A stretch of DNA of 62,494 nucleotides from Convolutriloba macropyga. Lineage: Eukaryota. The DNA is taken from contig NC_134474.1 in assembly GCF_964194025.1 (NCBI RefSeq), forward strand, positions 72,231,507 through 72,294,000, in the 5' to 3' direction. A program made the position numbers and the translations under genes. The notes below the pieces were generated by a model that worked only from the letters and a program-made list of their open reading frames with translations, was not told the origin of the DNA and searched no databases. Positions 1-62,494 of the stretch are shown piece after piece. Position 1 is the first letter of the stretch, and every line of letters begins with the position of its first letter.

Positions 1-2800
1 TCGTAGCTTGCACCTCCAATTTGTTGGTGCTGTTTTATCCGATGTCTTTACTGTTACACCAAACTTGATTAGTTGCTTTCTGATCCGTTTGCTTCTCCTG
101 AGAGTTTCTTCACATGTAGATGTGGTTCTGTATTCTTCGGCTCCTGGTGGTGTTTCATTTGTTGCTGTCGGGAAATTTCTGCGCTCTTTTCCTCTAATGG
201 TATTTGGACTGTTCTTTGCTCAGTACTTCAGTCCCTAATGGAAAAATTCTTAAACTACTTGCAGGCGATTTTCAGACCATTTTTTCAACGTTTTTCTGTC
301 TAGTTGTGCTCGGTTTGTCACCGTCGAGTCTCTGCTTGACATAAAATTCATCAATTTTGAATCGCTACTAAAGTGTTTTTACATTGAAATGGAGCGATGC
401 TGTGTTCTCTAATTTTCAGAGACAGAGTAGTTTGTTCGTTGTATTGTGTTAATGCGTTTGATTCCCCTAATGACGTAACTTCTTTTTTTGCGATACTCTG
501 GTTGGTTCGCTATTTTTTTTAATTGTCGCTTTGTCTAATTGTAATTTATTGGATTTTTCCCCAAAACATTCGTTTAATTTTGGACCCCATGCATAATTCT
601 TTTTTTTTGTCTTTTTCATGATATTAGTTATCACTGTGGATCGTTCCGTTTTATCACTATTTGAGTGTTTCACTTTTGTACTGATACGATCTCCTCTTCC
701 AAATCGTTAAGGGTTGCTACAACGATATTTTCATCAAATTTGTTTATATATGACGCCGGTGCTTTTGGTTAATTTTATACGTAACCTACAATACCCATAC
801 ATTTTCCTGATATGTCTATGATTTTGGAAATCGAGTGAAATGAATCGATCTATCCCCCTTGTCGGTTTGCTTTCATATGTTTTGTTTGCCTGGTGTCATC
901 ATTGTTAGTAATGCTTTGTGATCTTTTAATATTTGGAATATGTAAGTTGAATGTAATGTTTAAAGTTTTCCATTGACCATACACTTCCAAGTAGCTGAAG
1001 TTCGTTTATGCTCTATTTTGCCTCGCCATTGTTTGGGAAACTCATTGCAAAGGTGACATTTCTCAACATGCCAACATGATACTGTTGCAAGTCTGCGCCC
1101 AGCTCTTGCCTCGAAGCATCGCATTTCAATCTTGAAACCAATTCATTATTGTAATGTGTGTTCTCTCTAGTGAGTTTTACTTTGTTTTTTATTGTTTCGA
1201 ATGCTAATTTGTGAATTTCAGACCAAAAATGTTCTTCATTTTTCTTGATTGCTTTTCATAATGGTGCTGATTAGTTTTAAGTGATTCGTAGCCTCTAAAA
1301 ATGATTTGGGTTATATTCCAGCTTTGGTGCCGATAACGTATCTATTGCAGAGTTTTTTTTTCAACGGTATTACGTCTGTATTAGAAATATTATGGTTCAA
1401 CATTTTGATCTTGTTTTATACAAATTTATATTTTCTATGCTTATTGCAAAGTTTTTTGTCCATATTATTTAGACAAATATAAGTTCAATACATTTCTGAC
1501 TATCTAGACCCACGGGATGCTATCAGTATATCATCTAGGAAACAATTTGTGTTTGTCAACTCTATTAACTTCATTTCTATTGCTTTTTGGAACTCTGCTG
1601 TATAGTCAGGAATACTGTAGAAATCTGTATGTTCGCGTGGCTTTGCCTCCGACTATAATGAATTTGAATGTTTGCTGGATTCTGAATGAGGCAGCAGTTG
1701 GCTGCATGTATATTTTAATTCCTTGCAACGTAAACTTGTCTCAGTTTTTTCACCTTTGGTGTACATATCTTGCACCGGGTTGTGCAATAGTACTGATATC
1801 TTGGGCATTTGATATTTGGTTTTATGTATTCCTTTAATGAGTACCTTCGAATCCAGCGCCAGTTTTATTGATTTGTCTTTTTTATGGTGAGTACACTTGG
1901 TGATAATAATAGCTCATCTGAGAATTATGATAATAATTTTTGTTTGACCGATTTTTAAGCTTCGTTTGAGTTCTTTTCCTATTTTATCTTGGAAGTTTAC
2001 GGGTATTTCCCTACTTTTTTGTATTACACTACAATTTTTTCGCTGCTTTGAACCAAGGCAGTTATATTGCGTTTTTCCGATTCCGGCTACTAACTTTTTA
2101 TATGATGCTAATGCTTACTGATGCTTACTGTATCACAAGATATGTGGTTAACTTTCTTAGCTTTTTGTATGTTTCCGAAAACTAAATTGTCGAGCTGATC
2201 TCTCCCTGGTATTGCTCTATTCCCATCTGCTAGGATATTTCCAGTAGAACTGCTACTACTACGACAAGGTTGATGTTGTATGACTTTAATCCCTCTGTTT
2301 TTGTTTCCGTCAAGTATTTTTGTCTTAGTTTTGTTCAAATTCTGATGCTAGCTCTTCAGGTATGAGTGCTGCTTCGCCACTAGGGGTTAGGAGGAAATTT
2401 GTTGTTATCCCAATATTTGATATTTTTGTCGCTCATTTTTTGTTCCAAATTATTGTCCGCAGAATTGACACCTGAATACTTGAATACCAGAGATTCTCTA
2501 AGGGACCCTTCTTTTTTAATAGCTTTAGGAATGTTTTGTCAGTTCAACTAGTACATAAACTGCACTCGTATGGCGGGTCCATTGCTTCACGTTAGTTCCT
2601 ATTTTACAGATATGTCAGAAAGATTTCGAGGAAATAAATTAAAATGCTCAAAAATACTTTTCGAAAAGCTGAGTAAGCAGCATCGCTATGTGTTTTATAG
2701 CTCTAGGGTGGACTGTGTGTGGTCTTTAAGGGCACAATTTTTCTTACACAATTCCTACTTTTGTTTTGCATTTCTCCGACGAAATATTATTTCATCATAA
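1..2800 (-). mobile_element. Decayed Ty3/Gypsy LTR-retrotransposon gag-pol relic (protease, RT, RNase H, integrase zinc finger); continues off the window start
   Basis: Minus-strand translations: HYNNELVSRLKCDASRQELGADLQQ (~1085-1165, RNase H CDAS..GLGA.L.Q motif); GEAK*SINELQLLGSVWSMENFK (~960-1027, Ty3 RNase H E..YS..ELE motif); AIPGRDQLD (~2190-2220, protease ILGRD motif). Many stops and frameshifts; boundaries approximate. Confidence 0.75.
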
Positions 2801-3489
2801 AGTTTTTGTGCCTTGTAACTTCTTGTGATTGGAAGGCAAAATTTTCAACACTCAGTTTTGACAGTTCTGTATCAGTTTGATGTGGGCTTAGGAATAGACC
2901 ATCCACTAAATATTGGACTACAAAACCTTGTGCAGATTCATGATTTATGCATCAAAAAGTAGATTTTCTTTGTTAATATTTGGATTACTAAGTGTCCAAA
3001 GTTTTAGTAGACTGCTGATTGCTGTAACTACTTAATTACTGAGGTGATTGTTCCACTTGCGTTTAGGGCTGAGAGTGATTATAAGTAACTTTGCCGTTGG
3101 TTTGTTTCTGATATGCACTCCTTTGAGGTTTAGATTAAATAGCGAGTACTTCTCTGACTAGTTTTAAAGGTCATGTATAGGAGTTCATTTTCAATGATGA
3201 TTGAAAACTTTTTGAATGATTTTCGTGGACGGCAATCTTTAACTCAAAGCAAAATTGTCAGAAAAATATCTGGCGAAACAAATGTCTGTTGTCGTAGTGG
3301 CCATTTTCGTATGCAGCCGCTGATCTTTTGAAAATAACGACATTTTGTGGACGATTAAAGAAACACACCAAATTGATTTACCAACTGCGTTGTTCTTAGA
3401 CTTGAAGTGTTTCATTTTTAAAAGTAACTAAAAAAACTTCTAACTGACCGTTAAAATTTATAAAATTTCCAAGTGCTTCTAGATGATTA

Positions 3490-5570
3490 AGTTGGTCTGG
3501 CCCTATGACTTGCTTTTGTTTGTTCTTTCTGGCCGACGGTGTCCACAGTCTGTTTGGTCTGTTCCAGTGTAGTCCAAATCTGGTCTGGCCGTTACCTGAT
3601 TTTCGAATTGTTGGGTCTGGACCAAGTCTGATTGGTCTGGAAGTCCGGCGTGCTCATACCTGTTTTGGGTCAGAGACCTCATCTAGAGTTTTATTTTTAA
3701 AATTCAACATGGATTGTCGCCTGCCATGTTAAAGATTGGCGAACATTATCCAGGTTAGGCTCTCAAACAATAGTTATTCTTATCAAAAAAATATTGCATA
3801 GTTTGAGTTCAAATGTGCAGGTCTGGAATCTGATTCGAACGCACGCAGTTTTAGACAATGTCTGGGTCTGCGGGGTCCCACGAAAGTCTAGAAAGTTATC
3901 TGGGTTGAGTCTGATCAGAGGTCACTTTGGTCTGGGATGGTCTGATTGGAGGACGCTTCAGGTGCATATGGGTCGGGCACACAATTTCCTACCCTCAAAG
4001 TCTTATCAGGGGATCAATAGGATCTTGGATGGTCAATTTGGTCAGGGGCCTCAACCTGGTAGTGGATGCAATTATTACCACTACAGAAATCTGTTTATAT
4101 CTTTTGGACAGCCCAGGTGAGTTGTGTAAGAGTGCGATTTATCTAATCATGGTCATAAAGTAAGTGTGTATGTGTTGTTTTTTGTGTTTTGATTTGTAGA
4201 GGCTAATTAAAATGATTGCTTTGACGCTGCTGTGGTAATTATGCCGATTTGGTAAAACACGAGCCATGCTTAGTATAACAAACGAGTGGTCTAATTAAAC
4301 GCTTGCAATGACATCTGTATTAACAAAAGACTCTCTCTCATTAGTTAGCTTAGAATAGAGATAAAAAAAGAAAAAAAAACGAAAGTTGGCTCTCTAAATT
4401 GGAGTTTCATTGAGTTATATGCTCTGTTCAAAAAGCGTGTCTTTTCATCTCAGCGCTTCAATTTGAATACATTTTTATGAGACGTTTTTTATAAGATGCT
4501 CAAAAAAGTTTAGTATAACTTAGACGAAATTTTTTATCAGGTGTACAAAAGAAGAACAAATTTAAGTTCGCTCTGAAATTTGAGTGAGTTGCGCAAAGTT
4601 ACAAATCGCAGATCCAAATTAAAGGAACAAGATGTTCTAGAAAAAAAATAATTCATATAACTATTTAAACTATTTTGTAACTTTGTATACATAACTGAAC
4701 CGGTGAAAAATTTTTACCGAAAATTTTTCAGTGAGACCAAATTTCTGATCTCGAACCTCAAAAGATTGGTTAAATTTTCTCAAACTTCGTGGAAAACCCA
4801 CAGAAAAACGCCCACTTAGATTTTGATAAGAAATAAACCCCACGGAAACAAACCCCCCCCCCTTTGAACAATAAAGAGCTGCGCATTTAGCGCGTTTGGT
4901 CATGCCTTAGTGGTGTATGGGACTTGATATGAAACTAACATATTCGAACAAATAATAACGACCGAAATTCAAAATTATAAGGGGGGTTTATTTCCGTAAG
5001 GGTTTATTTCCTTGGGGGTATATTTGTTTGAGGGGTTTATTCCTATCTAAAATTAGGCGGTTTTTCCGTGGGGTTTTGTTTCCTAGACCCTATATAAAAA
5101 CTCTTCATTGGTCGAGGTTTCAGTTTTAATTCAGCTCTTCTGTTAGCGACGAAAGCTGCGAACATTCTAGAAAAATGCCGATGAAAATTCAGCGCTTCGT
5201 TGGCCTTTTCCGATAGCCTATTTCAGTGAAACCCTCAATGCGGGTCGACAGTTGGTCCTCAACGTCAGTTGGCTCTCATTGTTGGCATCTTTCCCGAACT
5301 GGAGTTTGGTAATGACAAATTCTAAAAGAAAACAGGGTACTGATACTAATCATACACCAAAGAGTCATAAAACGGGGCATAATTTGGTACACCACCCAGG
5401 TTGAGGTGCCAGACTGAAAGTCGATATGTCCAGACCGTACCAGACAAAACATGCCTATGTCCAGACCGTCCCAGACGGAAAGTATCCATGTCCAGACTAT
5501 CGTGCGTTCAAAAATCAATGACCAAACTTTCGGGCGTTTGAAATTGCCTACGTCCAGATTTATGTGCGTT
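3490..5570. repeat. Two oppositely oriented clusters of GTCTG(G)/(C)CAGAC motifs; probable degenerate ends of a non-autonomous DNA transposon
   Basis: GTCTG(G) is repeated many times on + at ~3490-3950 and CCAGAC at ~5409-5560. GAACGCACG (~3837) is mirrored by CGTGCGTTC (~5501). Confidence 0.45.
4790..5085. mobile_element. MITE-like element with terminal inverted repeats and internal AAACCCC/GGGGTTT subrepeats
   Basis: AAAACCCACAGAAAAACGCC...GATAAGAAATAAACCCC (~4793-4841) is the approximate reverse complement of GGGGTTTATTCCTATCTAAAATTAGGCGGTTTTTCCGTGGGTTTT (~5032-5077). Confidence 0.65.
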
Positions 5571-6715
5571 CATTCTATTCACTGATCTTGCTTAGGTTAC
5601 TATGGTACCATGAACGGTCTTTTATACAGCTATTAAGTGACAATAATAAATGTTGGCTTTCTGCGGTCAATGAAACTTTCTAAAAGCTCTATTTTGGACC
5701 AATGTCCTCAGATATCCATTTTCTGTTTAGTTCACGATTCGGCTTGCAAAACGGACGGTCTACAGAGACGTCGTTTAATGGAATCTTTGAGCATACTAGT
5801 CGAGTATGGTCTATGATCAGATTGAGATAGATTACGCTTCAGGCGACCAAGAGTGCTCTTGTGTGGTACTTGGTGTGTTACGCTTGCTGGTTATTTTGTT
5901 CCGCCGCTTTCAACAAACCAACCAATCATAATCATGTATTGTTACGCTTGTATTGAATTATGACATTTCGAGACGTCGAGATGTAAACTTAATGAGCCAC
6001 TTGAGCAAAACTAATTAAAATTAATAGATATTTGTTGATTTTGCCAATAAATATTACCATTTTACCTGTGTATATGGCTGTATTCAAAATAAAAACATAC
6101 CAAACTCCCCGTATAAGCGACCGTTAAAATAGCCGAACACTTTAAAATAGCGCAACCGATGTCAAAAATTTGACAATTCATTGAACATTAAGTTTTCTGA
6201 AAATGTCCGAAATTTCTCAAGAGTTTTAAAGAATTCATCAGAGCTATGGACGGTTCGATTATGTTTAGGCTAATTTTGCATTCGGTCAAAAGAGATGGTG
6301 TTTGGTGACGATTTGTGGTTGTTCATGCCTATTTAACAATCGGTTCGTGCGGCGTTTTGCTTGTTCAATTTGCATTACAAACTACTTGCGATTGCTCTCG
6401 ACCAAACTCGATAACTCTGAGCCGGTTCTCGAGTCCTCTCCTCTCTCGCTCTCATCTTTTAATTACCACCACGTGTATGTGTTGCCTATACCATCACATC
6501 ACACACCATGCTCACAAACAATGTAAACAAACTCAGCATATAAAAAAAAAGTTACAAACAACAAAACTCGCGTTGGAAATGTAAAAGATATGGACAAAAA
6601 GATGATTTCCAATATCTTTTCAAAAACTTCCCTATTTGGCAAATAAAATGAGGAGCTTGTTGAAGCTCAAGCTTCAATTTTAATTTGACCTTCGAGCAGG
6701 AATTGATTTTAACTT

Positions 6716-6889
6716 CCAATGATCTTGGGCACCTTTTCGTGTCCCCAGTACGTTACCCCCCCCCCCCCCGTTACAGATCACGTGCCATTACATTGAAAAT
6801 ATTTATGTAAAAATATAGTGCGTCTAATATGCGCCCACTAAGCTGAAGGGGCACAAACGGAAAAGTGCCGATCTTGGACAGGGCTTCTG
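6716..6889. repeat. Degenerate inverted repeat (possible old MITE) enclosing a poly-C tract
   Basis: TCCAATGATCTTGGGCACCTTTTCGTGTCCCC versus the reverse complement of GGGGCACAAACGGAAAAGTGCCGATCTTGGA. Confidence 0.4.
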
Positions 6890-7215
6890 AGATCATAGAC
6901 GTCACAGAGGAACAACTAGAAGTCAGTCACACAAACAGTTTTTTGTAATCACCACAGTGGACATAATGTATGGTGGGCTGTGATATGGAACCAGAGAAAT
7001 CATTATATTCCTGGATTGTGCATCTAAGACACCATATATGATCTTAGATTAGGTCTCTAAGATCCTTACAGAAAAACAGCCAAAAAGTCAGTCACAAACA
7101 ATTTTTATTAATCACCGCAATGAACAATTTGTGTGGTTTTCGGTATGGAACCAAGGAAATCATTGTGGTCTTTCAAATGGTATCCAGGACTTTATATATG
7201 ATCTAGAATATGGTT
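6885..7215. repeat. Diverged tandem repeat of ~165 bp (two copies; possible third remnant after 7550)
   Basis: AGTCAGTCAC...AATCACC...TATGGAACCA...AAATCATT...ATATATGATCT occurs at ~6921-7044 and again at ~7086-7204. Confidence 0.6.
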
Positions 7216-7264
7216 TCGCATTCAGTCGCATCGAAAATAGCACGCGTGAGCCTGTGTATGGTTT

Positions 7265-7548
7265 CCGGTACTTAAGGCTCAGCGAAATTCAGTACTGATT
7301 CAGGACAATTTCAGAGAATTTTCAAGATTACTACTGATTCGGAAGGATTTCAGAATCAATTGTGAAGTGATTTCTGAATTTCTTTGAATCAAAGCAAAAT
7401 TCAGAGAAAATATTCACTATTCTTCTGAATCAGAAGAAAATTCAGAATGAATCACTGAATTTGCTCTGAATCAGACAAATTCAGTGCAAAATGTGACCTG
7501 AATTAGACTCTCGAGCAGTACTGAAATTGGCTTAGTGTTAGGTACGGG
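7265..7548. mobile_element. MITE with ~33-bp TIRs, CC(C/G)...GGG termini and a 2-bp TT target-site duplication (CMC/EnSpm-like)
   Basis: Left end CCGGTACTTAAGGCTCAGCGAAATTCAGTACTG matches the reverse complement of the right end (CCCGTACCTAACACTAAGCCAATTTCAGTACTG). TT flanks both sides (7263-64, 7549-50). The interior is full of TGATTCAG/CTGAATCA subrepeats. Confidence 0.72.
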
Positions 7549-10500
7549 TTCTAGAATCTTTAAAGAGTAACAAGCGTCAACCAGTTACAACAACGGTCTT
7601 CATGTAGATTTATTCTGAACAAAAAGATTTATTCTGAACAGTCCAATTGTAGTATGGAGTCCTTTCCATAAATGCAGTATTACATCACACGTAAGCAAGT
7701 TAGCTTTGTGATTTTTTACAGCCAATTGAAAAAAATCAATGAATGGAAATAGCATATATAGCACATAGAAGTCAAAAATAGTTCACCCAAATTGTGGAAT
7801 AGGGCAAAAACATGCGAAACGAAATGTATCTTTTCGTCTGTATTTTGTCTTTAAATTTAATTCTGAGCAACGTCTGCATGAATGCGTTTGCATTTAATTC
7901 TGCATGAATGATTTTAATGTGGAACGTGTTTTTGTTCTGGTCTTAGTCAAAACAATCAAGCTGTCGAAAGATTTGTCTGATTGCTTGTCAATTGTTTTCT
8001 GAGGAACGTGTCTTCCAAAAATATGTTTTTCGGTGCATAGTGACAGAAAAAAAAAGGATTCCAGCTAGACTGTAATAAAGATGCCGCGCAAAATGTTCAG
8101 GTCAAAAAAAACTTATTTAAAAAAAGAATTGTTTGATTAAACAAAAAAATAGCAAGAAAAACTGGAATTTACAACTTTATGGAACTGACAAACTTTTGAC
8201 CTGCCATTTTGAGAATTTAAATTACGAGTGATTCTTTTTGATCGTTTTTAGCGCAAAAAGCCAGAAAAAAATTATACAGAACCACATATATCAAATGAAA
8301 TACTTTTTATAACAGCTTTGGATTCAAAACTTTCAGAAAAGTTTACTTTGAGTAAATTTTCGAAGTCAACAATTTAAAAAACTACAAAATTAACAAAATC
8401 TTGCAACAAAAGTAACTATACACTTAATATGAGCAACGGCAAAAAAAATACGGGGCATGAAATGAAGGAGAAATTAGTAAAATCAATAAAGAGCAAAAAT
8501 ATAGAAGTAGTGAATTTCGATTTAAAAACGAAACTTCATTTTGAACTCACTCAACAAAATTGATATTTATAAATAAAAAAGGTACCCCATTGATGAAACT
8601 GTTCCGCCTCACATTTATAAAATTTACTTACAAAAAATTGAAGCATAAATCAAAACACTGAAAGCAAAAATAAACGAATGGACATGTATTTAAGTCAGTT
8701 GTACCTTTAACTATAAACAAGAAGGTTGAAACAGAAGATGATATAAAACAATATAGAGCACTTTAGTACTCCCATTATTTGAGCTAACGAGATAATACAA
8801 ACACCAAAACAGCTCAAAGTTTATTAATTCTCAGAGCCAATTTTTCAAGGGAGTTTTACTTGCTGCATAGTTGGTTGTTTGATAACTTGAGTGGAAAAAC
8901 AACGTTCTGTTCAGTTCAATCTGTTCTGTTCAACGCTTAAATTGGGACAAAACTCCTTGATTCATATTTAATACATAAGACAACAAAAATTGACTTTTAT
9001 CTATCAAAACAGTTTTTTGTAAAAAACAACTTGAATGCTTGGATTGCTCATTTTTTTGTTTCCCTTTTAGTTTCCTGCTATATTGTTTTGGTCAATTGAT
9101 TAAAAAAATTTTTGCCAACGTATTGTTTTTTATGTAAAATTTAGCTTTCCAAATTATCAAATACATAAATATAATTTTCCTTGCTTGATATTCCAATCAT
9201 CCCCTACTATATAAGTGTTTTGCGTCTAAATTGTGAGCAGACAGGTAAAGTTTGAATAAAACTTCATTCACCATTTAAAAAGACAATTATAGGTTAATTA
9301 GAGGTTAATTTAGCAGTTAACAGTTGGTCATTTTTGAAAAATGCTTTAATTAAAAAAATGTTTTAAAGAAAATTTTAAAATGTGATATAAAATTTTTTAA
9401 AGATTATATTTTCAATCGTTTTACTATTTTGTTTTAAATTTATAAGGTTTTATAAGCAAATTTGCGTGTGATATAGCAGATTTTATTTCTCAAGCAAATA
9501 ATGACAGGCGATACTTTGGAACAAATACTAAAAAATTAGAAAGAAAAAATTTAATCAAAATTTCTGAAAAATCAATGAAAATACAAAACTAGAACATTTA
9601 TTTATTGTGAACGAAATAGTCCCCTGAGGCGGCTGAAAAATCATCCAAACTTGAACTTTCTGTCTGTTCACATTTGTGACAGACAACTGGTCCATTTAAT
9701 CAGTGTCTCTTAAGGCAGACGTTCTTGGATATTTTTAGACGGTCAGTCCCCTTATTTTTTTAAATCAATTTATAGAAATATTAAACTATTAAAACTGTTG
9801 GAGCTGTTAAAACTGTTAACACGTTCAATTATGAGTCCTAAAAATCTGAAAGACTCAAAAACAAACCCCCTAACAAGTACTCATAAAGCAGAGTTTGCAT
9901 GTCATGAGCTTTAGCTTGACAATAAAGTCAAAATGGGTATATCTAAAGTTATTCTAATGTTTTTTAATTGGTTCCAATATAAACTACGGTAAAAAAGAAG
10001 CAGCAAAATTTATGTCCTTTAATTGTATTTTGTGCCCATAGTAGGCAATAAAAGGTTTAAAATTTCAAAATTACAACCTGACAAATTTGGTTGAAAAACG
10101 TTGAACTTTTTCGTGATCACATGAAAACCAAAGACACAATGACGCAAACGCAAAAAATAGTTATTTTGGTCTCTAGTTCTTGTTTTTTTAACAGCATAGA
10201 AGTCTTGCATTAATTTATTCGCAGGTATTTGTAGCTTATTGATTCCAATAAATCTTCTCCACCCAAGGAAATTTCCATGATGCGCTCGCTCTGAGGACAA
10301 ATTTTGTTTATTAATTAAACATTAAAACACTAAGATCACTTTTGAAAATCTTTCTTCAAATTTTGAGGCCTCATTTGGCAAAAAGAGTTGAATAATTGCT
10401 CAACATTCCTTCAACAACCGGCCAGTTGAAAATACTTGTAATTAGAATTTTGATTAATTTATCTATCACGGAAAACATAACTGCTCACACCTCAAAATAT

Positions 10501-12559
10501 TGATCGTTTCAAAACTATTCAGGTGGAACAAGAATGTTTTTAGTTCATTTTGATTATCACTGGTCGTTACTTGATGAAAAAATTCTGGAAAGATGATTGA
10601 TCTGATACCGGATAGCAATTTCAAAGTTATCATGATGCGAAAGGACAGTCGATTCACTTTATTATTTTTAGAACGAAAAACGGTGTGCCTTCAACTGAAA
10701 ATCACGTTATATATTTTTGACATTCGTACTGGATATTCTGATATATTTTTATTCCGGTTTCTATTTTAGAACATATATTTCTTTTTGTGTTTTTAAACAA
10801 ATGAAGAATATTTTATGATTTCTACGTCGACCAAGACAACAGTCAGGGGTTCCTTGAGTTTTTTTGTATGACGGTAGTACTGAGCAGGTTTGCATTGACT
10901 CTGATTTTTTTTTCGCAAGTTCTATATCAAATTAAAACGGAAGTGATCTTCGAAAAGATAGACCATTCACTTCCTAATCCTCAGCGAAAGGCGGTTTCTG
11001 AGATATGAGCGTTTGAAATGACTTGACCTCAATCTTGTGTGACTTTCCTATAGCACTGCTTCTTGATCTTGACGAGTGGATACCAAAAAATATTGAAAAT
11101 GCAACTAATTTCCGTTTTCACGGACTCTTACTTGCAACGAGAGATGCTCTATGCTCCGAAGAAATTTTTGAATTTTGAACAAGAAATTTTTTCTTTAGTA
11201 AAAAAAGTCCCTTAAGTTTTTTGTGAGGCTCGCTATATCTTCGCTATAAGTTAAGATATACTTCGTGAATTGCCGATCGGTTATCAAATTATTGATACGA
11301 AATGGAATTTGAGACACGAAAGCGTTTTACTGAGCTGAAACGGAATTCGCGCCGCAATTGCGCTTCCGAAAACTTTACTAAGTAGATTCCAAATACTAAA
11401 TTGGGTTTCGCGGTGCAAAATACTATTCTATTTTCGCAGATCAATTGGAAAATGAATTTAAATTAAAAATAAAAATTTTCATTCATACTTTAATCACATC
11501 TAATTAGCGAAAATTAGAATTGTTTATAAGTTAAACAATAATTTAATCGCAAAATTCTCTCTTGCAGAAAAAAAACTAAAGAATCACCTAACTACATGTC
11601 TGAACAATAAAAAAAATCAACAAATAAACTGCGAAATGATATTGAAAATTGGGTTTTGGAACTAATTTAAATGTATGTCATATGACACTTCCCCTTTTTT
11701 AGCGAAATTAAAGGGCAATCAGAAATAAAAAGTAAAAATCAGAAAATTATTATTTATTCACCGGTTATATAATAAAATCAGATATTATATAGTTGTAAGT
11801 ATAATTAGACACATAGCGTCAATATGAAAGTTTTGAGTTTGAAGTTTCTTAGCGCAAATAAAAACTGTTATCTCTCGTTTGTCCTGCCTCTAAAACAGAC
11901 ATTTCAGTTGGAAGATTCGGATTTTGGTCCCTAGTCCATATTACAATCGGGTCTATTAGGAAGCGTTCTCCGAGTAAACGTGTGGTTGTATTCCTTATTA
12001 GTTCATTGCATTGGGATGTTTGGATATCCCCATTTACTATATTCGGTTCCTCGCTTGATATTTTATTCGTTTTATAACCAAATTACTTTGTCTTTTTCTG
12101 TTTTCGAGTTCTAAGTCAATTTCAAGAGTTTGTGGATTAACCGGAGTCAACCGCTGGAATTACGTCTCTAGAGGCTTGTTTTGGTTATTTAATTTACGTC
12201 GCAGGAGCGTTGTCAGATTGAAGCTCACGATTTTGCTTAGCGGAAAAACTTTTGGGTTGCTGGGTCGTATTTTTCGTCGCAAAAAAAGATTGATCTGAAG
12301 GGACTTTTGGAGCAGGTGTTTCGACGCGATCTAAAGCAACGCAATCAAAGCTTGGGTTTCGCTGGGAGATTCTAATATTCAGTGCCCTAGCGACATTGCT
12401 GTTGTTCGAAGAACATGATGTTTTGAAACTTTTTGATGTTTCGGCCGGCTTTTTTTTTATTTTTTGATCTTCTTATTCCCATTCTGCTTTCTTCCAAGAC
12501 CTTTCATTTGGTCTTCGGTCTTTTGTTTCAACAATTTGCCAGTTAATTTTCGGAGCGCG

Positions 12560-12830
12560 TGCCAATATGTGGTTACGGATCCATCTATGTTGGGCAGACA
12601 AGTCGGCACGCTACCAGTATGATACCAGAACATCAATAGAAGGATTCTCAGATGGGTCATTATCTTGTTGAATGTGGTGGCTCCAAGATTGACATTGAAT
12701 GGGAAATTCCGAATGTCTGTCACACAGTAGAGAACGTCATTACCATCGATGCTATATACATCAGCAAGTTAAAGCCGAGTCCAAACACAAGCGATGAATA
12801 TGGGGGCGAGAACTCATGCTAAAAATTTAG
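12560..12830 (+). pseudogene. Penelope-like retroelement 3' fragment (GIY-YIG endonuclease)
   Basis: Translation ICGYGSIYVGQTSRHATSMIPEHQ*KDSQMGHYLVEC...IEWEI...ITIDAIYISKLKPSPNTSDEY matches the PLE pattern Y.G.T.R...R..EH...H...E.+YI...KP.LN. One stop and a terminal frameshift; not in the ORF track. Confidence 0.75.
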
Positions 12831-14072
12831 TTCAAGTCACAATTTTGACCTGAGAAAATAAAAAAAGGGCAACAAACTTTTTGTGAATGACAAACACAAA
12901 TATGCAAAACCCTCACAAAAGAGATGATTAGGGTTAGAGCAAATTCGAAAAAAAACCCTAGAAATACAAAAACATGGTCCGAATAGAAAAATCCGGAATA
13001 GGATTGTTCTTATAGAAATGGGTTAAAGTTATAATTATGAAGTTGTACGTAGGCTGAAAATTGTATGTAGTGAAATATTTCAATTTGACAACTAATTTTC
13101 TTCTACATCAGTTATATTGTGATTTTTTTTGATATTTGACATACGAAATTAGCAGAGATCACAACCCGGCCATGCTCCAGTTATTCGAGGTTTTTTATTA
13201 TTATCCAAAATCACTCAGCAGATTTTTTGATTGCTTCCTTTTTCTTTTATACTTTTTGGCCTTTTGTGCATAATTTTTATATTCAGATCCTTATGCAAAA
13301 CATAATCAAAACTGCCGTGCGTTTTTTTCCACATCACCAGTAATGTCTAAACTTTGATTGGAGTTAAAGTTTAGCCATTCTTTTTTGATTTATTTAAATT
13401 TTGTTGGTGGAAAATATATGAATTTTTGAATAAATTAGTTGTAGTTAACTTACCATTAGGAGAATTGGATTTTTAGAACTGAAGTAGTAGAAAAATTTCG
13501 ACTTGTTGAAGGAGAATTTTTAGGCGGAATGAAGAAGAGAATAGAATGTTGGAAATAATATTGTTTCGCGATAACTACTAAGACATATGCAAAGACCTGA
13601 ATTTTATTGTAATTATCATCAGATACTCAAAAATTGAGTCGAATAACACCAATAAAAATTGGTGAAAAGAAAAAAAGCACTTAGAGATAATGATAATTTT
13701 GCACTTTTCAAACGCAAAATATTGCTTATCATCTAAAATTTTGATGGGAATCAAACTATGTTTGACACTTGGAATTTCAACACTTTCAACGCTCTCGATA
13801 AAAATTTCAATGTTAGAGTTGACAACAATATTGATCTCAATCTATCTTATTCCATAAATAAATTTGAAGCAGCCATCTTCATATTTTACCAAAGCGACAG
13901 TCGACCTGGTATTCATGTTTTTTACATCAATGAAATTGAGAATGACTGTACTTGAATTAAATCGGCTCTTACCACCAACTCAAATTGCATAATTGAGTTG
14001 CACTCCCGAAATCAAATGAATTTAGCCTTCTGAACATTATTTTAAAAAATTCGATGCTATCAAAACAACTAA

Positions 14073-15080
14073 ATGACAAACGTTACTGCAATGGCTACGG
14101 CCATTACGACTGCTTTTCAAACAGGCATCACAGGAACAAGTTCAGTACAAACAGTTGAGCTCAATCTATTTTCAGGTGGCAAAACAGAAGATTTTCGAAC
14201 GTTCGAGGAACACATCAGAAACCTCAGTGTCACTTGCGCAAGTTCAGAACAACGCTAAATTGAAATACCTCAAACTATATTAGACAGGCGGCGCATTAGT
14301 GTTCAGACAGAGACACATTTGAAAAATCAATCCAAACTCTCAAAAACCGATATCTAAGTGCAAACAGGATAGAACTATTCAAACTGAAATTTCACCAACG
14401 AATACTCAATTTAACAAGAGAAACCCCTGAAAAATATTTAACAGATCTGTCGAAACTGGCAAATTTGGCATTTCGAAACATAACAGGCGCATATCGATTG
14501 CAGGAGAAAACCAGACGGATACGTGATGCTTTCATAGGTGGTTTGCCGTCCCAACTACGGCTTAAAATGTTGAGGAATCAAGATACGAAAACAGTTCAAG
14601 AACTTTGCACATTTGTCTCCAAGAGGTTAGCTTTGAAAAAAATTCTACCAGACGAAGAAGCAACAAGTACAGTTTTTAGCGCACTTTTTAAACGAGATAA
14701 CCAATTCAATGATGGAAGCACTTAATTCGATTGCTGCTACCAATCGCCAATTGAAAACACGCAAAAAGAACTCGGAAATAATATGCAGAGATTCTCGAGG
14801 AGCGTTAATCAAAAAAGGCCACATAGGGGCTTCATGCGTTGAAGGAGAAAACCCATCAACAACAACTATTGCGGACTAAACTCAATTGCTAGCTGACCGC
14901 ACCAGAGTAGAGGAAATTGGACTAATCACGGACAGCCATCACATCGCTTTCAAACTTGCTACCGAGGAAGACTTAAATTATTTTGTCACTGCTGTAAAAA
15001 ATCAGGACACAAAAGAAGTGGCTGCATCACCAAAATGGGACAAACATCCTATTCAACAGACACGATCTTTCAAAAAGTAA
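14073..15080 (+). pseudogene. gag: Gypsy gag relic
   Basis: LFSGGKTEDFRTFEEHIR; RIRDAFIGGLPSQLRLKML (capsid-like, retrotransposon gag); degenerate zinc knuckle near 14980-15030. Split by stops and frameshifts. Confidence 0.7.
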
Positions 15081-15129
15081 AAAACCAGGTTCTCTAACGC
15101 CTATTGTTCCATCTAGCAAAACTAGAAAA

Positions 15130-18100
15130 ATTTCTTTACTAGTGGAGAAACTTTTCTATGTTTCGCGTACTTTTGATACTTTCCACACTAAAGTTTTATT
15201 AGATTTAAGCACTTTTTCGAGCGCATTGCCAATTATACTGAACAAGGGGAGCCAAGCAAGATCTTCAAATCTTCAGAAACTTTTTCTGTCTCCAATCAGT
15301 AAAAAAAACAGATGATAGAGTTTTTAATATTGAAAAGTATGTTCAATTTCAATTGGCCATTAGAGGAATTGTCAATTTACCAGAATTCTGAATTTTAAAA
15401 AAATTGACTTCAAAGTTACTCGGCCTTCCATTCTTTCGCAAAAACAATAAGGTACCACATCCTTTTTAAAGTCTTCTGTTATTACCGAACCTAACTATCT
15501 ACAAGGTCTCATCAAGAAAGTACGATAAAAGAATGTCAAAATCACAATCTTTATATAGAGCCGCTAAAATCACTATACATCCGAATCAATTAGAAATTAT
15601 TGAATGTGAACTGATTAACCCAGACAAAACTTTTTAATATGCTTAAGGATTGATAGAGCCTTCAATTTGAAAGTAAGCAGGCTTTTGCTTAGTGTCTTTT
15701 TTTATTAAATTGGATTGTAAATGCTGAAGTCATATTGGAATCATGAATCTCAATCCAAACAAACTCACAACTACTGCATAAACAGCAGTAACGAAATTTG
15801 AAGTTTTAACGTCAAAATAAGCGTCGTTTATCAAACAAATTCACCCCTTTTTGTAGCCTGATTAAGAATAATAGAAACTATAATAGCTATCCTAAATCAG
15901 CACAACAGTCGTGTCGACAAGCATTTTACGATTGCTCTGATAGCTTTTGGCTTACGACAACTGAAAATTGTCAAGACGTCTCGAAACTTATGGGCGTAGA
16001 ACAAAAAGTTATGAGTCACTCTTGAATTTTAAGGAAGAAGAAATGCTTAATCCAACCATTAATGACGCCAGAGAAAAACATTTTCTTAGAAAATTTAACT
16101 GGTGTAAATCAATATTCAAAACCAAACGAAAACAAAATTGGAAGAACTGATAGTACGCTTTCATAAAATTTTTGCACGACACCGATTTGATTTAGTGAAA
16201 AATACCGACAGTTCAATCAAATTGACACCTTAGCATTACCGTCTGGTATATTGTACAAATGCGATTACTCCGGTATATTTATGCGATGAACTAATTATTG
16301 AACTGGCTTTTTATTCAACATAATGATATTATAACGACGTTATCATTTTCGAAGCATTCGTCACCGATATTTGCATAACAAAAGTCAAGTGGAAAGATCC
16401 GAATTCTGATTGCTCTTAGAATAAATAAACCACATACTTAGAAAAGACTACTCGAATCCTAATTTGCCTTTTCTGACAACGGATGAAGCCAGTGTTCGTT
16501 TAGCAGATATATCTTTTTTTACAAATGTGGATTGCAGCCAAGAGTACTCTTCAATGCAAATGTTGGAGGAATTGAGTATTCACTTACTCGCATTTAATTT
16601 TAGAGGGCGTACATTCTTTCTCAAGCGAGAGGACCAAGGCTTAAGCAGATGGCCTACAGCGTTCAAGGTTTGTGTAAACAACCACCTTCATGCGTGCATT
16701 GCAAGCGATAGATGTTTTGTTTTATTCGATGATTTAAGATCAGGAGCAATCGATAGAGATGCACTTATTGAAAACTTGGAACAAAATTTTGTTAAAATAG
16801 AAAATCTGAGATTCAAATTGTCAATAGAATAAAGCGAATTCGAAATAAATGAATTTAATATTCTTGTTCATACTATTACAAGAGGTGGTATTAAACCTAA
16901 TGAAGTTGAACTAGAATAATTTCTGAAAACAGTAAAGTTGCCTAAATCTGTAAGACAAACAAGAAGAATAACAGGGTTCCTTCATTATTTTCAGAAACTT
17001 ATTCCAATTTGGTTGAAAACCTGCAGCCATTTTTACGGCTACTACGAACAGAAAAAACGTTCAGTTTAAGTCCAAAACATCACAAAAGCCTTGAAAATTT
17101 GAACAATGACCTAGAAAAAGCATGTTTTTTGTCCTTAAAGATGACCATGCCACAGTGCCAATTCGTCATCATGTGTAATGCAAGTTTTTAGGCAGTAGGT
17201 TTACTCATAGAAGAATACTATATTCTCAATAACACCCCTTCAACAAAATCTTACATACCAGTGGCTTTTGGTTCTCTTTTATTCTCTGCAGCACACTTGA
17301 AACATTCAATCTCTGTCAAATAATTTCTTAGTGTACATTATGCCTTTGAAACGTTTCAACATTGCATATGGGGCGTCTCACACAAACCAATCATTGTGAT
17401 AACATAAAAAAATGTAACACGTTTCCTTCAAGCCTCACGGCTAACGGGCTAACGGGCAAACTTTTGAACGCTTTTGACTACGTGTATTTCATTCAATTTT
17501 GTATTAGGCACACATTCCAGGCAAAGCAAATGCAGCTGCGAAATATTAGTCTCCAATACATATAAATTCACCACGATCGAACACCACTACACAATTTACA
17601 AATTGATGTTTTGGTCAAATCAACCAGATAGTTCAATAATGTGGTATATTTTACTGAAGAAATCGCGCCGGAACTTACTCACCACAAAAATACAGAAATG
17701 TTAGTCACAAATGCAGATAACAAAATGAAAGCACAAAATTAAAGAGCTGAGTTTAGTCCATTCTAATCAATTGTGTGCAGTTTCGGAAAAAGACCCGCTT
17801 GATAAATTAGATTTGAGTAAAAGCCTGTTACCACTGAATTTTGAGAAAGAACAACGCAATGATCCAGACAGATTCAAAGTGAAAAACTAGATATGAAATA
17901 GAATTAAGCCAGAAACGAAATACTCAATATATGACTTGAAGCAATACCATAAACAACCTAACCAACTAACACTAGAACATGGTATACTGCATAGAAAGTT
18001 CATTGCTCATACAGGACAAAATTACAATAAACAGTTGGTTGTTCCTAAACATTTAAGAAAAAGGGTTACTGCACTGTATTCACAATAGTAAAATGAAGGG

Positions 18101-18870
18101 ACACTTGGGAGTAAAAAAACAGTAAATTAAACCCACAGAAAGTACTATTTGCTGGGTTTCAATGACTTTCTAGTAGTGTATATTAATAAATGTTTATTTG
18201 CTCCACAGCACAAATACTTAACACCTCCACTAAATCCAGTCAGCTCCAAAAGGAGTTTTCCAGCTGACGTGCCCCAAATAGTCATTATAGGAATATTACA
18301 ACTTATTAGCGCATATTCATAGATTTTGACAGGAATTATTTTTTTTTACAAAATACATGTTTGCTCAACAACTCACTTCAATATCTGCAGAAACGGTAGC
18401 AAATTCTCTTGTACAATCTTTCATGCAACACTCATATATACCACTTTTAAAAATGACTGATCAAGGTTTGCAGTTTGTTTCAAATTTACTCCATTAACTC
18501 GCGACCATTTTAGAAATAAAACTCGAGCATGCTACAGTAAGAAGGCTCAAACAATTGGTATAGCTGTGCGAACTCACCGACCACCGAAGCGCTATTTAAG
18601 AATATTTGAAAATCAATTTCAACACAATTTGCATAAGCACATAGACTTAGCATCATTCCAACATAACGCTAGCTACCATACAACTATTGGTGGTCCACCG
18701 ATGCTACTACTCGTGAAAACTTTTCCAAAAAATGAAGAATACTATGATAGAAAAACAAAAGCCGCGCCACTAAAAATACATGAATTTTCAGTTATATTGA
18801 TTCCAAAACTGTCTAAAGAAAATACTTTGCTCTTAAAGACAGTAAACAATTTACTTCAGACCTTTTAGTG
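15130..18870 (+). pseudogene. pol: Gypsy pol relic (protease-RT-RNase H-integrase)
   Basis: LLGLPFF (~15416, protease). KSSGKIRILI, FTNVDCSQEY, QGLSRWPTAF and LFDDL (RT). FVIMCNASF (RNase H, D>N). LVVPKHLRK...HNSKMKGHLGVKKT (integrase zinc-binding). MTDQGLQFVS (integrase core). Confidence 0.85.
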
Positions 18871-21800
18871 CCTGAAGCTTTACAAGAACCCGAAATATTT
18901 GACAGTAGTTTAGAGGAAATGCTTTACAACCCATGGGATTCAAATAGAATAACAAAATTAGAAACAAAAAAAAAACAAAGTCGAAACCGAATGATCAACC
19001 AACACAAAATACTCCGGAAAAGAGAACGGCTGATTCAAGTTTTCTAGTAGCCAAACGCAATCAAGTACCGACGCGATCAAATTCGATCTTTAAAACTCCG
19101 GAAACAATTAAAAATGATCCAGTACATTCAGGATCAGTTTCAGGAGTCTCAAGTCCAGAACCCATCTGTCCCGTGGTTAAGACCAGAACCAAAAAAGCGG
19201 CCCCCCACATGAATCAAATGAACAGTATCAGTTTTAGCAAAAATAATAGCAGATAAAAAAAGCTGAAAGAGCTGAACACTCAAGTAGTAATGATTCAACA
19301 TCACTTTTAACGGCTCAAAAACCAATTCATTAAGCTGTAACAGTGCAAGCTAAGCAAAAATCTCCGGAATCTTCCACACCGTCTCAAGAAGTGGTCGTGT
19401 CAGGAAGCAGACTCAACACATTCAATCTAGTTAGAGATTTTCTGCCATATAATTAATCTCTTTAAATTGTTTTAACATTTTTTCTTCCGCAAAACAAAGC
19501 AATGATAGAGTTTGTTTATATTCACATATATATTACTTTACTAACTTAAGTATTATACACACTGAAGGGAAACCAACCACTCCAAATGTGCCTCTGGCAA
19601 AACTATAAATTGCACAAATCAAAAGAGAAGAAATGAGAATCTTTATCCCAGTTTATTCATGTTGATAAAAATAATATCATTAGAAAAGCCCAACGAAAAT
19701 CCATTATCCCAAGGTACAATAAAAAATTCAAAAATTGGTCTACATACGATTGTTGTTTAGGTTCTTTTGCCTTTTTTGAACCCATGCTCATTATCAAAGC
19801 TTTTTGCAGCGTAATTTACAATACTTTATGAAAACGTGTTTTTTTATGAAACTTGGTTGTTTGGCCACCGCTGAAATTGAACTCCAGCCCAACATGTTTG
19901 ATATGCATTCAGAACCTTGTTATGATGTAGGAGTTAATGAATGCAGCTCAGTCACTGCTGTACAGTCCCTGTCAACTCTACTGTGCGATCTTTACTGCAG
20001 CCTTTCCAAAGAAATATGAACAAATTCTTTTTATTTTTTTATATTCCCTAACTTATGTTCCTAAATTCTATTTTACCTATATCCCTTTTTTGCTTTCTGG
20101 CCAGGCTAGAAAAAATGCCGCCTACAATTTTCTCTTGGTTCAGCAGGGCGACCTTGGTTACCTGTACTTTTGGAAATAACAATCTTTTGGCCAGAAAAAG
20201 CCTTAGATTGTATATGTTCCGTTGTTCCACTTACACTTCCGGGTTGTTCATCAAAATACAATTCGATTCAGCAGCTCCTTTTATATCATGAAGGCTAACC
20301 ATGCCTTTGAAAGCTTTGGTTTGAAAACGATTGCCATAACGTCTGAGTGTTTTTTGTGCGCGACTAATATCACTTATTTCATTCGCTTCATAACCCAAGA
20401 CAAAAGTACAGGTGAGGAACCGGTTGTGAGGAGCCTAAAACTGCACACATAAAACAGGCTGGCCGAGGTAATGGGAAATATTTGAAATAAAGTAGTACAT
20501 GAAAAGTTTGTGTTTATCCAGGCCATTGTTTAGAAATTGAATAAAATTCCGAGCACTACCTTTCCTGTAAAACACTTTGTTTGCCACGGTTTCAAACTAC
20601 GATTAACTTCTCACCAACAGGATTTTCCAGGTGTCAATCTGTATAATACGGATTAAGTTGAAATGATGCATCAATTTAAGTAACATTACAGGAAAAGAAA
20701 AGGTACATAAATTTAACAAAGAATCTGCAGAAAACGAAGGTTCGTTTAAATCAGAATGAAGACAGGAAAAAGTTTGATAAAATCGTGTTTCGCGACAGTT
20801 GATTAATAGAGTTGAAGTCAGCGAATAATACCTAACAATAATTTTATAAAATTGATTCGAATTACTAATATTTTCAACATCTTATAAAAAGCTATTGTCA
20901 ATTTTGAACAAATTAAAGTTTATTATCGCAACGGGTAATTTCATCCACTTGTTGTTTAAAATAAATAAATATAACCTTGATTGTTGAACTCCGCCGTAAC
21001 ATCAAAAAAATTTAAAGCGCCTGAACATTGATAATTGGCACAGGTTTCAAGTCAATTTAATTTAATTTCGATTCTTTATTGATAAAGACAGCAAAAATCT
21101 TCGTGTTCTTGGGATGTTTTGTCTTAAAAAATTATCTATCATTACATTATGAAAAAGGAGTGTTTCTTTTCTTTACCTTTATATACCTAAAAATTGAGTT
21201 GCACTCCAATTTTTAGTTTCAGAAGTACTTGGCAAAAGTTCCACAAAAGAGCAGCAATTAAACATGGCCAGCAGCATGCACACAAAACACGGACAAATAC
21301 GGAACAACCATCAAAATTGTATTATAGAAGATTCCACCTCCTCTGCAACGCAGGATATTCCACTTCATCCGAAGTGAAGACAACCACTCCAGACTGCAAG
21401 AACATTGTTGCATCTTTGCAAAACACAACTTTTGTTTCAAGTCTACATCTATCTCATTGCAAGCCAGAGCCAACATAGAGAATAACACAAAGAAGCAAAA
21501 AAATGTTTCAACTGGAAATATACCTACCAATTGTGATGCGTTAAAATTATTTAATATTTTATCTTTCGACGGAAGACACTGAAGACCAACATTTCTCTTC
21601 AGTAACAAGAGCATTGTTAAAATTAAGAAATTAAATAAAAAATTACATATTGCTAGGTGAGGTCGAATCTGAATCACGCCCATTTTTAAAAAATTGCAAT
21701 AACAAATAGAAAAATCCAACTTTGAAATATTTACGACGAAACAGCAAAATAATACGCTACACTTCAACAAGACGGCTTATGGCATGAGGAATGCAACAAA

Positions 21801-23539
21801 TCAATCCTAGAATTAATTTGAAAACAAAACTATTCCTGCTGGAAATTTTTTGAAGATTCTAGTTATCCAAAAATGTTCCTAGCAGAGCCCGCATGGGTTT
21901 TCTTGGGAGTCTCAATATTAAAATTATTATTCTTAATTACAATGGCTGGATGAAAACTCAGTTGGTACAAATTTTTCTTAGCTTGGCCACCTAAGGATAA
22001 ATATCAAATTCTACCACAATCTGTCATTTTCCCACAGAATGGTTTTGCTAACATATCTCAGTCTTTTAGTTACAGTAATTGTTTCATCGAGTTGTTGCGA
22101 AAAATAAAACAACGGCATAGAATTTTTTATCAACAAAATTTTGGTTGCTGAAAATTTTATCAATGTTCAAAATAAAGTTCCGTTGCAAAATTTAATGAAA
22201 TAAATGGCGAGCAAATCAAACATCTGACAACTACGTTATCAACAGCTAGGAGCAAACACAAGTTTGTTTGCGATATGTCAAATACGTGAACAAATGAATC
22301 GTCGCTTAGCTTTGAATGATTTCAACACATTGACAAACAACTACAATCAGCCAGAATCGACATAAGAGAGCTACAATGAGAACTTATTGAAACAATGGGA
22401 TCAACAACACCAGTGAGTAAATAATCATCTTATAGAAACAAAAGAGGCTGGCTTAATGTCGTTTGGAGCATTAACTGCTTTATCAACAGGGGCAGGCGTT
22501 GCATGTTCGTTGGGGTCAATACTAGGAAGTTGAGGAGGATCAAGTCACTTTCAAGAGGACATTGACATTGACTATGCTTTGCAAGAAATGGAAGAGAATA
22601 AATATCGTTGGACCGAAGTCAACTCGAAATGATACAAAAAATTTTTCATAATTGCATCGCAAATGAACTATGAACAAAAAACGCAACCAATTCTGACTGA
22701 AACGCACAGAAAATCACACCATAAATTTAAACAACTCTACTAAACTGCTAATTGGAAATACGAAAAATTTAACGGCTTGTGATACCAATTTCTATGACAA
22801 GATGAGCTGCTACAAGTGAAAAAAAATGGCAACATCATTGCTCTTAATTAACAATGAAAAAAAAGTACAGCGTGAATTTTTACACCTAAAAATATTTTAC
22901 TGAATTCTGTCTTGTGGAGGGTAAATAAATTTATCTCGATGTCTCTTCTGCCGCGATCAATGCTATTTAAAATTCTTCAAAAAGTAGCCTTAACTCAAGT
23001 TCACCAAACAGATAGATTGAAACTTGCTATACCAACAAAACAAATTCTTACACATTACGAGACAAAATTTTTGACAAATGTAGCTGTAGTCAATTAGGGA
23101 ATGATTTTCACCTTAGCAGTGCCCTTTGCATCTCAATCGACAGCTCTCAACTTATATAGAGCAACTTCAGTACCAAAGCCAAATGGTTACGCCTCTCAAT
23201 ATGAATTGAAATCAAATTATATTGCAATAGCTGAATCTACAAACCGCTTTGCATTACTCTCACAGCCACAAATTGACAATTGTTCTGTCTTCAATAGCTT
23301 TTCTGTATGCATAACTGGATTCTCATGCGAAACCGCAGAAAATACGTGTTTTGGTTAGCTTCTAATTCCCAGGACTGTTTTGAGATATAGTCAAGTTTTG
23401 AATAAGAAGGATCTGCATATGAAATGTGTTCACATAAATGGGCAGTCTAATCAGAACCTTGACACATTTGGCAGACTCAGTCCACCGAACTGTTAGATAA
23501 AGCGTTTTTATTCAGATGCAGTACTCGAGTTCGCCCCTC

Positions 23540-25960
23540 AATTTTTTTTTGAACTTTCTGAAATTGTGTCTAATTATCACATCTCAATTTTCCAGGAAGT
23601 CCTAAATCAGAAAACACAAAACCAGCTAGATGTGTTACTAACCAATAACCCAAACATTGTCACCACGAAGACCAGGAACAATGAATTCAATAAGAGTTTT
23701 AAATCTGACCACGACGCTTTTATAACTACCCTACAAATTGAGAAAACGAGAACGATTGACACGTAACATAAAAAATACGCATTTAGCAAAGATGACTGGA
23801 AAGACCTGAACTCATGCATAGAGAAAAACCCATTTAATCCCTACTGCTACAGCAGCGTAGATCAATTAGTAATTCAATGGTACAAATGGCTAGACAAAGT
23901 TCTTAGCGAAAATGTCCCAAAAACAACAACCCACAGATCAAACTTAGCTCCTTGGGTAAGCAAAGATTCGTCCCACCTTATTAAAATAATATCAACCTTA
24001 AAACGAAAAACATCAAAGAAATCCACCTTGGCGAGATTAATAAAACTGAAGAAAAAGGAAAAACGATTAAGAAATTCCTTGAATGAGGACCAAGCAGAAT
24101 TCGAAAGTAAAGTCTTTCAAGGTAGACGTTTTTCGGATCTTCAAAAATATCTCAAGTCAAGTCATAAAAGTAGTAGATACCCGGAAACAATAAAGTACAA
24201 GGATGCACAAACTAATGAAGATAAGAAAAAATGTGCGTTTTTCAGTGAACTCTTTTCTAAGTTTTCCTTAAAACCAATCAAATCAAGAAAACCTCCTTCG
24301 ATAAACATCAGCACAATAAAATTGAAATGGAAGAGAGTAAGATCAAAGAAATCCTGTCAAAACTTCAACCAAACAAAGCCTGCGGCCCAAACAGGATAGG
24401 AAATACGGTACTATAAAATCTGCCAGCCTTGTCTAAATCCCTTTTTCTGATTTTCAAAACTGCCTTGAACAAAGGCTTTTTCCCATCCTACTGGAAAATC
24501 AGTGAAGTTGTACCAATATTTAAGGATGAGAATCGGGCACTGATTGAACAATACCGCCCTATTAGTCTCTTATGTAGCGTCTCAAAAGTATTAGAAAAAC
24601 TAATTTTCGACGAACTATATGAAATTGTCAAGACAAAGCTAGAAGAATCACAACACGGATTTAGAAGGCATTGATAAGTAGTAACACAGATGTTGCTTTT
24701 CCTAGACCTGTTGTATAATGAATTCGACGAAAAAGACAACGAAATTTTTGTACTTTACCTTGACTTCAAAAAAGCGTTCGATACAGTTCCTCACGATCTT
24801 CTGATTAACAAAGTGGAGAACCTGGGTGTAGGGGGAAATTTCTTAAAGATTGTAGCCAGTTACCTATCAAATAGAAAACAATACGTGAAAGTAAATGACT
24901 CGGAATCTGAAACTGTACCAGTAACCAGTGGTGTCCCCCAAGGATCTCTCCTAGGCCCCCTACTTTTCATAATATATATAAACGATCTTCCACAACAAAC
25001 ATCAAAATGCTCTGCGTTTGGATACGCAGATGATTTCAAGCTTGTATCAACAAATCCAGCAAATATACAAAGTGACCTGGAAAAAATCGAAAAATGGTGC
25101 CATAACAACAAAATGCAACTCAATGAAAGCAAATGTCACATCCTGCCGATTAAAGTAAACGAAAAAAACTGGCACTCCTTTATACTAAACTCTAAACCTC
25201 TCTCAAATAAAAGCGAGCAAAAAGATCTAGGTATAATTATGGCTACTAAGTTATCATGGAAAGCGAATATAAAGAAACGTTGTAGCAAAGCCTGGAAAGC
25301 GTTTTGTTTCCTAAAACGAAACATATCAAACCTTGCATCGCAAACAACAAAACTCAATGCATATGTCGGCTACGTTATACCAGTCATAAGTTATGCCTCA
25401 CAAGCATGGTTCGCGAATAAGACCGAAAGCAAAGACATCGAGCGCATTCAAAGAAAAGCAACGTCGTGGATAGTCAGTAACTGGGAAATTAGTTACAAGC
25501 AAAGACTGACCACACTGAAGTTGCTGCGTTTGTCATATTACTTTGAATTGCTTGATCTGTTAATGCTCATCTCACTGCTTAAAGGATCTTACAATACAAA
25601 AATACCCATTAAAACAAACAATAATGAAGGGTTGTTAAGCACACGTCAAAACGAGCTAATACCAATTAATAAAACAAGAACAAGGAAGGCTGATGGAAAC
25701 TTCTGGAAAAGAACCAGTTATTTACTTAATATAATACGAAAAGTAGGGAACGTCGATCTCGATCAAATTGATAAGAAATACTTAACAAAAATATACTGGA
25801 ACTACTTCTTCAAAAGTTATTCGGAAGTCAACTTATGTTCCTGGGCTTTCAACTGCAGCTGTGGACATTGTAACCCGGTGCAGAAGCTCAGCTCAGTCGT
25901 TATATGAAGGGTGCAAACCCATGTGGAAAGACCCACAGAAGCCTAAACTCTCTCTCTCTG
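23540..25960 (+). mobile_element. 5'-truncated CR1/L2-group LINE (APE endonuclease C-terminus plus RT) with a (TC)n tail
   Basis: QLDVLLTNNP...KSDH (APE). PSYWKISEVVPIFK, YRPISLLCSVSKVLEK, QHGFR, YLDFKKAFDTVPH, SGVPQGSLLGPLLF and YADD (RT). C-terminal CSW...CSCGHC; CTCTCTCTCTCT at ~25948-25959. Only a few stops and frameshifts. Confidence 0.9.
24690..25907 (+). CDS. LINE reverse transcriptase ORF2 fragment (405 aa, interrupted upstream)
   Basis: Open frame with the non-LTR RT motifs DFKKAFD, GVPQGS and YADD. Confidence 0.85.
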   Translation: MLLFLDLLYNEFDEKDNEIFVLYLDFKKAFDTVPHDLLINKVENLGVGGNFLKIVASYLSNRKQYVKVNDSESETVPVTSGVPQGSLLGPLLFIIYINDLPQQTSKCSAFGYADDFKLVSTNPANIQSDLEKIEKWCHNNKMQLNESKCHILPIKVNEKNWHSFILNSKPLSNKSEQKDLGIIMATKLSWKANIKKRCSKAWKAFCFLKRNISNLASQTTKLNAYVGYVIPVISYASQAWFANKTESKDIERIQRKATSWIVSNWEISYKQRLTTLKLLRLSYYFELLDLLMLISLLKGSYNTKIPIKTNNNEGLLSTRQNELIPINKTRTRKADGNFWKRTSYLLNIIRKVGNVDLDQIDKKYLTKIYWNYFFKSYSEVNLCSWAFNCSCGHCNPVQKLSSVVI

Positions 25961-27299
25961 TCTTGAAATCGGGCTGTTTAGTCAGATAATACGTGCTGAT
26001 ATTATTGCTTAAATGCCCACATGGTAAAGATATTTGGCACCATAATGAGCTAAATGTGAATTTAGTCGAATGTGAACCGGAGGTTTGAATGCAAATAGTT
26101 AACAGATACCAACAAACATTTCTGAGGATCTGCTTTTACCGTATGCATTATATCATCATTGTCATATACTAGAAACATTTACATTCCCTTAGAGCTGTGG
26201 TCATTGTTGAAGCTTTCCCCACATAACAAACACGACCGGAAAAAGTATTCATCAGTTCAAATTGGTTGCTTATTCTCAACTTCTTTGGACCGTGCCGTAA
26301 CTCGGAGCTCACAATTGCCTTAGATATTCAACTTTAAAATAACTAAAATCTTTCCACCACTCTGAAGCTCACTTTTATGCATTGGGGAATGCAGAGCGCC
26401 GAGGTGGTCTCCTTTCATAAAAAATTTGGGATCAGCAATAGTGTAGGCAGTGAAACTCAATATTAATATTAAGGTATATACCTGTTTTGTGACCTGCATA
26501 TTTTACACCTGTTTATATGTGACTACTGTCAATATTTATACTTGTATATAGCAGTTGATTTGCTGCCCCCAAGTTGATCGACTACCCTCTTAGGGGAGGG
26601 GCTTTCTTTCAATCGGATAGTTTTGGATTAAACGAAGAAAATTTGTTGAAATTTTTTATTGAATAACAAATTGTTCGCGACCCGTATAAAATTTTTCTGG
26701 CTATATCAGTATTCTTAGATTTATATTTTACCTTTTAGTACACGTGATGCAACTGAACCGGTATGGTGACAAAACATTTATAAACAGAACTGTCTTGGCC
26801 ATTCAACGCTCGAGCTGGTTTCATACGCAATCAAGGGGTGCTAAAATAGAACATAAATAATGTTGTAATGTTAATGCAATTATGGCGACAGTTCGCTCAA
26901 TTTATTGGTAACTTTCTAGATTCATGGGATGGAGTTAGTTGCAGTCCAATTGTTTGTTGATAGTTGAAACAAACAAGAATACAAACAATCATTTGAATGT
27001 TATAATATTGACAGATTCACTTGACAATGGCAGCTGCTGTGCATAGAAGGCAAGCGAGAAATGAAAGTGAGTAATTGTTTTTTCATTACTAATTAAAGCA
27101 GAATTGAATGCTCCTGGATTAGATGATGTATAGATACAATATAAAGTATTATAAAATGAAGGGCTTATAACCTCAACTTTTATGTAACTGCAATATGACA
27201 TCAAATATTTTCCATGAAAAACTGCTTGGGTAACGTTTTTCGCCCTTCAAAAAACTATCAAGAGATTCTTACAAGCCAATGTATGAAAAGCAAATTTCC

Positions 27300-27475
27300 A
27301 AGCTCTCTTCTCACAAATTTCCAAGCCAATTTCTCTCTCTCCTCTCTCTTTAAGTTAACCTCTAATGACATCATCTGATGAAAAGGCCAGACTGGATATA
27401 AAAGCTTGTGGGAGAACAGATTTGGAATGACATTCTTCGAGTCCAAAGTTTTCAATCTCCAAAGTTTTCAATGGA
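27300..27475 (+). pseudogene. CRE-clade-like non-LTR retrotransposon, restriction-like endonuclease region, left part (split by the Polinton)
   Basis: TSSDEKARLDIKACG / WENRFGMTFFESKVFN matches the AR.D+.A.G.W.....FFDV+V pattern. Confidence 0.65.
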
Positions 27476-28915
27476 AGTAGTATATCGTGAGCAAGAGTGG
27501 GGGGGGGGGTAAAAGGAAGTACCTATGTATTAAGATTAGGTATAGCCCATTTTCGCTCAAATTGCAAGGAAGTACCTCACAGCATGATACCCGAGCTGTT
27601 CACACGAGGGGGATTAGCAAGTTAATCCCTTAATATTAAATTAGGTCATTTACTCATTCGCATATTGCACTTTATTAATGTAAATTTTCAAAGACGTACC
27701 TCACAGCATGACACCCAAGCTGTTCTCTCAAAGGGGATTAGTTAGGTAATGTTTTAATATTAAATTAGATAGGGTGACTCATTTACACTTGCGTACGGTT
27801 TACTAGATTTTCAAAAGTGTACCTCACAGCATGATAACCAAGCTGTTCACAAGAAGGGGATTAGCAAGACAGTGCCTTAACAAATTAGTAAGGACATTGA
27901 CCCACTACCATATTACAGTTTACTAATGTAAGTTTACAAAGACGTACCTCACAGCATAACACCCAAGCTGTTCACACTAAACGGATTAGCAAGACAGTGC
28001 CTTAAAAACGAATCAGTAAGGTCATTTACCCTTTCCCATATTACACTTTACTAATGTAAATTTCCAAAGATGTACCTCACAGCGTGACACCCAAGCTGTT
28101 CACACGAGGGGCATTAGCAAGTTAATCCCTTAATATTAAATTAGGTCATTTACTCATTCCCATATTGCACTTTAATAATGTAAATTTTCAAAGACGTACC
28201 TCACAGCATGACACCCAAGCTGTTCTCTCAAAGGGGATTAGTTAGGTAATGTTTTGATATTAAATTAGATAGGGTGACTCATTTACACTTACGTACGGTT
28301 TACTAGATTTCCAAAAAACGTACCTCACAGCATGATACCCACGCTGTTCACACGAAGGGGATTAGTAAGATAGTGCCTTAACACCAAATCAGTCAGGTCA
28401 TTGACCCCCTACCATATTACAGTTTACTAATGTAAATTTTCAAAAGTGTACCTCACAGCATGATACCCACGCTGTTCACACGAAGGGGATTAGCAAGATA
28501 GTGCCTTAACAACAAATCAGTAAGGTCATTGACCCCTTACCATTTTACACTTTAATAATGTAAATTTCCAAAAACGTACCTCACAGCATGATACCCACGC
28601 GGTTCACACGAAGGGGATTAGCAAGATAGTGACTTAACAGCAAATCAGTCAGGTCATTGACCCCCTACCATATTACACTTTACTAATGTCAATTTCCAAA
28701 TACGTACCTCACAGCTTTATACCCAAGCTGTTCACACGAAAGGGATTAGCAGGATAATGTTTTAATATTAATTTAGGTAGGATGACTCATTTACAGTTAC
28801 GTACGTTAGACGTGATTATCAAAAATGTACCGCACAGCATGATACCCAAGCTGTTCACACGAAAGGGATTAGCAAGATAATCCCTCAATAACAAATTAGA
28901 TTGGCTTGCTCATAT
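27476..28915 (+). repeat. Left TIR: unique ~95-bp end plus 11 tandem units of 123-128 bp
   Basis: Core GTACCTCACAGCATGATACCCAAGCTGTTCACACGAAGGGGATTAGCAAG starts at 27572, 27696, 27819, 27944, 28072, 28196, 28320, 28448, 28576, 28704 and 28827. Confidence 0.95.
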
Positions 28916-28924
28916 ATTAGCCTC

Positions 28925-29560
28925 TACTCCTATTCATTATTTCAATCAACTTCTAAAAATCAGTTGGTCAAAATTCTCGTTTAATTTATCATTTTTTTCA
29001 GATAGTCTTTGTTTCTTTCTCCTTGCAGCAAGAAGAGTTTCAAGTTGAACACTTGCAGTGTTGAAGCAGGTAAGCAAACAATTTCAACTAATAGAAATTT
29101 TCCTTTGTTCCTGTATTTAAACTGGACCATTTTAGCCAGCCAAAATATCCCCAAATAGTAGATATTGCATCACATCACATCGCTTCCAAGTCCAAAATAA
29201 AACTGGTAAGTTTGCTTTTATTAGGACACTACTCCTATTCCCAAGCCACTACTCCCATTCATTTTTTCAAACAACTTCTAAAAATCAGTTGATCAAAATT
29301 ATAGTTTAATTTATCTTTTTTTTCAGATAGTCTTTGTTTCTTTCTCCTTGTTGCCAGTTTCAAGTTGAACACTTGCAGTGTTGAAGCGGGTAAGCAAATA
29401 AATTTAATTAATAGAAATTTTCCTTTGCTCCTGTATTTAAACTGGACCATTTTAGCCAGCCAGAACTTCCCCCTATAGTAGATAATACAACACTTCACTT
29501 CAGCTTTAAATCCAAAAAAAAAAACTGGTAAGTTTACTTTTATTAAAACATGTTTTTGAG
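28925..29560. repeat. Tandem duplication of ~325 bp inside the Polinton
   Basis: TACTCCYATTCATT...CAACTTCTAAAAATCAGTTG...TTTCAAGTTGAACACTTGCAGTGTTGAAGC...AAACTGGTAAGTTT occurs at ~28925 and ~29250. Confidence 0.85.
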
Positions 29561-29689
29561 GAAGGAATATATACCCAATTATTGAAATAAAAAAAACCAT
29601 TGAAAATCATAAAATTCTCACATGATTAGGCAATTAGTCACTATTTTATAGTCAAAATTAATCATAACATCACAATAACATCATAACAC

Positions 29690-29926
29690 GTCACAATTAC
29701 GTCATAGTGTCGTCAAAATGACGTCATTTTGTCGTCAAAATTACGTAATTCTGTCGTCATAATTACGTCATTTTTTCGTCACAATTACGCCATTATGTCG
29801 TCACAATTACGTCATTATGTCGTCACAATTACGTCTTTATGTCTTTATAATTACGTCTTTTCGTCGTCACAATTTCGTCATTATGTCGTTATAGTTACGT
29901 CATTTTGTCGTCGCAATTACGTCATA
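29690..29926. promoter_or_regulatory. 22-bp minisatellite (~11 units) of CRE/ATF-like sites upstream of polB
   Basis: Unit GTCGTCACAATTACGTCATTAT, with TGACGTCA at 29719, TTACGTAA at 29741 and TTACGTCA in several units. A regulatory role is inferred. Confidence 0.7.
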
Positions 29927-30111
29927 TTTGATAAAGGACTTTTCATTTACGTTTTATTTTTCTGATTTACAGAATTCAGTGCTGTGGAGTACAATAATCA
30001 TTCCAACTTCTGACAAATTTTTATTCCATCGCAACTTTCATTTTAACAATTTTTTTTTACTCCTCCTTTCTCACTTCCAATCTTACATTTTATTTTTTAT
30101 TTTCAGCGAAA

Positions 30112-33100
30112 ATGCCCAGAAATTCTAACCCAAAGGAACAGTGTTCTTCCTGCAAGAAGCTTATAATGAAATCCAATATGAGCAGACATCAGAAGCTTCA
30201 CGCAAAAAGATGTTCACAATGCTCACAGTCATTTCCGGACGAAGCAAAATTGCAGAAACACATTGCTTCTGTACATGCACCGTCTCTGATTATCAAGAAA
30301 AAATTTTCTTGTAGCAGCTGTCCCTTATCCTTCTCTACTTATTATCAACTTCTACATCACAAACGAAACAGTCACCAGCGTTCAACACCTAGCACCTACG
30401 AGGAAGTTGACTTATCTATCTATGGAGACTCTCCCGCTCTTCATAGTGAACTTCAAACGGTTCAACATTTTCTGAGAGACTCGGTTCTTGAATTGTCCAG
30501 AAAGAAAGTTCACAACTTCAAAATAATGGAGATCAACCATGAAACAGTGATCGACAAATTGGATTGTGTTTACAACGAGTTACCCAGTTCAGCTAAAATC
30601 AATATTTCGTTTGGATTCGTGCTGCAGAGTGTGCAAAATCCTGACGAATTTCGCTACTACTACGCAGCAGATAACAACCCCGTATTCTCAAATCCCATGG
30701 TTCTCTCTGATGACACAGATCTCAATTATATTAAATCAATGTTGAGACAAGATGAATTTTTACCAAATCTAATTAATCAACGTCCAGACACAAAGTGGAA
30801 GTTTTATTGTGTTACAAATGTCACTTTCTTTGTATTTCTCCTCAGTGGTGTTCCGCTAGGATGCATAGAACAATCAATTCCATCAACCTTACTGAGGAGT
30901 CCAATAGTTAAATGTTTTGTATCTGACTGCGAAAACAAACCTTATCAAGACAATTTGTGTATGTTTCGTTCCTTGGCCTATGAATTATATGGTAGCAATG
31001 AGCTACAACAAAAAACAATGGAATTGATGCAGATGTTTCTCTCAGCAACAAGGAGAAATGACGAAACGTTTCAAGGAATACATGAAGACGATATTCCTGT
31101 TCTTGAGGTTCTAATTGACAGAAATATTCAGATTTACTCCATTTTTTTTTATGAAGAATCGGAAATGTTTGCTGAGCTTACTCGTCGCTCCTCGATGAAA
31201 CGTTCAAAGACAACTTCGTTACTGAGATATGAAAATCACATTTGTTGGACAGCAGACATCAACAAGTTCCTCAAAAAGTTCCGATGCTACGTATGCGATC
31301 AATTTTTCGACAGATCCTTCAACTTATTGCGGCACATGCAAAACTGCTCAGAAAACACGCAACACAAATATCCAACAGGAGCCTATCAGTTATCTGAAAC
31401 TATTTTTGAACGTCTGGAAGATGTAAATATTAATGTTCCGCAAGAGCTGAGATTGTTTTCTCATCTTATCGTATTCGATTTTGAGTCAATAACAGTCCCC
31501 GACAGTACACTCAAAAACACAGATTTGACTTCATGGATTGGAAAACATGTCCCCATTAGTGTGTCAATATCCTCGAATCTGCTCTCCGAACCAATTTTTA
31601 TTTGCAACGAAGATCCGCTTCAACTAATCCGTGATTTTGTATCCAGCTTGAGTAGTATAGCGGAAAAGAGCACGCTTCTAATGAGGGAGAAACTCGATGA
31701 TTTCGTACTGGTATTGGAAGAAAAATATTGGGCTCTTCGACAACTGGTTCCAGTGAAAGACAAGCAGGTACCCACCGGAGCGGAAGACTTATTTGAGAAC
31801 GAAGCTGAACCCGAGGTGGAGGCAGACGAAGATCTTGAAATTAGGAGACTGAGAAGCGAGCTCAGGGTGATATCAAAATTGAGACAAGATTTTGAAAATT
31901 ATTACAGTACCATACCTGTTTTCGGATTCAACAGCTCTCGGTATGATTTAAACCTAATAAAAGAGTATCTTCTGCATCACCTCTTATTAGAAAAAAACGT
32001 TATTCCTAAAGTGATTCGAATGGGGAATAAATATATTGGCATGAATTTTCTTGGTCTACAATTTCTGGACATTTTAAACTTCCTGGGAGGAGCGACAACT
32101 TTGGATAATTTCCTAAAAGCCTATGGAGCGAGTGAAGAGAAAGGTTTTTTCCCCTATGAATGGTTCGACAGTATTGAGAAGTTGAATGTATCCCAACTGC
32201 CACCAATTGACAGCTTTTGGAGCAAGTTGAAGAATCACAACGTTCTTTCAGTCGATTACGATAAGTTTGTGGAATTGAAAAACGGTGGAATGGAGCAGGA
32301 TGAAATTTCGAAGAAGTTGAGACTCAAGAAAGTTCCACAAAATGCCGAAGAAAATTACTTGGAGCTCCAAAATATATGGGAAAGAAAAGGTATGCAGACG
32401 TTTCGTGACTTCCTCATGTGGTACAATAACAAAGATGTCGAACCTACACTTGAGGCTATGAAGAAAATGATCAGTTTTTACCACTCAAGACAAGTAGACA
32501 TGTTGAAGTTGGGCTACACTCTTCCCAACTTGGCAAACAGGTTCCTTCATTCGTCAACAGATGCAGCTTTTTTTCCGTTTTGTGAGAAGGATAAAGAATA
32601 TGATAATTACATTCGAAAGTGGCTAACAGGGGGACCCTCAATTATCTTTACAAGGTATGCGAAAGTTGGTGAAACAAAAATTCGAGAGTCAGAAAACGTT
32701 TGCAAGTCCATCGTCGGAATAGATGCCAGTCAGTTGTACCCTTTTTCCATGACAAAAGAGATGCCAACAGGGCCCTATACAAAGTGGGAGTACAATGAAG
32801 AGACTGAAAAATTTCATCCGAACAGGAACTGGAGAAGCTACTTTGAACAGCAGGTCATGGACTACTTCCAACAGGTTCACCCCAATTGTAAAATACAAAC
32901 CCAGTTCACACACAAGAAACAAAAGAAGCTCGGTCCGTATTTAGTTGATGGGTTTTGTAACCATTGCAACACGGTTTTTGAAGCGATGGGATGCTTCTTT
33001 CATTTTTGTCCGTGTCAAGAGGAAAAACCGCTTCTCTTCGAGGACATTGAAAGCGGATTGAAGCGGAGAGAACGTGACAATGATAGAAGAGAGTACCTGA

Positions 33101-33606
33101 AGGGATTGGGGTTGAACGTTGAAGAGATCTGGGAGTGTCAATGGAAGAAATGGAGGAGCGAAAACACAAATGGGGTTAAAGACTTTCTCAAGTCAAATTA
33201 TCCCTTCCAACCAGCGATGAACAAGCACTCGCTCATTGAGAAAATTAAACGTGGAGAACTGTTTGGTGTCGTCGATTGTAGACTTGAAGTCCCAGAGGAA
33301 ATGAATCCTTACTTTGAAGACTTTCCTCCAATTTTCAAGAATTGTGAAGTGGGACGAGATGATATTGGGGACCATATGAAAGAGTTTGCAGAACGCAACA
33401 AATTACTATCCAGACCCAGAAAAATGCTCATTTCCAGTTTCAAGCTTGAACGAGGACCAGTTATTACACCACTTTTGTTATTTTATCTAGAAAAAGGTGT
33501 GATCCTAAAAGACGTCTTTTGGTTTCTTCAATACACTCCCCGACGCTGCTTTGAGACATTTGTTCAGAATGTTGTCGATGCCCGACGGTTTCCTCTGGGA
33601 TGCTGA
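30112..33606 (+). CDS. polB: Polinton protein-primed DNA polymerase B polyprotein, C-terminally truncated
   Basis: N-terminal C2H2 zinc fingers; vOTU-like DNLCMFRSLA...YENHICW; ExoI VFDFES, ExoII GFNSSRYDL, ExoIII YNNKDV; motif A GIDASQLYP; VSR-like insert VDGFC...EAMGCFFH...IWECQW. Ends after VDARR, before motif B (KxxxNxxYG) and motif C (DTDS). Confidence 0.93.
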   Translation: MPRNSNPKEQCSSCKKLIMKSNMSRHQKLHAKRCSQCSQSFPDEAKLQKHIASVHAPSLIIKKKFSCSSCPLSFSTYYQLLHHKRNSHQRSTPSTYEEVDLSIYGDSPALHSELQTVQHFLRDSVLELSRKKVHNFKIMEINHETVIDKLDCVYNELPSSAKINISFGFVLQSVQNPDEFRYYYAADNNPVFSNPMVLSDDTDLNYIKSMLRQDEFLPNLINQRPDTKWKFYCVTNVTFFVFLLSGVPLGCIEQSIPSTLLRSPIVKCFVSDCENKPYQDNLCMFRSLAYELYGSNELQQKTMELMQMFLSATRRNDETFQGIHEDDIPVLEVLIDRNIQIYSIFFYEESEMFAELTRRSSMKRSKTTSLLRYENHICWTADINKFLKKFRCYVCDQFFDRSFNLLRHMQNCSENTQHKYPTGAYQLSETIFERLEDVNINVPQELRLFSHLIVFDFESITVPDSTLKNTDLTSWIGKHVPISVSISSNLLSEPIFICNEDPLQLIRDFVSSLSSIAEKSTLLMREKLDDFVLVLEEKYWALRQLVPVKDKQVPTGAEDLFENEAEPEVEADEDLEIRRLRSELRVISKLRQDFENYYSTIPVFGFNSSRYDLNLIKEYLLHHLLLEKNVIPKVIRMGNKYIGMNFLGLQFLDILNFLGGATTLDNFLKAYGASEEKGFFPYEWFDSIEKLNVSQLPPIDSFWSKLKNHNVLSVDYDKFVELKNGGMEQDEISKKLRLKKVPQNAEENYLELQNIWERKGMQTFRDFLMWYNNKDVEPTLEAMKKMISFYHSRQVDMLKLGYTLPNLANRFLHSSTDAAFFPFCEKDKEYDNYIRKWLTGGPSIIFTRYAKVGETKIRESENVCKSIVGIDASQLYPFSMTKEMPTGPYTKWEYNEETEKFHPNRNWRSYFEQQVMDYFQQVHPNCKIQTQFTHKKQKKLGPYLVDGFCNHCNTVFEAMGCFFHFCPCQEEKPLLFEDIESGLKRRERDNDRREYLKGLGLNVEEIWECQWKKWRSENTNGVKDFLKSNYPFQPAMNKHSLIEKIKRGELFGVVDCRLEVPEEMNPYFEDFPPIFKNCEVGRDDIGDHMKEFAERNKLLSRPRKMLISSFKLERGPVITPLLLFYLEKGVILKDVFWFLQYTPRRCFETFVQNVVDARRFPLGC

Positions 33607-33850
33607 TTTGAAACTTCCGGTTCCCGTATTCTTGAAAGGACCAACAGTTGTTTCTTCCATCGTGCTCCTCATTTGGTTTTGAGTCGGTGTTGTCTTTTTT
33701 ATCGTTGTTGTCTTTAAATAGAGAAAACATGCTCTCATTGTGGTAATCAAACTGTGGAGAGGGAACAACTGGTTTTCCTTTGTAATCTCGTTTGCGGATG
33801 GGAAAGGAGAATGGTTTTTTGGAGTTAGGAGAGACAGAGCTTTGATCCAT
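33588..33850 (-). CDS. Polinton accessory ORF, truncated by the internal deletion (the tracked ORF runs on into antisense polB)
   Basis: ATG at 33850 directly after a minus-strand TTCTCATTTCACAG acceptor-like site. The frame enters polB sequence at ~33588. Confidence 0.55.
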
Positions 33851-33979
33851 CTGTGAAATGAGAATGTGAAGTATGTAAAGTTTTTAAAGCAGAAAATTTG
33901 GGTCTACAAGGGTAACTGAATATTGAAATCGCAAAGAAACAAATGAATAAATTGTCTTCAAGAAAGGGGTTGATATCTT

Positions 33980-34170
33980 GAACCAATGAAATTTAAGTAA
34001 GAACGAGAACAGTAGCGAAAAATAAACTTCGTATCCAATGAGATGTTATAAAATAATTCGTAACCAATGAAAATAGAGCGTGCATCATGACGTAATAGTT
34101 ATGTCACTTCTATTTTTAGTAACATCACGTGATGCCAAAGATGAGTTTTATATATTTAGTCACGTGAGGG
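33980..34170. promoter_or_regulatory. Probable Pol II promoter of the minus-strand ORF (three CCAAT boxes, TGACGTAA, two CACGTG E-boxes)
   Basis: AACCAATGAA (~33982), ATCCAATGAG (~34033), AACCAATGAA (~34063), TGACGTAA (34088), TCACGTGA (~34125 and ~34160). Confidence 0.5.
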
Positions 34171-34204
34171 TGAATTTAGCGTCGAACAAAAGCGAGTTAT
34201 CTCA

Positions 34205-34786
34205 CTATTCTATTGGAGAACACTTATAGTTCGAGAAAGGAATATTTTGATGAGATGATTGAGTCTCTTCATTGTCAGTTTCCTGGATCGGAGGAAGAAT
34301 AAGGTCTTTGAAATCGGGCAGATTGAAGGCTTCTGGTTTTTTAGAAAATGAGTCAGCATGCTTGGAGAACATGTCTTCTACCCACCAAACACCGTAGTGA
34401 TTTATGTCACGAGAGTACGGGAACATAATTCCTTTGCTGTCTTTCAACGGGTGAAACCCTTGTTCTTTTCGAATTCTTTCAATGGTTTGAAAATAAGTTT
34501 GGAGAGAAAGCAATGAATTGTTGACTTTTTCTTCGGCTAGGTGGAGGTTATGATGTCTAGCTGCCTCTAAAGTTCTCCACAAATCCTTCGGAAGTGTCAA
34601 GCTAGTTGTCTGAGTTTTAATTGTTACTCTAGTGCAATCCACCTCAAAAGATAATTCCAAATTGTTATCGGTTACTACCGTTTTAAATATTGATGCTTCC
34701 GTGATAGGAGCGTAATCTAAATCTGAATGAAAAGTGGAAAGAAAAGATGTTGAAGGAAGTAAAGGAAGAATTGGAGTATTTTGCAT
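34205..34786 (-). CDS. Polinton accessory protein of unknown function (193 aa)
   Basis: Intact ATG-initiated ORF adjacent to the right TIR; no motif recognised. Confidence 0.65.
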   Translation of the reverse strand: MQNTPILPLLPSTSFLSTFHSDLDYAPITEASIFKTVVTDNNLELSFEVDCTRVTIKTQTTSLTLPKDLWRTLEAARHHNLHLAEEKVNNSLLSLQTYFQTIERIRKEQGFHPLKDSKGIMFPYSRDINHYGVWWVEDMFSKHADSFSKKPEAFNLPDFKDLILPPIQETDNEETQSSHQNIPFSNYKCSPIE

Positions 34787-35064
34787 TTTTTTTTAGGCTA
34801 CTGATGTTCAACCAAGACAAAAGACAAAATGAATCGTAAATGTTTTTCAGCATCAACATTCCAAAATCAGATCTGACAGATTATGTGATTGGTTAAAAAA
34901 AAATAAGAAATAGACATTTTCAAAACAATAATACAACTTTTTCTGAAATCGGAAAATTGGAACTTCAGTTTAAAACGACACAGTGAAACACTATTTTAAA
35001 CATAAAATTGATTAAAATTGTACAAAAATCTGTAAAAATCAAAAATAAAAAATTGTACTTTTTT

Positions 35065-36270
35065 GTTAATATGAGAATGGGTGGGTAAATGGCCTTATTA
35101 GTTTGTTGTTAAGACACTATCTTGCTAATCCCTTTAGTGTGAAGAGCTTGGGTATCATGCTGTGAGGTACGTTTTTGGAAATTTACTTTATTAAAGTCTA
35201 AAATGGTAGGGGGTCAATGACCTTACTGATTTGTTGTTAAGACACTGTCTTGCTAATCCCTTTAGTGTGAACAGCTTGGGTATCATGCTGTGCGGAACAT
35301 TTTTGAAAATCACGTAAGCCGTACATAACTGTGAGTCATCATATCTAATTTAATATTTGTACATTTTATAGCTAATCCCCTTCGTGTGAACAGCGTGGGT
35401 ATCATGCTGTGAGGTACGTTTTTGGAAATTTATTTTATTAAAGTCTAAAATGGTAGGGGGTCAATGACCTTACTGATTTGTTGTTAAGACACTGTCTTGC
35501 TAATCCCTTTAGTGTGAACAGCTTGGTTGTCATGCTGTGAGGTACACTTTTGAAAATTTACATTATTAAAGTGCAATATGGTAGGGGGTTAATGACCTTA
35601 CTGATTTGTTGTTAAGACACTGTCTCGCTAATCCCTTTAGTGTGAACAGCTTGGGTATCATGCTGTGCGGAACATTTTTGAAAATCACGTAAGCCGTACA
35701 TAACTGTGAGTCATCATATCTAATTTAATATTTGTACATTTTATAGCTAATCCCCTTCGTGTGAACAGCGTGGGTATCATGCTGTGAGGTACGTTTTTGG
35801 AAATTTATTTTATTAAAGTCTAAAATGGTAGGGGGTCAATGACCTTACTGATTTGTTGTTAAGACACTGTCTTGCTAATCCCTTTAGTGTGAACAGCTTG
35901 GTTGTCATGCTGTGAGGTACACTTTTGAAAATTTACATTATTAAAGTGCAATATGGTAGGGGGTCAATGACCTTACTGATTTGTTGTTAAGACACTGTCT
36001 CGCTAATCCCTTTAGTCTGAACAGCTTGGGTGTCATGCTGTGAGGTACGTCTTTGAAAATTTACATTATTAAAGTACAATTTGGGAATGAGTAAATGACC
36101 TAATTTAATATTAAGGGATTAACTTGCTAATCCCCCTCGTGTGAACAGCTTGGGTATCATGCTGTGAGGTACTTCCTTGGAATTTGAGCGAAAATGGGCT
36201 ATACCTAATCTTAATACATAGGTACTTCCTTTTACCCCCCCCCCCCCACTCTTGCTCACGTTATACTACT
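35065..36270 (-). repeat. Right TIR: unique end plus 9 tandem ~125-bp units, including a ~375-bp three-unit higher-order duplication
   Basis: The reverse-complement core CTTGCTAATCCC...GTGAACAGC.TGGGTATCATGCTGTG(A/C)GG occurs nine times; 35221-35595 is nearly identical to 35596-35970. Confidence 0.95.
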
Positions 36271-36560
36271 AATGGACCATACAATTACCCTGAGAAAATC
36301 AAGACACTTAAATATGAGTAGAGAGTAGTGGAAGTCAAACACAGTTTCTCACCGCCGATCGTTGCATGCACAGGAGGCTCCGCCCCGTCGTATTAAGAAA
36401 TAACTCTCCTCGAAAGGACGAGAGCTACGTACGCGCTATGAACTATATACGAACGGCTGCCAGCTTTGCGGCAATGAGAAGCTGCAACCGTGCCCGAGTC
36501 CCGCAAAAGCCGATCGCTAGTAGATAACTCGTGCGAGGGCGTCCTGTCAGAAGGACGTTT
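36271..36560 (+). pseudogene. CRE-clade-like non-LTR retrotransposon, right part (continuation of 27300-27475)
   Basis: YNYPEKIKTLKYE*RVVEVKHSFSPPIVACTGGSAP...KDESYVRAMNYIRTAASFAAMRS matches the HE..K...Y..R+.+VE..SF.PL+...GG...R..+SF.L.RS C-terminus. Confidence 0.65.
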
Positions 36561-36941
36561 TAATTTGCTCTGAATCCGTGATTACACGAAGACAAGTTAA
36601 GCTATTCTTCGCTGACTATTGTGCTACTGTTAATTATAATTAATTAATGCTTTCGTGACCCCGCTAACTTAGTTATTTCAGGGTAATTGTTTTTCAGTCG
36701 GTTTATGATTTTTAATTGCTCTGGAACGAAGATTGAAGTAATTATTGTAAACGTGTTGGTCTTTTCTTTATGCAAAATTTTCGCCTGACCATTTTTGTGC
36801 TTTTGTTCTAGAGCATTCTGTGACTTCTCTAGTGACATTTTCAAGCTTCACTTCTTTAATTAGAGTGATTTCAATAGCTCGCATTCTGAAATGAAGTTTG
36901 TTGCTAATATAAAAGTGGTTGTTAGCGGCAAGTAATAACGT

Positions 36942-37013
36942 GGTTGTAGCCGAGTGGTTAAGATGTCGGACTATTGTTCTGGATGTTGCGGGTGTTACCA
37001 GTCTTGACTACCA
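36942..37013 (+). pseudogene. tRNA-like sequence (tRNA pseudogene or tRNA-derived SINE head)
   Basis: A-box TAGCCGAGTGG in GTAGCCGAGTGGTTAAG; anticodon-like stem TCGGA-N7-TCTGG; degenerate B box; ends in CTACCA. Confidence 0.45.
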
Positions 37014-37279
37014 GTGGCCCATTTGTGCGCCTCAATTTCCTATCCCTTGGACTAATTGTTGCAATGAGTTTTGCATCTTAATGCAATGCAAATTATAGCG
37101 CTGATGAAGCGACCCTTTCTCGTAGATAAACAGTAAGTTACTGTTAAATGGTTCTGGTAGATGAATAGCGAGATTTTGATTAATATTAAGTCCAAGAATT
37201 ATCCTTTTGGCATGCTTCCTTTCGCAAAACATGGTGGTTTAATTGGTAAGTGATCAATGCTCCAGGCAAATCAAAAATT

Positions 37280-38090
37280 TCCGTTTCATTTTTCCAGTAA
37301 TTAGTTTTTGAAGTCTGTGGAGTCAAGCTTCTGGCGAGGAACACCTCTTGGCAAAGTTCTAAGCGATAGAGAACGGTTGATTGCACTGTCATTAACTCAA
37401 ATGCGTGTTGTAAATGCCGTAGTTTTTATTTAATAAATTTTCATGTGCTGCAGGAAAAGGTTTACTGCAGCCCTGCAGTTTATTGAATTTGGGCGCCATC
37501 TTGTTAATTCGTCACGATAACGATTATTTATTCATAAATAACGATCGTAATCCACTATGATCCTCAGTAAAAATCAACAATGCTACTCGGACTGGTTAAC
37601 AGTCTAGATTGAAAACAAGGAGGCTCGGTAATGTGCGTTTTGCACATTAAGTTCCGACCCCGCTCATCCACTTTTTTGGCATAATTGTCTACCAAATGAG
37701 GAACAGACAGAACCCCCGCCGCCAAAAAAGTTCAAGTATTTTTCAAAAATTGGTGCATGAACAAAAATATCGCCTCCAACGCAAATACTTCAGTGGAGTA
37801 AAAAAATGCCACATTAGATTGATGAGATCTGCAGTTATTAAGAAAGCCAAGCAAGACGAACTACAAAATCAAACAACATTATTTACATCCAAAACTTTGT
37901 CCCTTTTTTTTCCAAAACAAAACCTAATGACAAAGACAAGATAGCGTCAGATAAAACTGAAAATGAACTAAGTAACTTGTACTTTACTAGAAAAGATATG
38001 GGACCAGTCCATAATAGGGCTCGGTTACAAATAGACAAAAATCAGCAAAGTTAATAAATTCGCTTACCTTTTTCAAAACAATTAATTTCA
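37280..38090 (+). pseudogene. Possible hAT transposase relic
   Basis: Scattered fragments NTSWQS / ERLIA (TRW.S...ERL-like), EPPPPKKFK, DEICSY and NRARL...NKFAYLFQN-like terminus. Heavily decayed. Confidence 0.35.
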
Positions 38091-40888
38091 AAGTAATGAA
38101 AACCATTAGATATCAACTGAAAACATCCAGATGTTTTAATATCACCGATGCCTATATAGGAGGTCATTAAGACCTGTCTTTCTTAAATTTTTTATGCGGT
38201 TGCAAAACGAACAACAAAGAGACAACAAATAAAATTTCAATTGAAACTTGCTAGAAAACGCTGTGGAAGCCGTAAAACCATTTTGTGGCCAAAATGCCGT
38301 AAAGACAATAATGTGGTATGTCACATCTCATTAATGAGACCTGGCAAAAAGTTGACAAGTAGAAAAAGGGTAAAATTAAGAAATTTTGTGTATTTTGCGA
38401 ATACAATTATTTTCCTAGTCATTAAAACCATTAGCTGCAAAAGGAAATAATTGAGTAAGTTCGTTTATTCATCCAAAGGAAGCCCTTGAGACCTCCAATG
38501 ATTCAGAAGTGGTCTTACGTTTACAAAACGAACGTCACATATAGGCAAAAATAAAAATTTATTTCGATTTTGCAAAAACCCGTGCCGAAGGCAGTAAAGG
38601 TATTACATAATTTTTGAAAACTTTAGATTTTGAAAACTTGCGCCTTCTTTTGACGCCAATAATTTCTTATCTGACATGCAATCTGTTGTTAACGTCACTA
38701 GGAAACAAATAAAGATATCAATAATGCGAGGTTAAAAAGTTTTTAAACAATGTCATGAAATCCATCAGCTATCTACTGAATTTGGAAAATAGGCTCATCT
38801 ATTCCTTCATGAAAAGGGCCAATGAGACCTGTCATGCACCAAGAAAATTCATTAGTGAAAACGGCAGTTAAAGACAAAATTTAAAAAAAAGTAAAATCAA
38901 TTAAATTCTTCGGAAGGGGTGTCGGAGCCGTTTGAAATCACAATCTGCACTTTTAAAGATTTTGATTTGTTCAATTTTGCCTTATTTTCAACGCCAGTAA
39001 TGTGATAATCTGAAAAAAAATGAGAAAGGGCGTTCAAAAAAGGGTGAATGCCTGAAAGCGAAAATGTGAAATCCGGTATTATCCAAGCCAGAAAACCATA
39101 ACTTAACGTATAAAACCGCAATAATGATTAAATTTAATTCAGTGGAAAGAAGAAGCGTTCTCTCTTTGCTGACAATAAGCTACAAGCTGACCAAATTAAA
39201 AGAAAAAATAGTGAAAAAGTTCAAAAAGCCGTTGTTTATTTCAAAATCAAATATTTTTAATGGCAAAACGACCACAAGCTTTCAATTAGGAAACTATTTA
39301 TTTTTAACTGCTTAGAAAGCCAGTTAGACCTATCACCATTGAGTTTTGATTTGAATTGTTCTGTTCTGTAGTTAACATAAAAAAGGTCATTTAAAAAAAA
39401 TAGACCGACTGATTTTAATCCAAGATTTTTTGGATCGTAACTGTCCCAATCTAGCCTTTCCATTGATTTTCATCCATTAAGAACACTTAATTGCTTCGAA
39501 TGTTATAGATATAGATAATTTGCCAGTAAAAAATCAAAAATAAATGCTGCGTTTTTAATAATCATAGAGAAAAGTTAGCAAAAAAGGGCAGAGTTTTAAT
39601 TCCAGAGCACTCTCAATAGAATTGGAATTAGGACTAGCCCCCTTTTGACTTTGCAAAGATCGTGTTAGTGGTTTTTGGGTGTGTACTTTTGGAAAATTTA
39701 ATCAAAGTGGACCAAAGAAGCCTTTTTCGTGCAATTTTTGATGAAAAAGGCTGAATTTTGAAATATTTAGCAAAAAGTTTTGCCAAAAAATTATATCAAA
39801 ATAATCAGCAATTTTTTGTCTTTGAAAATCAAATCAACAACACGATCGTTAACAATTTTAACATATATTAGCAAAAATGACAAAATTTTAGGCAAAACTT
39901 CTGTAAAATGGGAATAAAAATGACACAAATCAGTCTCAATATTCACAAAAATTTAACCTCGATAACTCGCTCTAGAAAACGAAAATGAAAAAAATTGTTT
40001 TAATTCCATATGCTATGCTAGACGGGCTTTCTAATGACACCACTCACAACTCTCTATGATGAATATACCGATCGGTCAGAATTGACTGAAGAAAAAACCC
40101 ATTCGAGTTTATAGTTCCTCCCCCCTCACGAGTTTTCGGAACAATTAATAGTCCATGTATTTATGCAATAGAGTATTATGCAATTAATATCTGATTTTAG
40201 ATTTGAGAGGATTGTAATAGAAGACCTGCATGATCTCATACTTTGTCCACGTTTGTGAATGTTTGTTCAGCAACTGAATTGTTTCTTTCTTTTCCGGCGG
40301 TATTAACTATGATGGATTGGGTTGCAGTTGTAGATTGTTTTCAGTTTTTGAACCGCAAGAATTAATTGATGTTAATTGAGCCTCTGAGTGGATGTAACAA
40401 TCACCAGAAAGTTGTCAATTTTTCCATGATGACTGTCAATGCAATGCAACTTCTCGTTCTACAAAGTTTATTACTGATTTTTGGAAATTCTTTGTTAGCG
40501 TTTGCTAAAATTCTGAAGAGATCTCGAGTATGAACACAGAAGACAATATTGCGCGAAGATAGTTTTGGCGTTCCAGATTAGCAAATCTACGTGTCTGATT
40601 TATACAGTGTATCCTTGTACTGTAGAACTTTCAAATTGAAATCCTAAACAGACACTCTATAAACTTCTGCTCAAAATTTCTTGGTTTACAGATGTTTTCG
40701 TGCTCATATTTGAAGGTTTTGTTTCAGTACGCTAAATATTTTTTAGTTTTTGTCTCGTCATGTTAGATTTTTTAATTTAAAAAATCAATCTGAGAAATCG
40801 AGATGTCGCGCGCGATTTTGTCAGTTTTTATCGCGTTGTTATCGATGACTGGAGGTGTATTGAACAAATTTGAACACACTTATTTCAG

Positions 40889-43800
40889 GAAAAGGAAGCC
40901 CGCTTGTCTCGCCAGCTGAATCCCTGGAGCAGTTGAATGTGAATCCTTTCACAGAGAAAGATGCTGAAGATATTTTCAATCCTTTCGCGAATGACGACGA
41001 ACACGAAGATCGATGTTCACATTCGGAACCACTCGTGAGTGAACACGTGGACCAATCAGTTGAACAAAATAACCCCTTCGATGAAGAATCTGCTGTTGAT
41101 GAAGCAACCAGCAACAACAACAATCTTCTGGGTTCGTGGACTGAGTTGGAAGTGTCCAGAAGTGACACTATCAGAGAGCGATTTCCGAACCCGATGACCA
41201 TCGAGCAACTGAATACCCAATTTAACCCTTTAGGGTTGCAAGCTTTTACTGAACTTGTTGATCAGTTTATTGTCTCGAAAGGCAACGCAGAACAATCGGA
41301 ATTGTGGACGTTAGTGCTCGAGCATTACAACTCGCGAAACGAGTATGTGAAAACGTGGGGGAAGTTACAAGATGTCAAGTCAACAGTGGAAACTTTCACA
41401 AAATCTTTCTGGATATTCTCAACAAAAGTTTTAAAAAATGTGCAGACATGCCGAGACGGAAGAAATGTCACTTTAGAGCACGAATATGAATACGCAGATT
41501 TCAGTGAGACATCTTTCAAAGCCTTCAATGATCTCTGGGAAACGATGAAAATGACCTTGACAGTGAAACTAAGTAGAGCTAAATTTGAAAATCAGTTGAC
41601 CTGGGTCAAAATTGAGAAGTACCTCAACAAATTTCTGGTATCGTTTGTCGGGTTTGAAAGACCAGACCTGAATTCCAACAAAGCGACCTTTAGGTTTGCT
41701 CCTCATCACTCAAAAGCTGTTACTGAAATGCACCAAGTATTAAACGTTCTTTTTACGTTTTTGAGAAAGCCAAGACCGGACGATAGATTTATATCTGAAA
41801 TCATTCGCTGGATTCACAAATGCAGTGCTGTGTTTCTGCGCTGTGCAACCCTGTTCGATCATATAATGATTCTAAATAATGCTCTCAGATTACCGGCTAG
41901 CATTTACGTGGATGAGATATTCATGTTAGTTCACTTGCCCCAGTTTTCCTCAATTTCAAATCAAGTATCGGAGCCGACAGTCGTGTCTCTTGATCACACC
42001 TTGTTGATCTCCAAGATCATGATGAGTGGTGTTCCGCAGAGATCTGTGTTCCTCAAAGAATTAGAAAAGACGCCCGATGTGGGAATGAATGCGGACAATG
42101 ACGGGAAGTGTAACTGGATTCTGTTGGATGACAGTGGCGAGGAATCCGAGTGTCCAGACGCTAACTGGCATCTTTTTGACGAATCGAACATACTGGGTTT
42201 TATAGAACGTCTGCCGTTTGAAAAGATCTTATCAAATCTGTCGGCTGTTATGAATAACAAAACTATCTTCCTGCAAAGTATTGCTTATTTTAACCATTTA
42301 CTTATACCCTTTGGTGATTGCTTTGAGACGTACAATTTGGACCGCTATGCTTTATTGCGCAAACGAGTCGCAAGTTACTGTGTCGCGTTGACTAATTTTT
42401 CCATCAATTCATATTTAGTCAAATTTTCGGAACACGACGAATATAATTCCGATGAACACAAGATACTGAAATTAGAAGTGGAAGCGCTGCTGTTAAGATC
42501 ATTCTCCTTGCTGGCGAGAAATATGAATGACAAGAGTGTATATCCTGCCATTCAGAACTTCAATTTTGCTTTTCTCTCACCAAACTCGGCCTGGAAGCTC
42601 ACTTACATTCTAATCGGACCTCAAGATTGCGTCAACGTGGAGGAGTTGTCACAGTACGACACTGATCCAAAAGATCTCTTTCTAGATGGTCTGAACAGCT
42701 TTGGAGGTCTTGATTACAAACTACAGAACTGTTTCTTTGTGTCTGGGGCTGCGTTGCTGTCGACTTTGTCAAATATGATCATCGACGGAAGTTTCTCAGA
42801 TCAGGAACTGATGATTGTGGTTATGAACGCACTCTTTTACATATCATACATAAGTCCCCAGCATAAAGAGAACTACTTCAAGTTTGGGCACAACCTCATC
42901 TCGTGTCTTCTGACGTCACACTTGGAGTTGGTGACCTTTTACCTGAACAAAATCAACAGAAATTGGGAAAAGATGCTCTCAGATATCAACATGAGCTTCC
43001 TTCTGGAAGTCAGTTTGGATCAATGGGTTCCGACAGCCTCCGATATTGAGTTGTTATTGCATTGGTTGGAGTTCTATGACATACAGCATTCGTTAAATAT
43101 TCTCGCGCGCAAAATTTTGTCATACATAGACTGGCTTCTAGTCGATGAATCTGGTAGTCCGACGATACCGACTGATCAACAGAATCGAGTGCTCAACACG
43201 ATTCTTCATATTTACTCGACTGTGGTTATAAAGTCAGAAGTTCACGATGTTCCGTTTGAGGTCAAATGCGCAAAAGATTTTGAGTCGTCGCCGACAGGAT
43301 TTACGAACCCCGTACAAAACTTCGCAGCGTGGTGTTGGAAAATGGTGACAATAATGCAAGTTAAAGGCAACGTTCTAGCAATGAAAGACGAAGAACTGAA
43401 AAGTGAAACTAAAATTACACAAAACGGACATTACTTGATAATGTTTGCAGCTTTGCTAAGTAGCGACTCCTCTAAGCACGTGTTCAGTTTGTCAAACGGA
43501 GGGTTGAATATGCTCAAGCAATTGACCATGGGAGGGTTCATAAAGCCAGTGGTTCACGTTCTGGACTCGAAGCTTAAATTTGAGTTATCAAATCTGGACG
43601 TCCTATTTCTTCAGAAAGGCTGTTTCGCCGAGATTTTGGCTAATATTTGTCAAGGAGATAGCTCCATTTCGCACAAAATGGGAATCGTAGTCCAAGCAGG
43701 AGCTAACACGTTACTTCTCTCCGCCATGCTCGTTTCTTTACTTCAGTCTGTGGAATCGAGTAATAAACTGCACTCAAAATACCTCATGGAGTTTTTACTA

Positions 43801-46800
43801 TCAGTCATTCTGTCTTACCCAAACTTTGCCTCAAATTACTACCTCCTCTATATACTAGAACAGCTTTGTTACTTTTCCTTCACCTCCAAATCTCTGAGCG
43901 AGTGTGTCAGAATTACGTTTTTGAGACACTTGGAAGAATTGCAGAAACATGACCACTCTAAGACTTTCCGAATATTTGCAACGCATAAATATTTCACGAC
44001 ATTGCATTGTTTCAAAACGTACGCCGAGTTCGGTTTTGTTTCGTACTTTTCGCTGGTTGCCCAAATCAACTTTGAAGATCAAAATGGTGTTTGGAGTCCG
44101 CTGATTGAGAAAATGCAGGACAGTGTACAAAATACGCCAGGAGCCTTCTTGAAAGACCTCCGACTGGATGACAAATGGTCATCGTGTACCTTTTCGGAGA
44201 CATCGCTGAGTATCTATCTCATCGTAGATGTCTTGATGCTAATTGACTGCAGCCATCCAGCCTTTCCTTTAATTGCTCAGCTCTTTTTCGCCAGATATTT
44301 TTTTAGACCTGATTTATCTGCACGTGATTTGACACCCAACTCCTCCAATAGCGTCGGTGAACGTTTTTTCGCCAGTTACTACTACATGGGTACCATCAAG
44401 AAGCTTAAACTGAGATTCGAAGAAGCTGCCAAAGTAAGAAGAAAGCCTGAAATTGAACCAAATGACGGCGATGAAGAGAACCCGACCAATGATATGGACG
44501 CTGTGATGCTTGGTTCATCGTCGTATGATTTGAAAGTCCAGTCTGGCAAAGAAGGCATTTCCAAACATTTAGACGCGTTTTACCTCTGGGCTGATGAACC
44601 CAGGCTGCACACGACGACTGTTGTGTTTGAGAATCTACCAGCCAATTACCTACCACAAAGTATAATTGACGTGATTACAAGAGGAACGAAGCCCCTTGAC
44701 CTGTTTGCATCTGAAATCCAAACCGACGATGTTGTCATTAATTGCATGAAGATATGGCATGACGAACTGTATTCCTATCTGAAAAAACCGGTGGTCATTG
44801 TTGAGAATTTTGACTTTTCAGTCGAGGCATCAAAGTTCAGAGTCGAACGTGCGAAAAGTAAATTCGTGTATCATCATCGAGATCTGCCTGAGGTCAAACC
44901 GTCCGAAATTCCATTGAGTTCCGTCGATTCTCAACTGTTAATATCAAACCGAAGCCTGTTAGAATATTTCGGGAAATCGTTCAACGAGCTAACTGCCTAC
45001 GCCCAGAAGCAAGTTGCGTTATGGAAAGAACTAAATTCCGACTTTGATAAATTTTCAAAATTGACTCCTCAACAGTACGAGAACAAAGTTACAACACTTC
45101 AGAAAGTTGTGAATTGTGAAAGTTTGCTTCAAAGGCAGCGCTGTACTGGTCCTGTAGTTTTCGATTTAACTTACAACTGTAAGTCGGAGAACCTGGCTGT
45201 GAGTTTCGAACTTGACCGGATCTGGAAGAAAATCATGGAATCCGTCTCGACAAGTCCTGAATGTCCTTTGGAATCAGTAAATGCTGTCGAGATTATGGAA
45301 GAGATTGTTCACGGCCTGATCGAACTAGCTGAGTCACAAAACAATACCACTGTTGACCAACATATGTCAACAAAGGGAGTGGTAGAAAACAACGGAATCG
45401 ATCTGTTTTTCCTAATAGCTAACATCTTATCTGAGGATGTAATGTCTTATCCTCCATTCAGAAAAATGACAGAAATTCTTTTTACTCTGCTTGGAACTAA
45501 ATTCATTGCGACATCTGGTGATAGCCAAACACAGCTGCTGGATTTGTTGCTTACCAAACCATTCTTGGTCGAAAGTTTGAACTCTTATTTCTGCCCTGAA
45601 CTGGCGCACGGGAAGTTCTGTGCGTTTTATCAGAAATTGTCGGTTAGGATAATTGCCAATTTCGACAAAGCACACTCGGAGTTGCTGCTTACTAAGTTTG
45701 ACTTCGCAAGTTGGCTTTCCAAAACTAGCAATGCTGGTCTTAGGTCCACAGTTTTGGGCTGCGTCTTCGATTTACTTCATTTCATTGGCAAAGATGTAAC
45801 GGAAGATCTTGAATGGACATTCACAAGTGCGAGTGGACACGCTTTCTTGTTCCTCAACGATAATTTTGTTCTGGAGTTTCCGTCGTTTTTCCTAAGCATG
45901 CTAAAACTGTCGCTAGCGGGTAAAGCTAGTCCACAGTTGTGGGAGAATTTGACGGAATTTTGTGGTCTAAAAAATTTCTCACTCTCCATTGAGAGCCCGC
46001 AGCTAACTGGGAACCATTTTGATAACTGTCACAAATCTTTGGAATTGATCAGCATGTTCTCTTCTAGTGAATTTGTGTCGAACATTGCAAATTTTATCCA
46101 ACAAACGAGAATTACTAATTGGGACAACCCGCCCGTTAAACTTTTTGGACCCGACATAGAGCACGTAAGCAAATTTCTGATATTTCTATCCAAACTCATT
46201 ATATCATGCGGGCACTTCCAATGTTCAAACGGGCAAGTGTCAAAAAGTGACTTGTCACTTACAATTTGGAATCAACTTGTTCAGCTATTTTCGCCTTTTA
46301 TTGCTCCATTAATTCATGATGACAAACTTCAGCTTCCGAAACCGACTGTTGAGAGTGGAAATGGCTCCGATGGAGGTATCGACAAAGGTTTCGATCAATT
46401 ATGTCTCGCGTTTACTGTGTCAATTTTGGAAGCGTTGAAACAAGATGATTCTTACAGCGAAGGCGATTTTTCTTTGCCTTCTTATTTGCATCATTTTCTG
46501 ATGTACTTTAACGAGGTATTAACGCCCTCGAACAAATCCAATGCTATTATGAATCACTACTTCAATTCATTCCTAAATCTGCCCTGGTCCAGTTTCTTAC
46601 CCCATATTCAAAGTGTGGACATTTTGCTCGCTATAAGACAGCAACCCAATATCAACCCAAAAGATTTTGCGGTGCAGATATTTCTGAGTATTGATTGGAA
46701 ACGTTACTGCGATCTGCATGTCAAAATGCACACAGACGTAGCAAGTACTGCTTTACATCGATTCTTACTTCTGTCAGTGCTGCTGGAAACCGACGACGCG

Positions 46801-48126
46801 TTTACCGAGGAATCGGGTGCCCTTGTGGTAGGCAAACTGGACAAGATCCGGAACATAAACTGGACGAAACTCTCGCCGGAATACCTTACTATAGTGCTGT
46901 CTCTGTTTTTGAAGTTCTACTTCAAAAAACAGTCCTTGTCTTTGAGAAATCCATTCGGAAGCTTCCGTCTTCTGATGGAAGCAAGCGGGTTTGCGGTAAA
47001 ACCGACTGATGATTTTGAAACTGTGAGTCGCGATAGCTCATTCGACCACAAAATGACTTTTATGGACTTGGTTTCAACAAAAATCCAGAAAGTTACATCG
47101 GTGGAAACTTTATCCGAAGTAATTGAGTCATTGTTCACATACATCGGCACTAACCTGGATCCAATGTCAAGTTCAGCTTCTGCAATTTTGCATCTTATGA
47201 AACCGATTATCAAGCTTATCAATTCTGTACCGTTTGATCAACAAACAAGCAAAACCCTAGAAGGCTTTAGTAATTGGGCATTCAATTTGGACAACCACGA
47301 CTTCCTCCTTCTGGTAATTGTTGCATGTTGTCAAGATATGGCCAACAAGGAGGCGTTGGCTTACTTCCTTGAAACTGCCTGCGAAGCGTACTTCAAACCA
47401 ACAACTGGTGTTGTGAGGTCCTGGGAATCAGTATCGAACAGCATGGAATTGCCTTACACTGGTCGAGCCGAGTTCCTTGCTACTTGCTCCAAGAAATGTT
47501 TCTATTTTGTCCTTGAAATTCATCTCCGATCTCAATATATTTCAGATGAAGAATTTTTGAACCTCATTTTCACGTGGCTAAATGACTCAAAAGCGTTGAC
47601 TGCCGAAAACGAAGTTAAAGCGTTTCTTTTATTCACTCGGTGTTTTGAAAAACTCGAGAAATTGATGTTTGCTTCAAATGCAATGAAGTTTATAGAGCTC
47701 GCCCGGACTTTTATGACCTATTTGGGCGATTTGAGTGAAGATCGTGAAACGGGAGGATTGCGTGGAATGATAGGGTTGGGAGCAGCCTCTAAATTGAGCC
47801 AAGCGTTCCGCATTTGCTGTAAATGCATCTCGTGTTTCCTGCAACTCCAAATTGAATCGCTTCTGGCAGATCCTAACAAAGACACCAACATGGATTCCAG
47901 TTTGAATAAGTCTTCAAAGAAAGATCAGAGCGCTCAATCGATGCTTAAGTCACTGAAACAGTACACCGTGATTAAAGACTATCCCCATATAGCAGCCAAA
48001 TTGCAGGTTATCCTCAACTCGAATTTAGTGGAGGGGATATCAATGGATAACTGGAAAGAGCTCATGTTTAATCTGGTGTCTAGTTTCTATAATGAGGAAT
48101 ACGGACTAAAAGTTCTGACAAACTAG
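40889..48126 (+). CDS. EPG5: Ectopic P-granules autophagy protein 5 homolog; one ~7.2-kb coding exon, true N-terminus uncertain
   Basis: 2418-codon open frame. EPG5-like segments WIHKCSAVFLRCATLFDHIMILNNALRLP, WILLDDSGEESECPDANWHLFDE, AFYLWADEPRLH, FLNLPWSSFLP and EDRETGGLRGMIGLGAASKLSQAFR. The tracked start is TTG; acceptor-like TTATTTCAG ends at 40888; first in-frame ATG is at 41194. Confidence 0.88.
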
Positions 48127-48324
48127 ACTAGTTTAAGGTTAACTCTGTTATTTAGTTAGCTACAAAGTTTGTTAATGTTTAGTTGACTTTTCAACTTTGT
48201 TGAGATAATTATAGTGCTAACTTCATTTATGACGATTCAGATCTAGATTTGTTAGAAATCGATAATGTGTAGATTACTTCATTTAGATTAGACTGCATTA
48301 GTTGCTCATCAATTATCAAGTTCA

Positions 48325-48330
48325 AATAAA
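48325..48330 (+). terminator. Candidate polyadenylation signal of EPG5
   Basis: AATAAA ~200 bp after the stop codon, followed by a T-rich tract. Confidence 0.5.
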
Positions 48331-48486
48331 GTTTTAATTTTTTTAGTTTTTACGGCGCAATTACGATGTTTCAAAAAGTACCTTGACACAAAGTCAGTTT
48401 AAGTCCAACGAAGCTGTTATTCCTGTTATTCGCCATTCTTCAAAGCATCCATGCATCTATCTCTTTTACTATAGCTGTACGCTGAG

Positions 48487-48974
48487 ATTGGTTCGCGGAA
48501 GTAGACTCGTGCATACAAAAAATTCTGGCTTACGTCTTTTTTTTGCACCCATGATAAGTTTTCTTCCCCCTCTGAATAAAATTGTCCCGCCTGTCTTCGA
48601 TGGCAATTTGTCGGACGGTTTATATTTTTTTATAGAGCCTTCAATAGCATTTTGACCTAAAGCGTTGATAATGGAGTTTTTGGATTATAATATTCAGGGA
48701 GCAGAGTTAGCTGAAATCTTAAATGTTGAGTTTTTTCACAATGCAAAAATTTTATTGACTTTATGCTACGATTTTTTTCGTGTAAGTTAGTTTTGAATGA
48801 GACTGTTGAATTTTTGGTAAAGGGTGTGATCCAAAGTTCGTTTCTAATTTGTCAAGATATCTGGTGAGGTAATGAGACTAACATTGTCAGAGCCAGTGGG
48901 GAGCTTCTTAATTTTACAGATAATTGGTTCGCGGAAGTAGACTCGTGCATACGAAAAATTCTGGCTTACGTCTT
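48487..48974. repeat. Near-identical ~53-bp direct repeats, 436 bp apart
   Basis: ATTGGTTCGCGGAAGTAGACTCGTGCATAC(A/G)AAAAATTCTGGCTTACGTCTTT at 48487 and 48923. Confidence 0.85.
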
Positions 48975-51500
48975 TGGTATAACTTTTAAAGAACGCAACG
49001 AATGCATGAAATCCTTGAAGCAAAATGAACTGACAAAAGGTATGTATAAATAGATGTGGTGATGAGGTATTCTGAGAAATCACTAAATAAATGGGACCAG
49101 TAATAAGAATCTCTTCTGTACCTGAATGTGAGAAACCACGGAAAGCGTACCTTTAAAATATGCCCAAAGTTAATTGAATTGTTGAAAAATTTGCCATGTA
49201 CGAAATGACCTTCAAGATTAAGAAAAATCATTTAAACGATTTGTATTCATCAGTACAAAAGTGAAATCAACGTAAAATATTGGAAGAAACCTTTGAACCA
49301 CATGAACCTCGGAAGCAATGGCAAACCGTTGAATTGAACAGTTCCCGTTGTTTCAGCTACCAAACGCTGAGTTACGTTATAGCTGATTGAAGTATGAATT
49401 CGTAGCGCCAATAATGCTATGCAAATAGTTGTAGCGATGGAAAGCACTGGCCAAAATTATTGAACTTCTACAGCCTTTGTAAATCTTTACAAGTTTTTTT
49501 TCTAGCTTGAACTTGACACTGAACATTTGTAATATCGATCAGATTGCTGAAATCATATGTCGGCATCAAATTCAGTTTTTTCCCTTTAGCCGGGAGCAAC
49601 GCATAATCACCCGGAATTTCCTGTCGGTTTTTGCTTTGTTTCACTTTATAAGTTTTGAAAAAAAATGTCTTTGATAATAATAAATTGTGTACATACACAG
49701 ATACATCATCAATTATTTTCAAACGCATTATCGAAACGCTAAAAAGACTGTTGAGCACATTTTGAATAACATCAACATCTCCAACTGAGAGACAATAATA
49801 ATTTTTATTTATTTGGTGAACATACATTCAAACCAAAACAGACCATCCAAAAGCGCAATGCTTTTCAAGGGAGGCCTGGAAAACATAAATTTACAGCGAA
49901 CAGAACATAAATAAATGCCTACAAATGGGACATAAATAAATGCCTACTAATGGGACAGGAATTATTTCACGGCGAAAATTTCATCTACTAATTGAATGTT
50001 TCGAGATATGAAAGTGTTACAAAAATTATGGTTAAAATTTTTCGTATACCTAGTTTGAGCTGTATTGTACTTGTCAGTATCTAATTCAACGTTCCAAAGT
50101 TGTAATAGGTTATGTAATTTTCGCAGCCGAGCGTCAAGTTAAAATTTCGAGTCAGATCGTCGTATATCAATCAAGTTAGATTTGGCATAACGTGTATAAT
50201 AATGCGCAGTTTCATTCTTAATAATTTCCGGTGCTTTTTTCATGTAATGTTTAAAGAGGTCATAAACGAAGAGCTCATGTACTGTTAAAAGTCTTTCGTC
50301 ATACAAATAGCTGATCGACTCAAACTTTCTTTTGTTGTAAATTATTCTCACAAACCGATTTTGGATTTTCAGAATAGGATCAAGCGTAAAGAGAGACAAC
50401 TATAAGGTCTAACTGAACCGTATTCAAGTGTCTCTAGCAGTCAATGAAGCCAGTCTAGGTTGCATGGCAGTTCCACTACAGAAATCTAGCGCGATGGGAC
50501 ACATTTTTGAGTTTCAAAACATTGAAATTTTTAAATATTTTTAATGCCAAATAGTTTCGTTACTAAACAGTTGCCTCGTCAACTGTAGCAAATTTCTGAC
50601 TGTGACTCTAAATACTTTAATTTGCACCACTCGCCTAAATTACAAGCTAACTCAAAAATGTGGTTGGAAAAATCACACCAGGCCTTAAGGTAAAATAAGG
50701 AAAATTGTCAACTGAAATAGAAAATTTCTGGAAATTTTATAAACAGGACCGGTATAAACAATCCTGTGTTTATTGTTTATGAACCATTCTGTTAAACAAT
50801 TTTCCGACATGAATTTCATTGCCAAAGAATGAAAACAATTTAAATCTGATCTTGAATCTTTTTGTGTGAAACTAACGCGCTTTTACAGCAGGTTGTCGCA
50901 ACAAAATTACCAACCAACAGCTGGAATGTTCAGAACTCTGGAAACAACATTAAATTTCTCTGCTATCTACACTACACTCCAGACACTGCATTGAAACCAA
51001 CAAATCCGCCAGTGAATATTGCAGCACGTGGCATCCGTGTCGGCATCAAAATAGGATTCTAAGTCAAGTAGTCCAACAACATGACGATAATAAATTTTGT
51101 AGCAGTTGCATAATATACACTACCCTTTTTTTCTGCTTGTAGCCAAAAACATGCCATTCCATTGTCCGCAATTCTGTTATATAGACAATGGTCAAAATTA
51201 CTATTGGGTTGCGTATCAAGGAATGAGATCAAACGGATGCGTAAATTACTTTGAAACTACTTGCGTTGTTGCCCAAATTATTGAAATAGGCGACTTTATT
51301 TAGCTGACAGATGTTGGAAAATTAGAGAACCCAGGGAACAATAATCAACCACTCAAACAGGTTGGATGTGTTGGATCATTTATTGTTCCGACCCATTTGT
51401 GGGGGGAGGAACTATATACTCAAATGAGTTCTTTTGTTCAGACAATTTTGGCCGATCGATATATTCATCGTAGAGAGTTGAGACTGGTATTATTAGAAAG
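48560..51500 (+). mobile_element. Possible BEL/Pao LTR-retrotransposon relic (gag and integrase fragments) interrupted by a LINE 3' end
   Basis: KIVPPVFDGNLSD...MEFLDYNIQGA (gag P.F.G...L...L.G.A); Cys/His remnants at ~49420-49610; CPQFCYIDNGQNY (SDNG.NF-like); FIVPTHLWG(G) (P..P.WGG-like). Confidence 0.4.
49801..50430 (-). mobile_element. 3' end of a CR1/L2/Crack-group LINE
   Basis: LDPILKIQNRFVRII...LLTVHELFVYDLFK...HYYTRYA (post-RT C-terminus); AAATAAATAAAAAT tail at ~49801-49814; ~25-bp tandem duplication in the 3' UTR (~49905-49955). Confidence 0.75.
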
Positions 51501-52779
51501 CTCGTTCAGCGTAAAAAACGCGATTAAAAAGATTTTTGGACTTTTGTTTTTTACGGGGAGTTATCGAGGCTTCAACTTTTGAGAAAAGTAGAGTGATTTC
51601 CATTGTTTTTATTCAGATTTTCCGTAATTTTTGACCATTTTTTCTAAAACTTTTTAATATTTTTAAAAACAATGTTATTGGTTTTACGGTTAAGGATAGA
51701 GAAGGCTCGCCAATTCGTTTTATTCGAGTTTTTTAGTTAATTTTTCTGCTAAATTTTTTGAACTTGATTCTTTTTTAATCAAATTAGGCTCCAAATAAGA
51801 TTTGTTTCCCACTTCGTTTAAATTTGCAGGAAGTAGAGACCTAACATCTGCTACTACAATCTTTGAAAACTCAAAAAAAGATAGCTGTACATTCGTTTCC
51901 CATAGGAAACTTCTGCAATTAAACTTCTGCAATTAAACTTCTGCCGGTTTTTCGAAAAAAACCTAAAAATTATAAAGTTCATGATTCATTTGTGGTTTAT
52001 TGAAATATTTAAATTGCTAATTGATCTATTTGCATTTATATTGAATAATTAATTGTTTTTAATGAAGGCTGAGAAAAATCAGCTCTAGGTTTGAACTCAT
52101 CACGGACTCTTACAATCAATAATTATTCGGATTATATTAGGTTGCGATCTTTCTGAAAACTTTTTTGCGGTTTTGTTTTTATTATGTTGATTACTGACAT
52201 GAATTAATTCAAATCACGGCGCAATCAATGACAAACCCTATTTACAACAAAATAGGTCCATATGAAAATATATTTCGTCTTCAGAGAAAAATCACATTCT
52301 TTATGGCTTTGACAATGTATTCTCTTTAAGCTTAAATCATTTGTTTTTGTTTTGGATTCATTTTTCTTTTTTTTCGCAGTGGTATGACTACCTTTTTTAA
52401 TTAAAGATTCAATTGGGTTTTGAGAGAGCTGCAGGTGAGCCTGTAGTTGTTACCTAATGCCTCTTATGAATTTGAATATAATTATATGTAGGAAATGTTA
52501 GCGAAGTTTTGAAATTTGTCCGTTTTTAAATTTATATATGTCCACATGTAACTTATAAAGGGCAAAATTAATTGGAAGTGAAGGAAACAATACTATTTTT
52601 TAGTGGTTCTATATTCAAGTAATGTTTTTTTGGCTTTCTTAATGCGAAATTTCTTAAAACTTTTGTAAGTTTTTGCATACTTTCCTGTGTTTGAGGTAGT
52701 TATTGATTCCTTTTTCAACAAATCATTTTAAGTATGTTTCCAATTAGCATTGAAACAGTGCTTAAAATAAACATTTTTA

Positions 52780-53200
52780 ATGACTTCTGTGAATAGCTGA
52801 TAGTTTTAACGACTGCAAAGCCGTTCTTTCACAAAAATCTTTGGATTTTTGTCTGCCTGTAATTGTGGTTCTTTTCGTTTTCGTACGGCATATTCCTGTC
52901 AATCAAAAGCCCTAATTGCTCCTATAGATGTTTAAAGGAATCTATTTACTGATTCCGGATTAGAGCTAAAATTTCAATTTTAAGCAAATAATTTTGTTGT
53001 TCCCAATTCATTAAAAATAGTTCCAACTGGAATGCGTAAATGAACCTGCTTGAAGGCTTCAGTGAACAGCCTATAGTTTTAACGGCTGCGCAACCGTGCT
53101 CTCCCAAAATTTTTTAGATTTTGTTGTTTTGTTGTAAATGTCGTTCTTTTTGTTGCTGTTTGGCTTATTTATAACAATCATAGGCCTTCATTCCCTTCAC
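52780..53200. repeat. Diverged direct repeat, period ~274 bp
   Basis: CTTC.GTGAA.AGC..ATAGTTTTAACG.CTGC..A.CCGT.CT..C.CAAAA at ~52784 and ~53058. Confidence 0.55.
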
Positions 53201-55030
53201 TTTTGTTTAAATGATTTTTTTCTGAGTTCAGTTTATGGCCAATGGTTTTAAAGACTTTCATTTAGTTGTTTTTAAAGAAAACATTTTTGTTATTCAATTT
53301 CTTGTTTTTTTGTCGTCAACAAGTAATTAAGTCTTATTATTGACAAAGCTCACCAATTTTCTGTTGCTCTGATCTGTCTTTTTGCTGTTGAGTATGCTTT
53401 GACAGATGTCTATAGAGCTTAGAAATGTGTTTTAACAAGATTTTTGTGTTTTCGTTAGTAATCATTATTTGTGATTCTTTTTCTCGTCTTTTCCACAAAG
53501 ACCCTTTACCTAGAAGACCCAGATAAAATCAAAAGGGAGCAAAGCAAAACGTTTAATTGTTTTCGTTAGTTTAAAGTACTTGCTGTTTTTTAATGTATTA
53601 TAGATATAATGCTTTCAACACTGTTTTTTCGATAAATTGCTTGTGCAATTTGAGTTCTGTTCTCATTCGCTGTTTCTGTCGTCCTATAATTTAGTCTCAA
53701 AAATAACAAGCACAACTCGATTCCTGAGGAGTTGCTAATTGGTCTGTTTTTGTTTTAAGGTGAAAGCTTATGGCTTGTTTGAACTCTTGAAAATATTTCT
53801 TTTAAGAGAAAATCAGTGGATTTTTGAGTTTTATCACTTTTATATAATTTCTTTCAATTTTGTAGGTTGATCTCTGTAACAACAGGTCGCATTCTCTCTC
53901 TCCCGTAAGCTAAAATCTAATCTTTATAATTGTTTGATTTTAAACTAATGGTTTCTTGGCTTGGGTACTACGCATTTTCATAAGAAAAGTATGATTTTTG
54001 GATATTTGCTCATTCTGAGTTTTTTTCCTTTTCACTTTATCACACTAATTGGGTGGCCCAGTGTCCGTTGAAAACGTTTAGAATTAACGGAGTCTTCTCC
54101 TTGAAGAGCCTGTGGTTTCAACGTTTGCTGCACCGTGTTCTTGTTAAGTTCAATTGTTTTTTGTTTCGTTTTTGCTGTTATTTTTGCAGTCGTCCGATAT
54201 ATTACGGAAAACGACAAGTGTCAATTGCTTCCTATGACTTATAAATTAGCCTTCCTAATGAGCTGATTCTATACCAAGTGGTTTCAATCAATTTGAAATT
54301 GGTTGTTTTCAAAAAGAGAAACGTGCTTTTGTACTTTTTCCTTTTTGCTCTTCTCTGTCGGCCTGTCACCGAGTTGCATTTTTGAGAAGTCTTATATATC
54401 CAATGAACATCCAATGAAGTACAAGTTGATTTGTTGCAGCGTTGATTTTTGAATTAATTATTTGTTGAAAGATATGTGATTTTTTGAACCTTTTCTTTCT
54501 CTTCCTCATTTGGCAGACTATTAAATCAAAACGTGGATGGGCGGGCTTGGAACATCATGTGGAAACGCACATTACCGGGCTTCCTTGTATCTAATCTAAA
54601 TTAAAAGAACATTATTTGCCCAAAAATGAGATAGGAACATAATCGGATTGAATGAGATATTCACTAGCATGTCAAATTGCTGCCCGGAAAAATATCTCAA
54701 TGAAAGAAGAATTTCATAACAGGACAAAAACTTGAGATAATAGCAGCAGCCATCATTACACATTATAGTTAGGTAAATTTTCACTTGCTCAATTTTCTAC
54801 CTATTACGGATATGCGTCTCTTGGCAAAGATTGGATAGTTAAATTTGACAACAAAATAGAAAAATAGAATATTTCCTTGTTGTCGTTGAAGATAACCTAT
54901 TCCGGAAAATGATATTTATTTGGCTTAGTTTTCTATCCACGTTTCTTGATATTTGACATGCTGCTTGAATTGCGCGTTCCATTTGTTAAAAAAACAAATT
55001 GTTGTACTCCAGGGACCTAAGGCCATCACA

Positions 55031-55151
55031 AGTAGTGGATAAAACAAGGGATTCAACCACCAGTAAAATTTGTCCCTTTCTAACGCTAATCGCGCATGTC
55101 GAATCGGGCCAAATTTTACTGTTTGTTGAATCCCTTGTTTTATCCACTACT
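55031..55151. mobile_element. 121-bp fold-back element with 46-bp arms and AGTAGT...ACTACT termini
   Basis: 55031-55076 matches the reverse complement of 55106-55151 at 43/46 positions; 29-nt loop; no clear TSD. Confidence 0.8.
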
Positions 55152-55747
55152 ATATTCACCACTAAAAATACATACTACACGCACAATTTTGTGTACAAAA
55201 ATGTACATAGCTAGAATAATTTATGCAATTCATACACTAATATCCAAAAGTTCTCAAAGCTAGATTTAAGCCTAATTTCATATCTAATATGCCAAACTAT
55301 ACTGAAATAAATCATGTTAATCATCTCACAAAGTTTTTTTTTCAATAGAATCGGATGGATTGAAAATAACTCAAAATTGCTTAGAACTGGATAATAAGAA
55401 ACAAGTTTCTTTAAAATTTTGACTTCAACCAGGAGACGATTGATCTATGATGTTTAACTGAGTGATTCTATGTACCTGGTTACATTTTTGAGCCGAGTCT
55501 TGGGAGGTCTTGTTAAAAGGTTGACTCGCCTTTACCACGCTACGGCAGTACTGCTCGACCTTTCTTAATGGCAACTGTGGGGGAGGGTGCAACTACAGAA
55601 TGCTTGAAAACTTCTAATTTTAATTATTGGACTGACTGAAGTCTAATATTAAGCTGACTGAACAATATTAATGTATCATCTGTAGGGATATCGATATCAA
55701 TATTTATATTAAATATATTTCTGAATAAACAATCACTCATTTATCAT

Positions 55748-56503
55748 TTATGAAAATTGTAGTTCTGTCATGCACCTAGATTGTAGCTGACTATCCTTCT
55801 GAACTTCTGCCAAAAACATTGTTAGGAACTTTTTCCATTCTGAGTAATAGTCTGTTGAGACTAGGATTCTCGGATAGCTTTCACACGCCTGAGAGAAGTT
55901 GATATAACTCTGGATGGTAGAGTGGGAATATACTTTATCGTTCAGTAGTTTTTTGCAGGGAATATCCTTATTGTTTTGTTGATGGTCTTGTTTCACTTTC
56001 CCCCATATGTATCCTCTGTCAGAAATTGTCAGTAGATATAAACGATTCAGTTTTCCCTCCATGTTATTGACTGTGGTGAGATAAGACTCAAATTCACCAA
56101 TATTGAATGAACTCCTGAGTTTATTGTGGAAAGATAAATATTCCTGCACTTTCACTTCAAACTTGTCCAGTGTTTCCTGATGCTGGTAACTTAGTAGGTC
56201 CTTCTTGAACTTGGAGAGGAACAACTGGAAGAGTTCTGTTTTAGTTCGTTTTCCAGTCTCACTTTCTTGTTCGGCGGTGTTGTCGGGTATGCATTTGTTC
56301 TCCTTACAAAATGTAATCATTTGAGTTGTTAAATTAGTCAACTCGTTTATATTTTCTTCAGATAAAGAAGTGGATAATAAAGCTCCAGTTATTAAAGTCT
56401 CGTCAAATGACGAAAATTGTTTGAAATTTTTCGCTAGTTTTTGTAGTGAAGTGAAACTCATGATGAATAGCCAAAAAATTCCGTGGAGAATAAAGGTCCC
56501 CAC
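55748..56503 (-). CDS. Intronless hypothetical protein (~240 aa), probably a Polinton-associated accessory ORF
   Basis: Intact open frame (likely ATG at MSFTSLQK) next to the second Polinton; helical C-terminus RGYIW...SHSTIQSYINF...YPRIL. Membership of the element is not proven. Confidence 0.6.
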   Translation of the reverse strand: MGTFILHGIFWLFIMSFTSLQKLAKNFKQFSSFDETLITGALLSTSLSEENINELTNLTTQMITFCKENKCIPDNTAEQESETGKRTKTELFQLFLSKFKKDLLSYQHQETLDKFEVKVQEYLSFHNKLRSSFNIGEFESYLTTVNNMEGKLNRLYLLTISDRGYIWGKVKQDHQQNNKDIPCKKLLNDKVYSHSTIQSYINFSQACESYPRILVSTDYYSEWKKFLTMFLAEVQKDSQLQSRCMTELQFS

Positions 56504-56946
56504 GTGGAGAATTATTCTAGAACATTCTTTTTTCTAGAATATTCTGACATGATTTTTAAGTTAATATTAGTTGTCATTTCCCGAGTAATTACATGTTTTA
56601 AAGTAAAATAATAATTAAATCCTTCTAATAAATTGAATGATTTGTATAATCTATTCAAAATTAAACAAAGATTTTAATAAATACTCACTTTACTAGCTAA
56701 TTTTTAAGGGTATCCTATATTCGAAATTTTCACTTGTTTTCATTCTGTTAGTGGTGGTGGCTTTCTTTGTCAATGGCGGCGGCCATTTTAGCATGACATG
56801 CACTTTTCATTCGATCTGCTAAGCAGTGTAATGCGATGTTAAACCAAGCTTGTTGACTTCTTATACTATTAGCGGTTGCTAAATACGAAAGAAAGCGAAC
56901 AATAATAGCACAGTCAAAAACACTGAGATTGGTGGAAACACAGTGA

Positions 56947-57276
56947 TTAGTGTTTTTCTATGTCTTCTTGAATATTATACTTATAAACATGCTCTCTGAA
57001 TTGATTTCTAGTGTGACCATATCTATATCTATGAAGATAAATACGTAGTCTACATTTCCTATTTCTAAATATGTATAATGATATATGTTTATAAACATTA
57101 CACATACTACACGTTAGATATTGATCAGGATCAGAATAATGATATCCCAAATGTTCTATATAATCTTTAACCTTAACCATATTTTTAAATACATAACAAG
57201 AATATTCTAATTCTTTACAATTATTACAACATTCTTTCCAAGGTTTATTTATACACTTATCGCATTTCATTTTCAT
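56947..57276 (-). CDS. Small Cys-rich (CxxC) protein of Polinton 2
   Basis: CDKC...CCNNC...CSMC; divergently paired with the polB start 45 bp away. Confidence 0.6.
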   Translation of the reverse strand: MKMKCDKCINKPWKECCNNCKELEYSCYVFKNMVKVKDYIEHLGYHYSDPDQYLTCSMCNVYKHISLYIFRNRKCRLRIYLHRYRYGHTRNQFREHVYKYNIQEDIEKH

Positions 57277-57321
57277 TTTTCGAAAAATTCTTTTTTGATT
57301 ATTTCCCTAAACAAATAGATC

Positions 57322-60300
57322 ATGTCTCAATCAACTAATACTAGTGTCATAAATTTCTGCGATGTCTGTAATCTATCCCTTGAGTCAAAGAAGGCTTTAT
57401 ATAGGCATCAATCATACGATCTCAAACATAAGGAACTATTGGAGAAAATGTTTGAGTCTGAAGAAGAGGAAATCTCGGAGAGGGTGTATAATCCGGATGA
57501 AGATGGTTATATTATTAAAACTAGGGCTAAAACTAAAACAGAAACTAAATCAGAAACTGAAACTGAAACTGAAAACAATATCTATTCTAAGATTAGGTTT
57601 ATATGTAAAGAATGTCATGAAGAATTTAGAAGTAAAGTAGCTCTAACTGCTCATTCATATAGTCACAATCGCATGTATCTAGAAAACACAGAAGACTTCG
57701 ATATAAACTCAAGTCAGAACATGAGAGTTCGAAAAGGAAATATATGAAGGTTATGGTTATGATTTTGAGTTTCTTGGAATAAGAAGTATTCAGTTAAACA
57801 TTGAACCAACTAAAGCATCTATTGGTAGTTATATAGATTTACCTCCTGATCTCAAAAACTCTAAATCGATATTAAATATACGTAGTAATAAATACAAATG
57901 CTTACAACTAACTATAACTGCTTGGCTACATCCCGCCCCACACCATGCAACTCGAGAAAGTAAATATGTAGATAAACTAATTGAACCAAGACAACAACAT
58001 GAAGAAGATTTTGCTTATATAATAAGAATACAGAAATTGTATAATATTAATATTTGGATATACACACCTTGTGGTAATGGTAAAATAGAATTGTTTAAAC
58101 AAGTGGATGATTTTAATAAAGATAGAAAAAATGTAAGAATACTAGTTTGGAGTAATGGTCAAATAGAACACTGTGCCCTAATAAAAAATATAGAAACCTT
58201 GTTAGAACGACCAAATAAAAACAACATTAAATATTATTATTGTGATAGGTGTACCTATTGGTTTAACTCACAAATTAAATATGATAAAGACGAATGCAGC
58301 ACCTCATTCAAAACAGAGATTGTTTGTCCTAAGAAAAAACATATTACTTTTGTAAATGAACACAAACGTCAGAATATAAAAAATATTATAACTGCCGATA
58401 TAGAATGTTGCATTGTTGAAGTCTCAACTAATGATTTAAAATATGTAATAGCTGAACATATTCCAATAGCTGTGGGTTACACCTGGGAGGTACTTTCAAA
58501 CACTACTTCGGTCTAGGCTGCATCAAAAGATTTGCTAGAGATCTATTAGAAATAGAAACTGAGAATAATTTCAAACATAATGAAAAGATGATATTCACAG
58601 AAGAAGATAAATTGTATCATGAAACTAATAACACTTGTCATATCTGCAGTAAAACATGTATTAATAAAGTAAGAGATCATTGTCATGAAACTGGTAAATA
58701 TAGAGGACCGGCATGTAAAATATGTAATCTAAGATACAAACAACAAAACTTCATTCCAGTAATATTCCATAATGGCTCTGGCTATGACTTCAACCTACTA
58801 TACAGTGAACTCTTTAAACAAAATAATGATAAAAGAAAAGTAGATAACATACCACTAGCTGCTGGTAAATCTAAGATGTTTAGCATTGGTTGTCTCAATT
58901 TCTTAGACAGTTTTAACTTCTTAGCTATGCCTCTAGATCAAATGGCAAAGATATACGGATGTATAACTAAAACATTATATCCATATGAATACTTTGGCTC
59001 AGACAGCTACCAAAAAGTTATAGGTAATCTAAAAATAGAAAACTTCAAATCCTCACTACATAATAATTTACCAACACAAGAAGTAGATAACTTTAATAAT
59101 GAAAACAGTCATAAAACTGGAAAAGATCTAACTATAGAGTATTTACAGAATGATGTGGAAATATTAGACTATTGCATGAATGAATATGTTAAAATAAGCA
59201 TGAAAGAATTCAAGCTCAATCCCCTACACTATGTAAGTCTCCCAGGTTATAGTTTTGATTGTTGGTTAATGTCAAGCGGTGTAATATTAGATACATTACA
59301 AGATAAACAAATGCTAGATGATTTTGTTGGAGCAAAGAGAGGTGGTATATGTGGTATAATGGGTGATAGATATATTAACGCTATTGAAAGTAATAGGTCT
59401 ATCTGGTACATAGACGCGAACAACCTATACGGCAATGCAATGATGCGAAAGCTACCTTATAAGGACTTCGAGCGCCGTAACCCATCTCTAGAAGCAATAT
59501 TAAATACTCCAGATGATAGTGATCATGGCTACTATATAGTTTGTGATATTGATTATACTAATAGTTGTAAAGATAGAACAGAGCAACTAGCACTAATGCC
59601 CAATAAGAGAAAGATAAATGATAATGAATTGGGATGCAGAGAAAGAGAGAAAAGTAAAGCAAGAACAGAGAAATTAATCTTAGACCAAAACAACAAAACA
59701 GAATATATGGTTCATTATAGGATGTTAAAGTTCTATGTTAAGATGGGAGTAAAAATAACAAAAATACATTGAGTAATTAAATTTAAACAAGATTATATAT
59801 GTAGCGATTATATTCAAAACAATAAAAATAAAAGAGCAACAGCTAAAACTGAAGCAGAAAAGGATGTGAGGAAATTAATGAACAACTCATTATATGGAAG
59901 AATGTGCATGAATCCTCTACACTTCTTTCAAAGCAAGTTCTTGCATGATGAAGAAAAGATAATGAAAAGTGTAAGTAAACCAACATTTAAGAATATAACT
60001 AGATATAGAGATTATAGCCAAATAGAATATATAAAGAAAAAAATAGAATATGATTCTCCAGTATGTGTAGGTGTTACTATCTTAGAATTAAGTAAATTAC
60101 ACATGTATGATGTGTTCTATAATATTCTACAACCATCCCTCAAAGATCTAACACTTCACTATATGGATACAGACAGTTTCGTATTAGGTTATAGTGAAGG
60201 TAAAGTTAGTGATGAGCATATGGACTTAAGTAATCTAGTCATACCTATAAAAACTAATAATAAAGTCCCCGGTAAGTTTAAGCACGAGCTGGGAAGTAGG

Positions 60301-60756
60301 ATTATTGAGGAATTTATAGCATTGTCCCCCAAAACATATAGCTTCAAAAATTATCCTAAAAACACTAAAGAAAAAGGAATAAAGAAGCATAATAATGCTA
60401 GGCACATAGATTATTATGATGCATTAATGAATAATACACAGAGAACAGTAGATGAATGTAGAATACAAAAAGTTGGCGATAACGTGACAACAACAAAAAC
60501 AAGTAAGATTAGTTTAAATATATTTGATGATAAAAGGTTTTATGTGAATAATATTAAAAGCTATCCTCATGATGAGAATCTATAACTATTCAAAAGAGAT
60601 TTAATAAAAATGATCCGCCAAGCATCAGTGAACCTGCTTCGCAGATCATTAGATGGAGACAAAGACCTACTGGTTAATAATATTCTAGAACTAACCATTA
60701 ATGATGATAGAAAGTTAATTGAAGTTGCTATTATATTATATAATGAGCTTTGTTAA
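57322..60756 (+). pseudogene. polB: Polinton pPolB polyprotein with an endonuclease VII-like domain; disrupted
   Basis: C2H2 fingers; IGSYIDLP; vOTU-like KCLQLTITAWLHP...EHCALIKN; ExoI TADIEC; CHIC...VRDHCHETGKYRGPACKICNL (Endo VII/HNH-like); FHNGSGYDF; YLQNDV; YIDANNLYG; KLMNNSLYG; YMDTDS. Frameshifts at ~57725 and ~58490, premature stops at 59770 and 60583; the frame continues to TAA at 60756. Confidence 0.93.
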
Positions 60757-60772
60757 TTTTTATAACAAATAA

Positions 60773-61093
60773 TTATAGACCTAATTCATTCATTACATCC
60801 ATATGGTTGGTAGTTAGTATATTATAAATCATTATCTGAGCCATATATTTTTCCATAATGTCTCCCATGATTGTATTCTTATATAGTGTAGCTCCAGCTA
60901 TTATATTTTTATTATATTCTAGAAAATTTATTATCTTCTTAGCCCCATCTACATATTTAGAATAAGTTGAAATTATTAAATCATCATGATTTGGTTCCTT
61001 AATATGATCAATAAACTCATCTATAGTATTACAACGTCTTTTACAAGCTAAACATCTGTTTAGATTAAGAGAGAAGCTGTTTTTATTATCCAT
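60773..61093 (-). CDS. Small protein with a C2H2-like zinc finger (Polinton 2)
   Basis: CLACKRRCNTIDEFIDHIKEPNH; intact ORF between polB and the next gene. Confidence 0.6.
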   Translation of the reverse strand: MDNKNSFSLNLNRCLACKRRCNTIDEFIDHIKEPNHDDLIISTYSKYVDGAKKIINFLEYNKNIIAGATLYKNTIMGDIMEKYMAQIMIYNILTTNHMDVMNELGL

Positions 61094-61129
61094 TTTTTAC
61101 TCTTATTATAATTTTTCAATACATATAAA

Positions 61130-61978
61130 ATGACTAAACTAGATAAACTTATAGAATTAAATAATCCAGAAAAACAAAACAGAAGAAATAGATTAGAAGA
61201 AGAATTAAAACAACAAGAATATTATGGTGAAATAGAAGAGTTATTCGATCCTTTAATTAAAACTATCAGTGAAACTACTTCGCAGATAAACGCAAACACT
61301 GAACGGAATCTAGCATTAGGTGAACAAACATTAAGAGCAATAGATTGGCAAAATCAAGAGTTAGACGAACAAACTAAGATGATTGGTGAAACTGCTTCCA
61401 AGATTGGTGAAACGTTAAAGGGGACTCAAGATATAGCACCAGTTTATGTTGATACAAAAACAGCCAAACTTTTTCATGACACTGGGGCTCAAACTAATCC
61501 TCAATTAAAATTAGAACTCGTAGATTTACCTAGTAGGAGATATAAAATGAATGGTGTTGATATAACTCTAGAGCAGGGTGCATTTTTAGTTAGGGATAAT
61601 GTATATGAGTTTTCAGAAGGATTTACTGATTTTCTTACTAAATCAAATGTAACATGTGACGATAAGGTTGAGGAAGATGAAAACAAAATTAAAAGGTTTT
61701 TAAAGGATATTAGATATGATTTAGGAAAAGGGGATAAGAAAAACGCTAGATATAGAACAATAAAACGTATAATGGAGGTAAGAGATGATATATTTGGCAG
61801 GGGATTAAATGGCAACCCAAATAATTTAGTAGAAAGACTAGAATTATTAATACTAGAAACAAAATCTGGTCATGATGGGTTATATGATGAAAAGCTAGAT
61901 ATATCTAAGCAATTATTATCTATGAATATTTTTAATCAAAACCAACTAGATAATTTTGTTTTTAACTATGGTAAATGA
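61130..61978 (+). CDS. Conserved Polinton protein (putative virion core or structural precursor)
   Basis: ELFDPLIK; YEFSEGFTDFLTK; IFGRGL followed by NPNNLVERLELL...SGH, a C-terminal motif typical of Polinton ORFs next to the integrase. Confidence 0.7.
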   Translation: MTKLDKLIELNNPEKQNRRNRLEEELKQQEYYGEIEELFDPLIKTISETTSQINANTERNLALGEQTLRAIDWQNQELDEQTKMIGETASKIGETLKGTQDIAPVYVDTKTAKLFHDTGAQTNPQLKLELVDLPSRRYKMNGVDITLEQGAFLVRDNVYEFSEGFTDFLTKSNVTCDDKVEEDENKIKRFLKDIRYDLGKGDKKNARYRTIKRIMEVRDDIFGRGLNGNPNNLVERLELLILETKSGHDGLYDEKLDISKQLLSMNIFNQNQLDNFVFNYGK

Positions 61979-62494
61979 ATATTGATAGAAAAACAACAAC
62001 AACAACTGGCTAAAAAAGTATTCAGTCCTCAAATAACAAAGTTTAAAAGACAAAGAATAATACCATTATATAAAGATGAAACATGGTCAGCTGATTTAAT
62101 TGATAAGTCATCTCTAAGTAAATACAATAGTAATTATAAGTTTATATTAACAGTTATAGATATATTCACAAAATATGCATGGGCTATTCCATTAAAGAAT
62201 AAATCTGGTTTATCAATAACTAATGGTTTTAAAATAGTATTAAGTGAACATCCACAAGGTGGCTCTGAACCTAGAAAACCAGAAAAGTTATGGGTAGATA
62301 GAGGTAGTGAGTTTTACAATAAAACATTTAAATCTTTACTTAAAGAATATGGAACCGGCAAAGCCGCTTCAGGGATAGAGCTATATTCTACTTATAGTGA
62401 TTTAAAGTCTGTGTTTATAGAGAGATTTAATAGAACATTATTACACATAATAAATAAATCAATGTTCATCAACGGCGATGGTAATTGGGTAAAT
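61979..62494 (+). CDS. int: Retroviral-like (rve/c-int) integrase of Polinton 2, partial
   Basis: Open frame to the window end: ETWSADLIDK...FILTVIDIFTKYAWAIPLKNKSG...KPEKLWVDRGSEFYN...IERFNRTL (D-D-E). The ATG at 61975 is out of frame by one base. Confidence 0.92.
   Translation, partial: MLIEKQQQQLAKKVFSPQITKFKRQRIIPLYKDETWSADLIDKSSLSKYNSNYKFILTVIDIFTKYAWAIPLKNKSGLSITNGFKIVLSEHPQGGSEPRKPEKLWVDRGSEFYNKTFKSLLKEYGTGKAASGIELYSTYSDLKSVFIERFNRTLLHIINKSMFINGDGNWVN

Follow-up and report, generated by a model that had tools for sequence, protein, structure and literature searches.

AP-1 sites conserved, and a nuclear-receptor motif that mutates like its neighbours, in the end arrays of a Polinton family

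Introduction

Do the repetitive ends of an endogenous Polinton read host signalling and, if so, which signal? The question is raised by a 62,494-nucleotide stretch of the Convolutriloba macropyga genome (the window, meaning the whole stretch that was analysed), in which a Polinton/Maverick carries arrays of short units with AP-1 sites (TGA(C/G)TCA), IR-1 nuclear-receptor sites (RGGTCAnTGACCY) and the K50 homeodomain site GGATTA. A first-pass annotation had proposed that these arrays form a hormone- or stress-responsive enhancer. When the motifs were compared across the family, the AP-1 part of this proposal held, the motif being conserved, whereas the IR-1 sites mutated like their neighbours and GGATTA showed no significant conservation. 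The headline claim of hormone responsiveness is thus not supported by the family alignments.

Results and Discussion

The window contains a young, defective Polinton with modular ends

The termini and flanking 6 bp target-site duplications of the element are those of a Polinton (Table 1), and matching 6 bp duplications were found at 11 of 12 other Polinton end pairs tried, the twelfth giving no result. The polymerase is of the protein-primed PolB type by its homologues (50-56% identity), which carry PF03175; the truncated window ORF itself has a Pfam match to zf-C2H2 only. Longer copies of the family match rve (integrase), Pox_A32 (ATPase) and, weakly, Peptidase_C5/C48. As regards the major and minor capsid proteins of Polintons, a Pfam search with the 267 and 412 aa ORFs of these longer copies gave no informative match. 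The window copy is 99.8% identical to another copy and, relative to its closest copy, lacks ~7.6 kb including the ATPase, integrase and protease-like ORFs. We conclude that it is a young, defective Polinton copy. With these three genes lost, it can no longer become active autonomously, contrary to the suggestion that host signalling activates it. The two ~320 bp repeats contain acceptor-like signals at 29001, 29028 and 29326 and donor-like signals at 29069 and 29389, and are possible 5' UTR exons of pPolB.

Animal Polintons/Mavericks have (AGT)2//(ACT)2 ends, a 6 bp TSD, a pPolB and TIRs of 46-1,500 bp (passages of PMC8097293 and PMC10748475). Measured against those passages, the present family is alike in its ends, TSD and polymerase, in the ATPase, integrase and protease-like ORFs of its longer copies, and in end repeats that in the window fall inside the published TIR range. 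It is unlike them in its modular ends, where units of 124-128 bp are arrayed in shuffled order, and in that an element may have different arrays on its left and right, the right array of the window Polinton being no mirror of the left; the window copy is also deleted. The passages of these two sources on animal Polintons describe no regulatory motifs in TIRs, and a literature search, mostly outside subscription journals, found none described.

Table 1. Features of the Polinton and of the EPG5 locus in the window
Feature	Position	Strand	Details
EPG5 first coding exon	27027..27066	+	ATG 27027; 13 codons + 1 nt; donor from 27067 (GTGAGT)
EPG5 intron 1	27067..40888		contains the Polinton
Left target-site duplication	27470..27475	+	AATGGA
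Polinton/Maverick, internally deleted	27476..36270	.	8,795 bp; ends AGTAGT...ACTACT
Left TIR head	27476..27571	+	~96 bp
Left subterminal array	27572..28896	+	10 full units (A B c C A B C C C F) and final core
AP-1, left array	27775..27781; 28275..28281; 28783..28789	+	TGACTCA, B linker
Perfect IR-1, left array	28395..28407; 28523..28535; 28651..28663	+	AGGTCA-T-TGACCC, C linker
Two copies of ~320 bp repeat	28919..29545	+	
22 bp x 10.8 array	29689..29925	+	with TTACGTCA/TGACGTCA; upstream of pPolB
pPolB ORF	30112..33606	+	1,164 aa; N-terminal C2H2 fingers; truncated by deletion
Deletion junction	33584..33584	.	microhomology 1 nt
ORF common to the Polinton family	34205..34786	-	193 aa; no Pfam match
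Right subterminal array	35083..36172	-	8 full units (A C C b C C b C) and terminal one
AP-1, right array	35332; 35707		
Perfect IR-1, right array	35211; 35458; 35833; 35961		
Right TIR head	36173..36270	-	
Right target-site duplication	36271..36276	+	AATGGA
EPG5 second exon	40889..48126	+	acceptor TTATTTCAG before 40889; open frame to stop at 48126

Each array unit of ~124-128 bp consists of a ~46 bp core, with an ACAGC-N11-GCTGT dyad and GGATTAG, and a class-specific linker, and unit order is shuffled among Polinton copies. All seven perfect IR-1 sites reported earlier were found exactly in place, and the rest of the 62.5 kb window has no other. The five reported AP-1 sites were likewise confirmed, with two further TGA(C/G)TCA words inside the Polinton and five outside, and GGATTA, said to occur in nearly every core, was lacking from only one of the 20 unit cores. 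The copy number of a motif is not independent evidence, as it follows from tandem amplification of the unit in which the motif holds a single position; multimerisation was accordingly rejected as a sign of function, there being one origin of each motif per unit class. When one real A+B+C trio of units was dinucleotide-shuffled 20,000 times, the chance per trio was 5e-5 for a perfect IR-1, 0.011 for any canonical nuclear-receptor repeat, 0.038 for AP-1, 0.008 for extended RTGASTCAY and 0.19 for GGATTA.

The arrays appear specific to this lineage. A sister family with ~81% polymerase identity has no arrays of ~124-128 bp units and shares only the TIR head of the end; that it spread without arrays is an observation that stands against the enhancer reading given below. 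Furthermore, 11 upstream regions of distant Polintons (54-59% identity), whose ends are not firmly located, contained neither an IR-1 nor a 128 bp array. A period-22 array does lie at the equivalent place in all nine sister-family copies; as these loci were chosen by motif, per-column identity would be circular and only presence in both families was used. We take the TTACGTCA/TGACGTCA repeats of the 22 bp array in the window to be a CRE/PAR-type bZIP motif.

AP-1 sites are conserved above the neighbouring linker bases

We compared change rates with a base-matched background in 809 units from 51 elements, which are related and recombining, so that counts are not independent. AP-1 changed at 0.28 times background in class B and 0.43 times in classes B, b, F and G (ranks 2 and 5 of 71 shifts; composition-matched permutation P 0.0003-0.0008), and the prediction that it is better conserved than adjacent bases was borne out. 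When neighbouring columns were kept together, the shift test gave P of only about 0.03-0.07, and the conserved stretch reaches a few bases left of TGACTCA; in sub-class b, conservation was not detected (P 0.52-0.64). Of 254 B-type units, 236 retain the motif; it has R/Y flanks in 233 of them and the TGAGTCA centre swap in five. It occurs in all 82 arrays, and none of 59 terminus-selected arrays lacks it (4.1 expected); most arrays begin A-B, which alone provides an AP-1 unit.

A neutral origin is one alternative. The arrays could be minisatellite-like expansions whose motifs all happened to occur in the founding monomers, the low AP-1 rate reflecting a cold stretch or shared ancestry. Their lengths of 5 to 31 units, their absence from the sister family and the shuffle frequencies of 3.8% for AP-1 and 19% for GGATTA are as this explanation would have it, as is the alignment of real units, in which TGACTCA, TTACTCA and TGACCC(C/A) occupy about the same position, one or two changes apart. 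However, AP-1 variants common to at least three elements are depleted (0.14 versus 1.03 expected) whereas private variants are not (1.29 versus 1.0), a pattern that a low mutation rate would not produce. CpG mutability was rejected as the source of the signal (window CpG o/e 0.83): without CpG columns and with one unit per element, it recurred in class B (P 0.02-0.05) and, taken separately, in class F (P 0.008-0.009). The persistence of a second bZIP-type array, that of 22 bp, in both families also argues against neutral expansion, which we consider doubtful.

We give about even weight to the reading that the conserved AP-1 sites are a likely host Jun/Fos-type enhancer for Polinton genes and that IR-1 is probably a neutral passenger. 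The host encodes Jun and Fos bZIP domains, the cognate factors of TGA(C/G)TCA. Under this AP-1 enhancer reading, units would multiply and shuffle through unequal exchange, and selection during family spread would keep each end from losing its last AP-1 unit. bZIP dimers on these sites would increase transcription from inward-facing promoters, assisted by the TTACGTCA array upstream of pPolB, an older array, and the core dyad may bind a second dimer, possibly element-encoded. A motif measurably spared during family spread points to a specific candidate host input, a Jun/Fos-type bZIP, in switching on such Polintons.

IR-1 sites mutate like their neighbours

The first-pass annotation expected IR-1, too, to be conserved relative to adjacent linker bases, and here the comparison failed: IR-1 changed at 0.97-1.01 times background (P 0.26-0.34; ranks 31 and 40 of 74 shifts), and subsample tests were marginal in 3 of 12 cases (P 0.03-0.05). 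Could IR-1 nonetheless be a functional NR1H/RXR site through which, jointly with AP-1, the family responds to hormone and stress, its weak per-site conservation being due to redundancy among the units and to half-sites that may degenerate without loss of function? Half-sites of the GGACA type may be tolerated in natural FXR sites, for which a literature check gave no confirmation. The perfect site is the commonest state of class C and rarely arises by chance in the shuffles above. It occurs in 139 of 357 class C (C/c) units, and sites with at most one mismatch in 288 of them and in all 59 terminus-selected arrays; 17 of these arrays lack a perfect site (10.9 expected). The host has an RXR-like locus (L033, best match RXR-alpha, E 1e-37) and an NR1H-like one (L047, best match FXR, then EcR, E 3e-23), both matched over DNA-binding-domain exons only. 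The IR-1 element of FXR/RXR and EcR/USP has the geometry AGGTCA-n-TGACCY (passages of PMC10242635), which class C linkers reproduce exactly in a host with these cognate domains; set against that element, the Polinton IR-1 lacks conservation above background and is a candidate site by its letters.

Against a working IR-1, the spacer is no freer to change than the half-sites, the G/C half-site positions show 5-12 changes against a G/C mean of ~9, and a background divergence of ~7% at 12 sites would leave the observed 39-40% of units perfect. Furthermore, class c has spread with a perfect site in only 2 of 63 units, and the identical test detects AP-1 and so has power. Genome-wide, we counted 1,097 IR-1 sites against 104 in a reversed control, 39 IR-0 and 61 IR-3, with at least five repeat families carrying such sites. 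However, the excess is at least partly copy number, since at least 275 of the 1,097 are the Polinton array unit; one reversed control itself reached 343. A working hormone element is therefore unlikely.

Core dyad and GGATTA

GGATTA, present in 664 of 809 units, was not significantly conserved above the rest of the core (change rate 0.71; rank 13 of 46; P for changes 0.11-0.24). The ACAGC-N11-GCTGT dyad looks conserved: it stands in 612 of the 809 units, where its spacer takes 61 forms, and changes at 0.52-0.57 times background (rank 3-4 of 46; P 0.002-0.008 in four of five unit sets), with the qualification that it was picked post hoc and that class B alone was not significant (P 0.14). These counts, together with the C2H2 fingers of pPolB, would suit arrays that serve mainly as loading sites for an element-encoded protein, such as pPolB itself, in replication or end pairing, the core dyad then being the functional unit and the linker motifs secondary. 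The dyad is, however, missing in all nine sister-family left ends, and the units do not fold into unusual hairpins (z -1.9 to +1.4 in four of four stretches). As this explanation also leaves AP-1 conservation unaccounted for, we hold it to be distinctly unlikely. It is compatible with the AP-1 enhancer reading.

Very improbable is the broadest proposal, in which an hr-like end enhancer would read both Jun/Fos and NR1H/RXR, unrelated repeat families with IR-1 (tenfold excess) would exploit one host receptor pathway as a hormone- and stress-gated mobilome, and a polymorphic copy 0.5 kb from EPG5 exon 1 would alter autophagy-gene expression.

Comparison with other repetitive or protein-primed ends

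The TIR repeats of Galileo bind transposase. The Polinton ends resemble those of Galileo/Foldback in having long, structurally dynamic and internally repetitive TIRs, but Galileo is a cut-and-paste transposon of the P-element superfamily (PMC3573991). Baculovirus hrs, dispersed in a circular genome, consist of units of ~72 bp, each having a 30 bp palindrome to which IE1 binds, and CRE/TRE (TGACTCA) bZIP sites between the cores act as enhancers and origins (passages of PMC13513840). The Polinton arrays are similarly tandem units with a palindromic core and TGACTCA sites between cores; they differ in dyad arms of 5 bp, units of 124-128 bp and subterminal position, and are known from sequence alone. 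They have neither the ~70 bp units and ~30 bp palindrome of an hr nor its baculovirus genome, and the likeness is one of analogy, not membership. The adenovirus ITR is short (~137 bp) and single, with host sites for NFI, NFIII/Oct-1, Sp1 and ATF (passages of PMC5717082). Both it and the Polinton arrays lie at ends of protein-primed linear DNA elements and carry host-factor sites, candidate ones in the Polinton, whereas the Polinton arrays are kilobases long and bear AP-1 rather than ATF sites. The AP-1 arrays may have converged with baculovirus hrs and the adenovirus ITR in their design.

The Polinton lies in intron 1 of EPG5

The element had been placed ~4.6 kb from EPG5, a distance that a spliced contig corrects. 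One contig of run X5 that starts at 40889 has a 29-letter loose end equal to 27038-27066, an exon join seen in this one contig of one run, and the phase of exon 1 agrees with the EPG5 frame. Run X5, labelled 'DNA?', is RNA-like in this exon join, a poly(A) loose end and an exon depth of ~250 versus ~10. The Polinton therefore lies within intron 1. It is separated from exon 1 by ~410 bp, and its left array by ~0.5 kb, a position that makes a regulatory effect on EPG5 physically more plausible; under the AP-1 enhancer reading, EPG5 is a bystander whose intron 1 was hit by a defective copy. A search of the genome assembly with the right flank for a second haplotype gave six matches, of which only that at its own locus was full. 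Contigs of runs X1, X2 and X3 start exactly at 36271, and in one run X5 contig the aligned part stops at the right TSD. The insertion is very young and probably polymorphic, and would as such offer a natural allele pair for host-gene effects.

Anatomy of the element and its arrays

Both subterminal arrays of the Polinton are built of 119-128 bp units, and because each unit consists of a shared ~46 bp core and a class-specific linker, the number of motifs is a copy number with one origin per motif. All seven perfect IR-1 sites (RGGTCAnTGACCY, class C/c linkers) and five AP-1 sites (TGA(C/G)TCA, B-type linkers: B, b, F, G) in the first-pass annotation are correctly placed, and GGATTA, the K50 homeodomain motif, which it saw in nearly every core, is present in 19 of 20. 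When one real A+B+C unit trio was shuffled 20,000 times, the frequency by chance was 5e-5 for a perfect IR-1, 0.011 for any canonical nuclear-receptor repeat, 0.038 for AP-1 and 0.19 for GGATTA. As a string, only IR-1 is unusual among the three motifs. The left and right arrays are unlike; class C units of this copy are 88-92% alike and nearer to units of other elements than to each other across the ends. Several polymerase-bearing copies likewise have unlike arrays, and in some copies whose interiors are unrelated the unit order matches between the ends (loci L091-L096, L110).

Features of the Polinton and its surroundings
Feature	Position	Detail
Reverse-transcriptase ORF fragment	24690-25907	~1.1 kb upstream of EPG5 exon 1
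EPG5 exon 1	ends 27066	phase 1
Polinton	27476-36270	AGTAGT/ACTACT ends; TSD AATGGA
Left array	27572-28896	
Acceptor-like site	30106	by inspection
pPolB ORF with C2H2 fingers	starts 30112	1,164 aa
Deletion junction	33584	interrupts pPolB ORF
E-box stretch	33850-34200	two TCACGTG, one TGACGTAA
Right array	35083-36172	
EPG5 single 7.2 kb exon	40889-48126	almost whole EPG5 coding sequence
Second, unrelated Polinton-like element	55031-62494	AT-rich; AGTAGT start; ~120 bp fold-back
pPolB pieces of second element	58588-59772	PF03175, Endonuclease_7

The ends agree with Maverick ends as described in PMC8097293. Relative to the closest copy ~7.6 kb is absent, including the Pox_A32 ATPase, rve integrase and protease-like ORFs; since the pPolB DNA is 99.8% identical to that copy over 3,469 bp, the element is very young. 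In the genome, 59 places match a 27 bp probe of the TIR head exactly. Elements of ~12.7 kb with the same ends and unrelated, partly duplicated interiors (L091-L096; C15, C2 and C7 in the searched genome, G000), whose ORFs gave no informative Pfam match, are non-autonomous passengers of this family. The paired E-boxes (0.03 expected, 0/500 shuffles) and TGACGTAA lie upstream of a truncated minus-strand ORF.

Conservation tests of AP-1 and IR-1

Ends were gathered by terminus, and 24 further loci taken from IR-1 matches, a bias in favour of IR-1, were flagged separately. The resulting 809 full units (93 arrays, 51 elements grouped by proximity) are a sample of the family and are not independent of one another; column tests omitted arrays of fewer than three units, terminal partial units and five unclassified units.

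The expectation that the motifs change less than neighbouring bases held for AP-1, whose change rate was 0.28 of background in class B (153 units) and 0.43 in 254 B-type units. Among 71 shifts these rates rank 2 and 5; P was 0.0003-0.0008 by permutation and about 0.03-0.07 by the more cautious shift test. AP-1 was kept in 236 of these 254 units and in 82/82 arrays. Removing CpG columns and reducing each element to a single unit left the signal intact in B and F; sub-class b did not show it in the same subset test. Furthermore, variants common to at least three elements were depleted and private variants were not, the pattern that selection during spread would be expected to leave.

For IR-1 the same expectation failed: its base-normalised change rate was 0.97 of background in 357 C/c units and 1.01 in 255 terminus-selected units. 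Among 74 shifts these rates rank 31 and 40, and permutation gave P 0.26 and 0.34. On the side of IR-1, P was 0.03-0.05 in 3 of 12 subsample tests, the perfect site is the modal state of C/c units (139/357), and 288 lie within one mismatch, such a site occurring in every one of 59 arrays; against it, perfect IR-1 was absent from 17 of 59 terminus-selected arrays (10.9 expected) and present in 2 of 63 class c units. Shared variants that break it are common (AGGACA 47, TTTACCC 19, TCGACCC 15), and its spacer changes no more freely than its half-sites. In the core, GGATTA (664/809 units) had a change rate of 0.71 (rank 13 of 46, not significant), and the most conserved feature was an ACAGC-N11-GCTGT dyad (612/809 units, 61 spacers), at 0.52-0.57 for a motif chosen post hoc.

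Age and possible function of the arrays

The ~100 bp TIR head recurs in a sister family of 80-82% pPolB identity. The left ends of that family, from terminus to pPolB, lack units, dyad, IR-1 and AP-1 in 9/9, and four far-end stretches, two reaching the TIR, gave no unit match; all nine left ends retain a period-22 TTACGTCA array ahead of pPolB, presumably a CRE/PAR-type bZIP motif. Accordingly, the 128 bp arrays were added recently and are dispensable, and the older theme is that of bZIP-type motifs. In sister copies (L141-L149) a 21 bp array of 6-31 copies stands in place of the 128 bp arrays.

The most likely reading, at about even odds, is that the arrays act as a bZIP-driven enhancer of the element's own genes, with IR-1 carried along. 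They would then be comparable to baculovirus hrs, in which palindromic units, interspersed with CRE/TRE sites, attract host bZIP factors (PMC13513840), and to adenovirus ITRs, which likewise place host-factor sites at element ends (PMC5717082). Both Polintons and the presence of host-factor sites at viral ends have been described before; the literature searched yielded no account of regulatory arrays in Polinton TIRs. Fully neutral arrays are unlikely.

AP-1 is a relay of stress and wound signalling; the first-pass annotation proposed a dual hormone- and stress-responsive element. The genome encodes RXR-like and FXR/EcR-like DNA-binding domains as well as Jun and Fos bZIP domains, so neither reading fails for want of proteins. 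IR-1 is the site preferred by FXR/RXR (PMC10242635). Perfect IR-1 is also in excess genome-wide, across several repeat families (1,097 vs 104 for the reversed control), which lends the hormone reading some support; however, at least 275 of the 1,097 are this Polinton unit, and one control pattern, that of IR-0, itself reached 343 (IR-0, 39 sites; IR-3, 61 vs 75). We hold the dual model improbable. Least probable is that the arrays are loading sites for an element-encoded protein.

Insertion in EPG5

Homologues confirmed the gene as EPG5. A contig of run X5 with its start at 40889 contains a 29-letter stretch that matches 27038-27066 exactly; the genome continues there with GTGAGT, TTATTTCAG directly precedes 40889, and the phase is compatible with the EPG5 frame. 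By one contig of one run, the Polinton, placed ~4.6 kb away in the first-pass annotation, thus sits inside the first intron, at 409 bp from its donor. Its pPolB has the direction of EPG5, and ~0.7 kb separates the first AP-1 site of the element from exon 1. Contigs of runs X1, X2 and X3, all from one study, start exactly at the first base past the Polinton (X1 depth 40, vs 42 at the EPG5 exon); since a graph that branches where filled and empty alleles diverge would produce such starts, we infer indirectly that the insertion is polymorphic. That the copy is young, segregating and deleted speaks against its co-option. It may still influence EPG5, with enhancer action and use of its splice acceptors equally plausible routes: spliced to the acceptor-like site at 30106, exon 1 would share the reading frame of the pPolB ATG, which would make a putative gene-trap effect a rival to any enhancer effect.

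IR-1 in other repeats

Among the first 50 genomic sites, IR-1 occurs in at least four other repeat families (L065-L068, L073-L076, L079-L080, L179-L183): a SINE-like repeat, so labelled from a tRNA-like box, a ~1 kb tandem repeat, a repeat within a non-autonomous element, and one in which GGTCATTGAC recurs about every 28 bp.
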